DNA from: Candidatus Pelethousia sp.
GTDB taxonomy: Bacteria > Bacillota > Clostridia > Christensenellales > CAG-138
Length of the DNA: 64,000 bases
Assembly: GCA_034933245.1 (NCBI GenBank)
Contig: JAYFNX010000009.1
Coordinates: forward strand, 6,505 to 70,504
Reading direction: 5' to 3'
In this document: piece after piece, positions 1 through 64,000 of the stretch
Numbering within the stretch: position 1 is the first letter of the stretch
Layout: every line of letters begins with the position of its first letter
Translations under genes and position numbers: made by a program
The notes under the pieces: generated by a model
Seen by the model: the letters and a program-made list of their open reading frames with translations, nothing else
Told to the model about the DNA's origin: nothing
Database searches by the model: none

Positions 1-19
1 AGAAAATGATTTTGGTACG

Positions 20-388
20 GTGTTTTGCATAGGCTGCGGTGCCAAAATGCCCGAAATTCCCTCTCAGTCCGCCAACGGTGCGTACGGCGAAACGCCACCC
101 CAACAGAGCGTTTATCCTCAGCAAGCAACAAGCGGCGTTCTGGGCGTGGGCGAATTTACCCTTATGGAACTCATCGCCCGGATTCCCATTGTCAATCTGG
201 TGATGTTCTGCGTGTGGGGATTTGGCGGGGATGCCAATGAAACCAAGCGGAATTGGGCCCGTTCCAGGCTTATTTGGCTGGGCATCGGCGTAGCGCTCTC
301 CATCATCGGCTTTCTGATCGGGGTGGGCCTCGCCGGCGCCGTGGCTTCTGCTTTTTCTGAGCTGACAAGCTATATGGCCCTTTATTAA
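20..388 (+). CDS. small zinc-ribbon-like membrane protein of unknown function; the frame stays open to the window edge, so the true start may lie upstream
   Basis: ORF track, 122 aa. CxxC (FCIGCG) at the N-terminus, a P/Q-rich linker, and two hydrophobic helices near the C-terminus. Confidence 0.45.
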   Translation: MFCIGCGAKMPEIPSQSANGAYGETPPQQSVYPQQATSGVLGVGEFTLMELIARIPIVNLVMFCVWGFGGDANETKRNWARSRLIWLGIGVALSIIGFLIGVGLAGAVASAFSELTSYMALY

Positions 389-521
389 TCCTCTTGGAAG
401 TCTTTACGTGCCGGTTTGTGCATCTTCTAAGCTCCACCGTTGAAAAAATGCGGTAGGCTTTCTATTGCGGCTTTGCCAACGCGGTGGAGCGATGTATGTG
501 GTAACGCATTCCTTCCCCGGC

Positions 522-550
522 TTGTAACCCCTCGCCCACTCCGCTATAAT
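522..550 (+). promoter_or_regulatory. sigma-70-type promoter for the ECF S-component gene
   Basis: TTGTAA (522-527), 17-bp spacer, TATAAT (545-550), about 35 nt upstream of ATG 585. Confidence 0.45.
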
Positions 551-584
551 GGTGGTACCATACTGGAAGGAGACAAGCGTTATT

Positions 585-1118
585 ATGCTAAATTCCACGC
601 CTACGCGCCGTCTGTCCACTGCCGCGCTTTGCTTGGCCATGGCGGTTCTTTTACCCCAATTTTTTCATGCAATTCCCAACTTTGGGTCCATTTTTTTGCC
701 CATGCATCTTCCCGTGCTTCTTTGCGGGTTTATTTGCGGTTGGAAATATGGTCTGCTTTGCGGCATGTTCGCCCCTGTTCTTAGTTTTTTGCTTGCGGGT
801 ATGCCCGGTGCCATGATTCTTCCCGGCATGGTATGTGAGCTGGCCGTTTACGGTCTGGTCACGGGGCTTCTCTTCCCCCGCATGCATACCCAAAGCTGGA
901 TTGCGGATATCTATTTTTCTCTGCTTCCGGCTATGCTTCTGGGCAGGGTATTTCTGGGCTTGACGAACGGTCTGGTATTCCTGGCCGGGCAATATACCTT
1001 TCAAGTCTTCCTGGCAGGCGCTTTTGTTACGGCCCTGCCCGGCATCCTGGTTCAGCTTGTGTTAACGCCAGCCTTGCTGTTTGCGTTAAAAAAAGCAAAC
1101 CTGCTGCAATATGCCTGA
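585..1118 (+). CDS. ECF transporter S (substrate-capture) component, substrate unknown
   Basis: ORF 549..1118. Start moved to ATG 585 (MLNSTPTRRL) behind GGAAGGAG. Polytopic hydrophobic protein with LPMHLPVLLCGFICG-type motifs typical of ECF S components. Confidence 0.65.
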   Translation: MLNSTPTRRLSTAALCLAMAVLLPQFFHAIPNFGSIFLPMHLPVLLCGFICGWKYGLLCGMFAPVLSFLLAGMPGAMILPGMVCELAVYGLVTGLLFPRMHTQSWIADIYFSLLPAMLLGRVFLGLTNGLVFLAGQYTFQVFLAGAFVTALPGILVQLVLTPALLFALKKANLLQYA

Positions 1119-1367
1119 CCTGGATCGCTAACCTTTTCCCTCCCTTTTGCACCGGCCTGGATTTGACGCCATGCCCGTCCGGATACAGGCGGCCCTTTCT
1201 GCGACGAGGCACGAGCATACCGGAACCTCCCGGCATGGGGGCTTTTCTTTCGGACAAATGTAATGTACCCCGATTGATCGCCCCGCCGACATCAGGCGCA
1301 TCGGCCAGCCTGCGCATCCAGGGACCGAATGGGTTCCGCACATAAGCGCTTGCATATTCTGCATAGC

Positions 1368-1430
1368 AAAACCTCCTTCTGTCGCTTGCCAACCCGCGAA
1401 TCCGCAGGCGCTTCGGCAGAAGGAGGTTTT
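1368..1430. repeat. perfect 14-bp inverted repeat (AAAACCTCCTTCTG ... CAGAAGGAGGTTTT) enclosing 35 nt, inside an unassigned noncoding region of about 500 bp
   Basis: Read directly: arms at 1368-1381 and 1417-1430. The loop contains a C(UUCG)G-like mini hairpin. Confidence 0.85.
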
Positions 1431-1625
1431 CCACATGGTTGGGCCAGTTATTGCATCGGGCTTAGGCCTTTGCCTGGTAAGCTTTTTTTAAGTGCTCTCC
1501 GACCGGCAAATGCCAAAGCGGTATAAGCAATCCCCGGAAGGGAATCGGTCTCCATCCGGCCCAATTCCGCTTAGGCTCTTACGAACGAAGGCTGTACCCA
1601 CAGGCTCCCGCTTCGGGCGCTCCCG

Positions 1626-2048
1626 TTACTTTCTTCCGCCCATCAGCTGTTGCTCGGGCAAGAGAATATACTGGAATTCAACCTTATACTGATCCGGATC
1701 ATGCATGAAGAAGGCATACACAGGGAAACGTTCCTGGTTCTTCGGCGTGGAAACAATGATGGCTCCCTTTTCCGCAATCTCCCGATAGTGTTTGTCCACA
1801 TCCGCCACGTCGTGGCAGTTCAGCGAAATACACACGCCGGTGGGTCCGCCCAAGGTAGGCCGTCCATCATCGTATTGGCAAAAGCCCAAATAGCCATACC
1901 CGGTATCAAAAATCTTACAAATGCCGCCGGACTGCTCCTGTACCAAAGGAAGGCCAACGATCTCTCTGTAAAACGTGGTCGTTTTTTTAATATTGCTGCA
2001 AGGTAAAAAAATAACGCTGTTCTCCATGGCCATATCGCTCATCTCCAT
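1626..2048 (-). CDS. VOC (glyoxalase/bleomycin-resistance/dioxygenase) family protein
   Basis: ORF track, 140 aa. The beta-alpha-beta-beta-beta-like sequence (FYREIVGLPLV ... YAFFMHDPDQYKVEF) resembles the VOC family. An alternative start at ATG 2033 sits behind a GGAG. Confidence 0.65.
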   Translation of the reverse strand: MEMSDMAMENSVIFLPCSNIKKTTTFYREIVGLPLVQEQSGGICKIFDTGYGYLGFCQYDDGRPTLGGPTGVCISLNCHDVADVDKHYREIAEKGAIIVSTPKNQERFPVYAFFMHDPDQYKVEFQYILLPEQQLMGGRK

Positions 2049-2055
2049 TTAATTT

Positions 2056-2247
2056 TTATAAAATAGTATGAATTTCTCTATTATGGGCAAGGTTCTCTCC
2101 GCCCATATTCCGCGCTTTGCTTAAATTATTATGCCTATATTTTTCCTCTGCCTGCCAGTCCAGGTTCTTCCCTTGCCCGCAATGGTAACAAACACGAATG
2201 TTATGTTTGTCGCTTGAGAGGCTCCACCTTTTCTTGGGAAATTGCAT
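2056..2247 (-). CDS. possible miniature HNH endonuclease
   Basis: ORF track, 63 aa. The pattern C-Y-H-C-G ... R-H-N ... M-G-G-E-N-L-A-H-N-R-E-I-H resembles CxxC plus H-N-H. The segment is visibly more AT-rich than its flanks. Confidence 0.3.
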   Translation of the reverse strand: MQFPKKRWSLSSDKHNIRVCYHCGQGKNLDWQAEEKYRHNNLSKARNMGGENLAHNREIHTIL

Positions 2248-2481
2248 ACGTGTAAAAAATATCTTCCAAGCGCCGCAAGAAGGTGCAGCCGTCTCGGATA
2301 GATTTAAATTCAGGGTGTCTGTTTCACCCCAAAGCAGAGGTTACCGGTTCACAATCCAGGCAGATAGAAAATGGGCCGACGCACCGCCAAGTCCACGGTG
2401 TGGTGGGATTTGCATTCGGATTGAGCTTTCCATGATCCAACCGCCTTCTCTCTTCTTCCCCATCCCTTTATCCCCCTATAT

Positions 2482-2514
2482 CAAAATAGACACTATCCCG
2501 GTGATAGTGTCTAT
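2482..2514 (-). terminator. rho-independent terminator ending the alpha operon
   Basis: 12-bp perfect stem ATAGACACTATC / GATAGTGTCTAT (2486-2497 and 2503-2514), followed on the minus-strand RNA by UUUGAUAU. Confidence 0.7.
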
Positions 2515-2549
2515 ATTAGCAGCTTCAGGCTACCGCTTTTCAGAAGCCG

Positions 2550-3041
2550 TTAAACCAGTTCCAATACGGCCATTTCCGTTCCGTCTCCCCGGCGGGGACC
2601 CATCTTCAGAATCCGGGTGTAGCCACCCTTGCGGCCCTCGTATTTGGGCGCGATTTCCTGGAAGAGCTTCTCTACCACGGGGTTGGCGTTGGTCTTTGTA
2701 CGCTCCTTGTACTCGCTCTTGGACTCTTTGTCCTTTTTAGCGGCGGGTACGTTATACAGATAGGCCAGGATCTGCCGGCGGGCATGAAGCTTGCTGGGCA
2801 GGTCGTTGTTTTTCTGTACTTTTACAATCTGCTGCTTATCGTTACGGGTCTCCTTTTCCACGGTGACCGTATTCTTATGTTCGCTGATAGCGAGGGTAAT
2901 CAGCTTCTCCGCAATGGGCCGTACTTCCTTGGCGCGGGCCTCGGTGGTAACGATCTTGCCATTGTAGAGCAGCGCGGTGGTGAGGTTGCGCAGCATGGCA
3001 TCGCGCTGATCGCTCGCCTTCCCCAGCTTACGGTTTGGCAT
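2550..3041 (-). CDS. rplQ: 50S ribosomal protein L17 (bL17), long form with internal insertions
   Basis: ORF track, 163 aa. [18 protein letters not shown] ... [23 protein letters not shown] is the bL17 signature. It is the last gene of the alpha operon. Confidence 0.95.
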
Positions 3042-3069
3042 GTTGGGTTCCTCCTTATGTAATTGCTAG

Positions 3070-4011
3070 CTAGTCTTCGCTGTGACGAAGGCCCAACCCA
3101 AGGCCCTGTAGCTTCTGCTGGACTTCTTCCAGAGATTTGCGGCCCAGGTTACGCACCTTCATCATCTCTTCCTCATTGCGCTGCACCAATTCGTCTACCG
3201 TATTGATGCCGGCACGCTTGAGGCAATTGTAGGAGCGGACGGAAAGATCCAGTTCCTCGATAGTCATCTCGAGAATCTTCTCCTTCTTGTCCTCCTCCTT
3301 TTCCACCATGATCTCCACGCCCTGCACGTGCTCTGTCAGGTTCATGAAAAGGGCCAAGTGCTCCGTGAGAATTTTTGCAGCCAGGGAAACGGCTTCGTCG
3401 GGCTAGATGGTGCCGTCCGTCCAGACCTCCAGGATGAGCTTGTCATAGTCCGTGATCTGGCCCACACGGGTGTCCTCCACAATGAAGTTCACCTTGCGGA
3501 TGGGGGTGAAGATAGAATCTACCGCGATCTGTCCAATGGGCATATCGGGCTTCTTGTTCCTATCCGCAGCCACATAACCGCGGCCGTTTTCCAGGATAAT
3601 CTCCATATAGAGCCGTGCGCCGTCATCCAGGGTGGCCAGGTGCAGATCCGGGTTTACCACTTCTACATCGCTGTCCACGATCATATCCCCAGCCGTTACC
3701 TCGCAGGCGCCCACTGCGTCTACAATGACCTTTTTGGGGCCCGTGGCATGCATCTTGACGCACAGATCTTTTAAATTCAGGATAATCTCCGTCACGTCTT
3801 CCCGCACGCCGGGAACAGTGGAAAACTCATGCAGCACGCCGTCTATCTTGACGGAAGACACCGCAACACCAGGCAGAGAGGAAAGCAGAACCCTGCGCAA
3901 CGAATTCCCCAGGGTGATGCCAAAGCCGCGTTCCAGGGGTTCGACCACGAATTTGCCGTAGTCCTCGTTGAGTTCAACGCGTTCTATCTTGGGTCTTTCG
4001 ATTTCTATCAT
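3070..4011 (-). CDS. rpoA: DNA-directed RNA polymerase subunit alpha, interrupted by an in-frame TAG at 3403-3405 (codon 203)
   Basis: ORFs 3403..4053 (NTD, real start ATG 4011, [10 protein letters not shown]) and 3070..3357 (linker plus CTD, ...[21 protein letters not shown]...) share one reading frame. Only a single TAG separates them: ...[24 protein letters not shown]... Confidence 0.9.
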
Positions 4012-4069
4012 GCACAAATCCCCTCTCTTGATAGTCTCGGTCGGTTCGGGCATTTACCGCGCACGTGCA

Positions 4070-4699
4070 TTACCTGGAATAGAACTCGACGATGAGGTGC
4101 TCCTCAACGGTCAGGTCGATATCATCGCGTTGCGGCAGGGTGACCACCTTACCGGTAAGGCCGTTGGCATCCAGCTCCAGCCACTTGGGGATGGGCTTGG
4201 AAGCGCCTTGCTCCCGCAGATCCTTCAGATTTTGCATATCGCGGCTACGCTCTTTCACCGTGATTACCTGGCCGCTCTTGACCAAGAAGCTGGCGATATC
4301 CACCTTCTTGCCGTCTACCAGAATATGGCCATGGCTGACCATTTGGCGGGCCATGGGGCGGCTTTCAGCAAGGCCGAGACGATAAACCACGTTATCCAGC
4401 CGGCGCTCTAAAAGGGAAAGCATGTTCTCGCCCGTAGCGCCGCGCATATTCGCAGCCATTTCATAGTATTTCCTAAATTGGGATTCCAATACACCATAGG
4501 CGCGGCGGCACTTTTGCTTTTCGCGAAGCTGGATGCCGTATTCACTTTGCTTCCTCTGGCGGCTTTGGCCATGCTGGCCCGGGATGGTATGACGCTTGAC
4601 CACGGCGCATTTGGCGCTATAGCAACGTTCACCCTTCAGGAAGAGCTTCTCGCCTTCCCGGCGGCACTGCCTGCAAACGGAATCAGTATATCTTGCCAT
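4070..4699 (-). CDS. rpsD: 30S ribosomal protein S4 (uS4)
   Basis: ORF track, 209 aa, [26 protein letters not shown]... Conserved operon position. Confidence 0.95.
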
Positions 4700-4714
4700 T
4701 ATCGTTTGCCCTCC

Positions 4715-5122
4715 TTACACTCTTCTGCGCTTGGGCGGACGGCAACCGTTGTGCGGTATGGGCGTCACGTCCTTAATCATGTTGACCTCCAGGCCGGCGC
4801 TCTGCAGGGCGCGGATAGCGGCTTCACGGCCGCTGCCGGGGCCCTTCACATACACCTCCACGGTGCGCAGGCCATGCTCCATTGCCGCTTTAGCCGCGGT
4901 TTCGGAAGCCATCTGCGCCGCGAAAGGCGTGCTTTTACGGCTGCCCCTGAAGCCCAGGCCGCCTGCGGACGCCCAGGAAATTGCATTGCCCTGCATGTCC
5001 GTAATGGTGACCATGGTGTTGTTGAAGGAGGAGCGAATATGTGCTGCGCCACGCTCGATGTTTTTCTTCTCGCGACGCTTACGGGCGGTCTTTTTGACCT
5101 TACCTTTTGCTGCTGCTGCCAT
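4715..5122 (-). CDS. rpsK: 30S ribosomal protein S11 (uS11)
   Basis: ORF track, 135 aa, ...[20 protein letters not shown]... Operon position. Confidence 0.95.
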
Positions 5123-5138
5123 GATTCAATCTCCCTCC

Positions 5139-5507
5139 TTACTTCTTCCTGCCGCCCACGGTGCGCTTGGGTCCCTTGCGGGTGCGGGCGTTTTGCTTGG
5201 TGCTCTGACCACGCACGGGCAGGCCCTTACGATGACGGACGCCACGGTAGCAGCCGATCTCAATGAGGCGCTTGATATTCATGGAAACTTCGCGCCGCAG
5301 GTCGCCTTCTACCTTTACGTGGTGGTCGATATACTCTCTAAGTTTGCTTACGTCGTCTTCCGACAAATCCCGAACACGAATGTCGGGATCCACGCCGGTG
5401 GCGCTCAGGATATCGGAAGCGGTCTTGCGGCCGATACCAAAGATGTAGGTCAGGCCGATCTCGACTCGCTTGTCTCTGGGCAGATCCACGCCGGATATAC
5501 GTGCCAT
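5139..5507 (-). CDS. rpsM: 30S ribosomal protein S13 (uS13)
   Basis: ORF track, 122 aa, [26 protein letters not shown]... Confidence 0.95.
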
Positions 5508-5612
5508 TCTTATTACCTCCGTAAATATTTGGGTTGGATATATGCTATTCTCGTTAGGAACCCCGGCGCGTTGGCCCCGAGGCAGCCGCTCCGAACGAGG
5601 GTGTATTTGGAA

Positions 5613-5726
5613 TTAGCCCTGTTTTTGCTTATGCTTCGGATTTTCGCAAATGATCATCACGCGGCCCTTGCGCTTGATGATTTTGCACTTTTCGCAAATG
5701 GGTTTTACCGAAGGCCTGACTTTCAT
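5613..5726 (-). CDS. rpmJ: 50S ribosomal protein L36 (bL36)
   Basis: Not in the ORF track (under 60 aa). Hand translation gives [37 protein letters not shown]. Confidence 0.9.
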
Positions 5727-5742
5727 CGCATTTTCCTCCTTG

Positions 5743-5964
5743 TCAGTTCTTTGTGCGCCACGTGATGCGGCCGCGTGTCAAATCATAGGGGGACAGCTCC
5801 ACTGTCACCTTGTCACCCGGCAGAATGCGGATAAAATTCATGCGCAATTTGCCGGAAATATGCGCCAGTATTTTATGTCCGTTAACCAGCTCCACCTCAA
5901 ACATGGCGTTTGGGAAGGAGTCGGTTACAACACCTTCAACTTCAATTACGTCCGTTTTAGACAA
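5743..5964 (-). CDS. infA: translation initiation factor IF-1
   Basis: ORF 5743..6051 contains (M)[52 protein letters not shown]... A TTG start at 5964 lies behind GAGGAGG. Confidence 0.9.
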
Positions 5965-5965
5965 G

Positions 5966-6250
5966 CTATCCCTCCTCAAAATCCGTATCTTGGTCGTTTC
6001 CAAGCGCACCGAGTGCTTTGCGAAGATGGGCGTTGGCCGCATTATCGCCAAATAGCGCCGGGTCTATGCGCCAAGGTTCGAAGCGCACGTGCTTGAGCTT
6101 TTTACGCTTGGGTTTCTCCGCCCTGCGCCGCCTGCCATCGGCAAGAAGCACATATTCCGTGCCTTCCAGGCCGATTACGGCGTAGCGTTTGCCCTTGTCC
6201 CTGCCCGCCATAGCCACCGCAACCCGGCCGATTACCTCAGTTTGCATCAT
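5966..6250 (-). CDS. KOW-domain (L14e-like) RNA-binding protein, as typically found between map and infA in Clostridia
   Basis: ORF track, 94 aa, ...[20 protein letters not shown]... Position between map and infA. Confidence 0.7.
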
Positions 6251-7013
6251 AGGGGGCCTCCCCGCTGAGCGTGAGCAGCTCGGGTTCGCCGTCTGTTACG
6301 GCGATGGTGTTTTCATAGTGGGCGCTGGGCTTGCCATCCCGGGTCACTACCGTCCAGCCGTCCGCTTTCTGGAGCACCTCATGCCCGCCCAGGTTGATCA
6401 TGGGCTCAATGGCCAGGGTCATGCCCGGCGTAAGCCGAACTCCGCGGCCAAATGCGCCGCCCGTAAAATTGGGCACATCGGGGGGCTCGTGCATATTTCT
6501 GCCGATGCCGTGCCCGATCAGCTCCCGCACCACGCCATAGCCATGGGCCTCGGCATGGGTCTGGATCGCCCTGGAGATATCGCTGATGCGATATCCCACC
6601 TTTGCGAACTTGATTCCCTCAAAAAAGCATTCCCGCGTTACTTTTACCAGTTCCACCACCTCGGGTGCCACGCTGCCGATCAGCAGCGTCCGCGCCGCAT
6701 CCCCGTGGAAGCCGTTTAGCTCAGCTCCCACGTCGATGCCCACGATGTCTCCATCTTTGAGGCGGTAGTTCCCGGGTATCCCATGCACAACCTGCTCGTT
6801 TACGGAGGCGCAAATGCTCTTGGGATAGCCGTTGTAATTCAGGAATGACGGAACGGCACCCTGGCTGCGGATAAATTCTTCCGCTGCCTCGTTCAGTTCC
6901 AATGTGGTCATACCGGGCCTGGCAAGCTTAGCCATAAGCTCCAGCGTCCGTTCCACAACCCGTCCTGCGACCTTCATTTTTTGGATATCGGCCGCATTTT
7001 TGATGGTCATCAT
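6237..7013 (-). CDS. map: type I methionine aminopeptidase
   Basis: ORF track, 258 aa, with the metal-ligand context ...DIVGIDVGAELNGFHGD...HGIGRNMHE...EPM... Confidence 0.95.
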   Translation of the reverse strand: MMTIKNAADIQKMKVAGRVVERTLELMAKLARPGMTTLELNEAAEEFIRSQGAVPSFLNYNGYPKSICASVNEQVVHGIPGNYRLKDGDIVGIDVGAELNGFHGDAARTLLIGSVAPEVVELVKVTRECFFEGIKFAKVGYRISDISRAIQTHAEAHGYGVVRELIGHGIGRNMHEPPDVPNFTGGAFGRGVRLTPGMTLAIEPMINLGGHEVLQKADGWTVVTRDGKPSAHYENTIAVTDGEPELLTLSGEAPYDAN

Positions 7014-7636
7014 TGCAATTTCTCCACCAAGCCGGCAACTTCCTCTAAAACCTTGAGAGGTCCTTGGTTGCCGTTTACGGTATGGAGCAGGCCCTTGTCC
7101 GCATAATAGTTTATGAGGGGTTGGGTCTTTTCATTATAGGCCGCAATACGGTTATGAACCGTTTCGGGCCTGTCGTCATCCCGGATATAGAGCTTTTGCC
7201 CGCACTTTTCGCAGGTATCCTTGTCGTACATGGATACGTGGTAACCCGCGCCGCAACCGGGGCACATGCGCCGGCCGCTGATTCGCTCTACCAGCACCTC
7301 TACGGGCACGTCAAGATTAACGGCCATATCAATGCGGGTTAAGCCGCCCAAAGCATCAGCCTGAGCGATCGTGCGAGGAAAACCGTCCAGCAGGAAGCCT
7401 TTCGCGCAATCGGGCTCCTGGATGCGCTTTTCAACCATGGCGATGATGATCTCATCGCTCACCAGGCCGCCCGCATCCATAACCGCCTTGGCCTTGCGGC
7501 CAAGTTCGGTGCCTTCCCGGGTCTCCTTGCGAAGCATATCCCCGGTGGAGATGTGGGCGATGTCGAAACGTTCACATACCTTTTCGGCTTGGGTGCCTTT
7601 ACCGGCCCCCGGAGGGCCTAAGAAAACCAGATGCAT
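7010..7636 (-). CDS. adk: adenylate kinase (zinc-lid type)
   Basis: ORF track, 208 aa. P-loop GPPGAGKGTQ and lid CPGCG...CEKCG. Confidence 0.95.
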   Translation of the reverse strand: MHLVFLGPPGAGKGTQAEKVCERFDIAHISTGDMLRKETREGTELGRKAKAVMDAGGLVSDEIIIAMVEKRIQEPDCAKGFLLDGFPRTIAQADALGGLTRIDMAVNLDVPVEVLVERISGRRMCPGCGAGYHVSMYDKDTCEKCGQKLYIRDDDRPETVHNRIAAYNEKTQPLINYYADKGLLHTVNGNQGPLKVLEEVAGLVEKLQ

Positions 7637-7655
7637 AGCTTCTCTCCTTCCGCTA

Positions 7656-8930
7656 TTACCCCAGGAATCCCTTGTAGTGCCGCATAAGCATGAGGGACTC
7701 CAGTTGTTCGCTGGTTTCCAAAGCCACGCTCACCATAATCAGCACGCTGGTGGGGCCAAAGGGGCTCCGCATGCCGAAGCTGTGAAGCAGCACGGTAGGA
7801 ATAATCGCTAGGCAGGTCAGGAAGAACGCGCCGAAGAGAGTCAGGCGATTGCTGATTCTCATCAGATGTTCGCCCGTGGGCTTACCTGGGCGGATGCCCG
7901 GGATAAAACCGCCATTCTGCTGCAGGTTTTTGCTGATCTCCACCGGGTTAAAGGTGATGGAGCTATAGAAGTAAGCAAAGCCCAATATCAGCAGCGCGTA
8001 GATCACATAGTAAACGACGGCGCCGGTTGTGGTCGTGCCGGGGTATAGCCAGGTCTTGTAGAAGGTGTAAAACGCGCCTTCCGGCCAGAACTGGCCGATC
8101 ATACCGGGCACCTGCATAAGCGTCATCGCCAGAATCAAGGGCATAACGCCGTTCGCATTGGCCTTGAGCGGGATGTGCGTGCTCTGTCCGCCGTACATCT
8201 TACGGCCGACCACGCGCTTGGCGTACTGCACGGGAATGCGCCGGACAGCGCGATCCACCAGCACCACCGCCGCGATAACCACCGCCACGAAGATGGCCAA
8301 CACGGGTAGAATCCACCACCTATAGGAAGCGGTTACGAACACGCCGCTAAAGATGGAGACCACCGTAGTGGGCACCTGGGAGCAGATGGAAGCGAAGATG
8401 ATCATGGATACGCCGTTGCCCACACCCTTTTCGGTGATGCGCTCGCCCATCCAGACCAGGAAGGCTGTACCGGCCGTGCACACGATGCCGATGGTACCGT
8501 AAGCATACCAAGCGGTGCTGGTAACCACGTTGGTGCCCAGGCCGCGCACGATGCCGATGCTCTGCACAAAGGCCAGGCCAATTCCCACATAACGGGTGAT
8601 CCGTTCGATCTTCTGCCGTCCATCCTCCTCCTTGGCCATTTGCTCCAAAGCAGGAATGGCGATGGTAAGAAGCTGGATGATAATGGAACCCGTGATGTAG
8701 GGCGAAATGCCCATGGCGAAAATGGTAAACTGGCTGAAGTTACCGCCCGAAAGCAGATTCAGGAAGCCCAGAATATCATACTGAGCAGCCTTCTCTGCCA
8801 ACTGCGCGGCATCCACAAAGGGCACCGGAATGAAAGAACCAAACCGGTAGACCACGATCAGCAGCATCGTAAACAGCATCCGGGTGCGAATATCCTTGAT
8901 ATTCCAGGCATTTATGAGGGTCTTAAGCAT
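7656..8930 (-). CDS. secY: preprotein translocase subunit SecY
   Basis: ORF track, 424 aa, polytopic. Conserved SecY sequence and position. Confidence 0.95.
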   Translation of the reverse strand: MLKTLINAWNIKDIRTRMLFTMLLIVVYRFGSFIPVPFVDAAQLAEKAAQYDILGFLNLLSGGNFSQFTIFAMGISPYITGSIIIQLLTIAIPALEQMAKEEDGRQKIERITRYVGIGLAFVQSIGIVRGLGTNVVTSTAWYAYGTIGIVCTAGTAFLVWMGERITEKGVGNGVSMIIFASICSQVPTTVVSIFSGVFVTASYRWWILPVLAIFVAVVIAAVVLVDRAVRRIPVQYAKRVVGRKMYGGQSTHIPLKANANGVMPLILAMTLMQVPGMIGQFWPEGAFYTFYKTWLYPGTTTTGAVVYYVIYALLILGFAYFYSSITFNPVEISKNLQQNGGFIPGIRPGKPTGEHLMRISNRLTLFGAFFLTCLAIIPTVLLHSFGMRSPFGPTSVLIMVSVALETSEQLESLMLMRHYKGFLG

Positions 8931-9370
8931 TAGACCACCTCAACAGTTCCGCCCGCCGCCTCTATGGCCTTCTGGGCTGACTCGGTAAATTTAGCAGCCT
9001 TTACGTCCAACTTTTTGTTGAGCTCGCCGCGGCCCAGAACCTTAAGCCCGTCCTTTTCGATTTTGCTGATCATGCCGCTTTGCTTGAGCAATTCGGCAGT
9101 CACAACGGTTCCGTCCTCCAGATTGTTGAGAACGTCAATGTTGATTACAGTATATTCCTTGGCAAAAATGTTGGTAAAGCCCCGCTTGGGGAGCCGGCGT
9201 GCGAGGGGCATCTGGCCGCCTTCGAAGCCGTTCTTCTTGCTTCCGCTACGGGCCTTCTGACCTTTATGGCCATAGCCGGCGGTCTTGCCGATGCCGGAAC
9301 CGGTGCCGCGGCCTACGCGCTTGCGCGTTTGGGTGGAACCTTCCACGGGCCTTAACTCATGTAGTTTCAT
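8930..9370 (-). CDS. rplO: 50S ribosomal protein L15 (uL15)
   Basis: ORF track, 146 aa, [12 protein letters not shown]...[23 protein letters not shown]. Confidence 0.95.
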
Positions 9371-9382
9371 AGTGCACCTCCG

Positions 9383-9562
9383 TTAAACTTCTTCGACCTT
9401 GACCAGGTGCTTTACCTTGAAGATCATGCCACGGATGCAGGGGTTATCGGGCTGCACCACGGTGTGGTTGGTCTTGTGCAGACCAAGGGCCTTCACGGTC
9501 GCCTGCTGGTCCTTGAGGGCGCCGATGGTGCTCTTAACGAGCGTAATTTTCAGATTAGCCAT
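9383..9562 (-). CDS. rpmD: 50S ribosomal protein L30 (uL30)
   Basis: Not in the ORF track. Hand translation gives [59 protein letters not shown]. Confidence 0.9.
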
Positions 9563-9574
9563 TGTTTGCCTCCC

Positions 9575-10078
9575 TTAACCCAGAATCTCTTCCACGGTCT
9601 TGCCTCTCAGCTTGGCAATCTGCTCGGCGGTACGCAGCTGGGTAAGGCCGTCGATCGTGGCCTTCACGCAGTTGGCCGGATTGTTGGAGCCGTAGCTCTT
9701 TGTCCGGATATCCTTTACGCCCACCATCTCCAGCACCGCACGGGCGGGACCGCCCGCAATAACGCCGGTACCGTCTTCGGCGGGGAGCATGCGGACATGG
9801 CCCTTGCCAAACTTGCCTTCCACGGCATGGGGAATGCTGGTGCCCACCAGGGAAACCTCGATCATATGGCGCTTGGCATCTTCAATGCCTTTGCGCACGG
9901 CCTCGGGAATTTCCGCGGCCTTGCCCATTCCAACGCCCACATGACCGTTCTCGTCACCCACGACCATAAGTGCGGAGAAGCGGAAGTTGCGGCCGCCTTT
10001 GACGACCTTGGCAACACGGTTGATGGATACGAGCCTTTCTTTCAGATCCAATGTAGATGCATCGATACGCTTCTGCAT
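9575..10078 (-). CDS. rpsE: 30S ribosomal protein S5 (uS5)
   Basis: ORF track, 167 aa, ...[24 protein letters not shown]... Confidence 0.95.
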
Positions 10079-10088
10079 GATTACCTCC

Positions 10089-10457
10089 TTAGAATTTCAG
10101 CCCGGCCGCGCGGGCACCCTCGGCCAAATCCGCAACGCGGCCTGTATACAGGTAACCGCCGCGGTCAAACACGACCTCTTCGATGCCCTTATCCATAGCC
10201 CGTTTGCCTACGAGCTCACCCACCAGTTTGGCGGCTTCCTTTTTATTCTTGCCGCTAAGCTGTCCTTTGATCTCCGGATCCATGGTGGAAGCGGAAGCCA
10301 AGGTTGTGGATGCTTCGTCGTTTATAACCTGGGCGTAGATGTTGTTCAGGCTGCGGTATACATTGAGCCTGGGCCTTTCGCCCGTGCCCACGATGTGGCG
10401 GCGGGTACGGTCGTGCCTTGCCTTGCGCACAGCGTTTTTATTGATCTTTGAAACCAT
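10089..10457 (-). CDS. rplR: 50S ribosomal protein L18 (uL18)
   Basis: ORF track, 122 aa, ...[20 protein letters not shown]... [22 protein letters not shown]. Confidence 0.95.
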
Positions 10458-10479
10458 ACTGCTACTCCTTCTCTACGCC

Positions 10480-11019
10480 TTATTTGCCTGTCTTGCCTTC
10501 TTTGCGGCGCACATACTCGTTCTCGTACTTAATGCCTTTGCCCTTGTAGGGTTCCGGCGGGCGCACCTTGCGGATATCGGCAGCGATCTGCCCTACCTGC
10601 TGTTTGCTAATGCCCTTCACAGATACACGGTTGGGAGCGGGTACCTCGAAGGAAATGCCCTGGGGTGCGTCAAATTCTACGGGATGAGAATAGCCCACGT
10701 TCAGGACGAGCTTGGTGCCCTGCATCTGTGCACGATAGCCTACGCCTACGATCTCCAGATTCTTCTGGTAGCCCGCCGTTACGCCCACCACCATGTTGTT
10801 GATGAGGGAACGGGAAAGGCCGTGCAGCGCCCGGTGCTCTTTTTGCTCGCTGGGCCGCTTTACCGTAAGGATGCCGTCTTCGATGGAGAGCTTCATCTCC
10901 GGAGAGATATTTTCGCTCAGTTCGCCCTTGGGGCCTTTAACATTCACGGTGTTATCGTCGCCGACCGTGATTGTCACTCCGCCAGGGATGTGGATCGGAA
11001 GTTTTCCGATTCGTGACAT
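10480..11019 (-). CDS. rplF: 50S ribosomal protein L6 (uL6)
   Basis: ORF track, 179 aa, [13 protein letters not shown]... Confidence 0.95.
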
Positions 11020-11093
11020 GTGTTACACCTCCAAATGATAATTTCTCTTTAACATGGCTTTGGGGGACGGCATGCCGTTCCCCATACCAGCGC

Positions 11094-11492
11094 TTACCAA
11101 ATGTATGCCAGCACTTCGCCGCCCACACCCTGTTTGCGGGCTTCCCTGTCGGTCATGATGCCACGGGAAGTGGAAAGAACGGCGGTTCCCAGCCCATTAA
11201 GCACTTTGGGCAGGTTGTCCTTGCGGGCGTAGACCCGCAGGCCGGGCTTGGAAATCCTCTTAAGACCGGTGATGACCTTTTGGCGGTTAGGGCCGTACTT
11301 GAGGATGATGTGGATGTTCTTTGCCACGCCCTCCTCCCGGAGGTCAAAACTCTTGATATAGCCTTCCTCGAGCAAAATCTCGGCAATGGCCTTCTTGACC
11401 GTGGAAAGGGGGACGTCCACCTCATCGTGCCTGGCGATGAGAGCATTGCGGATACGAGTAAGCATATCAGCGATGGGATCGGTTATAACCAT
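11094..11492 (-). CDS. rpsH: 30S ribosomal protein S8 (uS8)
   Basis: ORF track, 132 aa, [17 protein letters not shown]... Confidence 0.95.
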
Positions 11493-11514
11493 AATTCGTA
11501 CTCCTTTCTACAGT

Positions 11515-11700
11515 TTACCAGCTGGCCTTGCGCACACCGGGGATTTCTCCCTTGTAGGCCATCTCCCGGAAGCAAATGCGGCAGATGCCGTATTTGCGAA
11601 GCACGCTGTGGGGCCGGCCGCAGATGCGGCAGCGAGTATAGGCCCGGGTGGAATACTTCGCCTCGCGGGATTGCTTGATTTTCATGCTAGTCTTTGCCAC
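11515..11700 (-). CDS. rpsZ: 30S ribosomal protein S14, type Z (zinc-binding)
   Basis: ORF track, 61 aa, with [23 protein letters not shown]. Confidence 0.95.
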
Positions 11701-11718
11701 GATGATTCTTCCTCCTTA

Positions 11719-12336
11719 TCAAGCCTGAATGAAGGGCATGCCCATGAGACTGAGCAATTCCTTCGCTTCTTCGTCGGTCTTGGCGGTGGTAACGAGCACG
11801 ATGTCCATACCGCGCACCTTGTCGACGTCGTCATAGTTGATCTCGGGGAAGATCAGCTGCTCCTTTACGCCCATGGCATAGTTGCCGCGGCCGTCGAAGC
11901 TTGTATCGGAAATGCCGCGGAAGTCGCGAACCCGGGGCAATACGATATTCATGAGCTTATCCGCAAAGTAATACATGCGGTCCCCCCGCAGGGTAACCTT
12001 TGCACCCACGTTCATGCCTTCGCGAACTTTAAAGTTAGCAACGGACTTCTTGGCTTTGGTTACGATGGGCTTCTGGCCGGCGATGAGCGCCAGCTCATTC
12101 ACGGCGGCCTCCAGGCCCTTTGCATTATCCTTTTCGGAACCCAAGCCCATGTTCAACACGATTTTCTCCAGCTTGGGAACCTGCATGGGGTTGATATAGC
12201 CAAACTTTTGCTTCATCGCGGGCGCTACTTCTTCGGTATACTTGACCTTGAGGCGAGGCGCTTCGGTAAAGGGCTTGGCTTCCTCCTGCTTTTTCTTCTT
12301 GGCGGATGCCGAAGAAGCGGTATCTTTCTTTGCCAT
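11719..12336 (-). CDS. rplE: 50S ribosomal protein L5 (uL5) with a Lys/Ala-rich N-terminal extension
   Basis: ORF 11719..12384. Start set at ATG 12336 ([23 protein letters not shown]...) behind GGAGGA. The canonical uL5 core begins at [10 protein letters not shown]. Confidence 0.9.
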
Positions 12337-12353
12337 TCTCTTTTCCTCCTGCC

Positions 12354-12671
12354 TTAGTCGATATTTTTGCCGCACTTTTTGCAAACGCGGACTTTCTTAT
12401 CGCCCTCATAGGCATGGCCCACGCGGGTGGCTTTGCCGCACTTGGGGCAAATAAGCATCACGTTGGAGGCGTTGATGGTGCCTTCCTTATTGATGCGGCC
12501 GCCCTGCTCGCCCTGCTTGCGGGGCTTGGTGTGGCAAACGGTCATGTTGGCATTTTGCACCACGACCCGCTCCTTATCCGGAAACGAGGCCATAATTTTG
12601 CCCTGCTTGCCCTTATCCTTGCCGGCGATGATGACGACGGTATCGTCCTTCTTGACATTCAGCTTGTTCAT
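12354..12671 (-). CDS. rplX: 50S ribosomal protein L24 (uL24)
   Basis: ORF track, 105 aa. KOW motif [21 protein letters not shown]. Confidence 0.95.
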
Positions 12672-12685
12672 TCTGTCATCCTCCC

Positions 12686-13054
12686 TTAGAGCACTTCGGG
12701 CGCGAGGGATACGATCTTCATGTAATCCTTCTCGCGCAGTTCGCGCGCGACAGGCCCAAAGATACGAGTGCCGCGGGGCTGCTTCTGGTCGTTGATGATA
12801 ACGGCTGCGTTATCATCAAAGCGAATATAGCTGCCATCGGGCCGCTGGGTGCCAGAAACTGTGCGCACCACCACCGCGCGGACCACGTCCTTCTTTTTGA
12901 CCGCACCGCCGGGGGAAGCCGACTTGACGGAGGCGACGATGGTGTCGCCGATGTTGGCGCTCTTGCGGTGGGATCCACCCAGCACACGGATGCACATGAT
13001 CTCTTTTGCGCCGCTGTTATCCGCTACCTTCAAACGGGTTTGAGGTTGAATCAT
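12686..13054 (-). CDS. rplN: 50S ribosomal protein L14 (uL14)
   Basis: ORF track, 122 aa, [27 protein letters not shown]... Confidence 0.95.
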
Positions 13055-13073
13055 ATCGGTTCTCCTTTCCGGC

Positions 13074-13331
13074 TTACTTGGCCTTTTCTATAATCTCGGC
13101 CACACGCCAACGCTTATCTTTGCTCAGCGGGCGAGTTTCCATAATCTTGACGGTATCTCCGATGCCGCAGGCGTTCTCTTCGTCATGGGCCTTGAACTTG
13201 CGGGTGCGGTTTACCATCTTTCCGTAGAGGGGATGGCGCACCTTGGTCTTGATCGCCACCACGACGGTCTTATCCATCTTGTCGCTTACAACAACGCCGG
13301 TGCGGGTTTTACGATAGCCTCTGTTCTCCAC
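13074..13331 (-). CDS. rpsQ: 30S ribosomal protein S17 (uS17)
   Basis: ORF track, 85 aa, ...[18 protein letters not shown]...HPLYGK... Confidence 0.95.
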
Positions 13332-13352
13332 GATGATATCCTCCTTTCACCC

Positions 13353-13553
13353 TTACTCAGCTGCCTTGAGCTCACGCTCACACAGGAGCGTTTTCACCCG
13401 GGCCACGTCCTTCTTGCAGTCACGGACGCGCTGCGGGTTTGTGAGCTGGCCGGTCGCCATCTGGAAACGGAGGTTGAACAGCTCTTCCTTGAGCTCTTTT
13501 TCTTTTACCGCGAGCTCTTGGTTAGAAAGTTTTCTCAGTTCGCTAGCCTTCAT
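13353..13553 (-). CDS. rpmC: 50S ribosomal protein L29 (uL29)
   Basis: ORF track, 66 aa, [14 protein letters not shown]...[14 protein letters not shown]. Confidence 0.95.
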
Positions 13554-13980
13554 TGCTCTCGCCTCCTGCCTCGGTCACTTTCTTTGCGATCTTGCACTTG
13601 ATGGGCAGCTTGTTCATGGCAAGGCGCAGAGCCTCCCGGGCTACCTCTTCCTCTACCCCCGCGATCTCAAAGAGAACGCGGCCAGGCTTAACGACTGCCA
13701 CCCAATATTCGGGCGCACCCTTACCGGAGCCCATGCGGGTACCGGCCGGCTTTTGCGAGACGGGCTTATCAGGGAAGATCTTGATCCACACCTTACCGCC
13801 GCGCTTGATGTAACGTGTCATGGCAACACGCGCCGCCTCAATCTGGTTGCTGGTTATCCAGCCGGGTTCCTGCGCCACAAGACCATATTCACCATATGCA
13901 ATAAAGTTGCCGCGATGGGCCTCGCCCTTCATGCGGCCACGATGCACTCTCCTGCGCTTGACTCTTTTAGGCATCAACAT
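13543..13980 (-). CDS. rplP: 50S ribosomal protein L16 (uL16)
   Basis: ORF 13543..14040. Canonical start [11 protein letters not shown] at 13980. Confidence 0.95.
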
Positions 13981-13994
13981 GGTTATTTGCCTCC

Positions 13995-14639
13995 TTACGC
14001 TTTCTTTTGCTTGCTCAGCACTTCGCCCTTGTAGATCCACACCTTGCAGCCGATCCGGCCATAGGTGGTGTGCGCCTCGGCAAAGCCGTATTCGATATCC
14101 GCACGCATGGTCTGCAGGGGAATGGAACCGTCGTGATAACCTTCGGTTCGAGCGATTTCAGCGCCGCCCAGGCGTCCGGCACACATAAGCTTGATGCCCT
14201 TGGCGCCGGCTTTCATGGAGCGCTGCATGGCCTGCTTCATAGCCCGGCGGAAGCTGATGCGCTTCTCGAGCTGGGCCGCAATGTTTTCGGCCACGAGCTG
14301 GGCGTTGGCATCCGGGTTGCGGATCTCCATGATGTTCACGTTCACGGGCTTGCCGATCAGGGCGGAAACGTCCGTACGGATAGCTTCCACGCCCACGCCG
14401 CCTTTGCCTATCAGCATGCCGGGGCGAGCGGTATGGATGCTCACCGTCACCTTGTTGGCCGCACGCTCGATGTCGATCTTGGCCACGCCGGCGCTGTAAT
14501 GCGCCTTCTTAAGGTGATCGCGGATCTTCCTGTCCTCTACAAGGTAGTCGGAGAAGTCCTTCTTGGAAGCGTACCAACGGGTATTCCAATCGCGGATAAC
14601 GCCTACGCGGAAGCCATTCGGATTAACTTTTTGTCCCAT
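13995..14639 (-). CDS. rpsC: 30S ribosomal protein S3 (uS3)
   Basis: ORF track, 214 aa, [23 protein letters not shown]... Confidence 0.95.
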
Positions 14640-14652
14640 ACTTTACCTCCTC

Positions 14653-15039
14653 TTACTTGGCCTGATCCAGGATCACGGTAATGTGGCTGGTGCGCTTGCG
14701 GATACGGCTTGCCCGGCCTTGGGCGCGGGGGCGGAACCGTTTGAGGGTGGGGCCCTGGTTAGCGAACACTTCTGCCACAAAGAGGGTATCGGAGGAAAGG
14801 CCAAGGTTGTTCTCCGCGTTGGCCACGGCGCTGTTGAGGAGCTTGAGCACAGGCTCCGAGGCAGCCTTGGGGGTATACAGAAGGATACCCTGGGCTTCCT
14901 TCACGCTCTTGCCGCGGATCAGGTCAATAACCGTCTTAACCTTGCGGGAGGAAATACGTACATAGCGGGCGATGGCGCGGGGGCGCTTGTCGGCGTTCTC
15001 GCGGCGAGCCGCGCTCTTTTCTCTAGACCTGGTTGCCAT
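14653..15039 (-). CDS. rplV: 50S ribosomal protein L22 (uL22)
   Basis: ORF track, 128 aa, ...[26 protein letters not shown]... Confidence 0.95.
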
Positions 15040-15056
15040 AAATCTTTTCCTCCTCC

Positions 15057-15338
15057 TTACCTGCCGCCGGTGCTCTTCTCGGAACCACGGTGGCCCCGGA
15101 AGGTACGGGTGGGGGCGAACTCGCCCAGCTTGTGGCCGACCATCTCTTCGGTCACATATACGGGAACGTGCTTCTTGCCATCATGTACGGCGATGGTATG
15201 GCCCACCATATCCGGGAAAATGGTGGAAGGCCGGGACCACGTCTTAACGACGGACTTTTTGCCGCTCACGTTCATATCTTGAATGCGCTTGAGCAAACGC
15301 GCTTCAACAAACGGGCCTTTCTTGATTGACCTGCTCAT
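15057..15338 (-). CDS. rpsS: 30S ribosomal protein S19 (uS19)
   Basis: ORF track, 93 aa, [11 protein letters not shown]...[33 protein letters not shown]. Confidence 0.95.
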
Positions 15339-15356
15339 GCTGTTCTCCTTTCCCTA

Positions 15357-16190
15357 TCACTTACCGTCCCTGCGGCGGACGATGAACTTGTCGTTAACGT
15401 TCTTGGTCTTGCGGGTCTTATAACCCAGGGCAGGCTTGCCCCAAGGCGTAACAGGGCCCGGACGGCCCACAGGGCTCTTGCCCTCGCCACCGCCGTGAGG
15501 ATGGTCGCAGGGGTTCATGACGGAACCACGCACGGTGGGGCGGAAGCCCTTATGACGGGTGCGGCCCGCCTTACCCAGCATGATGTTGCCATGGTCCACA
15601 TTACCCACTTGGCCGATCGTCGCCTTGGAATCCATGGGGATGCGGCGCACTTCGCCGCTGGGCAAACGCACCTGGGCGTAACTGCCCTCTTTTGCCATGA
15701 GCTGTGCGGCGTTTCCTGCGGAACGAACCAACTGGGCTCCCTTGCCGGGCTTAAGCTCGATGCAGTGGATCATGGTGCCTACGGGGATGTTTTTGATCTG
15801 GAGGGCATTGCCCACCTTGATGTCCGCGCCCTCGCCGGAAAGGAGAGCATCTCCCACATTGAGGCCCAGGGGCGCGATGATGTAGCGCTTTTCGCCATCC
15901 GCATAGTGGAGAAGGGCGATGTTTGCACTACGGTTGGGATCGTATTCGATGGTTGCGACCTTGGCGGGCACGCCGTCCTTGTTGCGCTTAAAGTCGATGA
16001 GGCGATATTTGCGCTTGGCGCCGCCGCCACGATGGCGGATGGTGATGCGGCCCGCGCTGTTACGGCCACCGGAAGACTTAAGGTCCTCAAGGAGGGAGCG
16101 CTCCGGCACGGTGCAGGTGATTTCCTCAAAGGCGGAAACCGTCATGCCGCGCTGGCCGGGGGTGGTGGGTTTGATCTTTCTGATTGCCAT
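15357..16190 (-). CDS. rplB: 50S ribosomal protein L2 (uL2)
   Basis: ORF track, 277 aa, [16 protein letters not shown]...[18 protein letters not shown]. Confidence 0.95.
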
Positions 16191-16203
16191 GGTGTATGCC
16201 TCC

Positions 16204-16500
16204 TTACTGCGCGATGCTGTCGAAGAACTCGATGCCCTTGGAATCCTTCTTCAGCTTCACATAAGCTTTTTTCACGGAGGGGCGGCGGCCCTGATGGGCG
16301 CCCTGCCGCTTTATCTTGCCCAGCACGTTCACGGTGTGAACGCTATCCACCTTCACGTCGAAAACCTGTTCGATAGCCTGGCGGATCTCGGTCTTGCTGG
16401 CCTTCTTGTCCACGACGAAGGTGTAGACCTTCTGAGCCAGGTAGTCATAGCTCTTTTCGCTAAGTACCGGCTTGATAATAATATCGTGCGCGTTCTGCAT
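16204..16500 (-). CDS. rplW: 50S ribosomal protein L23 (uL23)
   Basis: ORF track, 98 aa. Operon position between rplD and rplB. Confidence 0.9.
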
Positions 16501-17120
16501 TATGCGTACACCTCCTCGATCTTGGCGAGCGAATCCTTGGTGAGGATCAGCGTATCGTATTTGAGGATTTCGTAAACGTTGAGGGTGCCCACCAGGGTGG
16601 TTTTCACATTGGGGATGTTGCCAGAGGCGCGCTCCACGATCTCATCCTTCTCGGGCAGAACCACCAGAGCATTCTCAGCCTTTACGGCGCCCAGTGTCTT
16701 GATCATTTCCTTGGTTTTGGGGGCTGCCAGGTCCAGCGCGTCAAACACGATGAGGCCGCCGTCGTTCACCTTGGCGGAAAGGGCGCTCTTCATGGCGAGG
16801 CGCTTAACCTTCTTGTTTACGCTGATGCGGTAATCCCGGGGCTTGGGTGCAAACACCACGCCGCCGTGTTTCCATTGGGGAGAGCGGATGGAGCCCTGCC
16901 GTGCGCGGCCGGTGCCCTTTTGCCTCCAGGGCTTAATGCCGCCGCCCCGCACCTCGGCGCGGGTGAGGGCGCTCTGGGTGCCCTGGCGCTGGTTGGCCAG
17001 ATAGGCGCGCACCACGGTGTGCAGCACGGCCTCGTTAACCTCTTGGGCGAAAATCTCATCGCTGAGCTTCACCTTGCCGATCTCTTCGCCGGCAATATTG
17101 TACAATGCTACGCTAGGCAT
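16500..17120 (-). CDS. rplD: 50S ribosomal protein L4 (uL4)
   Basis: ORF track, 206 aa, ...[38 protein letters not shown]. Confidence 0.95.
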
Positions 17121-17134
17121 TCTTGCTTCCTCCT

Positions 17135-17761
17135 TTACTTGACGGTCTCATGGACGATGACCAGGCCGCCCTTTGCGCCGGGGACGGCGCCCTTGACGAG
17201 CAGCAGGTTGCGCTCGGCGTCTACCCGCACCACTTCCAGATTCTGGACGGTGATGCGCTCGTGGCCCATGTGGCCGGGCAGGTGTTTGGTCTTGAAGACC
17301 TCGCCGGGATAGGTGCAAGCGCCCATGGAGCCCGCCACGCGGTAGGAGTGGGAACCGTGGGTCTTACGGCCCCTGGCTTGGTTCCAGCGCTTAATGTTGC
17401 CTTGGAAGCCCTTACCCTTACTGGTGCCGGTCACGTCTATCATGTCACCCGCCTGGAAGGCGTCCGCATTGATGACCTGGCCCACTTCATAAGCGGCGGT
17501 ATCATCCAGCTTAAACTCCCGGGTATAACGGTGGGCGGGCACGCCTGCTTTCTTGAAGTGGCCCAGCATGGGCTTGGTAGCAAGCTTCTCGCGGATAGGC
17601 TTAAAGGCGACCTGTACGGCGCTATAGCCGTCATGCTCCTCGGTTTTCTTTTGAACGATCGGGCAGGGGCCGGCAAGAATTACGGTGACGGGGATCATGG
17701 TGCCGTCCTCCCGGAACATCTGGGTCATGCCGACCTTGGTGCCCAAAATAGCTTTCTTCAT
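17135..17761 (-). CDS. rplC: 50S ribosomal protein L3 (uL3)
   Basis: ORF track, 208 aa, [16 protein letters not shown]... Confidence 0.95.
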
Positions 17762-17778
17762 CTTTGTTCACCTCCGTA

Positions 17779-18087
17779 TCAAAGTTTGATCTCGATGTCC
17801 ACGCCGGCGGGAAGATCGAGCTTCATCAGCGCGTCCACAGTTTTGGCGGAGGGCTGGAGGATGTCGATCAGGCGCTTATGGGTGCGCATTTCGAACTGCT
17901 CGCGGCTGTCCTTATACTTGGGGGGGGAGCGGAGAATGGTAACGATTTCTGTCTCCGTGGGGAGGGGGATGGGGCCGGACACGCGAGCGCCGGTCCTCTT
18001 GGCCGTATCCACAATCTTCTCGGCGCTCTGGTCGATAAGATCATGCTCGTAGGCTTTGAGTTTGATGCGGATCTTCTGGTTTGCCAT
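17779..18087 (-). CDS. rpsJ: 30S ribosomal protein S10 (uS10)
   Basis: ORF 17779..18288. Canonical start [15 protein letters not shown] at 18087, behind AAGGAGGA. Confidence 0.95.
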
Positions 18088-18330
18088 ATTATTTTCCTCC
18101 TTCAAAGTCTCAGGCAGTACACGCGCTCGTGTGTTTCTTTCTAAAAAGGTTGCACACGGGCCGCTTCTAGCCCGTTGCCCGGTTTGTGGGCGCCTCCTGC
18201 GGAAATTACCCGGATGGCAATAGCCGGCAACCTCCCGCGGGGGCACATCCTGCGCCGTTTCGGCGCAAAACGGCTGTGCTTTTTGCACAACGTCCTTATG
18301 TTACACGAAAACTTGCCTGATTGCAAGTCT
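18088..18330 (-). promoter_or_regulatory. S10-operon promoter plus a long GC-rich structured 5' leader (candidate ribosomal-protein autoregulatory leader)
   Basis: On the minus strand: an A-tract, then TTGACG-17-TGCAAT or TTGCAA-17-TAACAT, then about 200 nt containing several perfect small stems (for example GCGCCG-AAA-CGGCGC) before the rpsJ SD. Confidence 0.4.
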
Positions 18331-18390
18331 TTTTTATGAATTCGTCAAAGTTTTTTTCAATGACCACCCAGCCGGGTGTTCCACTCTATA

Positions 18391-18422
18391 TTTTGTGGCC
18401 CGCCATAAAGCGGGCCACAAAA
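18391..18422. terminator. 13-bp stem-loop between the lipoprotein gene and the S10 promoter; possible terminator or insulator with no U-tail on either strand
   Basis: TTTTGTGGCCCGC-cataaa-GCGGGCCACAAAA, read directly. Confidence 0.4.
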
Positions 18423-18476
18423 TACGCACAAGGCATAATGGCTAGCGAACGAACCGTTCGCCCAGAGTTAGAAGCC

Positions 18477-19013
18477 TCAACCACCGCCGATGGACACGTA
18501 AATGGATTCGGCGTCGCCTTCCAGAATGGTCTCCCCATCCAGGGATACGTAAAGGTGCCCCATGTAGGAGTTATTGGCGGTTCCATTTTCTTCCACAAGC
18601 TGGCTCCAGTAAATTGCATAATAGGTTTCGCCCTGATATTGTGCAATGCCCTCACAGGCATAGCTTTGGAGCCTGCCCGCAAGCTCATTGCCATACATCT
18701 TCGCCGCAAGGGCTTCGGCCTTGGCGGCTCCCACGCCCCCCGCCTGGTCCGCCGGGGACGTATCTTCCCCCAGGAAGGTGACGGCATACGGGTCGCTAAT
18801 GTCCAAGGTAGGCGCGGACACCGCATCCGGTTCGGTGGCGGGAGTTGGTGTGACCTGGTCCGCTTCCGAAATGGCCTGCTCCGCCGTTGGGGAAACCGCA
18901 GGAACAGAGGTAGCCTCTGGAACAAACGTAGCCGCCGGTTGGGCCGCAGGCGCCGCGCATGCTGCCAGCAAGAGGGATAAAACCACGGCGATTACTAAAT
19001 AAATGTATTTCAT
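18477..19013 (-). CDS. lipoprotein of unknown function
   Basis: ORF 18477..19214. The start MKYIYLVIAVVLSLLLAAC at 19013 gives a signal peptide with a lipobox (LLAAC), followed by a Pro/Ala/Thr-rich linker. Confidence 0.7.
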   Translation of the reverse strand: MKYIYLVIAVVLSLLLAACAAPAAQPAATFVPEATSVPAVSPTAEQAISEADQVTPTPATEPDAVSAPTLDISDPYAVTFLGEDTSPADQAGGVGAAKAEALAAKMYGNELAGRLQSYACEGIAQYQGETYYAIYWSQLVEENGTANNSYMGHLYVSLDGETILEGDAESIYVSIGGG

Positions 19014-19167
19014 AAAACCTCCTATTGTGCTAATATAGTTTTGATACTGATTCTCAATCCTGCTTCTATCATTATCAGACCATATCTTGCATGCTTCTGT
19101 CAATAGATGGTTGGCTTTTATCGCAAAAAATTCATAAAGCGGCCCCTTCGGGCCGCTTATGTCACAA

Positions 19168-20269
19168 TTAAGACTGTACCAGGTACGCATTAATGAATTC
19201 GTCCAGTTCCCCATCCATAACCGCTTGAATGTTCCCGTCCTCTACGCCGGTTCGGTGATCTTTCACCATGGTATAAGGTTGAAAAACATAGCTACGGATC
19301 TGGCTGCCCCATTCGATGCGCTTCATCTCACCCTTGATCTGCGCCATCTGCTCCTCTCGCTCACGCTCCTGTAGTTCAATGAGTTTACCTTTGAGCATGC
19401 GCATAGCCACTTCCTTGTTCTGAAGCTGGCTCCGCTCGTTCTGGCACTGTACCACGATACCCGTGGGAAGGTGCGTTAAGCGGATAGCGGAGCTGGTCTT
19501 GTTCACGTGCTGGCCGCCCGCGCCGCTGGCCCGGTAGGTATCCACCCGTACCTCGTCCATGTCGATCTCCACATCGGCGGTGTCGTCGTCAAAAATGGGG
19601 GTTACATCTAATGAAGCGAAGGAGGTATGCCGCCGGCCGGAGGAATCGAAGGGGGACATGCGCACCAGCCGGTGCACGCCCTTTTCCGCCTTCAGGTAGC
19701 CGTAGGCGCTGTCTCCCTGGACCTCGAAGGTCACATTTTTGATGCCCGCCTCTTCGCCGTCCAGATAATCCAGTTCCCGCACCGCGTACCCTTTTTTCTC
19801 GCAATAGCGGCAATACATTCGATAAAGCAGGGAAACCCAATCCTGGGCCTCTGTGCCGCCGGCGCCCGCATGCAGCGAAAGGACGGCGTTACAGCTATCA
19901 TACGGTCCCTTGAGGAGCGTGCTCAGCCGCAAGGTTTCCACGTTTTTCTCCAGCACCGCATATTCCGAAGCGATTTCGGGAAGAAGGCTTTCGTCGTTCT
20001 CCTCCTCCGCAATCTCCATAAGCGCGCCTACGTCTTCCGCCGCGCTTTCGAGACGGCGGTACTTATCCAACTTTCCCGCAAGGGCCTTTATGCGTTGGTT
20101 CGCCTTGTTGGCTGCCTCCACATCTTCCCAGAAGCCCTCCTTGCCCATCTCCGTTTCCAAACTCTCCTTTTCGGCCATCAATCCAGCCAGGTCAAAGAGA
20201 TTCACCTGCCTCTTTTAGTATCTGGCTGGTCGCTTCCAGCTTCTGGCGGTATTCATCCAGTTGTACCAA
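19168..20269 (-). CDS. prfB: peptide chain release factor 2, requiring a programmed +1 frameshift
   Basis: ORF 19168..20205 carries SPF (RMSPFDS) and GGQ (SGAGGQHVNKT). The upstream frame (TTG 20269: MVQLDEYRQKLEATSQILKEAGESL) ends at CUU UGA C. Confidence 0.9.
20192..20197 (-). promoter_or_regulatory. prfB +1 frameshift site CUU UGA (C)
   Basis: Minus-strand sequence ...GAGGCAGGTGAATCTCTTTGACCTGGCT... The frame-0 UGA is at 20192-20194, and the downstream frame reads DLAGLMAEKE. Confidence 0.85.
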
Positions 20270-20346
20270 AGTTCTCACTTCCTTTATTATATATAGAGAT
20301 TATTATGTCGCTATCAGCCGGGATCGTATATCCCCGCAAGGGAGCA

Positions 20347-23106
20347 TCATGCATCCTTGCCGCAACACTGCTTATATTTCTTGCCGCTACCGCAGGGGCA
20401 TGGCGCGTTGCGGCTGATTTTCTCGCCCACGCGCTTGGGTTGGCGAGGGAGGGAGCCATCTCCGGGGCCTTCCACCGGCTTGGCCAGTTGTTCCCGGCGC
20501 GGGGCGTCCCCGGTGGTAAGCGCCACATGGTAAAGGCTGCGCACGGTCATTTCCCGAATACCCTGCACCATTTCATCGAACATGTCGAAGCCGGCGTTGC
20601 GGTAAGCCACAACAGGATCCTTCTGGCCGATGGCCTGCAGACCGATGCCCTGGCGAAGCTGGTCCATGGCATCGATATGATCCATCCAGTGTTCATCCAC
20701 GGCTCGCAGCAGCATCACCCGCTCGATCTCCCGCATATCCACCGTGCCGCCCAGCTTTTCGGCCGTCTTGGTAACCTCTGCCTCCTTTTGGGCATAGCCT
20801 TCGGCAACCAGGGCCTGCAGTGTTTCCTCCAGTTTGGCGGCATCCGTCATGGATTGAATGGTTTTCAGGCAATCGATCCCCGTAAGCTGGCCGATATCCG
20901 TCCGAATTCCGGTAAAATCCCATTCCTCGGCGGGGAGGGATGCGGGGCAATATTGCGCGCAGCGGAGCTGGACGCTTTCCGCCACCATCTGCAACACGCT
21001 ATCCCGAATGTCCTCGCCCATAAGCACCTTGCGGCGCTGCCCGTAAATGATTTCGCGCTGGCGGTTCATCACATCGTCATATTGCAGCACGTTTTTGCGG
21101 ATGTCAAAGTTATGAACTTCCACCCTTTTTTGTGCGTTTTCAATCTGCCTAGTCAGCAGGCCCGCCTCGATGGGGATGTCATCATCCGGAGAAAACTTTT
21201 CGAGCAGGCTCTTGACCCGTTCCCCCCCGAAGCGCTGCATGAGTTCATCTTCCATGGAAATATAAAAGCGGGAAGATCCAGGGTCGCCCTGCCGCCCGGC
21301 GCGGCCTCGCAGCTGGTTATCGATGCGGCGGCTCTCGTGGCGCTCCGTGCCGATGATATGGAGGCCGCCTGCGGCCACTACCTTTTCATGCTCGGCATCG
21401 GTCTCGCGCTTATGCTTCTCATAAGCATCGGCATATTGGCGCCTTGCCTCCAGAATAACCGGGTCCTCTGTTTCCGCATGGCCCGTGGCCTCTTCCAAAA
21501 GCTCCGGCGCCATGCCCGCATTCAGGAGCTCCCGCCTGGCCATGAATTCCGGGTTGCCGCCCAGCAGAATATCCGTACCGCGGCCAGCCATATTTGTCGC
21601 GATCGTCACGCTGCCCAGCTTGCCTGCCTGGGCCACAATTTCCGCCTCTCTGGCATGCTGCTTGGCGTTGAGCACCACATGTGGCACGCCCCGGCGTTTG
21701 AGCATGTCCGCAAGCTGCTCGCTCTTTTCCACGGAAATGGTTCCCACCAGAATCGGCTGGCCGTTCTTATGCACGGCCTCGATTTCCTCCACCACGGCCT
21801 TGAACTTGCCGGAAACGGTAGTATACACCACGTCGTTATAGTCCGCCCGGCAGAGGGGCTTGTTGGTGGGAACCTCCACAACGTCCAAATCGTAGATGGA
21901 TTGCAGCTCCTGCTCTTCGGTCTTGGCGGTGCCCGTCATGCCCGCCAGCTTATTATACATGCGGAAATAGTTCTGGAAGGTGATGGTAGCCAGGGTCTTG
22001 TTTTCCCGTTCCACCTTCACCCCTTCTTTGGCTTCCAGGGCCTGATGCAAGCCGTCGCTATAGCGTCGGCCCAGCATGAGCCGCCCCGTAAATTCATCCA
22101 CGATAAGAACCTGGTCGTCCTGCACCACATAATCCTTATCCCGTTGAAAGAGGGCATGGGCTTTGAGGGCCTGTTGGATGTGGTGATTCAGCTCGGTGTT
22201 CTCCGTGGCGGAGATATCCGCAATTCCGAAAAACTGCTCGGCCTTGCGCATACCTTCCTGGGTCAGCGCTACGGTGCGGGCCTTAATATCGGCCATATAA
22301 TCGCCGCTTTCAGGCTGTTCCTCGCCCATAAGCTGGTCCGTTTTGCTCATCTTGATGATGTTCTCGCCCCGGGTAAGTTTGCAAACAAAGCGATCCATCT
22401 TTTCGTACATATCCGTGGATTGTTCCCCGTGGCCGGAAATGATAAGCGGGGTTCGCGCTTCGTCGATGAGGATGGAGTCCACCTCGTCCACGATGGCATA
22501 GTTCAGCTCCCGCTGGACCATCTGGGCGCGGTAGACGACCATATTGTCCCGCAGGTAGTCGAAGCCAAACTCGTTATTGGTGCCATAGGTGATATCGCTG
22601 TTGTAGGCGGCGCGGCGGGCATCCCCGTCCATATCATGGATAATGCAGCCAACGCGCAGGCCCAGGAACCGGTAGATCTTTCCCATCCATTGGGCGTCAC
22701 GGCTGGCGAGGTAGTCGTTCACGGTCACGATGTGCACGCCCTTGCCCGTGAGGGCGTTGAGATAGGCGGGAAGGGTTTCGGTGATGGTCTTGCCTTCGCC
22801 CGTCTTCATCTCCGCAATGCGGCCCTGGTGCAATACGATGCCGCCGATGAGCTGCACGTCGTAATGCCACTGGCCAATGGTTCGTTTGGCCGCTTCCCGT
22901 ACCACGGCAAAGGCTTCCGGAATCAGCGAATCCAGGCTTTCGCCCTGGGCAATCCGTTCCTTAAATTCATCCGTCTTGGCCCGTAGCTGGGCATCCGCCA
23001 AGCCGGCCATCTCCGGCTCCAAGGCGTTAATTTTTTCCACCATTGGACGAAGCTTTCTCAGCTGGCTCTGGGCTGTATTGCCCAGGATTTTATCAATAAA
23101 GCTCAT
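20347..23106 (-). CDS. secA: preprotein translocase ATPase SecA
   Basis: ORF track, 919 aa. Includes MKTGEGKT, a DEAD-like [19 protein letters not shown], and the C-terminal zinc motif [14 protein letters not shown]. Confidence 0.97.
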
Positions 23107-23331
23107 ATAAGCGCCTCCAGGCCCTAGATTTTGCTAAAAGCCATTGTACCATACATTTTTCCCGGTTACAAACCCGGGGAGACATTCGTCACGAAAACTT
23201 TCCATAGTGGTATCTTTATAAAGGGGTTCCAGGCCTTGAGCGATTTGTGATATGATAGCCTTTATAAGATTTTAACCGGAGAAGCGCCTGTTTTCTCTTG
23301 GGATTGAGCATAGAATTGAGGCTACCGGATT

Positions 23332-24309
23332 ATGAAGCGGATTCTTGATAAAAACCAGGCTCTGGGCCTTATATGCGCCCTGTCCTCCTCTACGCTGTTC
23401 GGCTTTAGCTTCCTCGCGGTGAAGCTGGGGGTTTCCCAAGTGTCTGTTTTTACCCTTTTGTCTTGGCGCTTCAGCATGGCATTTCTTGCCATGACCCTAT
23501 GCGTTGCCCTTGGTATTTTTCGGGTGGATTTTAAGGGCAAGATTCTCTGGCCGCTGCTGCTTCTCTCTTTTTTTCAACCGATTTTGTATTTCGTTTCGGA
23601 AACCTATGGCATCCAACTCACTAGCGCCAGCGAAAGCGGAACCATCATCGCTACCATTCCCCTCATTACGCTGTTGCTTATGCCCATCCTCACCAAAGAG
23701 CAGCCTACCCGCCGCCAATGGGTCAGCATTGCCATCTCCGTGGCGGGCGTAATCCTGGTGGGCGTCACGAAAGGGACGCAGGCATCCTTTAACCCGTTGG
23801 GTTACCTGGCGCTGTTGGCAGCGGCCGTAAGCGACGCGGTTTTTTTGAATCTTTCCCGCCGCTTTGGGGGATATACGGGCGTGGAAAAATCCTATGTGAT
23901 GGCCGGGCTTGGAGCCGTTATCTTTACGGGCGCTGCGTTCGCGGAGCATGGTGCGGCAGGTACTGTGCGTGATTTTCTTCTGCTTCCTTTCCGCGATTCG
24001 GACTTTTTGTTCGGCTGCCTTTACCTTTCCGTGGGCTGCTCGGTGTTTGCCTTCATTATGCGCAATGTGGCCGTATCCCAACTAGGCCCAGGCCGGGCCG
24101 GAAGCTTTGCCGGCGTTACCACCCTGGTGAGCGTGCTGGCGGGCGTCTTGCTGCTGGGGGAAGGTTTTTCTCCGCTCCAAGGCATAGGCACGCTGCTGGT
24201 TTTACTAGGCATATATGGAGCCAATACCCTACCGGCCGCGGCGCAAGCGGTAGAGCCAATACAGACCATACCTGCACCCCTGCAAGCCACCGACGAAAAG
24301 GAGGATTAA
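23332..24309 (+). CDS. DMT-superfamily (EamA-like) transporter
   Basis: ORF track, 325 aa. About 10 hydrophobic helices arranged as two EamA-like halves. Confidence 0.75.
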   Translation: MKRILDKNQALGLICALSSSTLFGFSFLAVKLGVSQVSVFTLLSWRFSMAFLAMTLCVALGIFRVDFKGKILWPLLLLSFFQPILYFVSETYGIQLTSASESGTIIATIPLITLLLMPILTKEQPTRRQWVSIAISVAGVILVGVTKGTQASFNPLGYLALLAAAVSDAVFLNLSRRFGGYTGVEKSYVMAGLGAVIFTGAAFAEHGAAGTVRDFLLLPFRDSDFLFGCLYLSVGCSVFAFIMRNVAVSQLGPGRAGSFAGVTTLVSVLAGVLLLGEGFSPLQGIGTLLVLLGIYGANTLPAAAQAVEPIQTIPAPLQATDEKED

Positions 24310-24310
24310 C

Positions 24311-25066
24311 ATGAGAAGCTTCATTTTTATAATAGGCGCCCTGCTTACGCTGGATACGGCAGCCCTATCCTTGGTGTCCAATGGGAACCTGGGCACGGTA
24401 TTACCTGCGGTGCTGGGCATTCCCCTTCTTCTGCTCTCCATCTTCTACCCTGCGCTCACGGCTTGGTTTGCAACGCCTCTGGGCCATGCCTGCAAGGTGC
24501 TGCTCATTTGCCTTTATGGGGCATGTTTCCTGGTGTTGGGCATCATGACGGTCCTGCTTAAAAGCGCGGAGCATGTAGAAGTGGAGCCGGATAGGGATGT
24601 GCTCATTGTGTTGGGTTGCTCCGTACGCAACGGCCGCCCTTCTCTTACCCTGCGCTATCGTCTGGATGCGGCCCTCACATACCTGGACCAAAGCCCCCAT
24701 ACCACGGTGATCGTCTCCGGGGGCCAGGGACCGCAGGAATCCGTCTCCGAAGCCAGGGCTATGGCGGATTATCTAACTGCCCACGGCCTGGATGCAAGCC
24801 GCATTATTCTGGAAGACCAATCCACCAGCACCTATGAAAATTTTAAATTCTGCAAGACCATCCTGCAAGAGCGCTTTCCCGGGGACGCCTCCGTGGCCTT
24901 TGTTACCACGGGCTTTCATGTTTACCGTTCCGGCCGCGTAGCCGCCATGCATGGAATCCGAGCTGAAGGAATCCCTGCGCAGGATGTTTGGTATAGCGCC
25001 CCCAACAACTCTATCAGGGAGGGAATTGCGGTGGTTCTTTACACCCTTTCCGGCAAGCTAACTTAA
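24311..25066 (+). CDS. YdcF/ElyC-family (DUF218) membrane-anchored protein
   Basis: ORF track, 251 aa. N-terminal TM helices, then VIVSGGQG...ESVSEA.AM..YL...G.....I..E..STSTYEN. Confidence 0.7.
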   Translation: MRSFIFIIGALLTLDTAALSLVSNGNLGTVLPAVLGIPLLLLSIFYPALTAWFATPLGHACKVLLICLYGACFLVLGIMTVLLKSAEHVEVEPDRDVLIVLGCSVRNGRPSLTLRYRLDAALTYLDQSPHTTVIVSGGQGPQESVSEARAMADYLTAHGLDASRIILEDQSTSTYENFKFCKTILQERFPGDASVAFVTTGFHVYRSGRVAAMHGIRAEGIPAQDVWYSAPNNSIREGIAVVLYTLSGKLT

Positions 25067-25228
25067 ACCCCGGCGCTTCGTTTAAATCCGGGCCGGTCCT
25101 GTTGACTTTCGGCCCGGATCGTCATATACTAATTGAATTATTTTTAAATTCTATTGTGTTGTTTGTTGGTTGTGATGGCGGTAAATGCCGCCCCCATATA
25201 ATTTTTTATTTTGTAAAGGAGCTGGACC

Positions 25229-27304
25229 ATGAGCATTCCCGTAACTTTTGGCGAACTGGTATTCAATGATGCCGCCATGAAAGCGCGGCTCCCCGCACAA
25301 ACTTATCTGGTCCTCAAGGACACCATCCGCTGCGGCAAGCCGTTGGATGCCAACGTAGCCGGCGAGGTTGCCCTTGCCATGAAGGAATGGGCCATTGAAA
25401 AGGGAGTCACCCATTTTACCCATTGGTTCCAGCCTCTCACGGGCTGCACCGCTGAAAAGCACGACGGATTCCTCTCCCCGGCAGGAGATGGCAGTGCGAT
25501 ATTGGAGTTTTCCGCCAAAGAGCTTATTATGAGCGAACCGGATGCCTCCAGTTTTCCTTCCGGCGGCCTGCGCGCTACCTTTGAAGCCCGGGGTTATACG
25601 GCTTGGGACCCTACCAGCTTTGCCTTCATTAAGGATGGCACTCTCTGCATTCCCACCATTTTCTGCGCTTATAGCGGCGATGCGCTGGATAAAAAGACCC
25701 CGCTGCTTCGTTCCATGCAGCTTATTGATGAGCAAGCCCGCCGCATTCTTCGTCTTTTCGGCCACGAAAATGTGCGCCGGGTGATTTCTACCGCGGGGCC
25801 TGAGCAGGAATACTTTTTGGTCAATAAGGAACTTTTCGACAAACGTCCGGACTTGCGGTTCTGCTCCCGAACGCTTTTAGGGGCGCCCGCGCCCAAAGGG
25901 CAGGAACTGGAAGATCATTATTTTGGCGCCCTTTCCTCCAGGGTGGTGGGCTTCATGCGTGAAGTGGATACGGAGCTCTGGAAACTGGGTGTCTTCGCAA
26001 AAACGGAGCATAAAGAAGTGGCCCCCGGCCAATATGAGCTAGCCTGCGTTTATTCCGATACGAACACTGCCACGGACAACAACCAGCTCGTGATGGAGGT
26101 GCTGCGCAATACGGCCCTCAAGCACGGCATGGTCTGCCTGCTTCACGAAAAGCCCTTCGCGGGAATCAACGGCAGTGGTAAGCACAACAATTGGGCGCTT
26201 GCAACGGATACGGGCCTGAACCTTTTAGAGCCCGGCAAGAGTCCCAAGGATAACCTCCAGTTCTTGCTTTTCCTCGCCGCCATTATCAAAGCGGTGGATG
26301 AATATCAGGATTTGCTTCGGATGGCCGTATCCGGCGCCGGGAACGACCAGCGTCTGGGTGGCTTCGAAGCGCCCCCGGCCATCATCTCCGTATATTTGGG
26401 GGACACTCTCAGCGAGCTGCTGGGTTCCATCGAACGCAAGGAGGATTATGTGGAAGGCGCCGTGCGCATGCTGGAAAGCGGCGTTTGCGTGGTTCCCACC
26501 CTGCGCATGGATACCACGGATCGCAATCGGACTTCCCCCTTTGCTTTCACGGGTAACAAGTTTGAGTTCCGCATGCCCGGATCCAGCCATTCCATTGCGG
26601 ATGTGAACACGGTGATTAATACCATTGTAGCCGAGTCCTTGCGCCAATTTGCCGATAAGCTGGAAAATGCCGAGGATTTCCGCCACGAAGCTTTCCGCGT
26701 GATCCGCCATGCCGTGCGGGATCATAAGCGCATCCTATTTTGCGGCAACGGTTATAGCACCGAGTGGGCTGCCGAGGCGGAAAGCAGAGGTCTTCTCAAC
26801 CTGCCCACCACGGTCGATGCGCTTCCCCGCCTCGTAACTCCCAAAAATATTCAGCTTTTTACCCGTTATGGCATCTATACCGAACGGGAGCTTTGGAGCC
26901 GCTACGAAATTCAGCTGGAAAATTATGTGAAAATCGTGCGTATCGAAGGCGCGACCATGCTGGAAATGGCTACGCGCAGCATTTTGCCTGCTATGATTGC
27001 CTACCAAAAGGAACTGGCCCAGGCTCTGATGCTTAAAAAGCAGCTTCGCGTGGACGGTAGCGTGGAAGAGGCCCTGCTCACCCGGCTTTCCAAGGGTTGT
27101 GTGAGCCTACAGCAAGCTTGCGATAGCTTAAATGGTTTCTTGGCCCTCTCTCCCGAAGAACCACATGCCGCTGCGCTGCACTGTAAGGATCGTATTTTGC
27201 CTGCCATGCAAACCGTCCGCTTTGCATCGGATGCTCTGGAGCAAGCCGCTCCCAGCAATATATGGCCGTTGCCATCCTACGAGGCGTTGCTCTTTAATCT
27301 ATGA
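25229..27304 (+). CDS. glnN: glutamine synthetase type III
   Basis: ORF track, 691 aa. Its length and sequence (FTHWFQPLTG...EVAPGQYE...HEKPFAGINGSGKHNNW) are typical of GSIII. Confidence 0.9.
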   Translation: MSIPVTFGELVFNDAAMKARLPAQTYLVLKDTIRCGKPLDANVAGEVALAMKEWAIEKGVTHFTHWFQPLTGCTAEKHDGFLSPAGDGSAILEFSAKELIMSEPDASSFPSGGLRATFEARGYTAWDPTSFAFIKDGTLCIPTIFCAYSGDALDKKTPLLRSMQLIDEQARRILRLFGHENVRRVISTAGPEQEYFLVNKELFDKRPDLRFCSRTLLGAPAPKGQELEDHYFGALSSRVVGFMREVDTELWKLGVFAKTEHKEVAPGQYELACVYSDTNTATDNNQLVMEVLRNTALKHGMVCLLHEKPFAGINGSGKHNNWALATDTGLNLLEPGKSPKDNLQFLLFLAAIIKAVDEYQDLLRMAVSGAGNDQRLGGFEAPPAIISVYLGDTLSELLGSIERKEDYVEGAVRMLESGVCVVPTLRMDTTDRNRTSPFAFTGNKFEFRMPGSSHSIADVNTVINTIVAESLRQFADKLENAEDFRHEAFRVIRHAVRDHKRILFCGNGYSTEWAAEAESRGLLNLPTTVDALPRLVTPKNIQLFTRYGIYTERELWSRYEIQLENYVKIVRIEGATMLEMATRSILPAMIAYQKELAQALMLKKQLRVDGSVEEALLTRLSKGCVSLQQACDSLNGFLALSPEEPHAAALHCKDRILPAMQTVRFASDALEQAAPSNIWPLPSYEALLFNL

Positions 27305-27313
27305 CCACCAGGG

Positions 27314-27345
27314 GGGAGGCGCATACATCGCGCCTCCCTTTTTTA
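27314..27345 (+). terminator. rho-independent terminator of glnN
   Basis: GGGAGGCGC-atacatc-GCGCCTCCC followed by TTTTTT. Confidence 0.8.
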
Positions 27346-27423
27346 TGAGTTGTACGCATCTTCGTAACACATTGTTACACCGCTCATAATGATTTATTAG
27401 AACCACATATCTCCCTATTTGTA

Positions 27424-27452
27424 TTGACATCCACTCGTGATAGAATTATCAT
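27424..27452 (+). promoter_or_regulatory. candidate gdhA promoter
   Basis: TTGACA (27424-27429), 17-bp spacer, TATCAT (27447-27452). Confidence 0.4.
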
Positions 27453-27551
27453 ATTTTATAGATGGCGGCCCCATTGCCATCGTTTTATTATGCTTTTCCT
27501 TTTCCCCGTTGCGGCGGGGTCAAATAACCAACCATTGTGTGGAGGTATCAA

Positions 27552-28898
27552 ATGAACGCTTACATCGAAGCAGTCCTGGAGAAAGTCAAGAAACGCGATG
27601 CCAATGAGCCCGAGTTCCTGCAAACCGTGGAAGAGGTTCTCAAGAGCCTTGAGACCGTCGTCAGCCAGCATCCCGAATACGAGAAGTCTGGTTTGCTTGA
27701 GCGGCTTACCGAGCCTGAGCGTACGATTGAATTCCGGGTCTCCTGGGTGGACGATGCTGGCAAGGTTCAAGTGAATCGTGGCTATCGCGTCCAGTTCAAC
27801 AGTGCAATCGGCCCCTACAAGGGCGGCCTGCGCTTTGCTTCTCACGTGAATCTGTCCGTTATGAAGTTCCTTGGCTTTGAGCAAACTTTCAAAAACAGCC
27901 TCACCTCCCTGCCCATGGGCGGCGGCAAGGGCGGCTCGGACTTTGATCCTAACGGCAAGAGCGATGCTGAAATTATGCGTTTCTGCCAGGCGTTCATGAC
28001 GGAACTCCAGCGCCACATCGGTCCCAACATCGACGTGCCCGCCGGCGACATCGGCGTGGGCGGCCGGGAGATCGGCTATCTGTTCGGCCAGTATAAGCGC
28101 ATTCGCGGCGCCTATGAGAACGGCGTTCTCACCGGCAAGGGCCGTTCCTTTGGCGGCAGTGTGATCCGTCCCGAGGCCACCGGCTTTGGCGCTATCTATT
28201 ATGTTTGCGAAGTGCTCAAGCACCTCAACGATGGCATTAAGGGCAAGACCATTGTCATGTCCGGTTTCGGCAACGTGGCTTGGGGCGTAGCCACGAAGGC
28301 TGCCCAGCTTGGCGCTAAGGTTGTTACGCTTTCCGGCCCGGATGGATATTGCTACGATCCCGATGGTATCTGCACCCAGGAGAAGTGGGATCATATGCTC
28401 ACCATGCGCGCTTCCGGCCGTAATAAGGCTCAGGATTATGCGGATAAATTCGGCGTTCAGTTCTTCCCCGGCCAGAAGCCCTGGGGTCAGAAGGCGGATA
28501 TCTGCATGCCTTGCGCCTATCAGAATGAGATTGGCATGAAAGAGGCCAACCAGATCCTGGACAACGGCACCAAGTACTATATCGAAGTTGCCAACATGCC
28601 CACCACCAACGAAGCTCTGTTCTATCTGATGGATAAGGGCCTCGTCGTAGCCCCCTCCAAGGCGGTCAACGCGGGCGGCGTGGCGGTCTCCGGCCTGGAG
28701 ATGAGCCAGAACTCCGAGCGTCTCTCCTGGAGCGAGGAGGAAGTGGATTCCAAGCTTCACTCCATCATGACCAGCATCCATGCGGCTTCCGCCCAGGCAG
28801 CTGCAGAGTGTGGCCTTGGCTACAACCTGGTGGCCGGTGCGAACATCGCTGGCTTCAAGAAGGTTGCGGATGCCATGATGGCGCAGGGCATTGTGTAA
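27552..28898 (+). CDS. gdhA: NADP-specific glutamate dehydrogenase
   Basis: ORF 27537..28898. ATG 27552 lies behind GGAGG. Contains the motif GPYKGGLRF...LPMGGGKGGSDFDP. Confidence 0.95.
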   Translation: MNAYIEAVLEKVKKRDANEPEFLQTVEEVLKSLETVVSQHPEYEKSGLLERLTEPERTIEFRVSWVDDAGKVQVNRGYRVQFNSAIGPYKGGLRFASHVNLSVMKFLGFEQTFKNSLTSLPMGGGKGGSDFDPNGKSDAEIMRFCQAFMTELQRHIGPNIDVPAGDIGVGGREIGYLFGQYKRIRGAYENGVLTGKGRSFGGSVIRPEATGFGAIYYVCEVLKHLNDGIKGKTIVMSGFGNVAWGVATKAAQLGAKVVTLSGPDGYCYDPDGICTQEKWDHMLTMRASGRNKAQDYADKFGVQFFPGQKPWGQKADICMPCAYQNEIGMKEANQILDNGTKYYIEVANMPTTNEALFYLMDKGLVVAPSKAVNAGGVAVSGLEMSQNSERLSWSEEEVDSKLHSIMTSIHAASAQAAAECGLGYNLVAGANIAGFKKVADAMMAQGIV

Positions 28899-28925
28899 CA
28901 GCTTGCCCAACATATATTTTTCAAT

Positions 28926-28957
28926 AAAAGAGGCCCCGCATATGCGGGGCCTCTTTT
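28926..28957 (+). terminator. rho-independent terminator of gdhA
   Basis: AAAAGAGGCCCCGCATATGCGGGGCCTCTTTT, a perfect palindrome with a T-run. Confidence 0.85.
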
Positions 28958-29002
28958 ATTGAAAAAAGTCTTTGATGCTGTTGTAAAGCTATGTTGTGTT
29001 TC

Positions 29003-29030
29003 TTGACTTTTTAGAAATCCGTGCTATACT
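29003..29030 (+). promoter_or_regulatory. promoter of the GntR-ABC operon
   Basis: TTGACT (29003-29008), 16-bp spacer, TATACT (29025-29030). Confidence 0.5.
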
Positions 29031-29052
29031 GTTATTGTTTTGATATAACAGT
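29028..29052. promoter_or_regulatory. candidate GntR/YtrA operator (8-bp inverted repeat overlapping the -10 box)
   Basis: ACTGTTAT-N9-ATAACAGT, read directly. Confidence 0.5.
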
Positions 29053-29077
29053 TAATACACACAGAACAGGAGAAGCC

Positions 29078-29464
29078 ATGAATCTGGTAATATCCAATGT
29101 CATGGGCATACCCATTTATGAGCAGCTCAAGCGCCAGATAAAGGCGGCCGTCCTTTCCGGCGAGCTTCAGGAAGGCGAGGCCCTCCCCAGCTTGCGCACG
29201 GTAGCGCGGGAGCTTCGCATCAGCGTGCTCACCACCGCCCGGGCCTATACCGAGCTGGAGCAGGAAGGCTTTGTGGTAAGCATTCAAGGCAAAGGGTGCT
29301 ACGTGCAGGGGCGGAACAATGCCCTTTTACGAGAGCATCTTGTGCGCCGCACGGAAGAACATCTGGCGGAGGCGATTCTAACCGCAAGGCAGGTTGGCCT
29401 TTCAAAAAAGGAACTTCACGGTTTGTTGGAGATTCTATTACAAGAAGAGCATCAGGGGGATTAG
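29078..29464 (+). CDS. GntR-family (YtrA-subfamily) transcriptional regulator
   Basis: ORF 29021..29464. Start MNLVISNVMGIPIYEQLKRQI. wHTH region LPSLRTVARELRISVLTTARAYTELE. The short C-terminal domain is typical of YtrA. Confidence 0.85.
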   Translation: MNLVISNVMGIPIYEQLKRQIKAAVLSGELQEGEALPSLRTVARELRISVLTTARAYTELEQEGFVVSIQGKGCYVQGRNNALLREHLVRRTEEHLAEAILTARQVGLSKKELHGLLEILLQEEHQGD

Positions 29465-29467
29465 ACC

Positions 29468-30301
29468 ATGAACGCGTTGGATTTGAGAAACGTATGCAAA
29501 ACCTATGACGGCTTTGCCCTGGAAAATGTAAGTTTTAGCCTGCCCGAGGGGTATATCATGGGCTTTATTGGGGAAAACGGAGCGGGAAAAACCACCACAA
29601 TCAAAGCGATTTTAGGCCTGATCCATTGTGAAGGCGATATTTCCGTGCTCGGGCGGGACCAGCAAGACATCACGGCCGTAAAGGAACACATCGGCGTGGT
29701 GCTGGAGGAGGCCACCTTCCCAGACCAGATCAACCTTACGGATGTGAACGCTATTCTGTGCGGGATCTACAAAACCTGGAACGGCGATCACTTTTTCGCC
29801 TTGGCGGACCGCTTTAAACTGGATCGCAAGAAAAAGATTAAGGACTATTCCCGCGGCATGAAGATGAAGCTTTCTCTGGCCGTGGCCCTTTCTCATGATA
29901 GCCGCTTGCTCATCCTCGACGAACCCACCTCCGGCCTGGACCCTGTGGTGCGGGATGAAGTGCTGGATATGCTGCTGGATTTCATTCAGCGGCCGGATCA
30001 TACGGTTCTCATTTCCTCCCATATCATCAGCGATTTGGAACGGGTATGCGACTATGTGACCTTTATTCATGGGGGACATATCCTTTTCTCCATGAGCAAG
30101 GAAGAACTTGGGGAAGCATTTGGAATTCTGCGCTGCTCGGAGCAGGAGCTCGCCTCCCTGCCAAAAGGCGCGGTCTGTGGCATACGGCGAAGCCGCTTTG
30201 GTTGCGAGGTGCTCGTCCATCGCCATCTCGTAAAAAACATCAAGCTGGAAGCAGCGGGAATCGAGGATATTATGGTGCTGATCGTAAAGGGGGTTGGTTG
30301 A
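29468..30301 (+). CDS. ABC transporter ATP-binding protein
   Basis: ORF track, 277 aa. Walker A GENGAGKTT, signature YSRGMKMKL, Walker B LLILDEPTSGLD. Confidence 0.9.
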   Translation: MNALDLRNVCKTYDGFALENVSFSLPEGYIMGFIGENGAGKTTTIKAILGLIHCEGDISVLGRDQQDITAVKEHIGVVLEEATFPDQINLTDVNAILCGIYKTWNGDHFFALADRFKLDRKKKIKDYSRGMKMKLSLAVALSHDSRLLILDEPTSGLDPVVRDEVLDMLLDFIQRPDHTVLISSHIISDLERVCDYVTFIHGGHILFSMSKEELGEAFGILRCSEQELASLPKGAVCGIRRSRFGCEVLVHRHLVKNIKLEAAGIEDIMVLIVKGVG

Positions 30302-30926
30302 TATGCGCGGATTGCTAAAAAAAGATTTAAAAAGCATTGGGCAGCAAAGCTGGGTAATCCTACTTCTGGTGATCTTTTATGCGATGATGTTTCTTTTCGG
30401 CGGCAAGGAGAATGCCGGTCTTTTTGTGGGCATGATCGCGATGCTGGGCGTTCTTCTGCCGTTCACGGCGCTCAGCTATGATGAAAAGGCCCGGTGGGAC
30501 CGGTATGCCCTCACCATGCCCATCTCCCGCGCCATGCTGGTTTGGAGCAAATACCTCCTTTCCCTGCTCATTTCCGTGTGCAGTGGGCTTCTCGCGCTGG
30601 CCATATGCCTGGCATCCCAGGCGTATCCGCTCAAAGAGGCCCTGCTTCTTAGCTGGATAATGCTGGGGATTGCCCTGCTTTTCTCCGCCGTGATCTATCC
30701 CCTGTATTTCAAGCTGGGAGCAGAAAAAGCCCGGTATGCCCTTATGGTTATATTCTTTCTTCCCACTATTTTGATAATGCTGCTCAGCCAGGCGGGCTTT
30801 AATCTGCCGGATTTCGATGAAATGGAAATGCAGCGTTTTCTTCCCTTTCTCCCCCTTGTAACCATGACCCTTTTTGGTGCAAGCGGGCTTTTAAGCCGCC
30901 GCATTTATGCAAAGAAGGAGTTCTAG
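30294..30926 (+). CDS. ABC-2-type membrane permease
   Basis: ORF track, 210 aa, six hydrophobic helices. Overlaps the ATPase gene by 8 nt. Confidence 0.7.
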   Translation: MVDMRGLLKKDLKSIGQQSWVILLLVIFYAMMFLFGGKENAGLFVGMIAMLGVLLPFTALSYDEKARWDRYALTMPISRAMLVWSKYLLSLLISVCSGLLALAICLASQAYPLKEALLLSWIMLGIALLFSAVIYPLYFKLGAEKARYALMVIFFLPTILIMLLSQAGFNLPDFDEMEMQRFLPFLPLVTMTLFGASGLLSRRIYAKKEF

Positions 30927-30930
30927 ATTT

Positions 30931-31254
30931 ATGCCTTGCCATCACGTTCTTGCCCCCCAGCCTGAATTGGGCTGCTACATCATCCGCGATGTCCACGACG
31001 GCCGACCCGACGGTGTGCTTCTCGCCCTCTCCGATGCGGAGGAGGCGATGGTTTCCGCCGCTGCGGCGATCCTGGCTGTACAGGGTTTCGCCTGCCGCCT
31101 TGCCCGCATGGCCGACAAGTCCCTTTTTGCGGCCCAATCCCAGGCCTACCAAGCCAGCGTCCTGCCTCCCGATGTCCGTTTCCTTTCGCCGGAGCCGGGA
31201 GAAACGCCTGCGCAGCTAGCCAGCCGTATGGCGGCCCAGCTTCGCGGAAAATAG
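30931..31254 (+). CDS. stand-alone transketolase C-terminal-domain-like protein
   Basis: ORF 30907..31254, ATG 30931 behind AAGGAG. GCYIIRD...PDGVLLALSDAEEAMVSAAAAILAVQGFACRLARMADKSLFAAQSQAYQASVLPPDV aligns by eye with E. coli TktA GGYVLKD...[56 protein letters not shown]. Confidence 0.6.
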   Translation: MPCHHVLAPQPELGCYIIRDVHDGRPDGVLLALSDAEEAMVSAAAAILAVQGFACRLARMADKSLFAAQSQAYQASVLPPDVRFLSPEPGETPAQLASRMAAQLRGK

Positions 31255-31267
31255 CGGAAATTCTATG

Positions 31268-31294
31268 GGCGGCATATGCCGCCCTTTCGTTTCA
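31268..31294 (+). terminator. rho-independent terminator
   Basis: GGGCGGC-ATAT-GCCGCCC followed by TTTCGTTTC. Confidence 0.75.
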
Positions 31295-31496
31295 CGCCTT
31301 GTTAACAAACTGGTTACGGAACAGACATGGACATTCCCTTCTTTCGCCATATTTGCATGGTATTCTATATACAACAAAAAGAGAGAGAGTGAGGGGTGCC
31401 TATAAGACATGATCCATGCAAGAGCCAATTACGAACTCCTTTATAAGATGAGATGAGATGTGTGATTCCCCCCTTACCGGCCGCGATAGGCCGGGG

Positions 31497-31528
31497 AAAG
31501 ACCGGTCAGAGCAGGCCGGTCTTTTTTT
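31497..31528. terminator. hairpin with a flanking A-tract and T-tract (bidirectional terminator downstream of tadA)
   Basis: AAAGACCGG-tcagagcagg-CCGGTCTTTTTTT. Confidence 0.5.
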
Positions 31529-31592
31529 GCAAAAAGAGTGCGAGCACTATGTGCATAATGGGAAAGGCCGGCGCAAAGGCCAGCCTTTTTCT

Positions 31593-32054
31593 TCACGTTT
31601 CCATGCGCTTTCCCTGAAAATACTGCCGGAGAAGCGCGGTGCATTCCGCCTCCTCCGCCCCGCCAACGCACCGCACAATGCGGTGGTGAAGCAGTTCATC
31701 CGTCAGATCCAGCACGGAGCCGCAACAGCCCGCTTCCGGGTCGAACGCTCCGAATACGATGGCGTCCACCCTGGCCAAAAGCGCCGCCCCGGCGCACATG
31801 GCGCACGGCTCCAGCGTGACATATAAGGTGCACCCGCACAGCCTGGCTTTTCCTCTGCCCTTTTGCGCTTGCTGCAGGGCAAGAAGTTCTGCGTGGGCCG
31901 TGGCGTCTTCCAACCCTCCTGTTTGGTTATGTGCCAAAGCCAGCACGTTTCCCCCAGCATCCACCACGGCTGCACCCACGGGGACCTCGCCCGCCGCAAG
32001 CGCAAGCCGCGCTTCTGCCAAGGCAAGCGCCATTCCCTGGCTTGCCAGCATCAT
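31593..32054 (-). CDS. tadA: tRNA-specific adenosine deaminase
   Basis: ORF 31593..32117. ATG 32054 overlaps the lpdA stop codon (ATGA). Zinc motifs HAELLAL and PCAMCAGA. Confidence 0.9.
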   Translation of the reverse strand: MMLASQGMALALAEARLALAAGEVPVGAAVVDAGGNVLALAHNQTGGLEDATAHAELLALQQAQKGRGKARLCGCTLYVTLEPCAMCAGAALLARVDAIVFGAFDPEAGCCGSVLDLTDELLHHRIVRCVGGAEEAECTALLRQYFQGKRMET

Positions 32055-33421
32055 TCCCCTGCGCTCCAGGCGGCTTCCCGCAGGATTTCGCACACGGTAG
32101 GATGGGGAAACACGCACCGTTTAATTTGTTTCAGCGTCATCTTGGCCTCCATAAACACCCCTACGGTTACGATGAATTCGCTGGCATAATTGCAAAGTGC
32201 CTGCGCGCCCATTACGATTTGGGTCTTGGGATCCACAAGGAACTTGCACAGGCCGTCCCCCCCCTCGTTTTCGGCCAAATACCGGCCGCTGAAGCGCATG
32301 GGAAGCTTCACCACCTGCACATCCAGACCACGCTCCCGAGCGCCCGCCTCCGTAAGGCCCACGCTCGCAAGCTCCGGATTTGTATAAATCGCAGCGGGAA
32401 TTGCATCATAATGCATCGCATCCTCCACGCCAAGCATCTGATTAACGGCCACCTCCGCCTCCCGGTAAGCCGTATGGGCCAGCATGGATTTCCCGTTCAC
32501 ATCGCCGGCGGCGTATACGCCCGGCACATTGGTCTGCATATGGTTATCCGTAACAATGGCGCCCCGTTCCAACGCAATGCCCAAATTCTCCAGCCCCAAC
32601 CCTTGGGTAGTCGGGCGGCGGCCAATGGAGAGCAGAACCTTGTCCGCGGGAATAAAGGCGGCCTGCCCATCCTTTTCGTAAGACACGCCCTCGGGGGTAA
32701 TCCGGGTAACCTTGGCACTCAACAGGAAACGCATGCCCTTTTTTTCATAATTTTTTTGCAGGATTGAGGTGAGTTCCCCGTCGTTTTCGCCGGCGATATG
32801 GTCCAGCATCTCTACGATGGTCACCTGGCTTCCGGCCGTACAAAAATAGCTGGCCATTTCCAGGCCGATCACACCGCCTCCGATGACCACCAGCTTCTCC
32901 GGCACCGTCTCAAGGGAAAGCGCTTCCCGGTTGGTAAGCACAAATCCGCTCTGCAATTCTTCCTTCAATCCAGGGATAGGCGGGACGGCAGGGCCGGAAC
33001 CCGTGGCGATAAGCAGCCTTTTGGCATGGTAGGTTTCGCCTCCCGCTTCCACGGCAAAGCCATCCTCGGCCTTGCCCAGTATTTTGGCTTGGGCGTTTGC
33101 CACATCCACGCCCGCGCTTTTGAGGGCGCTCTTTACGCCGCCCACCAGCAACCGTACGACTTTATTTTTGCGGCCAACCACCTTGCTGTGATCCAGAGAA
33201 ATATCCGGGGCGTTTACGCCGTATTTTTCCCCATGGGCAGCACCATCATAAATCTTGGCGCTATAAAGCAGCGTTTTGGTTGGAATGCAGCCTTCATTGA
33301 GGCATACGCCACCCAGGCTGTTTGCCTCGATGCACAGCACTCGCAGCCCGCCTCGGGCCGCGCGCTCGCTTGCTAAATATCCGCCGGGTCCCCCGCCGAT
33401 TACAATCAGATCATAGGTCAT
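32051..33421 (-). CDS. lpdA: dihydrolipoyl dehydrogenase
   Basis: ORF track, 456 aa. GGGPGGY FAD motif and redox-active GGVCLNEGCIPTK. Confidence 0.9.
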   Translation of the reverse strand: MTYDLIVIGGGPGGYLASERAARGGLRVLCIEANSLGGVCLNEGCIPTKTLLYSAKIYDGAAHGEKYGVNAPDISLDHSKVVGRKNKVVRLLVGGVKSALKSAGVDVANAQAKILGKAEDGFAVEAGGETYHAKRLLIATGSGPAVPPIPGLKEELQSGFVLTNREALSLETVPEKLVVIGGGVIGLEMASYFCTAGSQVTIVEMLDHIAGENDGELTSILQKNYEKKGMRFLLSAKVTRITPEGVSYEKDGQAAFIPADKVLLSIGRRPTTQGLGLENLGIALERGAIVTDNHMQTNVPGVYAAGDVNGKSMLAHTAYREAEVAVNQMLGVEDAMHYDAIPAAIYTNPELASVGLTEAGARERGLDVQVVKLPMRFSGRYLAENEGGDGLCKFLVDPKTQIVMGAQALCNYASEFIVTVGVFMEAKMTLKQIKRCVFPHPTVCEILREAAWSAGE

Positions 33422-33534
33422 TGCCCGCTGTTCCTCCCTTTTGTTGATATGCTTTGGTTGAGAAATGATACCTAAACGATGCGCCCATTATACCACGTTT
33501 CTCAGGGGGCATACAAGCACCCGGCAATCTTCGC

Positions 33535-35139
33535 TTAGCGTAGTAGCCTGCCAAGGCGGCTTCCTGTAAGGGCGCCGTCGGCATAGGCGACCTCTCCCGC
33601 CACAAACACCTTCTTCACGCCCAAGCAGGTTTGGTTGGAATTGGCGTACGTTGCCCGAGCCCGAAGGTTGTTTCCATCCAACAATACCAAATCCGCATCC
33701 ATTCCCGCAGCGATTACACCCTTTCCATAAAGGCTTAAACGGTCGGCGGGCAGGCCGCTCATCCGGTGGATCATCTCCTCCAAAGAAAAGAGCTTCTTTT
33801 CAAGCACATAGTATTCCACGGCCCGGATAAAACTTGCAAACGCCCTTGGATGGCCGTTCTCATCGGGCCTGCCCATAAGGCCGTCCGTCCCGATGACACT
33901 ATGGGGATATTTGGCGATAGCCAGCAAATCCTCTTCGCACATGTGAAAATAGACGCCCAGGCCCAGGCCATTATTGCGCCGGAGAATATCCACATACGCA
34001 TCGAATGGATCCTGCCCCGTCTTTTCCGCATATTCAGCCACGCGCATGCCTTCCGCTTCATGGAAAATGGGGCAGCTGGAAACCAAAACCCCATCGAATC
34101 CGCCGCTATTATATACATAATTATCATAGCCGCAGGGTTTCTCCATTGCCCGCCGAATTTCGGCCACATCCGCAGGGTTTTCCAAATGCCGCGCAAGCGC
34201 CTGGGGCCCATCCTTTCTAAAGCGGGGTGGGATGGATACGTTCAGGCTGGTCATCCCTGCAAGGTAGGGATAATGGTCCACGGTCAACTGAAGCCCTCTG
34301 GCCACGGCCGGATCAAAAATTTCCGTTAGCACGCGCCGGGGCTTGCCCCAGTTCTGGCGGCCCGCCGCTTTAAAGTGGGAAATAAAGAGGGGGATATCCG
34401 CCGCTTCCGCGCTTCGGACGGCCTCCTGCTCGGCTTCCAGCAAAAAGTCCGATTCATCCCGTACATGGGTGGCATACATGCCCCCTTCGGCAGCGGCGGC
34501 TTTGAGCAAGGCGGTAATTTCATTCTCTCTCCCATAGCACCCCGGCACGTAGACCAATCCTGTGGAGAGGCCCAGGGATCCCGCCTGGATGCATTCACGC
34601 AGCATTCCTTCCATCCGTTCCATCTGACGGGCTGTGGGCTGGGAATCGTCATAGCCCATGGCCCAAAGCCGCAAGGCTCCATGGCCGGTAAAGAGGGCTA
34701 CGTTTAAGGGCAAGGCAAGGCCTTCGATATAGCGCGCATAGGCCTCGAATCCGGCCATGGACGCCGGATCTTTCGGCATGGTGGGATAAGGGGCAATGGC
34801 GGAAACAAAACGGGTAAATTCCTCCATCTCCCCCTGGTTCGCCGGGCATAAGGAAGCCCCGCATTGGCCCGCCACCTGGGTTGTTACGCCTTGTGAAAGC
34901 TTGGAGAGGGAAGAAAAATCGCTTTCCAGCATCAAATCCCCATGGGAATGGGCGTCGATAAAGCCGGGGCAAAGGGTCAGTCCCTTTGCATCCAGCGTTT
35001 CCCGGGCCTGGAGCGTGGCTCCTTGCCCGGCACGCACCTGAGCGATCCTTCCCTTGGCTATGCCCACGCTTCCCTTATAGGCCGGCCGCCCCGTTCCATC
35101 TATAATACTAGCATTTTGAATGCATATATCCACCACCAT
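33535..35139 (-). CDS. N-acyl-D-amino-acid deacylase (D-aminoacylase) family amidohydrolase
   Basis: ORF track, 534 aa. ...IIDGTG...GFIDAHSHGD... and overall length typical of the family. Confidence 0.75.
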   Translation of the reverse strand: MVVDICIQNASIIDGTGRPAYKGSVGIAKGRIAQVRAGQGATLQARETLDAKGLTLCPGFIDAHSHGDLMLESDFSSLSKLSQGVTTQVAGQCGASLCPANQGEMEEFTRFVSAIAPYPTMPKDPASMAGFEAYARYIEGLALPLNVALFTGHGALRLWAMGYDDSQPTARQMERMEGMLRECIQAGSLGLSTGLVYVPGCYGRENEITALLKAAAAEGGMYATHVRDESDFLLEAEQEAVRSAEAADIPLFISHFKAAGRQNWGKPRRVLTEIFDPAVARGLQLTVDHYPYLAGMTSLNVSIPPRFRKDGPQALARHLENPADVAEIRRAMEKPCGYDNYVYNSGGFDGVLVSSCPIFHEAEGMRVAEYAEKTGQDPFDAYVDILRRNNGLGLGVYFHMCEEDLLAIAKYPHSVIGTDGLMGRPDENGHPRAFASFIRAVEYYVLEKKLFSLEEMIHRMSGLPADRLSLYGKGVIAAGMDADLVLLDGNNLRARATYANSNQTCLGVKKVFVAGEVAYADGALTGSRLGRLLR

Positions 35140-35274
35140 GGCTTTTTACCCCCATCCACCGTAAAATAAGGCGGGCTGCTCTTGGAGCCGCACGCCTTTG
35201 CGCTTTCCTACCAGATTATAGTCCCCCCTTCGCCCTTTTGCAATGGGGTATACGACTTTGATGGCTGCGCCGCG

Positions 35275-36684
35275 TTATTCCGGCAGATCTGCGGGCCGCA
35301 CATCATAATAGACCTGCTCCCTATAGCGGCTGTTTTGTATGGCCTCGCGGACATCTTCGGATAAATCATAGCGCAGGTAATCCGCATCCGTCTGGGAAAG
35401 TATGCCGCCCCGGCTATCCGCCAAGCCAAATATGCTTTCCGCGATCATTCCTTCCACGTTCACCAGATTCAAAGCCACATACCAGCCCACCAGCAATAGG
35501 GCGCAAATGCGCAGGAGGCCCGCTCTGGAAACGAGGCCACGCCCCGAAAGCCGCAGGCCGCAGAGCATAACCGCAACCCCCAGATACAGCATAAGCCAGA
35601 GGGAAAGCACCCGCTTCCACGTGAGGGCATAGGCGTGAATATAGAGGCCGAGCCTCACAAAAGCGGAAAGAAGCACCCCCGCCGTAGCGATTAACAGCGC
35701 AAAAAGAAAGGGTTTGAGGGCCTTATGGGGCTGCGTACAACACAGGCCCAGGGAAAATACGCCCAGATTAATGGCCGCCACCCACAGGAGCTGGCCAAAC
35801 CCGCTCACCGCATATTTGGAATAGGTCAGGCCGGCGGGCAGGCCCTTCCAGCCTGTGAGATACGTAAACTGGAAGATGGCGAAAACCAGATAGGCGAGCA
35901 GTAGCATGCTGATTCCTGCCAGCAGGGAGTGGGCAGGCAGAAAAGCTTTGGCGTTCTTTTGTCCCAGAACCGGAAGCGTATCCCCTTCCTTTCCCCATGC
36001 AAAGTTATATAGGAAGGAGTAGAAAAGAACGGCCACTATGAGCATCACCGCCAGCCTGCCAAGGGAGATGTGCGGCAGCGCCTCCAGCAGGCTGGAAATG
36101 GCGGCGCCCATGGCTTGATCCGCCTCCAGCAGCAAGGCACATACCACAAAAAGCACCGGGAGCCCGCACAGAATGCCAAGAATGATATTTCGCTTGGCCG
36201 CCTTTGCGCCATCGTCCCCCTCGCTGTGGCCAAATAGGGCTCCCAGGGCCGCAAACCATTTTCCAATAGCGCTGAAGGGATACAAAAACCAGCCCAGCAG
36301 ATAAGCCCGGGCCCAAGGCCAGGCAGCGTCTCCGGGAAATTCAAAAGCGCCCACCACTGCATGGAGCATCAGCGTTAGCGGGAGGATAAGGAAATTCATC
36401 GTGGTAAGCACCTGCTCCTTATATAGGGCGCTGTGCAGAAAAAGCACAAGTACCGCGCCCAAAAGAAACCATGCTTCCCGCTTTGCCCGTACGCGTTTCC
36501 ACAGGCAAAGGTAATAGGCAAGGAGATACAGCCCCCAAAACAGAGCGTAAGCAGCCATGTATTCCCACAGGTTCTTTTCTCCCCCTAAAACCGCGAATGC
36601 AAAACTATAGCCGATAGCCAGGGTAAGCAGCAGCAGCCAGCTCATCATGTTCGGCTTAAATCCCGTCTTATTTTCCATTGTCAT
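35275..36684 (-). CDS. large polytopic membrane protein (DUF4153-like)
   Basis: ORF 35275..36705. The start MTMENKTGF overlaps the 3' end of the HTH gene. More than 10 hydrophobic helices. Confidence 0.6.
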   Translation of the reverse strand: MTMENKTGFKPNMMSWLLLLTLAIGYSFAFAVLGGEKNLWEYMAAYALFWGLYLLAYYLCLWKRVRAKREAWFLLGAVLVLFLHSALYKEQVLTTMNFLILPLTLMLHAVVGAFEFPGDAAWPWARAYLLGWFLYPFSAIGKWFAALGALFGHSEGDDGAKAAKRNIILGILCGLPVLFVVCALLLEADQAMGAAISSLLEALPHISLGRLAVMLIVAVLFYSFLYNFAWGKEGDTLPVLGQKNAKAFLPAHSLLAGISMLLLAYLVFAIFQFTYLTGWKGLPAGLTYSKYAVSGFGQLLWVAAINLGVFSLGLCCTQPHKALKPFLFALLIATAGVLLSAFVRLGLYIHAYALTWKRVLSLWLMLYLGVAVMLCGLRLSGRGLVSRAGLLRICALLLVGWYVALNLVNVEGMIAESIFGLADSRGGILSQTDADYLRYDLSEDVREAIQNSRYREQVYYDVRPADLPE

Positions 36685-36889
36685 TTTCCTCCGGCACATA
36701 TTCAAGAATCTCCGTCACTTGGCACTCCAAAATGCGGCATAGGGCATTCAATGTGGAAAAGCGGATGGCCTTGCCCCTGTTATTCTTTAAGATGGACAGG
36801 TTGGCTGCCGTAATGCCCAGCCGCTCACACAGCTCGCTGGAGCTCATATGGCGCTTAGCCATGGCAATATCCAAATTTACCCGAATCAT
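36668..36889 (-). CDS. small XRE/YozG-like helix-turn-helix regulator
   Basis: ORF track, 73 aa, MIRVNLDIAMAKRHMSSSELCERLGITAANLSILKNNRGKAIRFSTLNALCRILECQVTEILEY. Confidence 0.85.
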   Translation of the reverse strand: MIRVNLDIAMAKRHMSSSELCERLGITAANLSILKNNRGKAIRFSTLNALCRILECQVTEILEYVPEENDNGK

Positions 36890-36899
36890 AGCCCTCTCC

Positions 36900-37367
36900 T
36901 CAAATGGTCAGGTCATTTTCCCGCTTATAGGCCACGGCCCGGCGGAATACCTGCGCCAACACCAGGGCAAAAAGCCCGGAAAGAATCATGACTAGGCCGC
37001 ATACCGCCGTCATGAACGTAAAGAGGAATAAGCATTTGATGAAAAAAGCAACGCCTGCCAACTCCGCCGCCATACCCATGCGAAAAAAGGCCCGTACGTT
37101 GCGCTCCTCGAATGGATCCGTATCCACGCTGCGCAAAACGCCGATCAACTCCCCCAATATCCAAAGAGCCATAGCGTCCATGGCCGTAAGAAATGCCATC
37201 ACGGTCCATGCCCGCATGGGGTTGCCCACCCCATAGGCTAAAAGGAAAGCCTCCCGCAAGTCGGCCGAAATATAGAGCCCTCCAATAAGAAGCGCCACCA
37301 GGGCAAACACGCCATATAACAGTCCCCGGGTAAGTCGGGATAGGGTTTTGGGGTTCATGTTGTTCAC
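36900..37367 (-). CDS. DUF2975-like four-helix membrane protein
   Basis: ORF track, 155 aa. Lies directly upstream of the YozG-like HTH gene, a recurrent gene pair in Firmicutes. Confidence 0.6.
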   Translation of the reverse strand: MNNMNPKTLSRLTRGLLYGVFALVALLIGGLYISADLREAFLLAYGVGNPMRAWTVMAFLTAMDAMALWILGELIGVLRSVDTDPFEERNVRAFFRMGMAAELAGVAFFIKCLFLFTFMTAVCGLVMILSGLFALVLAQVFRRAVAYKRENDLTI

Positions 37368-37486
37368 CTCCGGCCTTATGGTACTATATTTTTTATCGAA
37401 TTACAATATGTTTTTGTTGTTTATCAATAAAATATCCAGCCATAAAAAATGGCTGGGTTATAAAACAGCGAAAACCTTTTTCTTTC

Positions 37487-38446
37487 TTAATCCGTTGCCA
37501 AGAGCAGTTCCCTAACTTGTGCAGGATGGGGCATGGCCGGCATGGCGCCCCGTTTTTGAATGCAGAGAGCGGCCGTAGCATTGCCCCATGCGGCACAGGC
37601 ACATGCTTCCTTTATGGAAAGTTCCCCCGGATGTTTTCCGCTTTCTAGTAGTTTATGTAAAAAACCGCCCCAAAATGCATCCCCAGCGCCGGTCGTATCT
37701 ACCACGGGGACGGAATAACCCGCCACGTAAGCAGTTCTGTTTTCCACACAGACCAGTGCGCCTTTACCACCCAGCGTCACCGCGACGCAGGCAACGCCCT
37801 TTTCCTGCAGGGCTAGGGCAGCCGCCTCCGGCTCCGCTTCGTCCGTCAGCAGGCCGGTCTCCGAATCTGAAAGCTTCATCACGTCCGCATAAGGTATGAT
37901 GGATCGCATTCGATCCTTGGCGATAGATTCCGTCGGCCACAGAGAAGCACGATAATTGGGGTCGTATGATATCATGGCCCCGCCCTTTTTGGCCGTTTCC
38001 AGTGCGCTATAGGTAGCGCTTTTGGCTGGTTCGTCGGTAAGGGAAAGGGAACCCACGTGGAGAACGCGGGTGGCGGACAGCAGGCCCGGATCGATCTCCT
38101 CCCCTCTCAATTGGGTATCGGCGCCGGGCTTTCTGGCAAAGGAAAATGCCCTTTCCCCTTCCGGCGAAAGCGCTACGAAAGCCAGCGTGGTAAACACATC
38201 CTCCGCAAGCACCAGCCCGGTGGTTTCGATTCCCGCTGCTTCCAGGGTGCGTTTGAGGAACAGGCCGTGCATATCCGTGCCGACCTTGCCGATAAAAGCT
38301 GTTTTGCGGCCGCATTTTGCCGCCGCAGCCAGCACGTTTGCTACCGCGCCCCCCGGGTTTTGCTCGAAGAGCTTCATGCCGTTTGTGGAACGGCCGCTTT
38401 CCGTAAAATCGATAAGTAGTTCGCCTAGCGCCACGATATCATACAT
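37487..38446 (-). CDS. PfkB-family sugar kinase (fructokinase-like)
   Basis: ORF 37487..38482. ATG 38446 (MYDIVALGELLIDF) behind AAGGAG. C-terminal DTTGAGDAF motif. Confidence 0.85.
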   Translation of the reverse strand: MYDIVALGELLIDFTESGRSTNGMKLFEQNPGGAVANVLAAAAKCGRKTAFIGKVGTDMHGLFLKRTLEAAGIETTGLVLAEDVFTTLAFVALSPEGERAFSFARKPGADTQLRGEEIDPGLLSATRVLHVGSLSLTDEPAKSATYSALETAKKGGAMISYDPNYRASLWPTESIAKDRMRSIIPYADVMKLSDSETGLLTDEAEPEAAALALQEKGVACVAVTLGGKGALVCVENRTAYVAGYSVPVVDTTGAGDAFWGGFLHKLLESGKHPGELSIKEACACAAWGNATAALCIQKRGAMPAMPHPAQVRELLLATD

Positions 38447-38451
38447 AGGCG

Positions 38452-39141
38452 TTACTCCTTTGCAGCGGGATATTCGTTGCACAGCAGGCGGTAGGCGGGC
38501 ACATCCTCCTCAATGGTGGAAAACCGGCCTATGGGCTGGTGAAAGCGGTTATCGTGCATATCGTCGTTGCACATGGATACCTCGCCCAGCAGCACGGGGC
38601 CCGTCCCCTGTTCCACCGTGAAGTCATGATACATATGGGGATAGATGCTGATGCTTTCCCCGGGGGTAAGCCGCACTTGCGTGCCTGCCGGCACATAATA
38701 TTCCCGGCCGTCGCTGCATATGCGCACATTCGTATCCAAAAAACCCGTTTCGTCCGGCGTGGCGTTATAGACCCGGATCAGCACGTTGCCACCGCCCCGG
38801 TTGATTATGTCCTCCATCTTGGCCCAGTGGAAGTGCATGGGGGAATACTGCCCCTCTTCCAGGTAAAGCAGCTTTTCCGCATAGGTTTTGGGATATGTCC
38901 CCGGCCTCGCAAAGTTGCCGTTGCGCAGGGTAATGAGGGAAAAGCCAAAATCCTGGAAATGTCCCTCGCCATAATCCGTCACATCCCAGCCCAGCATATT
39001 ATCCCGTATTTCGTCATATTCGTGTCCTTTTTCCCGCCATGCCTCGGGCGTCCAGCCGCAAAAAGGCGGCAGGGTAAAGCGACAGGTTTGGATCATAGCT
39101 TCCATGCGGTGAATGGCCTCATTGATCTGCGAACGCTTCAT
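38452..39141 (-). CDS. D-lyxose/D-mannose ketol-isomerase (cupin)
   Basis: ORF track, 229 aa, ...GWDVTDYG.G.F...GL.L.TLRNGN...Y.EK.L...EGQ..PMHFHW.K.EDIINRGGG. Confidence 0.75.
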   Translation of the reverse strand: MKRSQINEAIHRMEAMIQTCRFTLPPFCGWTPEAWREKGHEYDEIRDNMLGWDVTDYGEGHFQDFGFSLITLRNGNFARPGTYPKTYAEKLLYLEEGQYSPMHFHWAKMEDIINRGGGNVLIRVYNATPDETGFLDTNVRICSDGREYYVPAGTQVRLTPGESISIYPHMYHDFTVEQGTGPVLLGEVSMCNDDMHDNRFHQPIGRFSTIEEDVPAYRLLCNEYPAAKE

Positions 39142-39154
39142 ATCTCTTTTCTCC

Positions 39155-40447
39155 TTAATCTATGGGTATGGATTGATATTGGATTAGCCGTCCTGCCGTC
39201 TCTACATCGGGAAATACGCCGCCCGTAACAGCGCCCAGCAAAGCAGCCCCAAAGGCCGCTTCCTCCTTGCAGCGACAGAACCGAAGCGGACGGCCTACCC
39301 GCTCTGCCAATATTCGTTGCAGCAGGGGATTCCTTCGCGCGGCGTTTCCGGACGCAACCAGAAGCCCCGCCGGATCCGCCGGGAGCATGGTGCTAAGCTC
39401 GTTGGCTATCCCGGTAAGCATGCCCCAAATTAGGCGGCCGGGCGTAAAATTCTCTGCTGAAATGCCCGTAATCCCGCCGCGTCTGTTTGGTTCGGAACGG
39501 GTACCACAAAAGCGGACGTCCACCGCCAAGGGAGCCTCCCCATAGGCGGACAGGGCCATATCCAGCATGCGCGCATAAAGATCATCAGGGGCTTGGATTC
39601 CCATCATATCGGCGGACTGCGCAAAAAAATCATGTAAAAGTGCAAGGGCGCGCCCGCCGCATAAGGCGGACCCCACACGGATAATCCGCCCGTTAAAAAA
39701 GGGGCGGATCTCGCAAGGACTATCCTGGCCCAAAACGGATACCTGGGCGCCGGTTCCGATATTGATCAGTACGCCTTGGTTCATGCCCAATGCGCCCAAC
39801 ACGCTGGCTTGGTTATCGCCCACGGCGCAGCAAACGGCCATGCCCTCCGGGCCATTGCCTACCGCCCCCCCTTGCGTGATGGACGGTAGCATCGCACCAG
39901 GGATGCCGGCAGCTTCCAACGCCTTCGCATCAAAGCACCCGGCCGCCACATCGAACATACCCAGGCTGTGCGCCAGGCTTGGATGCATATGCGGGGAGGT
40001 ACCGCCGCACAATCGCATGGCCACATAATCGCCTATGGTGCAAATCCCACGGGCGGACTTGGGCACAATGCCTCGGCGCATATGCATCCAAAGGGTGGTA
40101 AGGCCATAACCAGCGGCCATGGGATAGCCACAGGTTTCGGATAAGGCCTCCGTATCGCCGCCGGCGTCATATTGCCATGTATAGAGAGGGCTTACCGGCT
40201 CGCCTTGCCCATCCATATACAGAATGCCGTGCATTTGGGCGGATATGCCCAACCCGCAAGGCCGCTGCCCGGCTACCTGCCGAAGCTCTCCGTATAGTTC
40301 CCGGCATGCATGTAGGATAGCATGGGGGTCCTGCATCACGGCGCCGGTATTGGGCCGCCCCAGGACGGCCTCCGCCTCGCCCGTTTCGCAATCCAGCACC
40401 AGGCCGCAAAGGGAGCTTGTGCCGATATCCAGCCCCATGCTTTTCAT
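39155..40447 (-). CDS. FGGY-family carbohydrate kinase (xylulokinase- or sedoheptulokinase-like)
   Basis: ORF track, 430 aa. N-terminal GLDIGTSS actin-fold ATPase motif. Confidence 0.75.
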   Translation of the reverse strand: MKSMGLDIGTSSLCGLVLDCETGEAEAVLGRPNTGAVMQDPHAILHACRELYGELRQVAGQRPCGLGISAQMHGILYMDGQGEPVSPLYTWQYDAGGDTEALSETCGYPMAAGYGLTTLWMHMRRGIVPKSARGICTIGDYVAMRLCGGTSPHMHPSLAHSLGMFDVAAGCFDAKALEAAGIPGAMLPSITQGGAVGNGPEGMAVCCAVGDNQASVLGALGMNQGVLINIGTGAQVSVLGQDSPCEIRPFFNGRIIRVGSALCGGRALALLHDFFAQSADMMGIQAPDDLYARMLDMALSAYGEAPLAVDVRFCGTRSEPNRRGGITGISAENFTPGRLIWGMLTGIANELSTMLPADPAGLLVASGNAARRNPLLQRILAERVGRPLRFCRCKEEAAFGAALLGAVTGGVFPDVETAGRLIQYQSIPID

Positions 40448-40506
40448 ATGCCCTCCTTTTGAACAAAGGGGCGCAATGCGCCCCTTTTCCGTCCCTTTGC
40501 TTGCGC

Positions 40507-42285
40507 TTACTTGGTTACCACGGATACGCCGGTATCGATGACCTTTTCGGCGGGCTCGGTGCCCTCCAACGCGGCCACCGCCGCCTTCATGCCCTCATAG
40601 CCCATGGTCTCGGGGTTCTGCACCATGGTGGCGATAAGGTACCCGCCGCTGATGAGTTCCTTAATGTTATCGGAATTATCGAAGCCCACGCCGATCACAT
40701 CGGTACCCGCCTCCATGATGGCATTGCCCACGCCCACGGCGCTGCCTTCATTGGCGCCAAAGATGCCCACGCAGCCATCCACGATGAAGGCGGAAGCGGC
40801 GTCCTTGCTCTTGGCGGCGTCGCCATCGCAATACTGGGTCTCCTGCAGTTCAAAGGCCGTGCCTTCAAAGGCGGATCGGAAGCCCGCGTCCCGCTTCACG
40901 GTGGAATCCGTGGAAGCGTTTACGCTGACCACGCCGATTTTGCCGGCGGTGATGCCCTTATCCGCAAGGGCTTTGATCATGGTTTCGCCAGCGGTTTTGC
41001 CTGCGGCTTGGTTATCGGTGGAGAGGGTCTGGATGAAGGGCTCGAAAGTGGCCGGAGAATCCACATAAACGATCTGCACGCCCGCCGCGGAGGCTTCTTT
41101 GAGGGCATCATTGACAGCCTCGGGGCCGTTGGCCGCCAACAGAATCGCCTTGGCGCCGTTGGCAACCGCGTTGTTGATCATCTCAATTTGCTTTGCGTCG
41201 TCCTTCACGTCCGGCGCGGTCCACTGGTATTCCACATTGCCCAGCTCAGCGGCGGCCTTCTGGCAGCCCGCGTCGATATTGGTCCAATACTGATCCATCT
41301 GATCCATGGTGATCAGGAATACCTTATAGGTTTCGCCGGCTGCCGTGGTGCCGCCCAACGTCTCGGCGGTTACGACGGATACGCCGGTGTCGATGACCTG
41401 CTCGGCGGGCTCGGTGCCCTGCAAGGATGCCACGGCGGTCTTAAGGCCTTCATAGCCCATGGTTTCGGGGTTCTGCACCATGGTGGCGATGAGGTAGCCG
41501 CCCAGAATCAGCTCTTTGATGTTGTCGGAATTATCAAAGCCCACGCCGATCACATCGGTTCCCGCTTCCTTGATGGCATTGCCCACGCCCACGGCGCTGC
41601 CTTCGTTGGCGCCAAAGATGCCTGCGCAGCCATCCACGATGAAGGAGGAAGCGGCGTCCTTGCTCTTGGCGGCGTCGCCATCGCAATACTGGGTCTCCTG
41701 CAGCTCAAACTCTGTGCCTTCAAAAGCGGAGCGGAAGCCCGCATCCCGCTTCACGGTGGAATCCGTGGAAGCGTTTACGCTGACCACACCGATTTTGCCG
41801 GTGGTGATGCCCTTATCCGCAAGGGCTTTGATCATGGTTTCGCCCGCGGTTTTGCCTGCGGCCTGGTTGTCGGTGGAGAGGGTCTGCACAAAGGGCTCGA
41901 AGGTGGCCGGAGAATCCACATAGACGATCTTTACGCCTGCCGCGGAGGCTTCTTTGAGGGCATCATTGACAGCCTCGGGGCCGTTGGCCGCCAACAGAAT
42001 CGCCTTGGCGCCGTTGGCAACCGCGTTGTTGATCATTTCGATCTGCTTTGCATCGTCCTTTACATCCGGCGCCGTCCACTGGTATTCCACATTGCCCAAC
42101 TCGTCGGCGGCCTTCTTGCAGCCCGCGTCGATATTGGTCCAATATTGGTCCATCTGGTCCATGGTAATCAGGAATACCTTATAGGTTTCGCCGGACGCAG
42201 CCGTCTGGGAGGCCGGCTGCTGGCAGCCGGCGAACATACCCGCAACCAGTGCGAGCGCCAGCAAAATAGTCAAAGCCTTCTTCAT
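40507..42285 (-). CDS. sugar ABC transporter substrate-binding lipoprotein consisting of two tandem, near-identical binding modules
   Basis: ORF track, 592 aa. Signal peptide with lipobox (LVAGMFAGC), then a 285-aa unit (GETYKVFLITMDQ...VSVVT) repeated in frame. Confidence 0.85.
   Translation of the reverse strand: MKKALTILLALALVAGMFAGCQQPASQTAASGETYKVFLITMDQMDQYWTNIDAGCKKAADELGNVEYQWTAPDVKDDAKQIEMINNAVANGAKAILLAANGPEAVNDALKEASAAGVKIVYVDSPATFEPFVQTLSTDNQAAGKTAGETMIKALADKGITTGKIGVVSVNASTDSTVKRDAGFRSAFEGTEFELQETQYCDGDAAKSKDAASSFIVDGCAGIFGANEGSAVGVGNAIKEAGTDVIGVGFDNSDNIKELILGGYLIATMVQNPETMGYEGLKTAVASLQGTEPAEQVIDTGVSVVTAETLGGTTAAGETYKVFLITMDQMDQYWTNIDAGCQKAAAELGNVEYQWTAPDVKDDAKQIEMINNAVANGAKAILLAANGPEAVNDALKEASAAGVQIVYVDSPATFEPFIQTLSTDNQAAGKTAGETMIKALADKGITAGKIGVVSVNASTDSTVKRDAGFRSAFEGTAFELQETQYCDGDAAKSKDAASAFIVDGCVGIFGANEGSAVGVGNAIMEAGTDVIGVGFDNSDNIKELISGGYLIATMVQNPETMGYEGMKAAVAALEGTEPAEKVIDTGVSVVTK
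40510..41337. repeat. tandem duplication, copy encoding the C-terminal binding module
   Basis: Hand alignment to 41338-42192 shows an 855-bp period and 15 amino-acid differences over about 275 aligned residues. Confidence 0.9.
41338..42192. repeat. tandem duplication, copy encoding the N-terminal binding module
   Basis: See the partner repeat at 40510-41337. Confidence 0.9.
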
Positions 42286-42336
42286 GTTTTTTCCTCCTGT
42301 TAGTTTATTTTAGATTAAGAAACGATTTCTCGCCTC

Positions 42337-43356
42337 TTAAGCCTTTTTTCTTTTGCGCCCTTTGCGCACCACCACATCAATGAGCACGGAAAGCACCACG
42401 ATCACGCCCACCACGATATTCCGAAGGGCCACGGGTGCGCCTGCGAATTGCAACCCGTTTTGCAGCACACCCCAAACTGCCGCGCCAATAACAGTCCCTA
42501 GGAGGATGCCTTGCCCGCCCAAGGTAGATACGCCGCCGATAACGGATGCCGCCACGGCATAAAGCTCGTAGCTGTTGCCGGCATCCATGGTACCCTGGCC
42601 CACCGTGGCACAGGTGATAAACCCTACCACGCAGGCGCAAAAGGCGCTGATGCCATAGGCTTTGATGGTGGTAAGCGTGAGGTTTACGCCGGAAAGCCGA
42701 GCAGCCTCCATATTGCTACCCACGGCATAAATATGGCGTCCCGTACGGGTTTTGCTGAGGATGAAATTAAAGACCAGCCATAGCACCACGGCAATCAGAA
42801 TGCCGTTATATACGCCAAGGGTCTTGCCGTAATAGAAGATATCCTTAAACCGTTGGGCTGCCTCCGGGAAAAACTTCATGATGGAATCCGTATTATAGTT
42901 GTTGTTCACGATTTGTGCAATACCCCGGGCAATGGTCATGGTGCCCAAGGTAGCAATGAAAGGAGGCAGCTTGCATTGCGCCACAAGGAAACCGTTGGTT
43001 ACGCCGATGGTCAGGCAACACACAAGGGTAACGAGAATGGCCGGGATGGGGCTTAAAATACCCCGGGACATGAGCGTGGCGGCGATCATCGTGCTCATGC
43101 CCACCACGGAACCAATGGAAAGGTCGATATTGCCCGTGATAAGCACATAGCTCTGGGCAATGCCGATGAGCAGGATGGGGGCGATCTGCCGTAAAAGGTT
43201 GGTGATGTTTGCCTTGGACACGAAGTTTTCATTGATCATGCCGAACACCACGCATAGCACCACCAGGCCCGCGCCCACCGTTACAACTTGCCCCATGCCG
43301 CGTATGGCCATCAGCCTTTTCAAGGGATTGGCTCTTTTCGTTGCTTGTTTTTCCAT
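42337..43356 (-). CDS. sugar ABC transporter permease (ribose/xylose type)
   Basis: ORF track, 339 aa, polytopic, RbsC/AraH-like sequence. Confidence 0.85.
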   Translation of the reverse strand: MEKQATKRANPLKRLMAIRGMGQVVTVGAGLVVLCVVFGMINENFVSKANITNLLRQIAPILLIGIAQSYVLITGNIDLSIGSVVGMSTMIAATLMSRGILSPIPAILVTLVCCLTIGVTNGFLVAQCKLPPFIATLGTMTIARGIAQIVNNNYNTDSIMKFFPEAAQRFKDIFYYGKTLGVYNGILIAVVLWLVFNFILSKTRTGRHIYAVGSNMEAARLSGVNLTLTTIKAYGISAFCACVVGFITCATVGQGTMDAGNSYELYAVAASVIGGVSTLGGQGILLGTVIGAAVWGVLQNGLQFAGAPVALRNIVVGVIVVLSVLIDVVVRKGRKRKKA

Positions 43357-43367
43357 GACTGGCTCCT

Positions 43368-44897
43368 TTATGCTAGCTGCGCTGTTTTTGCTTCGTCGAA
43401 CTTGTTTTCAAACCGGGTGGCGAGCTCCAAAATCTTGTTTTGGGTGGCCTCGGCAATGTCCAGCTCCCCGGTGATCCTCCCGTCGCACATCACCAGGATG
43501 CGGTCTGCGATACCCAGCACCTCCGGCATTTCCGAGGATGCGAACAGCACGCCGATGCCCCGCCTTTTCAGTTCGTTCATGAGATTGTAGATCTCCACCT
43601 TGGCCGCCACGTCGATGCCGCGGGTTGGTTCATCAAAAATAACAACTTTGCTGTCCCGGGCCAGCCATTTGGCAACCACCACCTTCTGCTGGTTGCCGCC
43701 GGAAAGGCTGGCGGCTTCCACATCGGCGTTGGGCATGCGAATGGTTAGATCGGCCGTGGCCCGCTCTACCATCTGCGTCTCTTTCTTGCGGTTTACCACA
43801 CTCAGTTTGTCACAGAGAATATCCAGGTTGGGCAAGGCGATGTTTTCCCGCACGGAAAGGCGGGTGCAAAGGCCATCCTTCTTGCGGTCCTCAGGTGCCA
43901 AAACGATGCCCTTGCGAATAGCATCCATAGGCTTATGGATGGCGATGGGCTTTCCCTCCAATCGGACTTCTCCGCTCTCTTTCGGATCCACGCCAAAAAG
44001 CGCCCTGGTCATCTCGGTGCGCCCGGCCCCCATCAATCCTGCGATGCCCACGATCTCCCCTGCCCGCAGGGAGAAGCTTACATCCCGCACCATGCGGCCC
44101 GCATTGAGGCTTTTGACTTCCAGAAGCATATCGCCCAGCGGGCAATCTACCCGGGGAAATTTTTCCTTAATCTCCCGCCCCACCATGCTTTCGATAATGC
44201 TTTCCATGGTAATATCTTGAAAATTTGCTTCCAGAATGAATTTACCATCCCGCATGATGGTTACACGATCCACAATATGATGGAGCTCATCCAGCCGGTG
44301 GGAAATATACACGATGCTGCACCCTTCATCCCGTAGCTGGCGGATGATGGCGAAGAGCTCCTCAATTTCCTTGCTGGTAAGGGCGCTGGTGGGTTCATCC
44401 ATAATGAGAATTCTGGCGTTTGTGGAAAGCGCCTTGGCGATTTCCACCATTTGCTGTTTGGAGACGGCTAAATCCCCAACCACCGTATCGGGGTCGATCT
44501 TGATTTTGAGCTTATCCAAAATAGCTTTGGACGCTTGATACATCTCCCGGTTGGAAAGGACGGCGCCCTTGCGCTTTTCCCGGCCCAGGAAGATGTTCTC
44601 CGCCACCGTCAGATGGGGGCACATATTCAATTCCTGATGGATGATGGCAATGCCGTGCTCCCGGGCCGTCGTGGGCGTAAGATCCCCTTTTATTTCCCCG
44701 CCAAATAGGTGAATGCTGCCTTCGTCCCGGGTATACACGCCGGATAGAATTTTGACCAGCGTGGATTTGCCCGCGCCGTTTTCGCCCAAAAGGGCCATAA
44801 CCTCGCCCGGCCCCACATGGAAATCCACATCATCCAAGGCCTTCACGCCGGGAAAGCTTTTGGATATATGCCGCATCTCAACAATATATTGTGCCAT
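43368..44897 (-). CDS. sugar ABC transporter ATP-binding protein (two intact NBDs)
   Basis: ORF track, 509 aa. GENGAGKST, ILIMDEPTSAL, GLMGAGRTE, VVIFDEPTRGID. Confidence 0.9.
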   Translation of the reverse strand: MAQYIVEMRHISKSFPGVKALDDVDFHVGPGEVMALLGENGAGKSTLVKILSGVYTRDEGSIHLFGGEIKGDLTPTTAREHGIAIIHQELNMCPHLTVAENIFLGREKRKGAVLSNREMYQASKAILDKLKIKIDPDTVVGDLAVSKQQMVEIAKALSTNARILIMDEPTSALTSKEIEELFAIIRQLRDEGCSIVYISHRLDELHHIVDRVTIMRDGKFILEANFQDITMESIIESMVGREIKEKFPRVDCPLGDMLLEVKSLNAGRMVRDVSFSLRAGEIVGIAGLMGAGRTEMTRALFGVDPKESGEVRLEGKPIAIHKPMDAIRKGIVLAPEDRKKDGLCTRLSVRENIALPNLDILCDKLSVVNRKKETQMVERATADLTIRMPNADVEAASLSGGNQQKVVVAKWLARDSKVVIFDEPTRGIDVAAKVEIYNLMNELKRRGIGVLFASSEMPEVLGIADRILVMCDGRITGELDIAEATQNKILELATRFENKFDEAKTAQLA

Positions 44898-44920
44898 GCT
44901 TATCCCCTGTTTGTATGAAT

Positions 44921-44938
44921 TTAGAAAGTTTAGAAAGT
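44921..44938. repeat. tandem 9-bp repeat (TTAGAAAGT x2) just upstream of the ABC operon start codon
   Basis: Read directly. Lies 24-41 nt upstream of the ATPase ATG on the minus strand. Confidence 0.6.
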
Positions 44939-44940
44939 TT

Positions 44941-44980
44941 AAAAATCCGAAAGAAAAACAACAGAACTTGCTCTGTTGTT
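44941..44980 (-). terminator. rho-independent terminator of the two-component/pseudo-ATPase operon
   Basis: AACAACAGA-(6 nt)-TCTGTTGTT, followed on the minus-strand RNA by UUUCUUUCGGAUUUUU. Confidence 0.7.
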
Positions 44981-45034
44981 ATCATAGCATTCGGCACGTT
45001 GAAACCATAAGGGGCATTCTTTGGTTTTTTAGGG

Positions 45035-46411
45035 CTATTTTTTAGGACTTGCGAGGATTCGCTCCGCGATGGATGCCGCGCCCGAGATGCCGGAGGATAG
45101 AACGATTACGGCGATGTTTCGATCCCGCAGCATATCCATCAGGCCCACCACATGCTGGCGCAAGGAAAGGTCAATGGCATCGAAGGGTTTCACGCACAGC
45201 ACCGCCGCAGGGTGCTGAAAGGATATGCGGCAATAGGCCAGCGTATAGAGCTCCTGAATGGAGAGCGTCCGGATATCTTGGGCAAAAATGCTCTCCCCGG
45301 TCATAGCATAATATTCCTTTATTACGCTTTTGCGGATGCGCCCGCAAAGCCAGATCCCCGGCATGCGTCGGTCTGCGGTAAAGCAAAGATTGTCCAGATA
45401 GGAAAGGTCGGGAAAGAGCATGTGCTGCACCGGCTTTTCACCGATAACCGCCACGCTGCGGTAGGGGATGCGGGGCACAGTGCTTCCCCGTATGGCCAAG
45501 GTGCCCGCTTTGGGTGCCATGATTCCCAAGGCCAGGGATACGATATCCTCCGCCGCGTCATCATCCGCCAGCAGGGCCGCGCACTCCCCCGGATACACGG
45601 AAAAAGACAGGTCGTGCAGACTCGCCGTATACACGTTGGAAAAGGCAAGAGCCGGCAGGTGTTCCCAATCCGGCTCCCTGGTGAGGGGCTTAGGCTGCCG
45701 GGAACGGCGCTGGGGGAAAGCGAGTTCGCCGCCATAAGGCTCCGCGAGCTTTTGGATTTTTCCGTTCTCCAGCACGGCAACCCGGTCGCACAGGTCCAGA
45801 AGTTCTTTTTCATGGCTGCATACATATAGGAACGAAACGCCGCGCTGGGTATAGCGCCGCATGAGGCGCTGGATGTTTGCCAGCTCCCTCTCGCTTAGGA
45901 AGCTGCTCATGTCCCGCATAATGATCAGGCGCTTGCCCGTGTTCACGGCCCGGAGCATCTCCACCACGCAGCGTTCATAGGCCGAAAGCTGGTCCACATA
46001 GCAATCCCCCCGGATGGGCACGCCCAGCTCTTGGGCATAAAGCCGGAAGCTTTTGTGAAGCCGCCGGGAAGGAATTACATAGCTTTTAAAGCTGCCCCGC
46101 AGCACAAACACATTATCCGCCACCGTAAGGGAATCTACCAGCCGTGAGGATTTTTCAATGATAGCCGTGGGGTTTTCATCCATCCCGCTGTGCTTATAAT
46201 CGTTCACGGGCCGCTCAAAAAAATAGACGCGGCCGAAATGCAGGGGCGTATTGACCATCATAAGGCTGATGAGGGTTTCGAGCCCTACGTCGTTGATACA
46301 AAGAAGGCCCATGATCTCCCCGCTGAAAATATGGAGGTTCACATTGTTGAGCAGCGTGGCCCCATCCTCCAGGCAGCTCACCCGCTCCATGCGCAAAAGC
46401 TCTTCTCTCAT
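45035..46411 (-). CDS. double ABC-ATPase-fold protein with both nucleotide-binding sites degenerate (pseudo-ATPase)
   Basis: ORF track, 458 aa, colinear with the 509-aa ATPase. Walker A GENGAGKST becomes CINDVGLET, Walker B ILIMDEPT becomes LIIMRDMS, second Walker A GLMGAGRTE becomes LADDDAAED, and VVIFDEPT becomes VLCVKPFD. Confidence 0.75.
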   Translation of the reverse strand: MREELLRMERVSCLEDGATLLNNVNLHIFSGEIMGLLCINDVGLETLISLMMVNTPLHFGRVYFFERPVNDYKHSGMDENPTAIIEKSSRLVDSLTVADNVFVLRGSFKSYVIPSRRLHKSFRLYAQELGVPIRGDCYVDQLSAYERCVVEMLRAVNTGKRLIIMRDMSSFLSERELANIQRLMRRYTQRGVSFLYVCSHEKELLDLCDRVAVLENGKIQKLAEPYGGELAFPQRRSRQPKPLTREPDWEHLPALAFSNVYTASLHDLSFSVYPGECAALLADDDAAEDIVSLALGIMAPKAGTLAIRGSTVPRIPYRSVAVIGEKPVQHMLFPDLSYLDNLCFTADRRMPGIWLCGRIRKSVIKEYYAMTGESIFAQDIRTLSIQELYTLAYCRISFQHPAAVLCVKPFDAIDLSLRQHVVGLMDMLRDRNIAVIVLSSGISGAASIAERILASPKK

Positions 46412-47460
46412 ACCATGCTTCGCCTAGCCGTGCCTTCCGCCACGCGCCGCGCCTCCTGATCATCCAAGGTTCTGGGGAGCGTGACACGCACATCCGTGCC
46501 TTCCCCCTCTACACTGTAGATATAGATGCCGTATTCCTCCCCAAAGAGCAGCTTAATCCGGTTGTTCACGTTGATGAGGGCGATGCCGCCATAGCTCCTT
46601 TGCCATTGGGCCGTCTCAAAATATGCCGCGTTCAGATGGGCATTCAGGGCGTCCAGCTTGGCCTCTTGCATACCTACGCCGTTGTCCGATACGGTGATGA
46701 GCAGGCGCGTGTTGGTGAGCTCCAGGCGGATGCGCAAAAGCCCGTCGGAAAGCCGCTGCTCCAGGCCGTGTACAATGGCGTTCTCGGCAATGGGCTGCAG
46801 GGTAAGCTTGAGGAGGCGGCAGCGCAGCAGTTCCTGCTTATCCGCCTCGTCATATTCGATGCGCATTTCCAGCCTCTCCCCAAAGCGGTATTGCTGGATG
46901 TGGAAATAGTTCTCCACGTTATGGAGTTCTTCCTCCAAAGAGACAAGATTTTCCAGGTTGCTTATGGTATAGCGGAAGAAGGTAGAAAGAGCCTCCGTCA
47001 TCTCCGCGATATCCTTTGCCCCGGCAATGAGCGCATCGCTGCGGATGCCTTCCAGGGTGTTGTAAAGAAAATGGGGGTTGATCTGGTTCTGCAGGGCCAA
47101 ATATTGGGCTTGCCGCTTGCTGGCGCTGATGAATTCCTTTGTGGCGAAGATGTTCCGGATTCTGCCGATGGCCGCCTCTGTGCCCGGGCTGAAGGGATAG
47201 CGCATGTCCAGCGTATCCTCCACGGTATACCCGGCGGCGAAAAGGGTGAGCAGTTTTTCGGTCTCCCGGTATGGTTTATAAACATAGGCGTAGACGGCAA
47301 CGCTCTCCATCGCCAGCACTCCCAAGGGCAACAGTACGGCCAGATAGCTCGTTTGCACCCAATAAAAAGCCACCATGGCCGCCATGGCCAAAAGCGCCGA
47401 AAAAAGGACGGCCAGCAGAAGGATCCGGGCGCTTATATAGCGTTTTATCTTGAACCGCAT
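46408..47460 (-). CDS. sensor histidine kinase (YesM/LytS His_kinase type) with two TM helices and essentially no external loop
   Basis: ORF track, 350 aa. H-box QINPHFLYNTL and an ATPase domain (...DNGVGM...GIAL.NV..R...). Confidence 0.85.
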   Translation of the reverse strand: MRFKIKRYISARILLLAVLFSALLAMAAMVAFYWVQTSYLAVLLPLGVLAMESVAVYAYVYKPYRETEKLLTLFAAGYTVEDTLDMRYPFSPGTEAAIGRIRNIFATKEFISASKRQAQYLALQNQINPHFLYNTLEGIRSDALIAGAKDIAEMTEALSTFFRYTISNLENLVSLEEELHNVENYFHIQQYRFGERLEMRIEYDEADKQELLRCRLLKLTLQPIAENAIVHGLEQRLSDGLLRIRLELTNTRLLITVSDNGVGMQEAKLDALNAHLNAAYFETAQWQRSYGGIALINVNNRIKLLFGEEYGIYIYSVEGEGTDVRVTLPRTLDDQEARRVAEGTARRSMV

Positions 47461-47464
47461 GGCA

Positions 47465-49078
47465 TTAAGAATACAGCTTGCGGAATTCAGTGGGTGTCAC
47501 GCTGGCAAGCTTTTTGAAGGTACGGTTAAAATGCTTCAGGTCCACATAGCCCACACGGGTGCAGATGTCCGCCACGGATAAGTCCGTTCCCCGCAAAAGC
47601 TCCTTGGCTTTTGCAATGCGCACGCCGGAAAGATATTCCAGAAAGGTTTCGCCGCATTCTTTCTTAAACAGCACGCTAAAATAGCTGGGGTTAAACCCGG
47701 CGACCCCCGCAATTTCCTCCAGGGTAACCGGTTCCCGGTAATGTTCCAGAATATAGCGCCGCGCATTGCCGATGGGCCGCGTTACGGCTTCGCGCAGGGC
47801 GCTGCGCTGCATGGCCAAATGGCCCGCTATTTTACCCGAAAGCAAAGCGAATACGCCCGCCGCATCGTGAACCAGCTCCAGTTGTTCTTCAAAATCCCCA
47901 TAGGCCGTCTCTATGGCGTCCGCGGGGCCGTAAAGCGTGCGCATCATGGCTAAAAATAGCGAAAATGCGCCTTCCGCCGCCTGCAGCAGGGCCGTCCCGC
48001 TTAACGCGGGCGTCGTCATAACGCGCTCCCTAAATTCATGCAAAAGGGGCAGAACCGCATCTTCATCCAGGCGTTCCACAATGGAGCTAAGCTGCATTTT
48101 AAAATCCCCTTGCAAAACATCCCGATCCGGGGCACCGGTCGAATACCCTTCCAGCACATGCAAGCCGGCGGTATCCACCAGCCTTTGGTTAACCGCCTGC
48201 AGCGCATCCTCCAAAGAGCACGGCAGGGCATCCAGGCTTTTCTTTACCGTGCCCAGGCCCAACGTAATTTCCGTCTGCCGGAATACATCCTTCTGCGCGT
48301 TCATTTCGTTGGAAAAGGCTAGGACTTGCCGCCGCAGGCCGCCCTCCTGCTTTGCTTCATAATTGGCAAATCCAAGAATGCGGGTGCGTTGGTAAAAGCA
48401 AGCCTGCTCCATACACAATGGGTGGAGGTACCGGTGCAGCAATTCCGCCAGCTTATCCCGCAAAACCGTGCAGGCAGCCTCCGTATACTCCTTTTCGCAC
48501 GGAAAATCCAGCTTCACCACATAGGCGCGGAAAAGGCCTGGGCCGAATTGGTAATGATAGCGGCCGTTTGCCTCTTTATAGGAAAGCGAGGCCTGCCGTG
48601 TGGGATTGAGCAGCCAATCCCCAAAAAACATGGCGCGAAGCTGATCGCTATCCTGGTCAATCCTGGATAGCAGGGTGCGCTCCCGGGCTACTTCCTGGGT
48701 ACGCAGCAAATACCGCCATCGGATTTTTTCCAGGGTGCCTTCCAGCTCCTCCTTGTTCACAGGCTTAAGCAGATAGGCGTTTGCGCCGTACTTAATGGCT
48801 TCCTGGGCATATTCAAAATCCCGGTAGCCGCTGATAATCACGATTTCGGCATTGGGACAAAAATCCCGGATTTTTCCAATAAGGGTCAGCCCATCCAGCC
48901 CGGGCATGCGGATATCCGTAACCACCAGATCCGGCTGTTCCCGCTCTACGCAAGCATAGGCCTGCAGGCCATCGTGGGCCGTGGCCACGATTTGCATGCC
49001 AAAGGCGGACCAGTCCACAATATTGCAAATCAGGTTACAAACCCTGACTTCGTCATCGGCAACCAAAACCTTGATCAT
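47465..49078 (-). CDS. response regulator with an AraC-type DNA-binding domain (YesN-like)
   Basis: ORF 47465..49243, start MIKVLVADDE at 49078. Receiver domain with DIRMPGLDG. C-terminal AraC HTH (...GFNPSYFSVLFKKECG.TF.EYL...). Confidence 0.9.
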   Translation of the reverse strand: MIKVLVADDEVRVCNLICNIVDWSAFGMQIVATAHDGLQAYACVEREQPDLVVTDIRMPGLDGLTLIGKIRDFCPNAEIVIISGYRDFEYAQEAIKYGANAYLLKPVNKEELEGTLEKIRWRYLLRTQEVARERTLLSRIDQDSDQLRAMFFGDWLLNPTRQASLSYKEANGRYHYQFGPGLFRAYVVKLDFPCEKEYTEAACTVLRDKLAELLHRYLHPLCMEQACFYQRTRILGFANYEAKQEGGLRRQVLAFSNEMNAQKDVFRQTEITLGLGTVKKSLDALPCSLEDALQAVNQRLVDTAGLHVLEGYSTGAPDRDVLQGDFKMQLSSIVERLDEDAVLPLLHEFRERVMTTPALSGTALLQAAEGAFSLFLAMMRTLYGPADAIETAYGDFEEQLELVHDAAGVFALLSGKIAGHLAMQRSALREAVTRPIGNARRYILEHYREPVTLEEIAGVAGFNPSYFSVLFKKECGETFLEYLSGVRIAKAKELLRGTDLSVADICTRVGYVDLKHFNRTFKKLASVTPTEFRKLYS

Positions 49079-49385
49079 TCCCATGCCTCGCTTTATCCTT
49101 TTCGTCGTATGAGAACCTTGATGAGAGTTATCGAATCGTACCGTATAAATACGGGCGGCGCGGATACGGCCAAGCCCTGCTGGTATCATGTATATAGTAG
49201 CATATGGCGGCACATCCGGCAAACCAAACAAGAGAGCAGCCACCGGCCCTCCCGCCTATATGTGCGGGCAAATGGTATAAGCGATCCGTTCCTGCCACTC
49301 TACGCAACGTTGCTTGCAGAATGGAAACGCGGGGTTTATTTTAAGGATAGCATGGCGTTTCCCCGCCTGGAAAGGATAAGGAGCG

Positions 49386-49727
49386 ATGGAAAATAAGAAA
49401 GAACTGAAGGATTTCTATAAAAGCAGGGTCATCGTTGGTGGCGTCTACCGTATTACGTGCAGCGGGAGCGGCCGTACATGGCTAAAATCCACAAAGGATC
49501 TGCAAGGGCAGGCAAACAAGTTTCGTTTTGCCATACAAAATCATACATGCCCGGAGCCCGGTATGCGGGCAGACTGGCTACAGCACGGCGCGGCGTCTTT
49601 TTCTTTTGCGATCCTGGAGGAGTTGGAAAAAGGGAATACCCAAACGGATGCGGAATTTTCCGAAGATATCCGCACTTTGTTTAAAATGTGGCTGGAAAAA
49701 TCAGAAAACGGGAGCTTGGGACAATGA
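49386..49727 (+). CDS. small GIY-YIG-like family protein
   Basis: ORF track, 113 aa, ...GGVYRITC..SGRTWLKSTKDLQGQANKFRF... FSFAILEELEK... Confidence 0.6.
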   Translation: MENKKELKDFYKSRVIVGGVYRITCSGSGRTWLKSTKDLQGQANKFRFAIQNHTCPEPGMRADWLQHGAASFSFAILEELEKGNTQTDAEFSEDIRTLFKMWLEKSENGSLGQ

Positions 49728-50026
49728 AAGCGCAGCGAAACAACATCCAGCCGTTTTTGAATAGGGAGGGAAGAATCCTTCAATTGCCCCGCAGACGGGG
49801 ATGCCGGTATGCGGTACTCGGCTATTTGGCCGAAAAATTCGAGCCGGGTCAAAGCTTTACCGAGGGACAGGTCAATGCGATCTGCAACCAATGGCATACC
49901 TTCGGGGATTATTTTGTTTTACGCCGGGAACTTGTGGATAGCGGCTTTTTGCAGCGGGAACCTGACGGCTCCCGTTATTGGAGGGCGGCCGCGGTGCCTG
50001 GCGCCTCGGTTGAAACCGATCCATGA
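49724..50026 (+). CDS. DUF2087-like protein
   Basis: ORF 49688..50026. ATG 49724 overlaps the upstream stop (ATGA). ...FTEGQVNAICNQWHTFGDYFVLRRELVDSGFLQREPDGSRYWR. Confidence 0.6.
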   Translation: MKAQRNNIQPFLNREGRILQLPRRRGCRYAVLGYLAEKFEPGQSFTEGQVNAICNQWHTFGDYFVLRRELVDSGFLQREPDGSRYWRAAAVPGASVETDP

Positions 50027-50101
50027 AGAGCCGGCCAATCGTCCCTTTGTTTTTTTCAATCCAAACGAAGCAGCCATGGTAAACCCGTGTCCCATCAACG
50101 C

Positions 50102-50127
50102 AAAAGAGTGGCGCAAGCCACTCTTTT
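50102..50127. terminator. bidirectional rho-independent terminator between convergent genes
   Basis: AAAAGAGTGGC-gcaa-GCCACTCTTTT. Confidence 0.8.
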
Positions 50128-50176
50128 GCTATGTTGTCATGGTTCGTCGTCGCAGCATGGCATGGCGTTTTTTTGC

Positions 50177-52588
50177 CTAGCCCACTACAATGTTGATGAT
50201 GTTCTTCACCACGATTACCTTGCGCACGGTTTTGCCTTCCGTAAACGCCTGCACTTCAGGCAGGGCCATGGCCTTTTCCTGCGCTTCCTGCTGCGGTATA
50301 TCCACGGGAAGGTCGATGCGGGCGCGCACCTTACCGTTTACCTGCACGCCGTATTCGATGGTTTTCTGGGCCAGGGCATTTTCATCCCAAGCGGCCCAAG
50401 GTGTGGCGTAAACGGGCGTTTCATAGCCCAGCAGCTCGTTCATCTCCTCACAAATGTGGGGGGCTACGGGAGAAAGCAGGATGAGCAGGGTGTGAAGTTC
50501 TTCCTTCGTCACGTCGCCTTTTGCGTAGAACTCGTTAACCAGGCTCATCATGGCGGCGATGGCGGTGTTATATTTCATCCGCTCATAATCTTCGCTTACC
50601 TTCTTGATGGTGCCATGGACGGCTGCGCAAAGATCGGACCGAATGCCATCCTCTTCGGAAAGCATATCCTGCAACCGCCATACCCGTTCCAGGAAGCGGC
50701 GGCAGCCCCGGGCGCCGGTGGTGCTCCAAGGGATGGGTTGGTCGAATGCGCCCATGAACATTTCATAAAGGCGGAAGGAATCCGCGCCCATTTCCTTTAC
50801 AATATCGTCCGGATTGATTACATTTCCCCGGGATTTGCTCATTTTATCGCCGTTTTCACCCAGGATCATGCCATGGCTTGTGCGCTTGCGGTAAGGCTCC
50901 GGCGTAGGCACCAAGCCGAGATCATAGAGGAATTTATGCCAGAACCGGGAGTAGAGCACATGCAGCGTGGTGTGCTCCATGCCGCCGTTATACCAATCCA
51001 CGGGCGTCCAGTAGTTCAGGGCCTCGGGGCTGGCTAGAGCCTGGTGGTTGTGGGGGTCCGTATAGCGCAGGAAATACCAGCTGGAACCGGCCCAGTTGGG
51101 CATCGTGTCCGTTTCCCGTTCCGCCGCGCCGCCACACTTGGGGCAGGTGGTATGAATCCAATCCGTTGCCCGGGCCAGCGCGCTGGAGCCATCGTCGCTG
51201 GGCTCGTAGTTCTGGATTTCCGGAAGGGTTAGGGGCAGCTGGTCATAGGGCAGAGGAACCCATCCACACTTCTCACAATGAACCAAGGGGATCGGCTCGC
51301 CCCAATACCGTTGGCGGGAAAACACCCAGTCCCGAAGCTTATAGTTCACCTTCCGGTGGCCGATGCCCTCCTTTTCCAGGTAGTTCTTCATGGCCTCTAT
51401 CGCCTCTTCCACCTGCATGCCCGTGAGGAAGCCGGAGTTGACCATTTCGCCCGTAGCGCATTCGACATAGGCTTCTTTGGTCACATCGCCCCCCGCCACC
51501 ACCTCAATGATGGGTAAGCCGAAGGTTTTCGCGAATTCCCAGTCCCGGGTATCATGGCCGGGCACGGCCATGATGGCGCCGGTACCGTAGCTCATAAGCA
51601 CATAATCCGACACCCAGATGGGGATCTCCTTCCCGTTCACCGGGTTCACCGCCATTATGCCCGCGAGGGGAACGCCCGTCTTATCCTTGGCCAACTCGCT
51701 GCGCTCAAAATCGCTCTTGCGGGCAGCCGCCTGCCGGTAGGCGCGCACAGCTTCCATGTTTTGAATGCGGTCGGCCCATTTCTCAATGTAAGGATGCTCC
51801 GGGGACATAACCATATAAGTCACGCCAAAAAGGGTATCCGCCCGGGTCGTGAAAACGGTGAGGATGTCCTCGCTTCCCGCCACGCGGAAATCCACCTCCG
51901 CGCCCTCGCTGCGGCCAATCCAGTTTCGCTGCTGGATTTTTACCCGATCGATATAATCCACCGTATCCAGATCATCGATGAGGCGCTGGGCATAAGCGGT
52001 TATTTTCAGCATCCACTGGCTGCGCACCTTCTGGATGACAGGGCCGCCGCAGCGCTCGCAAACGCCCTCCACCACTTCCTCATTGGCAAGGCCCACCTTG
52101 CAGCTTGTGCAGAAATTGATGGGGATTTCGGCTTTATAGGCCAAGCCGTGCTCATAAAGCTTAAGAAAAATCCACTGGGTCCATTTATAATATTCCGGGT
52201 CGGTCGTATTCACTTCCCGGGACCAATCGAAGCTGAAGCCCAGCCGCTTAAGTTGCTTGCGGAAAAGGGCGATATTCTTTGCCGTGACCTTGGCCGGATG
52301 TTCCCCCGTCTTAATGGCGTAATTCTCCGTGGGCAGGCCGAAGGCATCGTACCCGATAGGATAGAGCACGTTGTACCCCTCCATCCGGCGTTTACGGGCA
52401 ATGATGTCCATGGCAGTATTGGAGCGCGGATGGCCCACATGCAGCCCCGCGCCGCTGGGATACGGGAACTCGATGAGGGGATAGAACTTGGGCATGGTAT
52501 AATCGTCCTTGGCCTCAAAACAATGGGCTTCCTCCCACTTCTTCTGCCACTTGAGCTCCACCTGGTCGTGGTCGTAACGGTTTGACAT
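50177..52588 (-). CDS. leuS: leucyl-tRNA synthetase
   Basis: ORF 50177..52666. ATG 52588 ([20 protein letters not shown]) behind GGAGGA. HIGH-type (GLHVGHPRS) and KMSKS motifs present. Confidence 0.97.
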
Positions 52589-52594
52589 AAGCTT

Positions 52595-52850
52595 CCTCCA
52601 TGATGCGTATTCACAAAAAAACAGGCCCCCATCCCTTTTTAAGAGACGGAGTGCCCGCGGTACCACTCTTATTGGCGCTTCCGCGCCCGCTTTTGCCCTT
52701 TAACGCAGGGAATACGCCGGGCCTACTGCAAGCTTTCAGCACCGGGGCTCGGCGGCGAGCTTGGGCCTTTTTGCATACCGCCTTGCACCGCCCGGCGGCT
52801 CTCTGCATGCAAAACAAGGCTTACTGTTCCGCGTCACAGCCTGAATTTGT
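52595..52850 (-). promoter_or_regulatory. T-box leader (Leu) controlling leuS
   Basis: Minus-strand RNA shows AGAGAG...GGUGCAA (Stem I). A GAAAGCUUGCAGUA loop contains the Leu codons CUU/UUG. The T-box AAUAAGAGUGGUACCGCGG lies at 52655-52673 and is followed by a U7 tract. Confidence 0.75.
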
Positions 52851-52942
52851 TGGAATCCTCTCAATTATATTTTGCAAAATCAGAAAAGTCAAGGTATACT
52901 CTCTTTGGTATACCGCTTTGTCGGATCAAGGAGATGAATGTG

Positions 52943-53728
52943 ATGTTTTTAATGGATTACCACCTGCACAGCGAATTTTCAGACGATTGTACTGCGCCTC
53001 TGCGCGCCCAATTGGAGGCCGCCCAGGCGGCAGGCCTAGCAGAGGTTTGCTTCACGGATCATATCGATTTTGACGGTGTGGGCCTGCTCCCCGCCGACCT
53101 TGTGGCAAGAGATGCCGCCATCGAAGCGCTCCGGGGCGATTTCCCGGGAATTACCATCCGCCGGGGTGCGGAGGTTGGTCTAAAGGATGCGGTTTCCGCT
53201 TCCCAATCCTTCGCTTTCTGTGAAAAACGGAACCTTGATTTTATCATTGCCTCCGTTCATATTGTCCAAGGGGTAGATGCATATTGCCCCGTCTATTTTG
53301 ATAGCCGCACCCAAGCGGAAATCTATGCCGGGTATCTTGCTTGGGCTGCACAGATTTTGCCAACCTATTCTTATTTTAATGTCCTGGGGCATTATGATTT
53401 TTGCGCCAAATTCGCGCCCTATTCCAACAGGGCATTTCGTTATTCCCATGCTCCCGAGGCGCTGGATAGCCTGTTTCGCCAGTTGGTGGCGGCAGGCAAG
53501 GGCATGGAAGTAAACACCTCGGCTTGGCGGGAAGACCCGGCCTGGGGACTGGACGTGCTCCGTCGCTACCGAACACTTGGAGGAGAGTTCGTCACCGTGG
53601 GCAGCGATGCTCATCAGCCGCAGCGGGTAGGCCGCCGGATCAAGGAAGCGTTGGACCTGGCCCGCGCGGCGGGCATCCCCTATGTAGCAACCTTCCAAGC
53701 CATGCAGCCCACCTTTCATCGCCTCTAA
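52943..53728 (+). CDS. PHP-family histidinol-phosphatase-like protein
   Basis: ORF 52847..53728. ATG 52943 (MFLMDYHLHSEFSDDC) behind GGAG. Contains ...FTDHIDFD... and ...GSDAH... Confidence 0.8.
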   Translation: MFLMDYHLHSEFSDDCTAPLRAQLEAAQAAGLAEVCFTDHIDFDGVGLLPADLVARDAAIEALRGDFPGITIRRGAEVGLKDAVSASQSFAFCEKRNLDFIIASVHIVQGVDAYCPVYFDSRTQAEIYAGYLAWAAQILPTYSYFNVLGHYDFCAKFAPYSNRAFRYSHAPEALDSLFRQLVAAGKGMEVNTSAWREDPAWGLDVLRRYRTLGGEFVTVGSDAHQPQRVGRRIKEALDLARAAGIPYVATFQAMQPTFHRL

Positions 53729-53748
53729 GTTTATAAAAGCAACAGGTT

Positions 53749-53780
53749 GCCGCCCTTATAGGGGCGGCGGTTTGTATTTG
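53749..53780 (+). terminator. rho-independent terminator
   Basis: GCCGCCC-ttatag-GGGCGGC followed by GGTTTGTATTTG. Confidence 0.6.
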
Positions 53781-53855
53781 TTCAACCATGCGGGAACCTA
53801 TGGCGGCGGTTTGCCGGATGGTTCAAATTCCAGAAGCATGGTTCCTTTAAAATTA

Positions 53856-53883
53856 TTGACATATGCCATAAATCCTATATAAT
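53856..53883 (+). promoter_or_regulatory. strong sigma-70-type promoter of the nifU-like/permease operon
   Basis: TTGACA (53856-53861), 16-bp spacer, TATAAT (53878-53883). Confidence 0.6.
53857..53873. repeat. 17-bp direct repeat copy 1 (TGACATATGCCATAAAT), overlapping the -35 box and spacer; candidate operator
   Basis: Read directly. Partner at 53895-53911 with one mismatch. Confidence 0.7.
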
Positions 53884-53894
53884 GAACATTAATG

Positions 53895-53911
53895 TGACAT
53901 ATGCCGTAAAT
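53895..53911. repeat. 17-bp direct repeat copy 2 (TGACATATGCCGTAAAT), just downstream of the -10 box; candidate operator
   Basis: Read directly. Confidence 0.7.
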
Positions 53912-54165
53912 TCAATTGCGGCAAGGCCCTTCTTGGCAGGATATTTATTTATCCATGGCCTTTTTGGTTTAGGCCCAGGGGATTGGGATGCTTTTAATTC
54001 ATGCAAGCAAAGGGAAGCGCCAAAGTAAATAGCAGAAACAGGGGAGGCGCTTAGGCGACGTAACAGTGGGCAGGAAGAACTGCCTGCAAGACGAGCTGCA
54101 AACCATCGGGTTTGAATATCCGCGCATCCTTCTTCGGATGTGCGCAGAAAATAGGGAGAGAAAGT

Positions 54166-54561
54166 ATGTCTATCGGTTTATTTACGGATGAAGTTATCGA
54201 CCATTTTTCCAATCCTCGGAATGCCGGCGCGTTGGAAGACGCAAACGGCATCGGCAACGCGGGCGATCCCCACTGCGGCGACAGCATGACGCTCTATATA
54301 AAGGTTGAAGAGGATGTTGTTACGGACGCACGTTTCAAAATCTCCGGCTGTGTTGCAGCTCTTGCTTCCGCCAGCGTCACCACGGTTCTTGTGAAAGGCA
54401 AAACCGTGGACCAGGCGCTGAAAATAACAAATCAGGACATTGCGGATGCGCTGGGCGGGCTTCCGGAGCAGAAAATGCATTGCTCCGTTCTGGGAGAAGA
54501 GGCGATACAAAACGCCATTTCCGACTATCGGCAAAATAAAATGGGGCGTGGCTGCCCATGA
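54166..54561 (+). CDS. NifU/IscU N-terminal-domain-like Fe-S scaffold protein
   Basis: ORF 54112..54561, ATG 54166. HFSNPRNAG...GNAGDPHCGDSMTLYIKV...ARFKISGCVAALASAS...MHCSVLGEEA carries the three conserved Cys residues. Confidence 0.8.
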   Translation: MSIGLFTDEVIDHFSNPRNAGALEDANGIGNAGDPHCGDSMTLYIKVEEDVVTDARFKISGCVAALASASVTTVLVKGKTVDQALKITNQDIADALGGLPEQKMHCSVLGEEAIQNAISDYRQNKMGRGCP

Positions 54562-55031
54562 CCATAGCGCTATATGGCATCGCCGTTTTTGCTTTAGCCG
54601 TATCGTTTATTGCAAGCAGGGAGAAAACGCTTCTGGCATTGAAAAGGGCCTGGAAATCCGTAGAGAACATTCTCCCGCAGTTGCTGGCGATTTTTCTTGT
54701 TATCGGGATGCTGCTGGCGGTTCTTACGCCGCAGCAGATATCCCGGTTGCTTGGCCGTGAATCCGGCTGGCCTGGGGTGCTAATGGCCGCGGTCATCGGT
54801 TCCGTTACCCTGATCCCCGGCTTTGTGGCCTTTCCCTTATCGGCCGCGCTTGTGAAAAGCGGCGCAGGATACATGCAGGTTGCGGCCTTCATCTCTACCC
54901 TCATGATGGTGGGCATTCTCACGATCCCGGTGGAAATTCGTTACTTTGGCAAGAAGGCGACCCTCGTGCGGAATGTTTCCGCATTTGCCTTTTCTCTGCT
55001 GGTAGCGTTGGTTATGGGGGCGATTTTATGA
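54558..55031 (+). CDS. permease half-protein (split YraQ/DUF318-type permease, subunit 1)
   Basis: ORF track, 157 aa, four or five TM helices. 4-nt overlaps with both neighbouring genes. Confidence 0.55.
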   Translation: MTIALYGIAVFALAVSFIASREKTLLALKRAWKSVENILPQLLAIFLVIGMLLAVLTPQQISRLLGRESGWPGVLMAAVIGSVTLIPGFVAFPLSAALVKSGAGYMQVAAFISTLMMVGILTIPVEIRYFGKKATLVRNVSAFAFSLLVALVMGAIL

Positions 55032-55576
55032 GGGAACTAGTCTTAAGGCTTATCAAGCGATACCGGCTCTTTCTTTTTCTTCTCCTAATCAACTTGGTCA
55101 TACGCATAGCATCCCCCGATTTGGGAAAAGCAGCGTTCCAGATCACAGGTTCCAATTTGCTTGAGATGCTGTCCGTCTTACCGCCCATTTTTATTTTGCT
55201 TGGGCTGCTGGATGTATGGGTGAAGCGGGAAACGATGATAAAATATATGGGCAAGCGCGCCGGTTTCTTGGGCGTACTCCTTGCGTTTCTCTTGGGCTCC
55301 GCTGCCGCCGGTCCTTTATATGCCGCCTTCCCCGTTGCCGTTATTTTGCTGAAAAAGGGCGCGTCCCTTTCCAATGTTTTCATTATGCTGGGGGCGTGGT
55401 CAACAACAAAGATCCCCCTCGTTCTTTTTGAGGCGTCCTCTATGGGCCCGCGGTTTGCGCTTATTAGGTTGGGTATGGATATCATCGGAATTGCCGCTAT
55501 CGCTTATTTTACGGAGAAGGCTTTATCAACAGAAGAGAAACATGAAATTTATGAGCGGGCGTTAAAAGACGGCTGA
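55028..55576 (+). CDS. permease half-protein (split YraQ/DUF318-type permease, subunit 2)
   Basis: ORF track, 182 aa, polytopic, translationally coupled to the upstream gene. Confidence 0.55.
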   Translation: MRELVLRLIKRYRLFLFLLLINLVIRIASPDLGKAAFQITGSNLLEMLSVLPPIFILLGLLDVWVKRETMIKYMGKRAGFLGVLLAFLLGSAAAGPLYAAFPVAVILLKKGASLSNVFIMLGAWSTTKIPLVLFEASSMGPRFALIRLGMDIIGIAAIAYFTEKALSTEEKHEIYERALKDG

Positions 55577-55843
55577 TCTCCGTTTATTTGGCCTCCCCAT
55601 AGGCCCTGGCGCAAAGCCGGTATGGCAAGCCGTTCCAGGGAGCCTGCTCTTCCCGCCGCCCTTTTGTTAAAAAACTTCTAATACTTTTTAGATTGCTTGT
55701 ATCTTCTCCGCTTCTTATGTTACTATGCTTCTGATAATTATGATGTTGCAGGCACAAGCCTTTCCTTTAACCCTATGGTTTACCACGCCAAGGCCTTGCG
55801 CTTCATGGGAGGAAGATCCTTTTTCATGCTGCGAATGTACACT

Positions 55844-56545
55844 ATGAAACCAGCGTCCATGCTTCTAGCATGCATTCTGCTGCTTACCGGCTGCGTAAGC
55901 CCAGCCTCCGTGCCCCAGCAAACCCATCCGCTGGCTACCGCTTTGCCGACGCCGCAAGAGCATACGCCGGCCCTGGAAGCAACGCCGGCCCTTTCGTCCG
56001 CTCTGCCAACGGAAGCGGAACCCTCGGCCGATCCCTTCTTAGAGGCGGCCGCCCTTGGGGCAGAATATCTGCAGATTTTAACTGGGCAGGACTTTTCCGC
56101 CTTCTCCTATGAGGTGGAGTTCCTGTCGCACAGCGGCAATGGGGAATGGGACGTTTCCTTTAGCATTCCCGATCAGCCCGTTACCGCCAATGTCCGCTTT
56201 GAGGCGGATGGCACGCTCACCTTTTACGCACTTTGGACGCACGGAGAGACGGATGCGAGCCTTCTCCTGCCATTGGCGCCCATGCCGGAAGCGCTGACGG
56301 GAGCGGACTATAAACAAATCATCCCCTATTGGTATAACCAGCTTCCCATTCGGGAGGATGCGCCTTTTAAGCGCATGGAACTGGTGCAAAAGGATAACAC
56401 CCTGCAATATCCCGATTCCTCCTATAGGCTCAACACCGTAAAAATGCGTTTTGAGGATGGTTCCGTGCTAACCTGCCTATACGATCAGGGGACGTGCAGG
56501 CTCACTTATTTTTGCCATTATACGGCCGAAAGCCTGGGCCGCTAA
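55844..56545 (+). CDS. lipoprotein of unknown function
   Basis: ORF 55697..56545. ATG 55844 gives MKPASMLLACILLLTGC (signal peptide with lipobox). Confidence 0.65.
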   Translation: MKPASMLLACILLLTGCVSPASVPQQTHPLATALPTPQEHTPALEATPALSSALPTEAEPSADPFLEAAALGAEYLQILTGQDFSAFSYEVEFLSHSGNGEWDVSFSIPDQPVTANVRFEADGTLTFYALWTHGETDASLLLPLAPMPEALTGADYKQIIPYWYNQLPIREDAPFKRMELVQKDNTLQYPDSSYRLNTVKMRFEDGSVLTCLYDQGTCRLTYFCHYTAESLGR

Positions 56546-57327
56546 TTTGCATGTAGCAGTTCCAAGACGGCCCGCAGTGCTTCCGCCGGAGGCTGCCCGG
56601 GGGCGCTCTCTTGGCTTGCGGCGCCAAAGGTAAAAGCCGAACCGAACACGCCGCCGCCCAGCCTGGTAAGCATACCTAAGCGCCCCATGCCCATGGTGGC
56701 AACCGGAATGCTCAGGCGTGTTCGCGCGGTTTCCGTAGCCGAAAATATCGCCAACACATCCGCGGGGCATTGCGGGGTTACGGCAAGCTTGGCTATATCC
56801 GCCCCTGCATCCTCCATCCTTAAAAGCGTTCGGAGCATGTTTTCTTCCGACGGCGTTTTTTGATAATCATGCAGGGAAAGTAAACTTCTACCGCCCGCGG
56901 CCTTGTTTTCCGCCGCTAGGGCAGCCGCAGTCTCCTCCCCTCGGCCCAGCTCGATGTCGATTATATCGGCCTGCCCACTCTCCATTGCCGCCCGTAAAAC
57001 CGGCATATAATCTTCCTGACAGTCTTCCCTGCCTGCCAGTTCCGCCTCCGTGCGGTAGGTAAAGAGCAGGGGCATGTCTCTCAGGTGTATTCGCAGTTCT
57101 CCCAGCAAGCAAAAAAGGCGCCGTAAATCAGGTTTCTCCCCCGGCCCCCCGGCGCGCCAGAGGGTTTCCTTTGCCGCGTCAAACCGCCACTCAGCCATAT
57201 CCACGGGCAGCGTCCGCAGGGCTTTGGCCTGGGAAATCACTTCCCGTGCCGTTCTTCCCAAAATCGGTGTGCAAAGCTTAGGCGCGCCCATCCCCAGGGC
57301 CAGATTTCTTACGTGCAGCGTTGCCAT
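56542..57327 (-). CDS. aroD: type I 3-dehydroquinate dehydratase
   Basis: ORF 56542..57468, ATG 57327 (MATLHVRNL...). ...PKLCTPI...D..EWRFD...DIAKLAV.P...MGMGRLG..TRL.GG.FGSAFTF. Confidence 0.8.
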   Translation of the reverse strand: MATLHVRNLALGMGAPKLCTPILGRTAREVISQAKALRTLPVDMAEWRFDAAKETLWRAGGPGEKPDLRRLFCLLGELRIHLRDMPLLFTYRTEAELAGREDCQEDYMPVLRAAMESGQADIIDIELGRGEETAAALAAENKAAGGRSLLSLHDYQKTPSEENMLRTLLRMEDAGADIAKLAVTPQCPADVLAIFSATETARTRLSIPVATMGMGRLGMLTRLGGGVFGSAFTFGAASQESAPGQPPAEALRAVLELLHAN

Positions 57328-57352
57328 ACAGTTTTCCTTTCCCGCAAAAATC

Positions 57353-57679
57353 TCAGGGTTTTGTGTTCTCCGTTTGCCCGCCATGCGCCGCCTCTGCCTG
57401 CCGGGCTTCCTCCTGCGCCTGTTTTTTTTCATATAACCGGTTTCTGTACCACAGTACCAGATCCGCAAAAACCATTACGGCATTGAGCATGTAAAAATAG
57501 GTTACAAAATCACGAGTCGTCATCAGCTTATTGATGATGCCAAAGATATAGCCGGTCTCAATCAGCACCGAAAAAATGGCGCTTTTCCCCGCCGTGCTCC
57601 GGCTTTTATAGGTTTTGTAAAGCGCCGCCGGCCAAGAAACGCCAAAGCAGATCAACATCATCAATTCAAATATAGGCAT
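57353..57679 (-). CDS. small three-helix PQ-loop/SemiSWEET-like membrane protein
   Basis: ORF track, 108 aa. SWPAALYKTYKSRSTAGKS resembles a PQ-loop motif. Confidence 0.45.
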   Translation of the reverse strand: MPIFELMMLICFGVSWPAALYKTYKSRSTAGKSAIFSVLIETGYIFGIINKLMTTRDFVTYFYMLNAVMVFADLVLWYRNRLYEKKQAQEEARQAEAAHGGQTENTKP

Positions 57680-58119
57680 GGTTTATTCACAATCCTTTGC
57701 AGCTTGGAGATCCTGTCTAGTTTGCATTATTCTAAGGAATGGTAGCACATGTTCTTGAAAAGTGCAAGGCCGGGCACCGGGGCGTTTTTTGTGTTTCCGC
57801 AGAAACGATGCGAACACCATAAGCAGGGAGCGGATGGTGCTGATGATGAACACCTCCTTCTAAAGCAAATCGACAGCCTTCATTTGAAAAAAATGAGCGT
57901 AAACGCAAGGTGTCCTATGCCTGTTTTTTGCCATGTTGCATGGGTGCTTCGCCCTATTTTATTCATGTTCTTGCAAACGGCTAGTACGTCGCATATGATA
58001 TACATATTGTGTTCCCGCAGGCGGGGCAAGCAACGTGCTTTTTGTTTTGAATGCGGCATGTCCAAGCAAAAATAGGTTTGCATTTTGGAATTTGGGCATA
58101 ACCCGCCTGCGCACAGCCG

Positions 58120-58629
58120 GTGAAAGGCTTTGGCAGTTTTCGCGGCTTTTATAAGTTTGAGAAAGAAGTGAACGGCTTGAGAGAGAGAACCGATCCTGTG
58201 CAGGCCAACGCATTATTTCATCTTTTATTAGAAGCGCAAAGCCTGAAACAGTTTTTAAAAGACAATGAGCAGGAAATGCAATTGCAGTCTTTTTGCGAAT
58301 ATATAACGGAGCTTTGTGAGAAGCAAGGCGAAGTGCCGGAGCATATCATCAAGCGAACGAATCTGGAGCGTTCCTTTGGCCACCAGCTTTTTAAAGGCAC
58401 AAGGAATCCCTCCAGAGATACGGTTTTGCAATTGGCTTTTGGATTTAACGCCGATGTAATCAGAGCGCAAGAACTTTTACGATATGCCGGAATGAGCGCC
58501 TTATATCCAAGGATGAAACGCGATGCCGTTATCATTTATTGCCTGCATAATCGAATATCCATCGTGGAGACGCAAACCATCCTGCACGAGCTGGCGTTAC
58601 CCCTTATCGGTGCAGGTAAAACCAAGTAA
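58120..58629 (+). CDS. XRE-like helix-turn-helix protein of a family common in Clostridia; start codon uncertain
   Basis: ORF track, 169 aa, ...FCEYITELCEKQGEVPEHIIKRTNLERSFGHQLFKGTRNPSRDTVLQLAFGF...LLRYAGMSALYPRMKRDAVIIYCL... Confidence 0.65.
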   Translation: MKGFGSFRGFYKFEKEVNGLRERTDPVQANALFHLLLEAQSLKQFLKDNEQEMQLQSFCEYITELCEKQGEVPEHIIKRTNLERSFGHQLFKGTRNPSRDTVLQLAFGFNADVIRAQELLRYAGMSALYPRMKRDAVIIYCLHNRISIVETQTILHELALPLIGAGKTK

Positions 58630-58820
58630 GCTGTCCTTTTTTCAGTATACGATGGAATAAGCATGGATCGGCAACCGGGTTTTGTTCATGACCCTGCAAA
58701 AGGAGTAAACCGCCTCCTGCGTCTCGTTTTCACGGGATAATTCCTGTTGCCTTATAAAATTCTAGAAAAACGAATTGCAAACTTCGCTTACATATGATAA
58801 AATCACATTCGGCACAATAA

Positions 58821-58907
58821 GCCGGTGTGTTGGAATTGGCAGACGAGGCGGACTCAAAATCCGTTGGTAGCGATACCGTGTGGGTTCGAGTCCCACCACC
58901 GGCACCA
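58821..58907 (+). tRNA. tRNA-Leu (anticodon CAA), intact, with encoded CCA
   Basis: Hand fold: acceptor GCCGGTG/CACCGGC, anticodon loop CT-CAA-AA, long variable arm GGTAGCGATACC, T-arm GTGGG-TTCGAGT-CCCAC, then A-CCA. Confidence 0.9.
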
Positions 58908-59017
58908 AAGTCCTTATGAATCCTGGGTTTGACAGGGTTTCGTAAGGGCTTTTTTGTTCCCCTGAAAGAAGGGCAGCTCCAACGGATTTTCAGGCAAAAA
59001 GAAAGGAATCCGTTGCC

Positions 59018-59974
59018 ATGAAACGAAAGCAAATTGTAGGGAAATCCATCAGTATTCAAGAAGCCTTTGAGCAGTTCCAACGCTTCAACCAAACCAAGAA
59101 TCTATCCCCTGAAACGATACGATATCACGACAACCATTCTAAGCCCTTCTTTGCATTTCTAGAGGATGTTTCCCAGCCTGTTGACTCTATCACCAAGGAG
59201 AAGATTGATGCCTATATCCTGCATTTAAAGGCAAAGGGAACGGTAAACGATACCACCATCAATACCCGGTTAAGAATGGTGCGGGGCTTTCTCTATTACT
59301 GCATGAAGCGGGGGCTTATGCCCACCTTTCAGATAGCACAAATACGGGTTACACAGCCTGTAAAGGAACCCTATACCAAGGCCGAGCTGGCCTTGCTCTT
59401 AAAGAAACCAAATATCAAAAGCTGTTCCTTTGCCAGATACAGGAACTGGGTAATCGTCAATTTTCTGTTGGCTACAGGGTGCCGGGCTTCCACGCTGGTG
59501 AACATTCGGATAGAGGATGTGGATTTAACTGGCGGCATGGTACTCTTCCGTCATATGAAAACGAGAACCCAGCAGATGGTCCCCCTGTCCAAAACCATAA
59601 TCGGTGTACTCGAAGAATACCTCACCTACCGGGATGGACAGCCATCCGAACCCCTGTTTATTTCTGAATATGGCAATGCCTTAAAGGTAGATACGCTGGA
59701 TAGCTGCATCCGGGAATATAATCTTTCCTGTGGGGTAGAAAAAACCTCCCTTCATCTGTTTAGACATACCTACGCAAAGCTTTTTATCACTGCTGGGGGT
59801 GATCCCTTTCGGCTGCAAAAGCTATTAGGCCATAGTGATCTCACCATGACCAAACGGTATGTAGCCCTGTATGCTGAAGATTTAAAGGAAAACTATGATA
59901 AGCTGAATCCCTTAGAACAGTTATCAACCGGGAGAAACGGGAACCGGGTTAAATTGAACGTAGCCCACCGATAG
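59018..59974 (+). CDS. int: tyrosine recombinase/integrase
   Basis: ORF track, 318 aa. SAM-like N-terminal domain. Catalytic residues in context: ATGCRAS (R), HLFRHTYA (H-x-x-R), LGHSD (H), TKRYV (Y). Confidence 0.9.
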   Translation: MKRKQIVGKSISIQEAFEQFQRFNQTKNLSPETIRYHDNHSKPFFAFLEDVSQPVDSITKEKIDAYILHLKAKGTVNDTTINTRLRMVRGFLYYCMKRGLMPTFQIAQIRVTQPVKEPYTKAELALLLKKPNIKSCSFARYRNWVIVNFLLATGCRASTLVNIRIEDVDLTGGMVLFRHMKTRTQQMVPLSKTIIGVLEEYLTYRDGQPSEPLFISEYGNALKVDTLDSCIREYNLSCGVEKTSLHLFRHTYAKLFITAGGDPFRLQKLLGHSDLTMTKRYVALYAEDLKENYDKLNPLEQLSTGRNGNRVKLNVAHR

Positions 59975-60087
59975 AGGTAATAAGGAAACGCTTTTGATAA
60001 ATCTATCAGCCTGAATAGAAAACAGCTTAGAAATGATTTCTGGCCAGCTATAAATCATCTAGGGGTTAGGGCTGTAGAAATGGGTAT

Positions 60088-60109
60088 CCGGAGGTACGGA
60101 GGTATTTTT
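60088..60109. repeat. 22-bp direct repeat copy 1 (CCGGAGGTACGGAGGTATTTTT)
   Basis: Read directly. An identical copy lies at 60300-60321. The repeat itself contains an internal GGAGGTA(C/T) doublet. Confidence 0.9.
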
Positions 60110-60147
60110 ATAGAAAACTTAGAAGATTAACCGTGAGGAATAAATAT

Positions 60148-60182
60148 GTGCTTAGGGCTTAACGCTTCGCTGCCCTAAGCAC
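60148..60182 (+). terminator. 11-bp perfect hairpin followed by a T-rich tract (probable int terminator)
   Basis: GTGCTTAGGGC-(13 nt)-GCCCTAAGCAC, then TTGTTTAAATATT. Confidence 0.55.
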
Positions 60183-60199
60183 TTGTTTAAATATTAAGG

Positions 60200-60255
60200 G
60201 GAGCGGGACTTTTAAAAATTCGTCTTGCGCCGAATTTAGTGAAAAGCCCCACTCC
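60200..60255 (+). other. nested stem structure (outer stem 12 of 14 bp, inner stem 6 bp) of unknown function
   Basis: GGAGCGGGACTTTT ... AAAAGCCCCACTCC encloses AATTCG-tcttgcgc-CGAATT. Confidence 0.5.
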
Positions 60256-60299
60256 AAATCCTGTTTTTATATTTTCCTGAGAAACTATATAGACTGTTA

Positions 60300-60321
60300 C
60301 CGGAGGTACGGAGGTATTTTT
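60300..60321. repeat. 22-bp direct repeat copy 2 (CCGGAGGTACGGAGGTATTTTT)
   Basis: Read directly. Confidence 0.9.
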
Positions 60322-60530
60322 CTTTAAAATATTTAAAAGTATACTATAGATACACAATAGATCATTGTTTTTTATAATCTAAATAATTAATAATAAAAAT
60401 ATGGGGAGAGGTTTGCGGTAAGAAATAGATTGCGCTATCTGGTGGAAAGATAAATGATACTCTCGCGCCGAGTGAGCCTGAAAACAATGGCGCACAAAAA
60501 AACGGATTGATAGTAGGGGCTTCACTTGAA

Positions 60531-60734
60531 ATGCCTTTTGACGATGATGATCCTTTAAATGAATGCAATATTCCCGAAAAGGAAACTCTCAATTATCGCA
60601 ATTATCGCACCACGTATCAGAGAGTATCAAACTTGCCAGATATAACAATCAATGTTGATATGAGCGACTGGTCGGATGAAAAAATGAGGACTTTCTTTAA
60701 GTATGCCTATGGCCAGTTTGAGGGAGAGCAATGA
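60531..60734 (+). CDS. small acidic protein (67 aa from ATG 60531; the ORF track starts at TTG 60507); candidate antitoxin or modulator
   Basis: MPFDDDDPLNECNIPEKETLNYRNYRTTYQRVSNLPDITINVDMSDWSDEKMRTFFKYAYGQFEGEQ. Its stop lies 6 nt before the next ATG. I recognise no family. Confidence 0.5.
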   Translation: MPFDDDDPLNECNIPEKETLNYRNYRTTYQRVSNLPDITINVDMSDWSDEKMRTFFKYAYGQFEGEQ

Positions 60735-60740
60735 TATATT

Positions 60741-61715
60741 ATGACAAAAAGACTTCCAAGCCATAATGTCCCACTTCCTCTTGTCGCTGATGTTGTATGC
60801 TATGTAAACAATAAGGGCTCCTCAAGGATTGAAGAACTAAGGGCTTTCACAAACAAAAGTGACGCATATATCAGGAGCTGTTTGGCAATATGTAAGTTAC
60901 TAGATATTATTCACGAAGATGGGACTGTATCCTCTTTCGTAAACGAATTAGGAAAAACTCCAAATGAAGCCTTAAAACTAAACGTGTTAAGAAAGCTTAT
61001 ACAGGAGTTTGAGCCATTCATTATATTCATCCAGTATCATTTGAATGGTGAATCTCTCGAAGATTCGGCACGCAAAGTATATACAGCCTTCAAATTCGAG
61101 GGAAAAGATTATCTGTTTCTAAAAGACTTGTTTTTGGCATGGGGAATGACCACCGATATTTTTTCACCGGCCCCTGACAGCTTTGTTCTAGAAACGGATA
61201 TCCAAGAAAGAATATCTATTATCAATTCATTTGCCTTTAACCTTGATGATGACATGGCAATAAGGATGTACATTGGAAATAGTCTAGGTGCTGATGTTTT
61301 TTCATCATTATTGCCTGCCGAATTAGCAGAACTAGTAGATGCGTATAAAAAATGTGAGACTGACGCTAGAGGAGCAATCGAGTGTACAGGCCGAGCCTTT
61401 GAGGATTTTCTACGTAGGATTTCTTTATCAGTCAATATTGATGCTAGTGGCAAAAATGGTATTGGGCAAATTGTTAATGCTCTTTACAACCACAAAAATG
61501 CAGCGGGAATATTGGATAATAAAATACATAGCAAACAGTCAAGCATAGGTTCTGCTATTGCGGACATCCGCAATATGGCTGGACATAGCCTAGAGGCTCG
61601 CACATTAGAGAGGTGGGACTTGACATCACATAGCGCCAAAATGTACGCGGAGTTAGTGCTATCAACAATCAAAAGTATAAGTAACTACGTGCAACATTCA
61701 AATCATACTTTTTGA
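60741..61715 (+). CDS. winged-helix-like N-terminal region fused to a C-terminal HEPN (Abi_C/DUF4145-like) domain
   Basis: ORF track, 324 aa. The C-terminal helical domain carries the Rx4H motif in SAIADIRNMAGHSLEA, preceded by ARGAIECTGRAFEDFLRRI. The N-terminus has wHTH-like segments (SSRIEELRAFTNKSDAYIRSCLAICKLLDII). Confidence 0.6.
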   Translation: MTKRLPSHNVPLPLVADVVCYVNNKGSSRIEELRAFTNKSDAYIRSCLAICKLLDIIHEDGTVSSFVNELGKTPNEALKLNVLRKLIQEFEPFIIFIQYHLNGESLEDSARKVYTAFKFEGKDYLFLKDLFLAWGMTTDIFSPAPDSFVLETDIQERISIINSFAFNLDDDMAIRMYIGNSLGADVFSSLLPAELAELVDAYKKCETDARGAIECTGRAFEDFLRRISLSVNIDASGKNGIGQIVNALYNHKNAAGILDNKIHSKQSSIGSAIADIRNMAGHSLEARTLERWDLTSHSAKMYAELVLSTIKSISNYVQHSNHTF

Positions 61716-61722
61716 GTCTGCA

Positions 61723-61746
61723 AGGGGCGGAGAAAACTCCGCCCCT
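61723..61746 (+). terminator. terminator hairpin after the HEPN gene
   Basis: AGGGGCGGAG-aaaa-CTCCGCCCCT, followed by CCCCCTTTACTTTC (a weak U-tail). Confidence 0.55.
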
Positions 61747-61905
61747 CCCCCTTTACTTTCTCCCCTCCCTCCAGTATGATAAAGTTGTGTAACGAAACGA
61801 ACAAACGTTTCTTGCATTGGCAGAAACCCTCATCGCCAACAACTGAAAATCTATTGGAGCGAACCGAAAAAACCTGATAACTACAGGACTTTATGGATGC
61901 GGAGA

Positions 61906-61982
61906 TGGAATTGGCAGACGTGACGGACTCAAAATCCGTTGCCAGCGATGGCGTGTGGGTTCGAGTCCCACCACCGGCACCA
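61906..61982 (+). pseudogene. 5'-truncated, diverged tRNA-Leu(CAA) copy (attR side)
   Basis: Matches the tRNA from the D-arm to CCA, with compensatory changes in the D stem (ATG/CGT versus TTG/CGA), the anticodon stem, and the variable arm (GCCAGCGATGGC versus GGTAGCGATACC). The 5' acceptor strand GCCGGTG is absent. Confidence 0.8.
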
Positions 61983-62066
61983 AACACATATAATCCGAAC
62001 CACTTACGACAGGTTGCACTTGTTGGCGAAGGGTTCGGATTTGTGTTATACTTAGGTTAATTATTT

Positions 62067-62100
62067 AGAGGGCAAGCAATCGGCTTGTCCTCTTATGTTT
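62067..62100 (+). terminator. hairpin plus T-tract downstream of the displaced tRNA 3' end (probable native tRNA-Leu terminator)
   Basis: GAGGGCAAGC-aatcg-GCTTGTCCTC (one G-T pair), followed by TTATGTTTTGTGT. Confidence 0.5.
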
Positions 62101-62152
62101 TGTGTCGTATAATATTAATGGTAATTATTTGTTTTGCAATGGAGGTGCAGGC

Positions 62153-63031
62153 ATGGCTAAGAAGTTTAATGCTTCACAATTCAAGAGCCAAATGCGGCAA
62201 GCTCAAAACAAGGTAAACCAAGAAGTAAGAAAGCTCAACAACGAAATTAACAAATATAATCGAGAAGTTAAATCAGCAGTTAATAAGTATAATCAAGAAG
62301 TGCGCCGCTATAATTCACAGGTTCGTCAAAATCGAGCTCGTATAGAAAGAGAACTCCGTAAGCTATCGTCACAGCCAGCTTTTCGTGTTACAACAACATA
62401 CACAACATCTGTAAGAACCTTAAATACCACTTATGGACAAGTCGCATCGTATTATGATACGTTGGACTATCCAAGCGAATTTGAAGACCGCTTTTATTCT
62501 GACATAGAACAGGAAAACGCCAATAGTCTTGAAACAGCAAACGCGATAGTCAACGACGCCCCCTCAGAAGCACCTGCGGCATCCCTTCAAGACAGCATTA
62601 TTATTGAACAATTGGCACATATTTCTATTGACTTAGATAATCGTTGGCGTGGCGCACTGTTTTCTCTGAACCCATCAAACCCAGATGCGACCAGGCATTT
62701 TTGCACAAGTGCCAGAGAGATATTTACTGAAATATTTAACGCTAAAGCTCCAGATGAATTAGTTTTTTCAAAATATCCGAATTGTGAGAAAACGCCTAAC
62801 GGTAACGCCACACGTCGTTCTAAAATCAATTATTTTCTTGGAAAAAAGGGAATCTCAAACCCTAATGCGGAAAATTTTGTAGAAGAGGACATCACGAATA
62901 TATTGGAATTGTTCCATGTTTTGAGTGATGGTACACATGGAGAAGCAGGCCGATATAGCTTCGATAAGCTCTATGCAGTGAAGAAACGTGTTGAAGATGG
63001 CTTGATTTTCTTATGTAATATTGCCAGCTAA
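62153..63031 (+). CDS. protein with an 11-residue-repeat coiled coil at the N-terminus and an alpha-helical C-terminal domain of unknown function; candidate stand-alone defence or abortive-infection effector
   Basis: ORF 62102..63031, ATG 62153 behind GGAGG. Repeats VNQEVRKLNNE/INKYNREVKSA/VNKYNQEVRRY/NSQVRQNRARI. C-terminal region ...NPDATRHFCTSAREIFTEIF...ATRRSKINYFL...LFHVLSDGTHGEAG... AT-rich. Confidence 0.55.
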   Translation: MAKKFNASQFKSQMRQAQNKVNQEVRKLNNEINKYNREVKSAVNKYNQEVRRYNSQVRQNRARIERELRKLSSQPAFRVTTTYTTSVRTLNTTYGQVASYYDTLDYPSEFEDRFYSDIEQENANSLETANAIVNDAPSEAPAASLQDSIIIEQLAHISIDLDNRWRGALFSLNPSNPDATRHFCTSAREIFTEIFNAKAPDELVFSKYPNCEKTPNGNATRRSKINYFLGKKGISNPNAENFVEEDITNILELFHVLSDGTHGEAGRYSFDKLYAVKKRVEDGLIFLCNIAS

Positions 63032-63058
63032 TTTAATAAGCTGTATGACTAACGGTCT

Positions 63059-63974
63059 TGTCTAACATCGTGCACAACTAAGATTCATATCTAACAAACA
63101 GGCATAAATTCAAGCACGGTATCCAGCGGTCGTTTGCCGCGTTTTCGGAGCCTCTTTGGGGCCGTTCCGTATTGTAGTGGACAAGCCAAAGATCCAGGTC
63201 TTCCTGGAGATCGTCCACGCTTTCATCGAAGTTTTCACGGAAAGCAATGCGGAAAAACTAATCCAGCACAGTCTTGCGGAAGTGTTCAATGAAGCCGTTG
63301 GTTTTGGGGGATTTGACCTTTGTCCGCCGATGCTCCATGTCGTTGCGGGCAAGGTACAGCTCGAACGGATGGTTCTTCGTTCCGCAGAACTCCCGGCCAT
63401 TATCGGTCAAAACAGCACCGACGGATAGCCCGTGTTCCAGATAAAGAGGAAATACGTCATGATAAACCAGTGCAGCGGCGCACTCCGGCTTTTTGCCGGG
63501 AGGAAGGAAGCCAAAGGCGTAGGAGCCGTACGTATCCGCCCCGGCATGCAGATAAACCTTCCCGACCCCTTTCAAGTTGCCGACAAACATCATGTCCTGG
63601 CACAACAATTCACCGGGCATTGACGATTCCACGTACCGTTCCTTGAAGCAGGGTTGTGTTTTTCGATCTTTGCCACCTGCCCGGCTGTCAGCTCGACACC
63701 TGTTTCTTGATGGCGTTCTTCGACCTTGGCCAGCGATCATAGGCGCTGGCCATTTCGTTACGGATGAGGATCTTTTGTACCATAGGGAATCTGATGGAAG
63801 CTTGCCCTGTCCATGCCCCGGCGGCATGCTTCAGGGATGTTTCCCAGGGTTTCGGCCATTTCCAGCACGCTCAGCCGATGCTTTTCCACCTTCGCAGTCG
63901 GATCTTTTCTACACGCTTTCCTGTCATTTTTATTTCCGCCAACATCAATATAGCATCTGATCTGATGTTAGACT
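63059..63974 (-). mobile_element. decayed IS481-family insertion sequence
   Basis: 10-bp terminal inverted repeats GTCTAACATC (63060-63069) and GATGTTAGAC (63964-63973) bracket a broken DDE transposase gene. Confidence 0.7.
63078..63927 (-). pseudogene. IS481-family DDE transposase pseudogene (frameshifts, internal deletion, in-frame TAG at 63258-63260)
   Basis: ORF 63258..63827 contains ...PGELLCQDMMFVGNLKGVGKVYLHAGADTYGSYAFGFL...TDNGREFCG...KTNGFIEHFRKTVLD*, continuing FFRIAFRENFDESVDDLQEDLDLWLVHYNTERP. The N-terminal HTH (HRLSVLEMAETLGNIPEACRR) is in another frame. Confidence 0.8.
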
Positions 63975-64000
63975 AGCGGCAGCAGAGATAATCTTTGCCG

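Follow-up and report, generated by a model that had tools for sequence, protein, structure and literature searches.

A tRNA-Leu islet of Candidatus Pelethousia sp. carrying a probable 5'-truncated copy of a conserved two-gene cassette with a predicted HEPN RNase gene

The 64-kb stretch of Candidatus Pelethousia sp. DNA analysed here (the window) contains a small islet integrated at a tRNA-Leu gene and composed of an integrase gene and one two-gene cassette (Table 1). All hallmarks of a tRNA islet are present, namely a tyrosine integrase adjoining the tRNA, a direct repeat that copies the 3' part of the tRNA and a low-GC cargo (islet GC ~38% vs ~52-58% in the flanking DNA and ~55% in the host). 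The integrase and the gene pair are enclosed by the tRNA and its 3' copy, in agreement with a preliminary description of this DNA, which regarded the pair as cargo of an integrative element. The second repeat copy was not called as a tRNA by ARAGORN or Rfam, and an Rfam scan of positions 58600-62300 returned the tRNA only, with no retron or toxin-antitoxin RNA. Islet copies number four or five, all of them ~100% identical, and when linkage was checked at other loci with the cassette, the integrase was found to accompany it in the window's lineage only. A 3054-bp contig (L043) was considered as an excised circle and rejected, as its ends fall inside both tRNA repeats and no circular junction is present. 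The terminator-like hairpin following the cassette was not called in a terminator scan; it falls within a region of DNA homology to L009, the locus of the closest relative, which extends from ~60436 to ~61746 at 78% identity.

Table 1. Features of the islet and its cassette (positions within the window)
Feature	Position	Strand	Evidence or remark
tRNA-Leu(CAA), target of integration and left end of the ~3.1-kb islet	58821..58907	+	ARAGORN; Rfam tRNA 50.9 bits
Direct repeat copy 1 (att-like), within the tRNA	58831..58909	+	79-nt repeat, 92% identical to 61906-61984
Tyrosine integrase, 318 aa	59018..59974	+	PF00589 E 6.8e-29 and SAM-like N-terminal domains
AT-rich non-coding spacer	59975..60401		GC 34-36%; without homology to partner genes
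30-nt direct repeat within the spacer	60088..60117 and 60300..60329
Promoter-like site within the spacer	60351..60378		Promoter scan
3' remnant of the partner gene (conserved, ~265 aa)	60402..60734	+	tblastn 55% over 110 aa, E 8e-32
Partner's conserved C-terminal motif LPDITINVDMSDWSDEKMRTFFKYAYGQFEG	60630..60722	+	C-motif HMM E 3.4e-21
324-aa ORF	60741..61715	+
N-terminal tandem winged-helix module (predicted), residues ~1-160	60741..61220	+	AF2 pLDDT 84-95
C-terminal HEPN-like helical domain (predicted), residues ~168-324, with stop codon	61242..61715	+	AF2, Foldseek
Rx4H motif, R277-N-M-A-G-H282	61569..61586	+	Conserved in family representatives
GC-rich hairpin GGGGCGGAG-AAAA-CTCCGCCCC, terminator-like, directly 3' of the stop codon	61724..61745	+	Read from sequence
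Direct repeat copy 2, tRNA-Leu 3' fragment, attR-like	61906..61984	+	No matching 5' acceptor strand

Both ORFs of the cassette are real genes, as judged by homology, and checks of the ORFs and the sequence reproduced the coordinates, the 6-nt distance between the end of the small ORF and the start of the 324-aa ORF, and the two motifs reported earlier for the larger product. This 324-aa protein, designated B, gave an AF2 model with an overall pLDDT of 89.8. Its N-terminal module, previously suspected to contain one or two winged helices, is modelled as a tandem winged helix and has Foldseek matches to MntR/DtxR, the RuvB winged helix, F93, RPC62 and BpuJI/FokI-type recognition domains. Within residues 209-319 of the C-terminal part lie four long helices (209-230, 241-249, 264-281 and 296-319), with the segment ARGAIECTGRAFEDFLRRI at residues 209-227 and ADIRNMAGHS at residues 274-283, both of which are conserved across homologs. 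Among 214 family representatives, H282 is present in 214, R277 in 209 and E221 of the first helix in 213, so that the expected conservation of the R/H pair and of the first helix was indeed observed, and the spacing within the Rx4-6H motif is 4 in 178 representatives, 5 in 29 and 6 in two. In 40 aligned sequences with identity down to 30%, E221, R225, R277, N278, M279, G281 and H282 are invariant. When the two-domain protein was used as the Foldseek query, Csm6, the HEPN protein TM0613 (1o3u; prob 0.96, TM 0.60) and LsoA (prob 0.80) ranked best, all with E > 0.1. As all Foldseek E-values, here and in the searches with the partner described below, exceed 0.05 and are non-significant, the HEPN fold call is based on the ranking, the probability scores and the motif. 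Sub-threshold family matches were obtained with four HEPN families, Abi_C, DUF4145, HEPN_Apea and HEPN_MAE_28990, and with Hypoth_Ymh, the last being listed among HEPN families (Anantharaman 2013), and the likeness to Abi_C/DUF4145-type domains noted earlier is thus seen at the sub-threshold level only. The window protein itself has no match to Abi_C (PF14355) or HEPN_MAE_28990 (PF18737) at E <= 10; among 40 members, Abi_C matches two (best E 0.14) and HEPN_MAE_28990 one (E 0.051), all sub-threshold, and precomputed matches to these two models are mostly flagged 'weak' or 'faint', with unflagged ones at loci L042 and L068. Overall, the 324-aa gene is real and conserved, and its C-terminal domain is predicted from sequence and model to be an RNA-cutting, HEPN-like domain.

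Neither window protein matches a Pfam, NCBIfam, PHROGs or PADLOC model at significance, and full-length partners of B have no Pfam match. In PADLOC-DB v2.0.0 at E <= 1, neither the window proteins nor the four further HEPN homologs and two full-length partners scanned gave a match, in keeping with the initial impression that the pair belongs to no named system. Nothing meaningful emerged when PDB sequences were searched with either the single protein or a profile of the family, and a Foldseek search against viral predicted structures returned none at significance, the sole match being a FokI-like winged helix.

The small ORF starts at 60507 (TTG) or 60531 (ATG) and ends at 60734; the ATG, preceded by a plausible AGGGG Shine-Dalgarno sequence 11 nt upstream, gives a product of 67 aa with a pI of 4.2 and a net charge of -7. 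The preliminary description regarded this product as a native small acidic protein and as the defining partner of B. Its acidity stands, whereas its status as a native gene product does not. The 6-nt spacing, the acidic product and the presence of 66-69-aa ORFs beside homologs in two other places would be consistent with an evolved, complete antitoxin-like partner of a winged-helix-HEPN toxin. However, one of these two short partners (L040/L041) is a full-length partner split in frame by a nonsense codon and the other (L042) is a gene cut by the contig end, while the closest relatives, at 77-81% identity, have partners of 265-269 aa. Partner genes encoding 262-272 aa adjoin homologs at 35-81% identity. 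Furthermore, the homology extends upstream of the start codon and across a stop codon, since residues 163-269 of the L009 partner match the window from 60402 in tblastn, and the in-frame stop at 60426-60428 lies inside this partner homology, with the frame open from 60429. Distant partners match the window with their last ~34 aa alone. The ~170-aa N-terminal domain of the partner was not found anywhere in the 64-kb window, and where the partner gene would have its 5' ~520 nt, the window has the spacer. Because the partners of relatives have 262-272 aa, the homology continues through the in-frame stop and the N-terminal domain is missing, the 67-aa ORF is, judging from sequence, a 3' remnant comprising part of a linker and the C-terminal motif and not a native small protein. 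An architecture with a small acidic partner is thereby largely refuted at the sequence level, and the ORF is highly unlikely to be a complete antitoxin. The open frame of the remnant is expected after a recent truncation and hence provides no evidence of selection. A homolog search with the 67-aa ORF retrieved three short proteins only, two of which were the nonsense-split and contig-end cases just described, the long partners being absent because the word index missed them.

The extent of this pairing was addressed in a census of 32 lineages having enough upstream DNA. The gene upstream of B is a single ORF of ~265 aa, hereafter A, in 26 of them (Firmicutes, cyanobacteria), is split or partial in three, is absent from two and is represented by the C-terminal motif only in the window's lineage. 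The latter is thus the only one among the 32 that lacks the N-terminal domain of the partner yet retains the motif, and the small ORF is not conserved beside homologs. A ends 2-9 nt ahead of B, or overlaps it, in 26/32 informative lineages, and such a co-oriented, tightly spaced or overlapping pair has the layout of type II-like toxin-antitoxin systems. The pairing is not absolute, as split partners occur in L040 and L064 and a helicase-linked variant in L062. Haloarchaeal partners are divergent and could be matched in part only, and the C-terminal motif was found from Firmicutes to haloarchaea. In the full-length partner, a tandem-winged-helix domain is followed by a linker of ~62 aa, which is disordered and acidic (median net charge -7), and by a conserved motif of ~32 aa at the C-terminus. 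AF2 pLDDT values are > 90 for the N-terminal domain, ~30 for the linker (residues 179-239) and ~87 for the motif. The N-terminal domain resembles FokI-type tandem winged helices (Foldseek, E > 0.05). The N-terminal domains of A and B appear paralogous, as suggested by AF2 models with secondary-structure elements in identical order, by in-register hhalign alignments (E 3.7e-4 and 9e-4) and by an HMM control in which 58/219 real vs 3/219 shuffled sequences matched.

The B family comprises 358 clusters at 50% identity in bacteria and archaea. The full cassette is present in isolate-derived genomes of Tissierella carlieri, Sporolactobacillus shoreicorticis LMG 29111, Anaerocolumna jejuensis DSM 15929, Faecalicatena contorta JCM 6483, Paenibacillus senegalimassiliensis SIT18 and Nostoc sp. 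KVJ20. Across loci the A-B pair alone is conserved and the flanking genes vary, with McrBC, a HEPN-MNT pair (L040), ParE, AAA_15 ATPases, a relaxase, serine recombinases and transposases among the neighbours. A-B thus appears to be a two-gene cassette moving between unrelated genomic contexts. Scans of IMG/VR and of GenBank phages revealed no relative of the cassette, and a plasmid search gave one match, to a haloarchaeal megaplasmid, so that the cassette is not typically phage- or plasmid-borne. Many loci lie in ordinary metabolic neighbourhoods. This placement, together with the FokI/MarR/Fur-like tandem winged helices of both A and B and the existence of non-catalytic HEPN domains (PMC3710099), could point to paralogous DNA/RNA-binding regulators or mobile-DNA maintenance factors, in which the HEPN-like domain would serve dimerisation or ligand binding. 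Such a role is nevertheless improbable, given that the near-absolute conservation of R, H and E221 is typical of active HEPN RNases and that the distribution of the cassette is patchy and horizontally mobile across bacteria and archaea, without fixed neighbours.

HEPN RNases have general precedent as components of Abi and toxin-antitoxin systems (PMC3710099). With AbiJ-type and MAE_18760/MAE_28990-type HEPN proteins, B shares a variable, sensor-like N-terminal domain followed by a C-terminal Rx4-6H HEPN domain and a patchy occurrence on mobile DNA, and some databases so label B homologs. However, no B member reaches the thresholds of the PF14355 and PF18737 models in scans, and B is adjoined by a dedicated, apparently paralogous partner gene. 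HEPN-MNT (type VII) systems are likewise tightly spaced, horizontally mobile two-gene modules with an Rx4-6H effector, but A has a tandem winged helix and a disordered tail instead of a nucleotidyltransferase domain, and B is about three times larger than the HEPN protein of these systems and carries a winged-helix module. In RnlA-RnlB and LsoA-LsoB, a HEPN-type RNase toxin of several domains likewise has its inhibitor in a second protein; no sequence relationship to them was found and the partner architecture is unrelated. To our knowledge, there is no evidence for tandem winged helices in the N-terminal domains of RnlA/LsoA. In type IX retrons, a HEPN nuclease is inhibited by a separate nucleic-acid-binding helix-turn-helix protein until triggered (PMC7736814; bioRxiv 10.64898/2026.07.14.737667), a pairing of a HEPN nuclease with a winged-helix/KH-HTH protein that recalls A-B. 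However, the gene order is reversed relative to A-B, the retron HEPN protein lacks the canonical H that the B family keeps in all 214 representatives, and no RT-family Pfam match was found among called neighbours at 22 loci having gene tables. Membership in HEPN-MNT, RnlAB or retron IX was each rejected on such partner or context features. Csm6/Csx1 (CARF-HEPN) proteins, which include the best-ranked Foldseek match of B (E > 0.1), also unite a sensor and HEPN in one chain, but A-B has neither a CARF/Rossmann domain nor a CRISPR context.

The cargo of the islet is, judging from sequence, a 5'-truncated copy of the conserved A-B cassette with an intact B. Taken together, these observations favour, with a probability of roughly 0.6, the reading that this copy derives from an RNase-based toxin-antitoxin or abortive-infection-like module. 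B would act as a dimer-dependent HEPN RNase effector and A as its regulator, within a conflict module whose two genes would be transferred horizontally together. A would most likely contact B through its conserved C-terminal motif, and the nucleic-acid-binding surfaces of B may be shielded by the acidic linker. Since the host carries an intact B without the N-terminal domain of A, this domain would be dispensable for living with B, and host survival would mean either that the tail suffices to neutralise B or that B is inactive until triggered. If the motif and linker mediate control, the 67-aa product could still restrain B. The restraint of the nuclease by an acidic upstream product, as proposed earlier, is accordingly framed only as a hypothesis on two parts of the partner, its acidic linker and its C-terminal motif. 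The window copy may equally be harmless. In a reading less probable than the one above, the islet took up or kept a broken cassette which, without the winged-helix module of A, is inert, with B needing activation or its partner to act and both ORFs being young pseudogene-stage leftovers. The 5' truncation, whose junction has an in-frame stop, the restriction of this configuration to 1/32 lineages and the near-identity of the islet copies, which leaves no time for selection, would agree with such decay, as would decaying copies in other lineages (L022 with frameshifts in both genes, L031, L057, L040 and L064). On the other side, B has its full length and lacks none of the family-invariant residues, and exactly the most conserved partner segment has been retained, with an ATG, a plausible Shine-Dalgarno sequence and a promoter-like site. 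A more far-reaching version of the favoured module reading holds that A-B is a previously unrecognised anti-phage/toxin-antitoxin system of Firmicutes, cyanobacteria and haloarchaea, in which the paralogous winged-helix protein A gates the HEPN RNase via a disordered linker that is acidic and mimics nucleic acid and via a short docking motif at the C-terminus, the truncation marks the minimal inhibitory element (the rest of the linker with the motif), and the lost winged-helix module is an infection sensor or autoregulator; this is put forward as a speculative and rather unlikely model.

HEPN RNases are recurrent effectors of immunity and toxin-antitoxin systems, and the mode of their silencing is the point of interest here. 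Pfam, NCBIfam, PHROGs and PADLOC models fail to capture the B family, none of whose members is characterised, and its partner has an unusual design in which an apparently paralogous DNA-binding-like module is joined by a disordered, acidic linker to a short tail that is conserved. For annotation, the locus is a warning that small ORFs beside toxin-like genes are not to be taken for antitoxins until homologous loci have been checked. Physiologically, the truncated window copy represents a natural deletion mutant, which raises the question of whether a 67-aa tail alone can neutralise the nuclease; the partner may make its contact with the nuclease through this surviving tail.

The tight gene pair is carried by an integrative islet of about 3.1 kb, in which a tyrosine integrase gene stands upstream of the remnant of a partner gene (A) and of B, and which is bounded by tRNA-Leu and a second, tRNA-derived copy. 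This second copy has no 5' acceptor strand to match and was not called as a tRNA by ARAGORN or Rfam, and the GC content of the cargo is about 38% as compared to about 52-58% in the adjoining DNA. The small ORF stops 6 nt before B, and its ATG form encodes 67 residues with a pI of 4.2 and a net charge of -7. Spacing, coordinates, both motifs of B and the integrative element, as given in the preliminary description, were borne out by the ORF listing, the sequence, the tRNA repeats and the GC content.

Features of the tRNA-Leu islet, in window coordinates
Feature	Position	Strand	Evidence
tRNA-Leu(CAA)	58821-58907	+	ARAGORN
Tyrosine integrase	59018-59974	+	PF00589, E 6.8e-29
Small ORF (remnant of A)	TTG 60507 or ATG 60531 to 60734	+	ORF listing, raw sequence
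B ORF, 324 aa	60741-61715	+	ORF listing
Copy of 3' tRNA part, 79 nt, 92% identical	61906-61984	+	repeat search

An independent assembly, a 3054-bp Logan contig (L043), corresponds to 58880-61933 and ends within both tRNA-derived repeats, which is approximately the islet itself. It was considered as an excised form, for which a circular junction was looked for and none seen, and it is probably explained by an assembly break at the repeats. Among the homologous loci examined, the integrase is linked to the cassette in the lineage of the window only. The AT-rich spacer that separates the integrase from the partner remnant contains a 30-nt direct repeat (CCGGAGGTACGGAGGTATTTTT...; 60088-60117 and 60300-60329, 90% identical, 212 nt apart) and an 18-nt inverted repeat (60141-60189), which may serve as arm-type sites of the integrase or in regulation. 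Just outside the attR-like tRNA repeat, 62102-63031 (+) encodes a 309-aa protein with a coiled-coil N-terminal half and PF18165 pP_pnuc_1 ('predicted pPIWI-associating nuclease', E 5e-40), also matched by PADLOC Aga_Nuclease (1.6e-8). No Argonaute or pPIWI gene is visible from there to the window end. The gene of the 309-aa protein may be a second one of defence type at this tRNA-Leu hotspot. On its 3' side, ORFs of the minus strand (63080-64000, e.g. 63258-63827) look from their translations like broken transposase pieces.

The copy in the window is, with a probability of about 0.9, a truncated version of a conserved A-B cassette. In the gene neighbourhoods of homologs, B is preceded by a gene of 262-272 aa, which stops a few nt short of it, and more distant partners match the window over their C-terminal ~34 residues only. 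In L009, the closest relative, whose B is 81% identical, partner residues 163-269 match the window from 60402, i.e. 5' of the start codon of the small ORF, and this homology crosses an in-frame stop at 60426-60428; at the DNA level homology begins at ~60436, and 5' of it lies an unrelated AT-rich spacer bordering the integrase. HMMs for the A N-domain, the A C motif and B were used to scan six-frame translations of 68 fetched loci, and clustering at >= 95% identity gave 37 lineages with a complete B, 32 of them with at least 850 nt upstream. A complete partner in one ORF is present in 26 of these 32, both parts are split or partly matched in three (two divergent haloarchaeal partners and a linker nonsense mutation in L040), neither is detected in two (L035, a Phycisphaerales MAG with a divergent 228-aa ORF, and L062, Haladaptatus, with a helicase), and one, the window's own, represented by four further, essentially identical contigs, has the C motif only. 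The A N-domain was not found anywhere in the 64-kb window. Because of this census, the L009 homology and the missing N-domain, the pairing with a native small acidic protein, the most distinctive feature claimed in the preliminary description, is largely refuted, being an artefact of 5' truncation; the finding was real but mis-described.

Partner disruptions were also seen elsewhere. In L040/L041 (1002-1757) an in-frame TAA within the acidic linker leaves ORFs of 158 and 66 aa beside an intact B, and in L064 (234-1021) the partner is split into 86 and 172 aa, while in L063 and L065 an identical B stands beside an intact partner. In each disrupted locus the piece with the C motif still adjoins B.

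B gave no match at E <= 1 in Pfam, NCBIfam, PHROGs or PADLOC, and PDB sequence searches returned nothing. Its family comprises 74 close clusters in a collection of 5.8 billion proteins and 358 clusters at E <= 1e-3 among 1.84 billion representatives searched with a profile; the matches listed are mostly ~300-350 aa, aligned over near-full length, and shorter ones look like fragments. Some members are labelled 'MAE-28990/MAE-18760-like HEPN' in source databases from weak PF14355 matches, and 40 scanned members gave sub-threshold matches only, spread over Abi_C, DUF4145, HEPN_Apea, HEPN_MAE_28990 and Hypoth_Ymh, the last counted among HEPN families (Anantharaman 2013). The conserved segments are ARGAIECTGRAFEDFLRRI (residues 209-227) and ADIRNMAGHS (274-283), with E221, R225, R277, N278, M279, G281, H282 and W292 invariant in an alignment of 40 sequences, the most distant of them at 30% identity. 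Among 214 representatives, H282 and W292 are retained in all, E221 in 213 and R277 in 209, the Rx4-6H spacing also being kept in 209. AlphaFold2 with the 40-sequence alignment gave a confident two-domain model (pLDDT 89.8), in which residues 1-160 form the helices and short hairpins of tandem winged helices, and residues 168-324 a long-helix bundle, in which helix 264-281 ends in the R/H motif. In a Foldseek search of the PDB with the two-domain query, Csm6 ranked first, and the HEPN protein TM0613 (prob 0.96, TM 0.60 over its whole length) and the HEPN toxin LsoA (prob 0.80) were also among the best-ranked, all with non-significant E-values, and the N-terminal half retrieved MntR/DtxR, the RuvB winged helix, F93, RPC62 and BpuJI/FokI-type recognition domains. 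A HEPN fold of the C-terminal domain is thus likely, the motif evidence being strong and the fold evidence consistent, if formally weak; the earlier reading of B as winged helices plus HEPN was right.

The A family (51 clusters, every one annotated 'hypothetical', without any Pfam domain) combines an N-domain that is well folded (residues 5-178, pLDDT > 90), a disordered linker (179-239, pLDDT ~30; family medians 62 aa and net charge -7) and a C-terminal extended segment plus helix (240-264, pLDDT ~87) in the AlphaFold2 model. One of the best-conserved parts of A is the C motif, [IV]T[IV]N[IV]DMSDWSxEKIKxFFKYAYG, which can still be recognised in cyanobacteria and haloarchaea. By Foldseek the N-domain resembles the FokI recognition domain (prob 0.97) and single winged-helix regulators, and it appears paralogous to that of B: the order of secondary-structure elements is equal in the models, hhalign aligns 29-106 with 27-105 in register (E 3.7e-4 and 9e-4, at low probabilities of 36% and 22%), and the partner HMM matches B N-termini co-linearly in 58/219, whereas shuffled controls gave 3/219, at scattered positions. 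In Halovenus and Halorubrum (L036, L037, L039) the called partner ORFs are only 113-160 aa, with a 0-nt gap to B, and share the layout of the others, with a GxYxRGxxGxxTR segment, a linker that is very acidic and the tail 'VTVDIEVSSxDWESEEV', which points to ancient or inter-domain spread. On Haladaptatus sp. QDMS2 plasmid NZ_CP119793.1 (L062, 5036-7969), a distant B (24.5% identity, Rx5H variant) is preceded by an annotated 631-aa DEAD/DEAH-box helicase gene instead, without detectable C motif, which is an alternative partner of the same HEPN protein.

The A-B pair is the sole conserved unit, and its neighbours vary by lineage: McrBC (L001), DUF5677 and Mu-like transposition genes (L002-L005), AAA_15 ATPases and an IS element (L008), relaxase and NikA (L009), a HEPN-MNT pair (L040), ParE and a serine recombinase (L066), a Y1 transposase (L068) or ordinary metabolic genes (L006, L063). 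Among the hosts are Clostridia, Bacilli, Nostoc, Limnothrix, a Phycisphaerales MAG and Halobacteria; the cassette was not found in IMG/VR or GenBank phages and is missing from almost all plasmids searched. Together this is how a small, self-contained module that spreads horizontally behaves, for example a toxin-antitoxin or a minimal defence system.

PADLOC-DB v2 holds no model for A or B and neither protein matched, in agreement with the initial view that this is not a named system. Closest in mode of working are AbiJ/MAE_18760-type proteins with an N-terminal domain plus HEPN, and HEPN toxin-antitoxin pairs. However, the cassette falls below the Abi_C and HEPN_MAE_28990 Pfam thresholds, A is not an MNT nucleotidyltransferase, and PDB sequence searches found no relationship to RnlA/LsoA. 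In retron type IX, too, a HEPN RNase is kept inactive by a second protein, which binds DNA (PMC7736814; bioRxiv 10.64898/2026.07.14.737667), but that system has an RT and ncRNA, of which the former was not found among the called neighbours of the 22 loci with gene tables and the latter not by Rfam at 58600-62300. We class A-B as a probable two-gene conflict module built on HEPN, whose partner architecture had not been described before, and which is on balance RNase-based. By analogy with established HEPN biology (PMC3710099), B would be a dimer-dependent RNase effector, its winged helices binding a nucleic-acid or protein cue, and A would regulate it. In our view B would most likely be contacted through the C motif, basic nucleic-acid-binding surfaces could be covered by the acidic disordered linker, and the winged-helix module of A could serve in autoregulation, in sensing or in forming a heterodimer with its paralog in B.

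In several metagenomes the host lineage of the window lives with an intact B and without the A N-domain, which is thus dispensable for surviving B. Either the remaining tail neutralises B, making the 67-aa product a minimal antitoxin, a tentative reading, or B is silent until triggered, and the window copy is then probably a disabled, harmless remnant. The remnant ORF is open, with an AGGGG box 11 nt upstream of its ATG and a promoter-like site at 60351-60378, which is compatible with both readings; the sequence does not tell them apart. The window's own copy may not work. The cassette from which it derives has no characterised member, is conserved in more than one domain of life and lends itself to experiments, and its truncation here provides a neat test.

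Follow-up and report, generated by a model that had tools for sequence, protein, structure and literature searches.

The described systems closest to the gene analysed here include the helical RNases of the HEPN superfamily and the proteins collected under the label of Argonaute-associated nucleases. HEPN RNase active sites form across the interface of a dimer. For the Argonaute-linked side, the relevant domain family is PF18165 (pP_pnuc_1), which carries the description "predicted pPIWI-associating nuclease" in Pfam. A literature search by family name retrieved no paper naming pP_pnuc_1 or PF18165 and no experiment on any of its members, and the pP_pnuc_1 domain is not described in the 2013 paper on pPIWI-RE. 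The experimentally characterised nuclease bAgaN is a PD-(D/E)XK enzyme with an alpha-beta-alpha core and a D-EVK motif, in which a regulatory N-terminal domain is followed by a C-terminal nuclease domain and whose activation needs the assembly of an octamer (PMC13535254, PMC10620215). SPARDA, whose DREN-APAZ is likewise an experimentally characterised nuclease, is described as a two-protein complex of pAgo and DREN-APAZ.

The locus compared with these systems lies in a window of 64,000 nucleotides, which is the whole stretch of DNA that was analysed, and its features are compiled in Table 1. The sequence and its translation give an intact ORF from the ATG at 62153 to the stop codon at 63029-63031, encoding 292 amino acids, with a Shine-Dalgarno sequence (GGAGGTG, 62141-62147) located 6-12 nt 5' of the ATG. 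This ATG was preferred as the start over the upstream GTG at 62102 because the homologues share the same MAKKFNASQ beginning. Further upstream, a promoter-like site (TTGTCC-17-TATAAT, 62085-62113) overlaps a terminator-like hairpin (62067-62093), which in turn comes after a tRNA-Leu remnant.

Table 1. Features of the 292-aa gene, its product and the adjoining locus; positions are those of the window.
Feature	Position	Strand	Basis or conservation
tRNA-Leu(CAA)	58821-58907		
Tyrosine integrase	59018-59974		
attR: partial tRNA-Leu(CAA) copy, 79 nt, 92% identical to 58831-58909	61906..61984	+	
Upstream control region of the 292-aa gene	62067..62147	+	Consensus matches alone
292-aa gene: N-terminal helical/coiled-coil module and C-terminal pP_pnuc_1 domain	62153..63031	+	ORF, translation, PF18165 match
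Residues 7-72: one long predicted helix with NKxNxEV(R/K) and YNxxV(R/K) repeats	62171..62368	+	AlphaFold2, periodicity tests
Residues 82-133: two conserved helices (TTYxxSVxxLNxSY, IEQENAN) completing the N-terminal module	62396..62551	+	
Residues 155-285: pP_pnuc_1 (PF18165) all-helical domain	62615..63007	+	Pfam profile, conservation, model
N176, R181, R188, E189			100% conserved (230 sequences)
R164, H262			99% conserved (230 sequences)
H182, T261, R279			97% conserved (230 sequences)
D178			96% conserved (230 sequences)
E281			94% conserved (230 sequences)

Judged by profile searches, the gene is a new member of a known, computationally defined and experimentally uncharacterised family, and it has a coiled-coil architecture. 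PF18165 matched the product with an E-value of 4.2e-40 and 136.9 bits at a cut-off of 26.3, the alignment spanning profile positions 2-131 of 133, and the whole-genome scan agrees with this assignment. The earlier note, made from the DNA letters, had suggested a likeness to predicted nucleases in conflict systems; this was right as to the family, since PF18165 matches over the whole profile, and it is joined by a partial match to the PADLOC profile Aga_Nuclease (PDLC02413; E 1.4e-8, residues 173-268 against profile positions 25-122 of 267). The helical pP_pnuc_1 domain is common to both proteins, but it is N-terminal in the PADLOC Aga_Nuclease, whereas in the 292-aa protein it is C-terminal and stands behind a repeat-bearing coiled coil. 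The profile PF18166 (pP_pnuc_2) was found neither in the C-terminal part, at E-values up to 10, nor among the 25 families listed for the full-length protein, and eight diverse C-terminal domains of the family contained no second Pfam family at E-values up to 10. With PDLC02413 matched in part and PF18166 unseen, the protein would, at the level of profiles, fall outside the two-domain Aga_Nuclease branch that combines pP_pnuc_1 with pP_pnuc_2. What distinguishes it from PF18165 as such is the coiled-coil module of about 135 residues that precedes the domain.

The gene had been introduced as an orphan, a description that is contradicted by 1,530 matches, most of them full-length, in a search of 5.8 billion proteins; nearly all of these homologues measure 264-302 aa. 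The best 120 of these 1,530 matches are full-length proteins of 264-320 aa apart from one fragment of 232 aa, and those among them that bear a name are all called "hypothetical". Homologues down to 42% identity align end to end with the 292-aa protein. When the C-terminal 143 residues served as the query of an exhaustive search, they matched at least 917 clusters (50% identity), 99 of them below 1e-30, and nearly all consist of a protein of 280-320 aa (about 290 aa) with the domain at its C-terminus. A scan with one genome per species found a relative in 236 genomes, the best 80 being aligned over essentially the whole length. These relatives are distributed over Clostridia, Bacilli, Patescibacteria, Bacteroidota, Alpha-, Gamma- and Deltaproteobacteria, Planctomycetota, Acidobacteriota, Verrucomicrobiota and Chloroflexota, and one occurs in an archaeal MAG (Thermoplasmatota). 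Most family members begin with an SQxxS...RQ anchor, after which YNxxVR units come in varying number, and a minority (P0227, P0238 and P0256) has other tandem repeats at the N-terminus instead.

The N-terminal half had been read as four consecutive, highly regular hendecads followed by a Thr/Ser-rich linker. The repeat itself is real, with a self-identity at period 11 of 13 out of 45 positions in residues 15-70 (shuffle p ~1.5e-4, and ~0.009 when all periods between 3 and 24 are considered), but the region also peaks at periods 7, 14 and 18, and the units are not in register. Three copies of NKxNxEV[RK] stand at residues 19, 33 and 44, with a spacing of 14 and then 11, and YNxxV[RK] occurs at residues 35, 46 and 53 with a spacing of 11 and then 7; of the proposed 11-residue blocks, the second and third carry the full motif and the remaining ones do not. 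At the DNA level, no tandem repeat was found in the repeat region. Among homologues, the N-terminal helix is longer or shorter by exactly 11 or 7 residues, so that the distances between two conserved anchor motifs cluster at 29, 40 and 51 and at 47, 58 and 69. It is these family-wide length steps that best back a coiled-coil unit of 11 and 7 residues, and the repeat is accordingly a mixed 11/7 pattern, with significant 11-residue periodicity and length variation that keeps the phase, and not a pure hendecad. The C-terminal half of the LemA profile (PF04011) also aligned with residues 20-83 (E 1.4e-5), where the repeated YNxxV motif is the common element; since this match is confined to the repeat region and its 25.4 bits remain under the gathering threshold of 26.2, it is probably an effect of repeat or composition. 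In PHROGs there were weak matches alone, from the coiled-coil region to families of unknown function, and NCBIfam held nothing informative for the 292-aa protein.

The supposed linker did not stand up to the comparison with homologues. In the alignment, Y94, E119, E121 and N124 do not vary and Y83 and S86 hardly do, and the full-length AlphaFold2 model (alignment of 48 sequences, pLDDT 86, pTM 0.78) predicts helices at residues 7-72, 82-102 and 109-133. The segment therefore holds conserved residues, including the IEQENAN motif, as well as two predicted helices, and the N-terminal 135 residues are to be understood as a conserved helical module and not as a coiled coil with a spacer.

Conservation in the C-terminal domain was assessed in 230 diverse sequences with a median pairwise identity of 47%, which include proteins as little as 26% identical. 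The domain carries the conserved RHFxTSxRE and THG motifs of the family, and all three C-terminal motifs that had been quoted from the sequence are present and hold the most conserved residues (Table 1). Polar residues of a catalytic type are thus present and invariant in the 230 sequences.

A connection to HEPN modules had also been suggested, and here the picture is divided. The model of the domain alone is all-helical (pLDDT 89.9, pTM 0.85), and its top three Foldseek matches in the PDB are HEPN domains, namely 2hsb (probability 0.97), 2q00 (0.96) and 8xeh (0.85), the last being a HEPN-MNT complex; the HEPN domain of sacsin (3o10) and Csx1-Crn2 (8y7g) follow farther down. However, these HEPN matches are weak and fall short of significance (E 0.1-0.7, TM 0.42-0.58), and the full-length model returned generic helical bundles alone from the PDB and BFVD, with E-values above 0.3. 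The HEPN motif Rx4-6H is absent, as no Arg lies 4-6 residues before H262 in L257-S-D-G-T-H262-G, and it is likewise missing from the family consensus (LSDGTHG or FNxGTHG), so that on sequence grounds the protein would not be assigned to the superfamily by its catalytic motif. An hhalign comparison of the C-terminal domain with an Abi_C-type neighbour family and a small set of PF05168-type HEPN proteins taken from related genomes gave probabilities below 1%, a result that says nothing either way, because two genuine HEPN families missed each other in the control. PDB sequence and profile searches with the full-length protein, the N-terminal half and C-domain profiles produced coiled-coil noise or nothing. 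Like HEPN RNase effectors and toxins (HEPN-MNT toxins, Abi_C/AbiJ-type proteins, Csm6/Csx1), the protein has a domain modelled as an all-helical bundle of comparable size, contains conserved Arg and His residues and occurs in a defence-island context, but it differs in lacking Rx4-6H and in Foldseek E-values of 0.1 or worse. Since the Foldseek matches are weak, the motif is absent and the PDB profiles are silent, the HEPN-like label is treated here as a weak hint from structure, and the nuclease label of the pP_pnuc_1 domain as a prediction.

The gene has the attR copy of tRNA-Leu on one side and a decayed IS on the other, and the patch in which it lies is low in GC (0.38-0.41 across the gene, against 0.50-0.61 at positions 50000-57499, upstream of the tRNA-Leu region). 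The attR copy closes an integrase element of 3.1 kb, the gene starts 168 bp farther on, and downstream of it a broken remnant of an rve-type transposase follows. This bears out what had been described at this site, namely an att site, a dead IS, a tRNA and a foreign base composition. As a separate observation, the adjoining small integrase element carries a HEPN gene that is unrelated to the 292-aa gene. In same-genus relatives, the tRNA-Leu itself is the sole shared part of the locus; the contig ends 1.5 kb past the window. The site is a variable tRNA-Leu hot spot, and the gene is one more solitary copy, the only one of the pP_pnuc_1 family in the genome.

The gene is accessory and moves horizontally. 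It is absent from all 60 sampled relatives, seven same-genus ones included, and of 401 genomes in a phylum-wide sample two carry it; a third match in that sample (G081), which appeared to be a fusion of 747 aa, was discarded as a chance match inside the glycyl-tRNA synthetase beta subunit (GlyS). DNA similarity to the closest homologue, which is 78% identical, ends exactly at the borders of the ORF. In metagenome assemblies, a homologue with 53% identity is the cargo of an element of ~6.5 kb with a serine recombinase and Mob_Pre, which occupies many insertion sites. Nine plasmids carry a homologue, and the one on pDSHI01 of Dinoroseobacter shibae adjoins a reverse transcriptase and a DNA polymerase.

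The surroundings of the family were surveyed in 83 homologue loci, each taken with flanks of at most 10 kb, using gene calls from a crude ORF picker, and the defence context was tallied by running Pfam and PADLOC on a sample of 149 neighbouring proteins from these loci. Each neighbour family is confined to 10 or fewer of the 83 loci, and none holds a fixed position, so there is no conserved partner. Subunits of type I restriction-modification systems are common near the homologues, accompanied by type III restriction-modification, GmrSD, AAA_15/AAA_21 ATPases, TIR, DUF4365, AbiH/Abi_C, AbiLi, GajA (Gabija), HmaC (Hma), Ppl and SMODS with SLATT, as well as by integrases, serine recombinases and Mob_Pre relaxases. 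As defined operationally, by recurrence beside known defence systems in unrelated genomes, the gene is an inhabitant of defence islands, and the pattern is that of a host-side or element-side defence cassette. The context of a stand-alone defence gene anticipated in the earlier note is thereby found in the homologues, in defence islands and mobile elements, as a qualitative enrichment, because the tally has no matched background control.

The explanation that we favour, as an evenly balanced judgement, is that the product is a solitary effector of anti-phage defence or abortive infection that works independently of Argonaute, and that its gene travels as a horizontally mobile single-gene cassette. 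The landing sites of such a cassette would be defence islands, integrative elements and plasmids. The long helix at the N-terminus, which bears the 11- and 7-residue repeats, would pair both with the two helices that follow it and with further copies of the protein, and this pairing may set the oligomeric state, hold the protein inactive or sense the invader. Upon activation, the C-terminal HEPN-like domains would come together, and R181/H182, R188/E189, H262 and R279/E281 of the joined domains could then cut nucleic acid, probably RNA by analogy with HEPN enzymes, with the cleavage halting the growth of the infected cell.

A more far-reaching version of this explanation, which we regard as doubtful, would make the combination of coiled coil and pP_pnuc_1 a widespread, as yet unnamed, Argonaute-independent single-gene immune system with an N-terminal sensor or assembly module and a new HEPN-like nuclease. 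Here the length-quantised helix, or the alternative tandem-repeat arrays in some branches, would sense the invader or drive assembly, a constellation of RH...RE...THG would replace Rx4-6H in the HEPN-like nuclease, and the rare copies adjacent to SPARDA would be non-ancestral, as independent neighbours or add-ons. If the family does defend, a common system found in many phyla and on gut mobile elements would be added to the anti-phage repertoire, and the database name that ties pP_pnuc_1 to Argonaute would be corrected. No relative of the domain has been solved, and in that case its structure might reveal a nuclease active site of a new kind, built on a HEPN-like scaffold. The whole family is a sensible target for a defence screen, and for the copy in the window, a reasonable if ordinary candidate for defence by a single gene, the gain is mainly a tidy annotation.

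Against the favoured effector stands first the proposal that the product is a non-enzymatic helical protein, such as a regulator, an adaptor or a mobile-element factor for anti-restriction or exclusion, whose conserved residues bind a ligand or a partner. We consider this unlikely. It would accord with the lack of a canonical nuclease motif and of significant similarity to a characterised enzyme, and some HEPN-fold domains are thought to bind ligands and not to cut RNA. However, an invariant set of Arg, His and Glu residues in sequences down to 26% identity is more typical of an active site. The placement in type I restriction-modification operons can be read in either direction: in seven loci the gene adjoins the hsdS-like gene before it (at a distance of at most 4 bp, with an overlap in five), and at L051, one of the seven, it also runs into the hsdR that follows, so that the position between hsdS and hsdR may be the slot of a modulator, but defence genes are often inserted into operons of this type. 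The search of 50,697 phage records returned no homologue, which argues against a counter-defence role on the side of the invader.

It is rather improbable that the favoured anti-phage function is missing altogether and that the gene serves mobile elements as a toxin for addiction or stabilisation, or is a selfish cassette of one gene, which would help its carrier DNA to be retained and give no protection against phages. That the gene travels on small integrative mobilisable elements and on conjugative plasmids would be in keeping with such a toxin, as would an Xre-type HTH gene that overlaps the start of the homologue in one locus (L009) and the LexA- or HTH-type genes just upstream in others. 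A conserved antitoxin-like partner is, however, not among the neighbours, for the close upstream genes are mutually unrelated (HNH, Xre, LexA, Fic, peptide deformylase and others) and are absent in most loci, and the gene in the window has no upstream partner, being preceded by the tRNA remnant, the hairpin and its own promoter-like site.

An Argonaute-based function was considered for the same protein on account of its names. The nuclease bAgaN was rejected as the "Aga nuclease" in question because it is a PD-(D/E)XK enzyme. The label "Argonaute-associated nuclease" is common to bAgaN, DREN-APAZ and the 292-aa protein, but bAgaN is of the PD-(D/E)XK type and DREN-APAZ of the DUF4365 type, whereas for the 292-aa protein an all-helical structure is predicted and no PDB chain matches its sequence. 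Its full-length and domain models are helical throughout except for two isolated bridge residues and have no alpha-beta-alpha core, so that the protein, as modelled, is not of the PD-(D/E)XK kind. Piwi (PF02171) was not found in the 98.8%-complete genome by a search that did detect Argonaute in control genomes, and the Argonaute association implied by the name of PF18165 does not apply to this gene. That the gene is an Argonaute accessory, and its copy in the window the stranded and, on its own, functionless remnant of a pAgo system, is very improbable: the same architecture does stand upstream of a SPARDA pair on the same strand in 3 of the 83 loci, and PADLOC files a related profile under Argonaute-associated nucleases, but the other 80 lack a pAgo in the surrounding 10 kb, Piwi is missing from the genome, SPARDA as described above consists of two proteins, and an intact ORF with full-length homologues down to 42% identity would not be expected of a functionless remnant.

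The three exceptional loci (L078-L080) belong to Pleomorphomonas koreensis, Acidomonas methanolica and Stappia sp. In each, the gene is located 56-93 bp upstream of a DREN-APAZ and short-pAgo pair that closely resembles SPARDA as solved in 9jsb (E 2e-186 and 3e-258), and a TIR-domain gene lies just upstream. These SPARDA-adjacent loci probably explain how pP_pnuc_1 came by its Pfam name.

A pP_pnuc_1 (PF18165) homologue of the target lies ≤4 bp from a preceding hsdS-like gene in seven loci (L051, L033, L034, L035, L052, L072 and L087), and in five of these seven the two genes overlap. At L051 the homologue also shares 4 bp with the following type I restriction subunit gene, which places it inside a type I restriction-modification operon. 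The coordinates of this and the other features are listed in the table.

A second arrangement is found in the loci L078-L080, where genes for a TIR-domain protein, a coiled-coil pP_pnuc_1 protein, a DREN-APAZ protein (DUF4365) and a short pAgo form a same-strand array. The latter two proteins closely resemble those of 9jsb, a SPARDA complex of solved structure. The abstracts of the SPARDA papers that the search covered mention neither of the two extra upstream genes (TIR, pP_pnuc_1). Since the gene coordinates are identical in Pleomorphomonas koreensis and Acidomonas methanolica, the array looks like a single island common to these two genera.

Homologues are also carried by mobile DNA. In L003-L008, one is the cargo of an integrative mobilisable element of ~6.5 kb, which additionally encodes a 43-aa ORF, a small HTH protein, a zinc-ribbon protein, a Mob_Pre relaxase and a serine recombinase, and whose neighbouring genes at the insertion differ from contig to contig. 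The cargo protein has index entries in 917 blocks of the collection. Another homologue, WP_012187151.1, is located on the conjugative plasmid pDSHI01 of Dinoroseobacter shibae, a cultured model bacterium, flanked by a type IV secretion operon and a reverse transcriptase/DNA polymerase gene pair, and is a handy starting point for experiments on the family. A match in a glycyl-tRNA synthetase beta subunit (L015), positioned close to the junction with the DALR domain, was rejected as almost certainly a chance helical match with a sub-threshold score, which matters when family members are counted.

Features in the window and in homologue loci (L-numbers)
Feature	Location	Remarks
324-aa gene with canonical RNxxxH motif	window 60741-61715	inside integrase element
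Type I restriction-modification operon with embedded pP_pnuc_1 homologue	L051 about 5860-10170	
TIR / pP_pnuc_1 / DREN-APAZ / pAgo array, four genes	L078 8787-13781; L079 8787-13781; L080 8742-13785	one strand
Integrative mobilisable element, ~6.5 kb	about 7800-14450 in each of L003-L008	
WP_012187151.1	L097, Dinoroseobacter shibae pDSHI01 50623-51540	annotated as hypothetical protein
PF18165 match, 19.8-22.3 bits, sub-threshold	L015 1117-3189 (-)	in glycyl-tRNA synthetase beta subunit

In some family proteins (P0227, P0238 and P0256 of the representative library), the YN-repeat helix gives way to tandem repeats that are unrelated to it and about 29-35 residues long, followed by the same type of C-terminal domain, which suggests that the N-terminal repeat module is swappable.

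Homologues of the window's 324-aa gene are assigned to Abi_C (PF14355) by precomputed Pfam matches. No sequence kinship with the target C-terminal domain was detected by hhalign (probability <1%), a comparison in which the HEPN-versus-HEPN control also failed. At the locus of the closest target homologue (L002), Abi_C and AbiH genes lie immediately upstream. In same-genus relatives, similarity to this region is confined to the tRNA-Leu itself plus the roughly 50 nt that precede it, and the 169-aa gene upstream of the tRNA (window 58100-58820) has no match in them, so that, as judged from sequence comparison, the flanking DNA is variable on both sides. One such relative carries two tRNA-Leu copies 1.2 kb apart (G001:C3:28087-29372), a pairing that resembles a small insertion such as the one at the window's tRNA-Leu.
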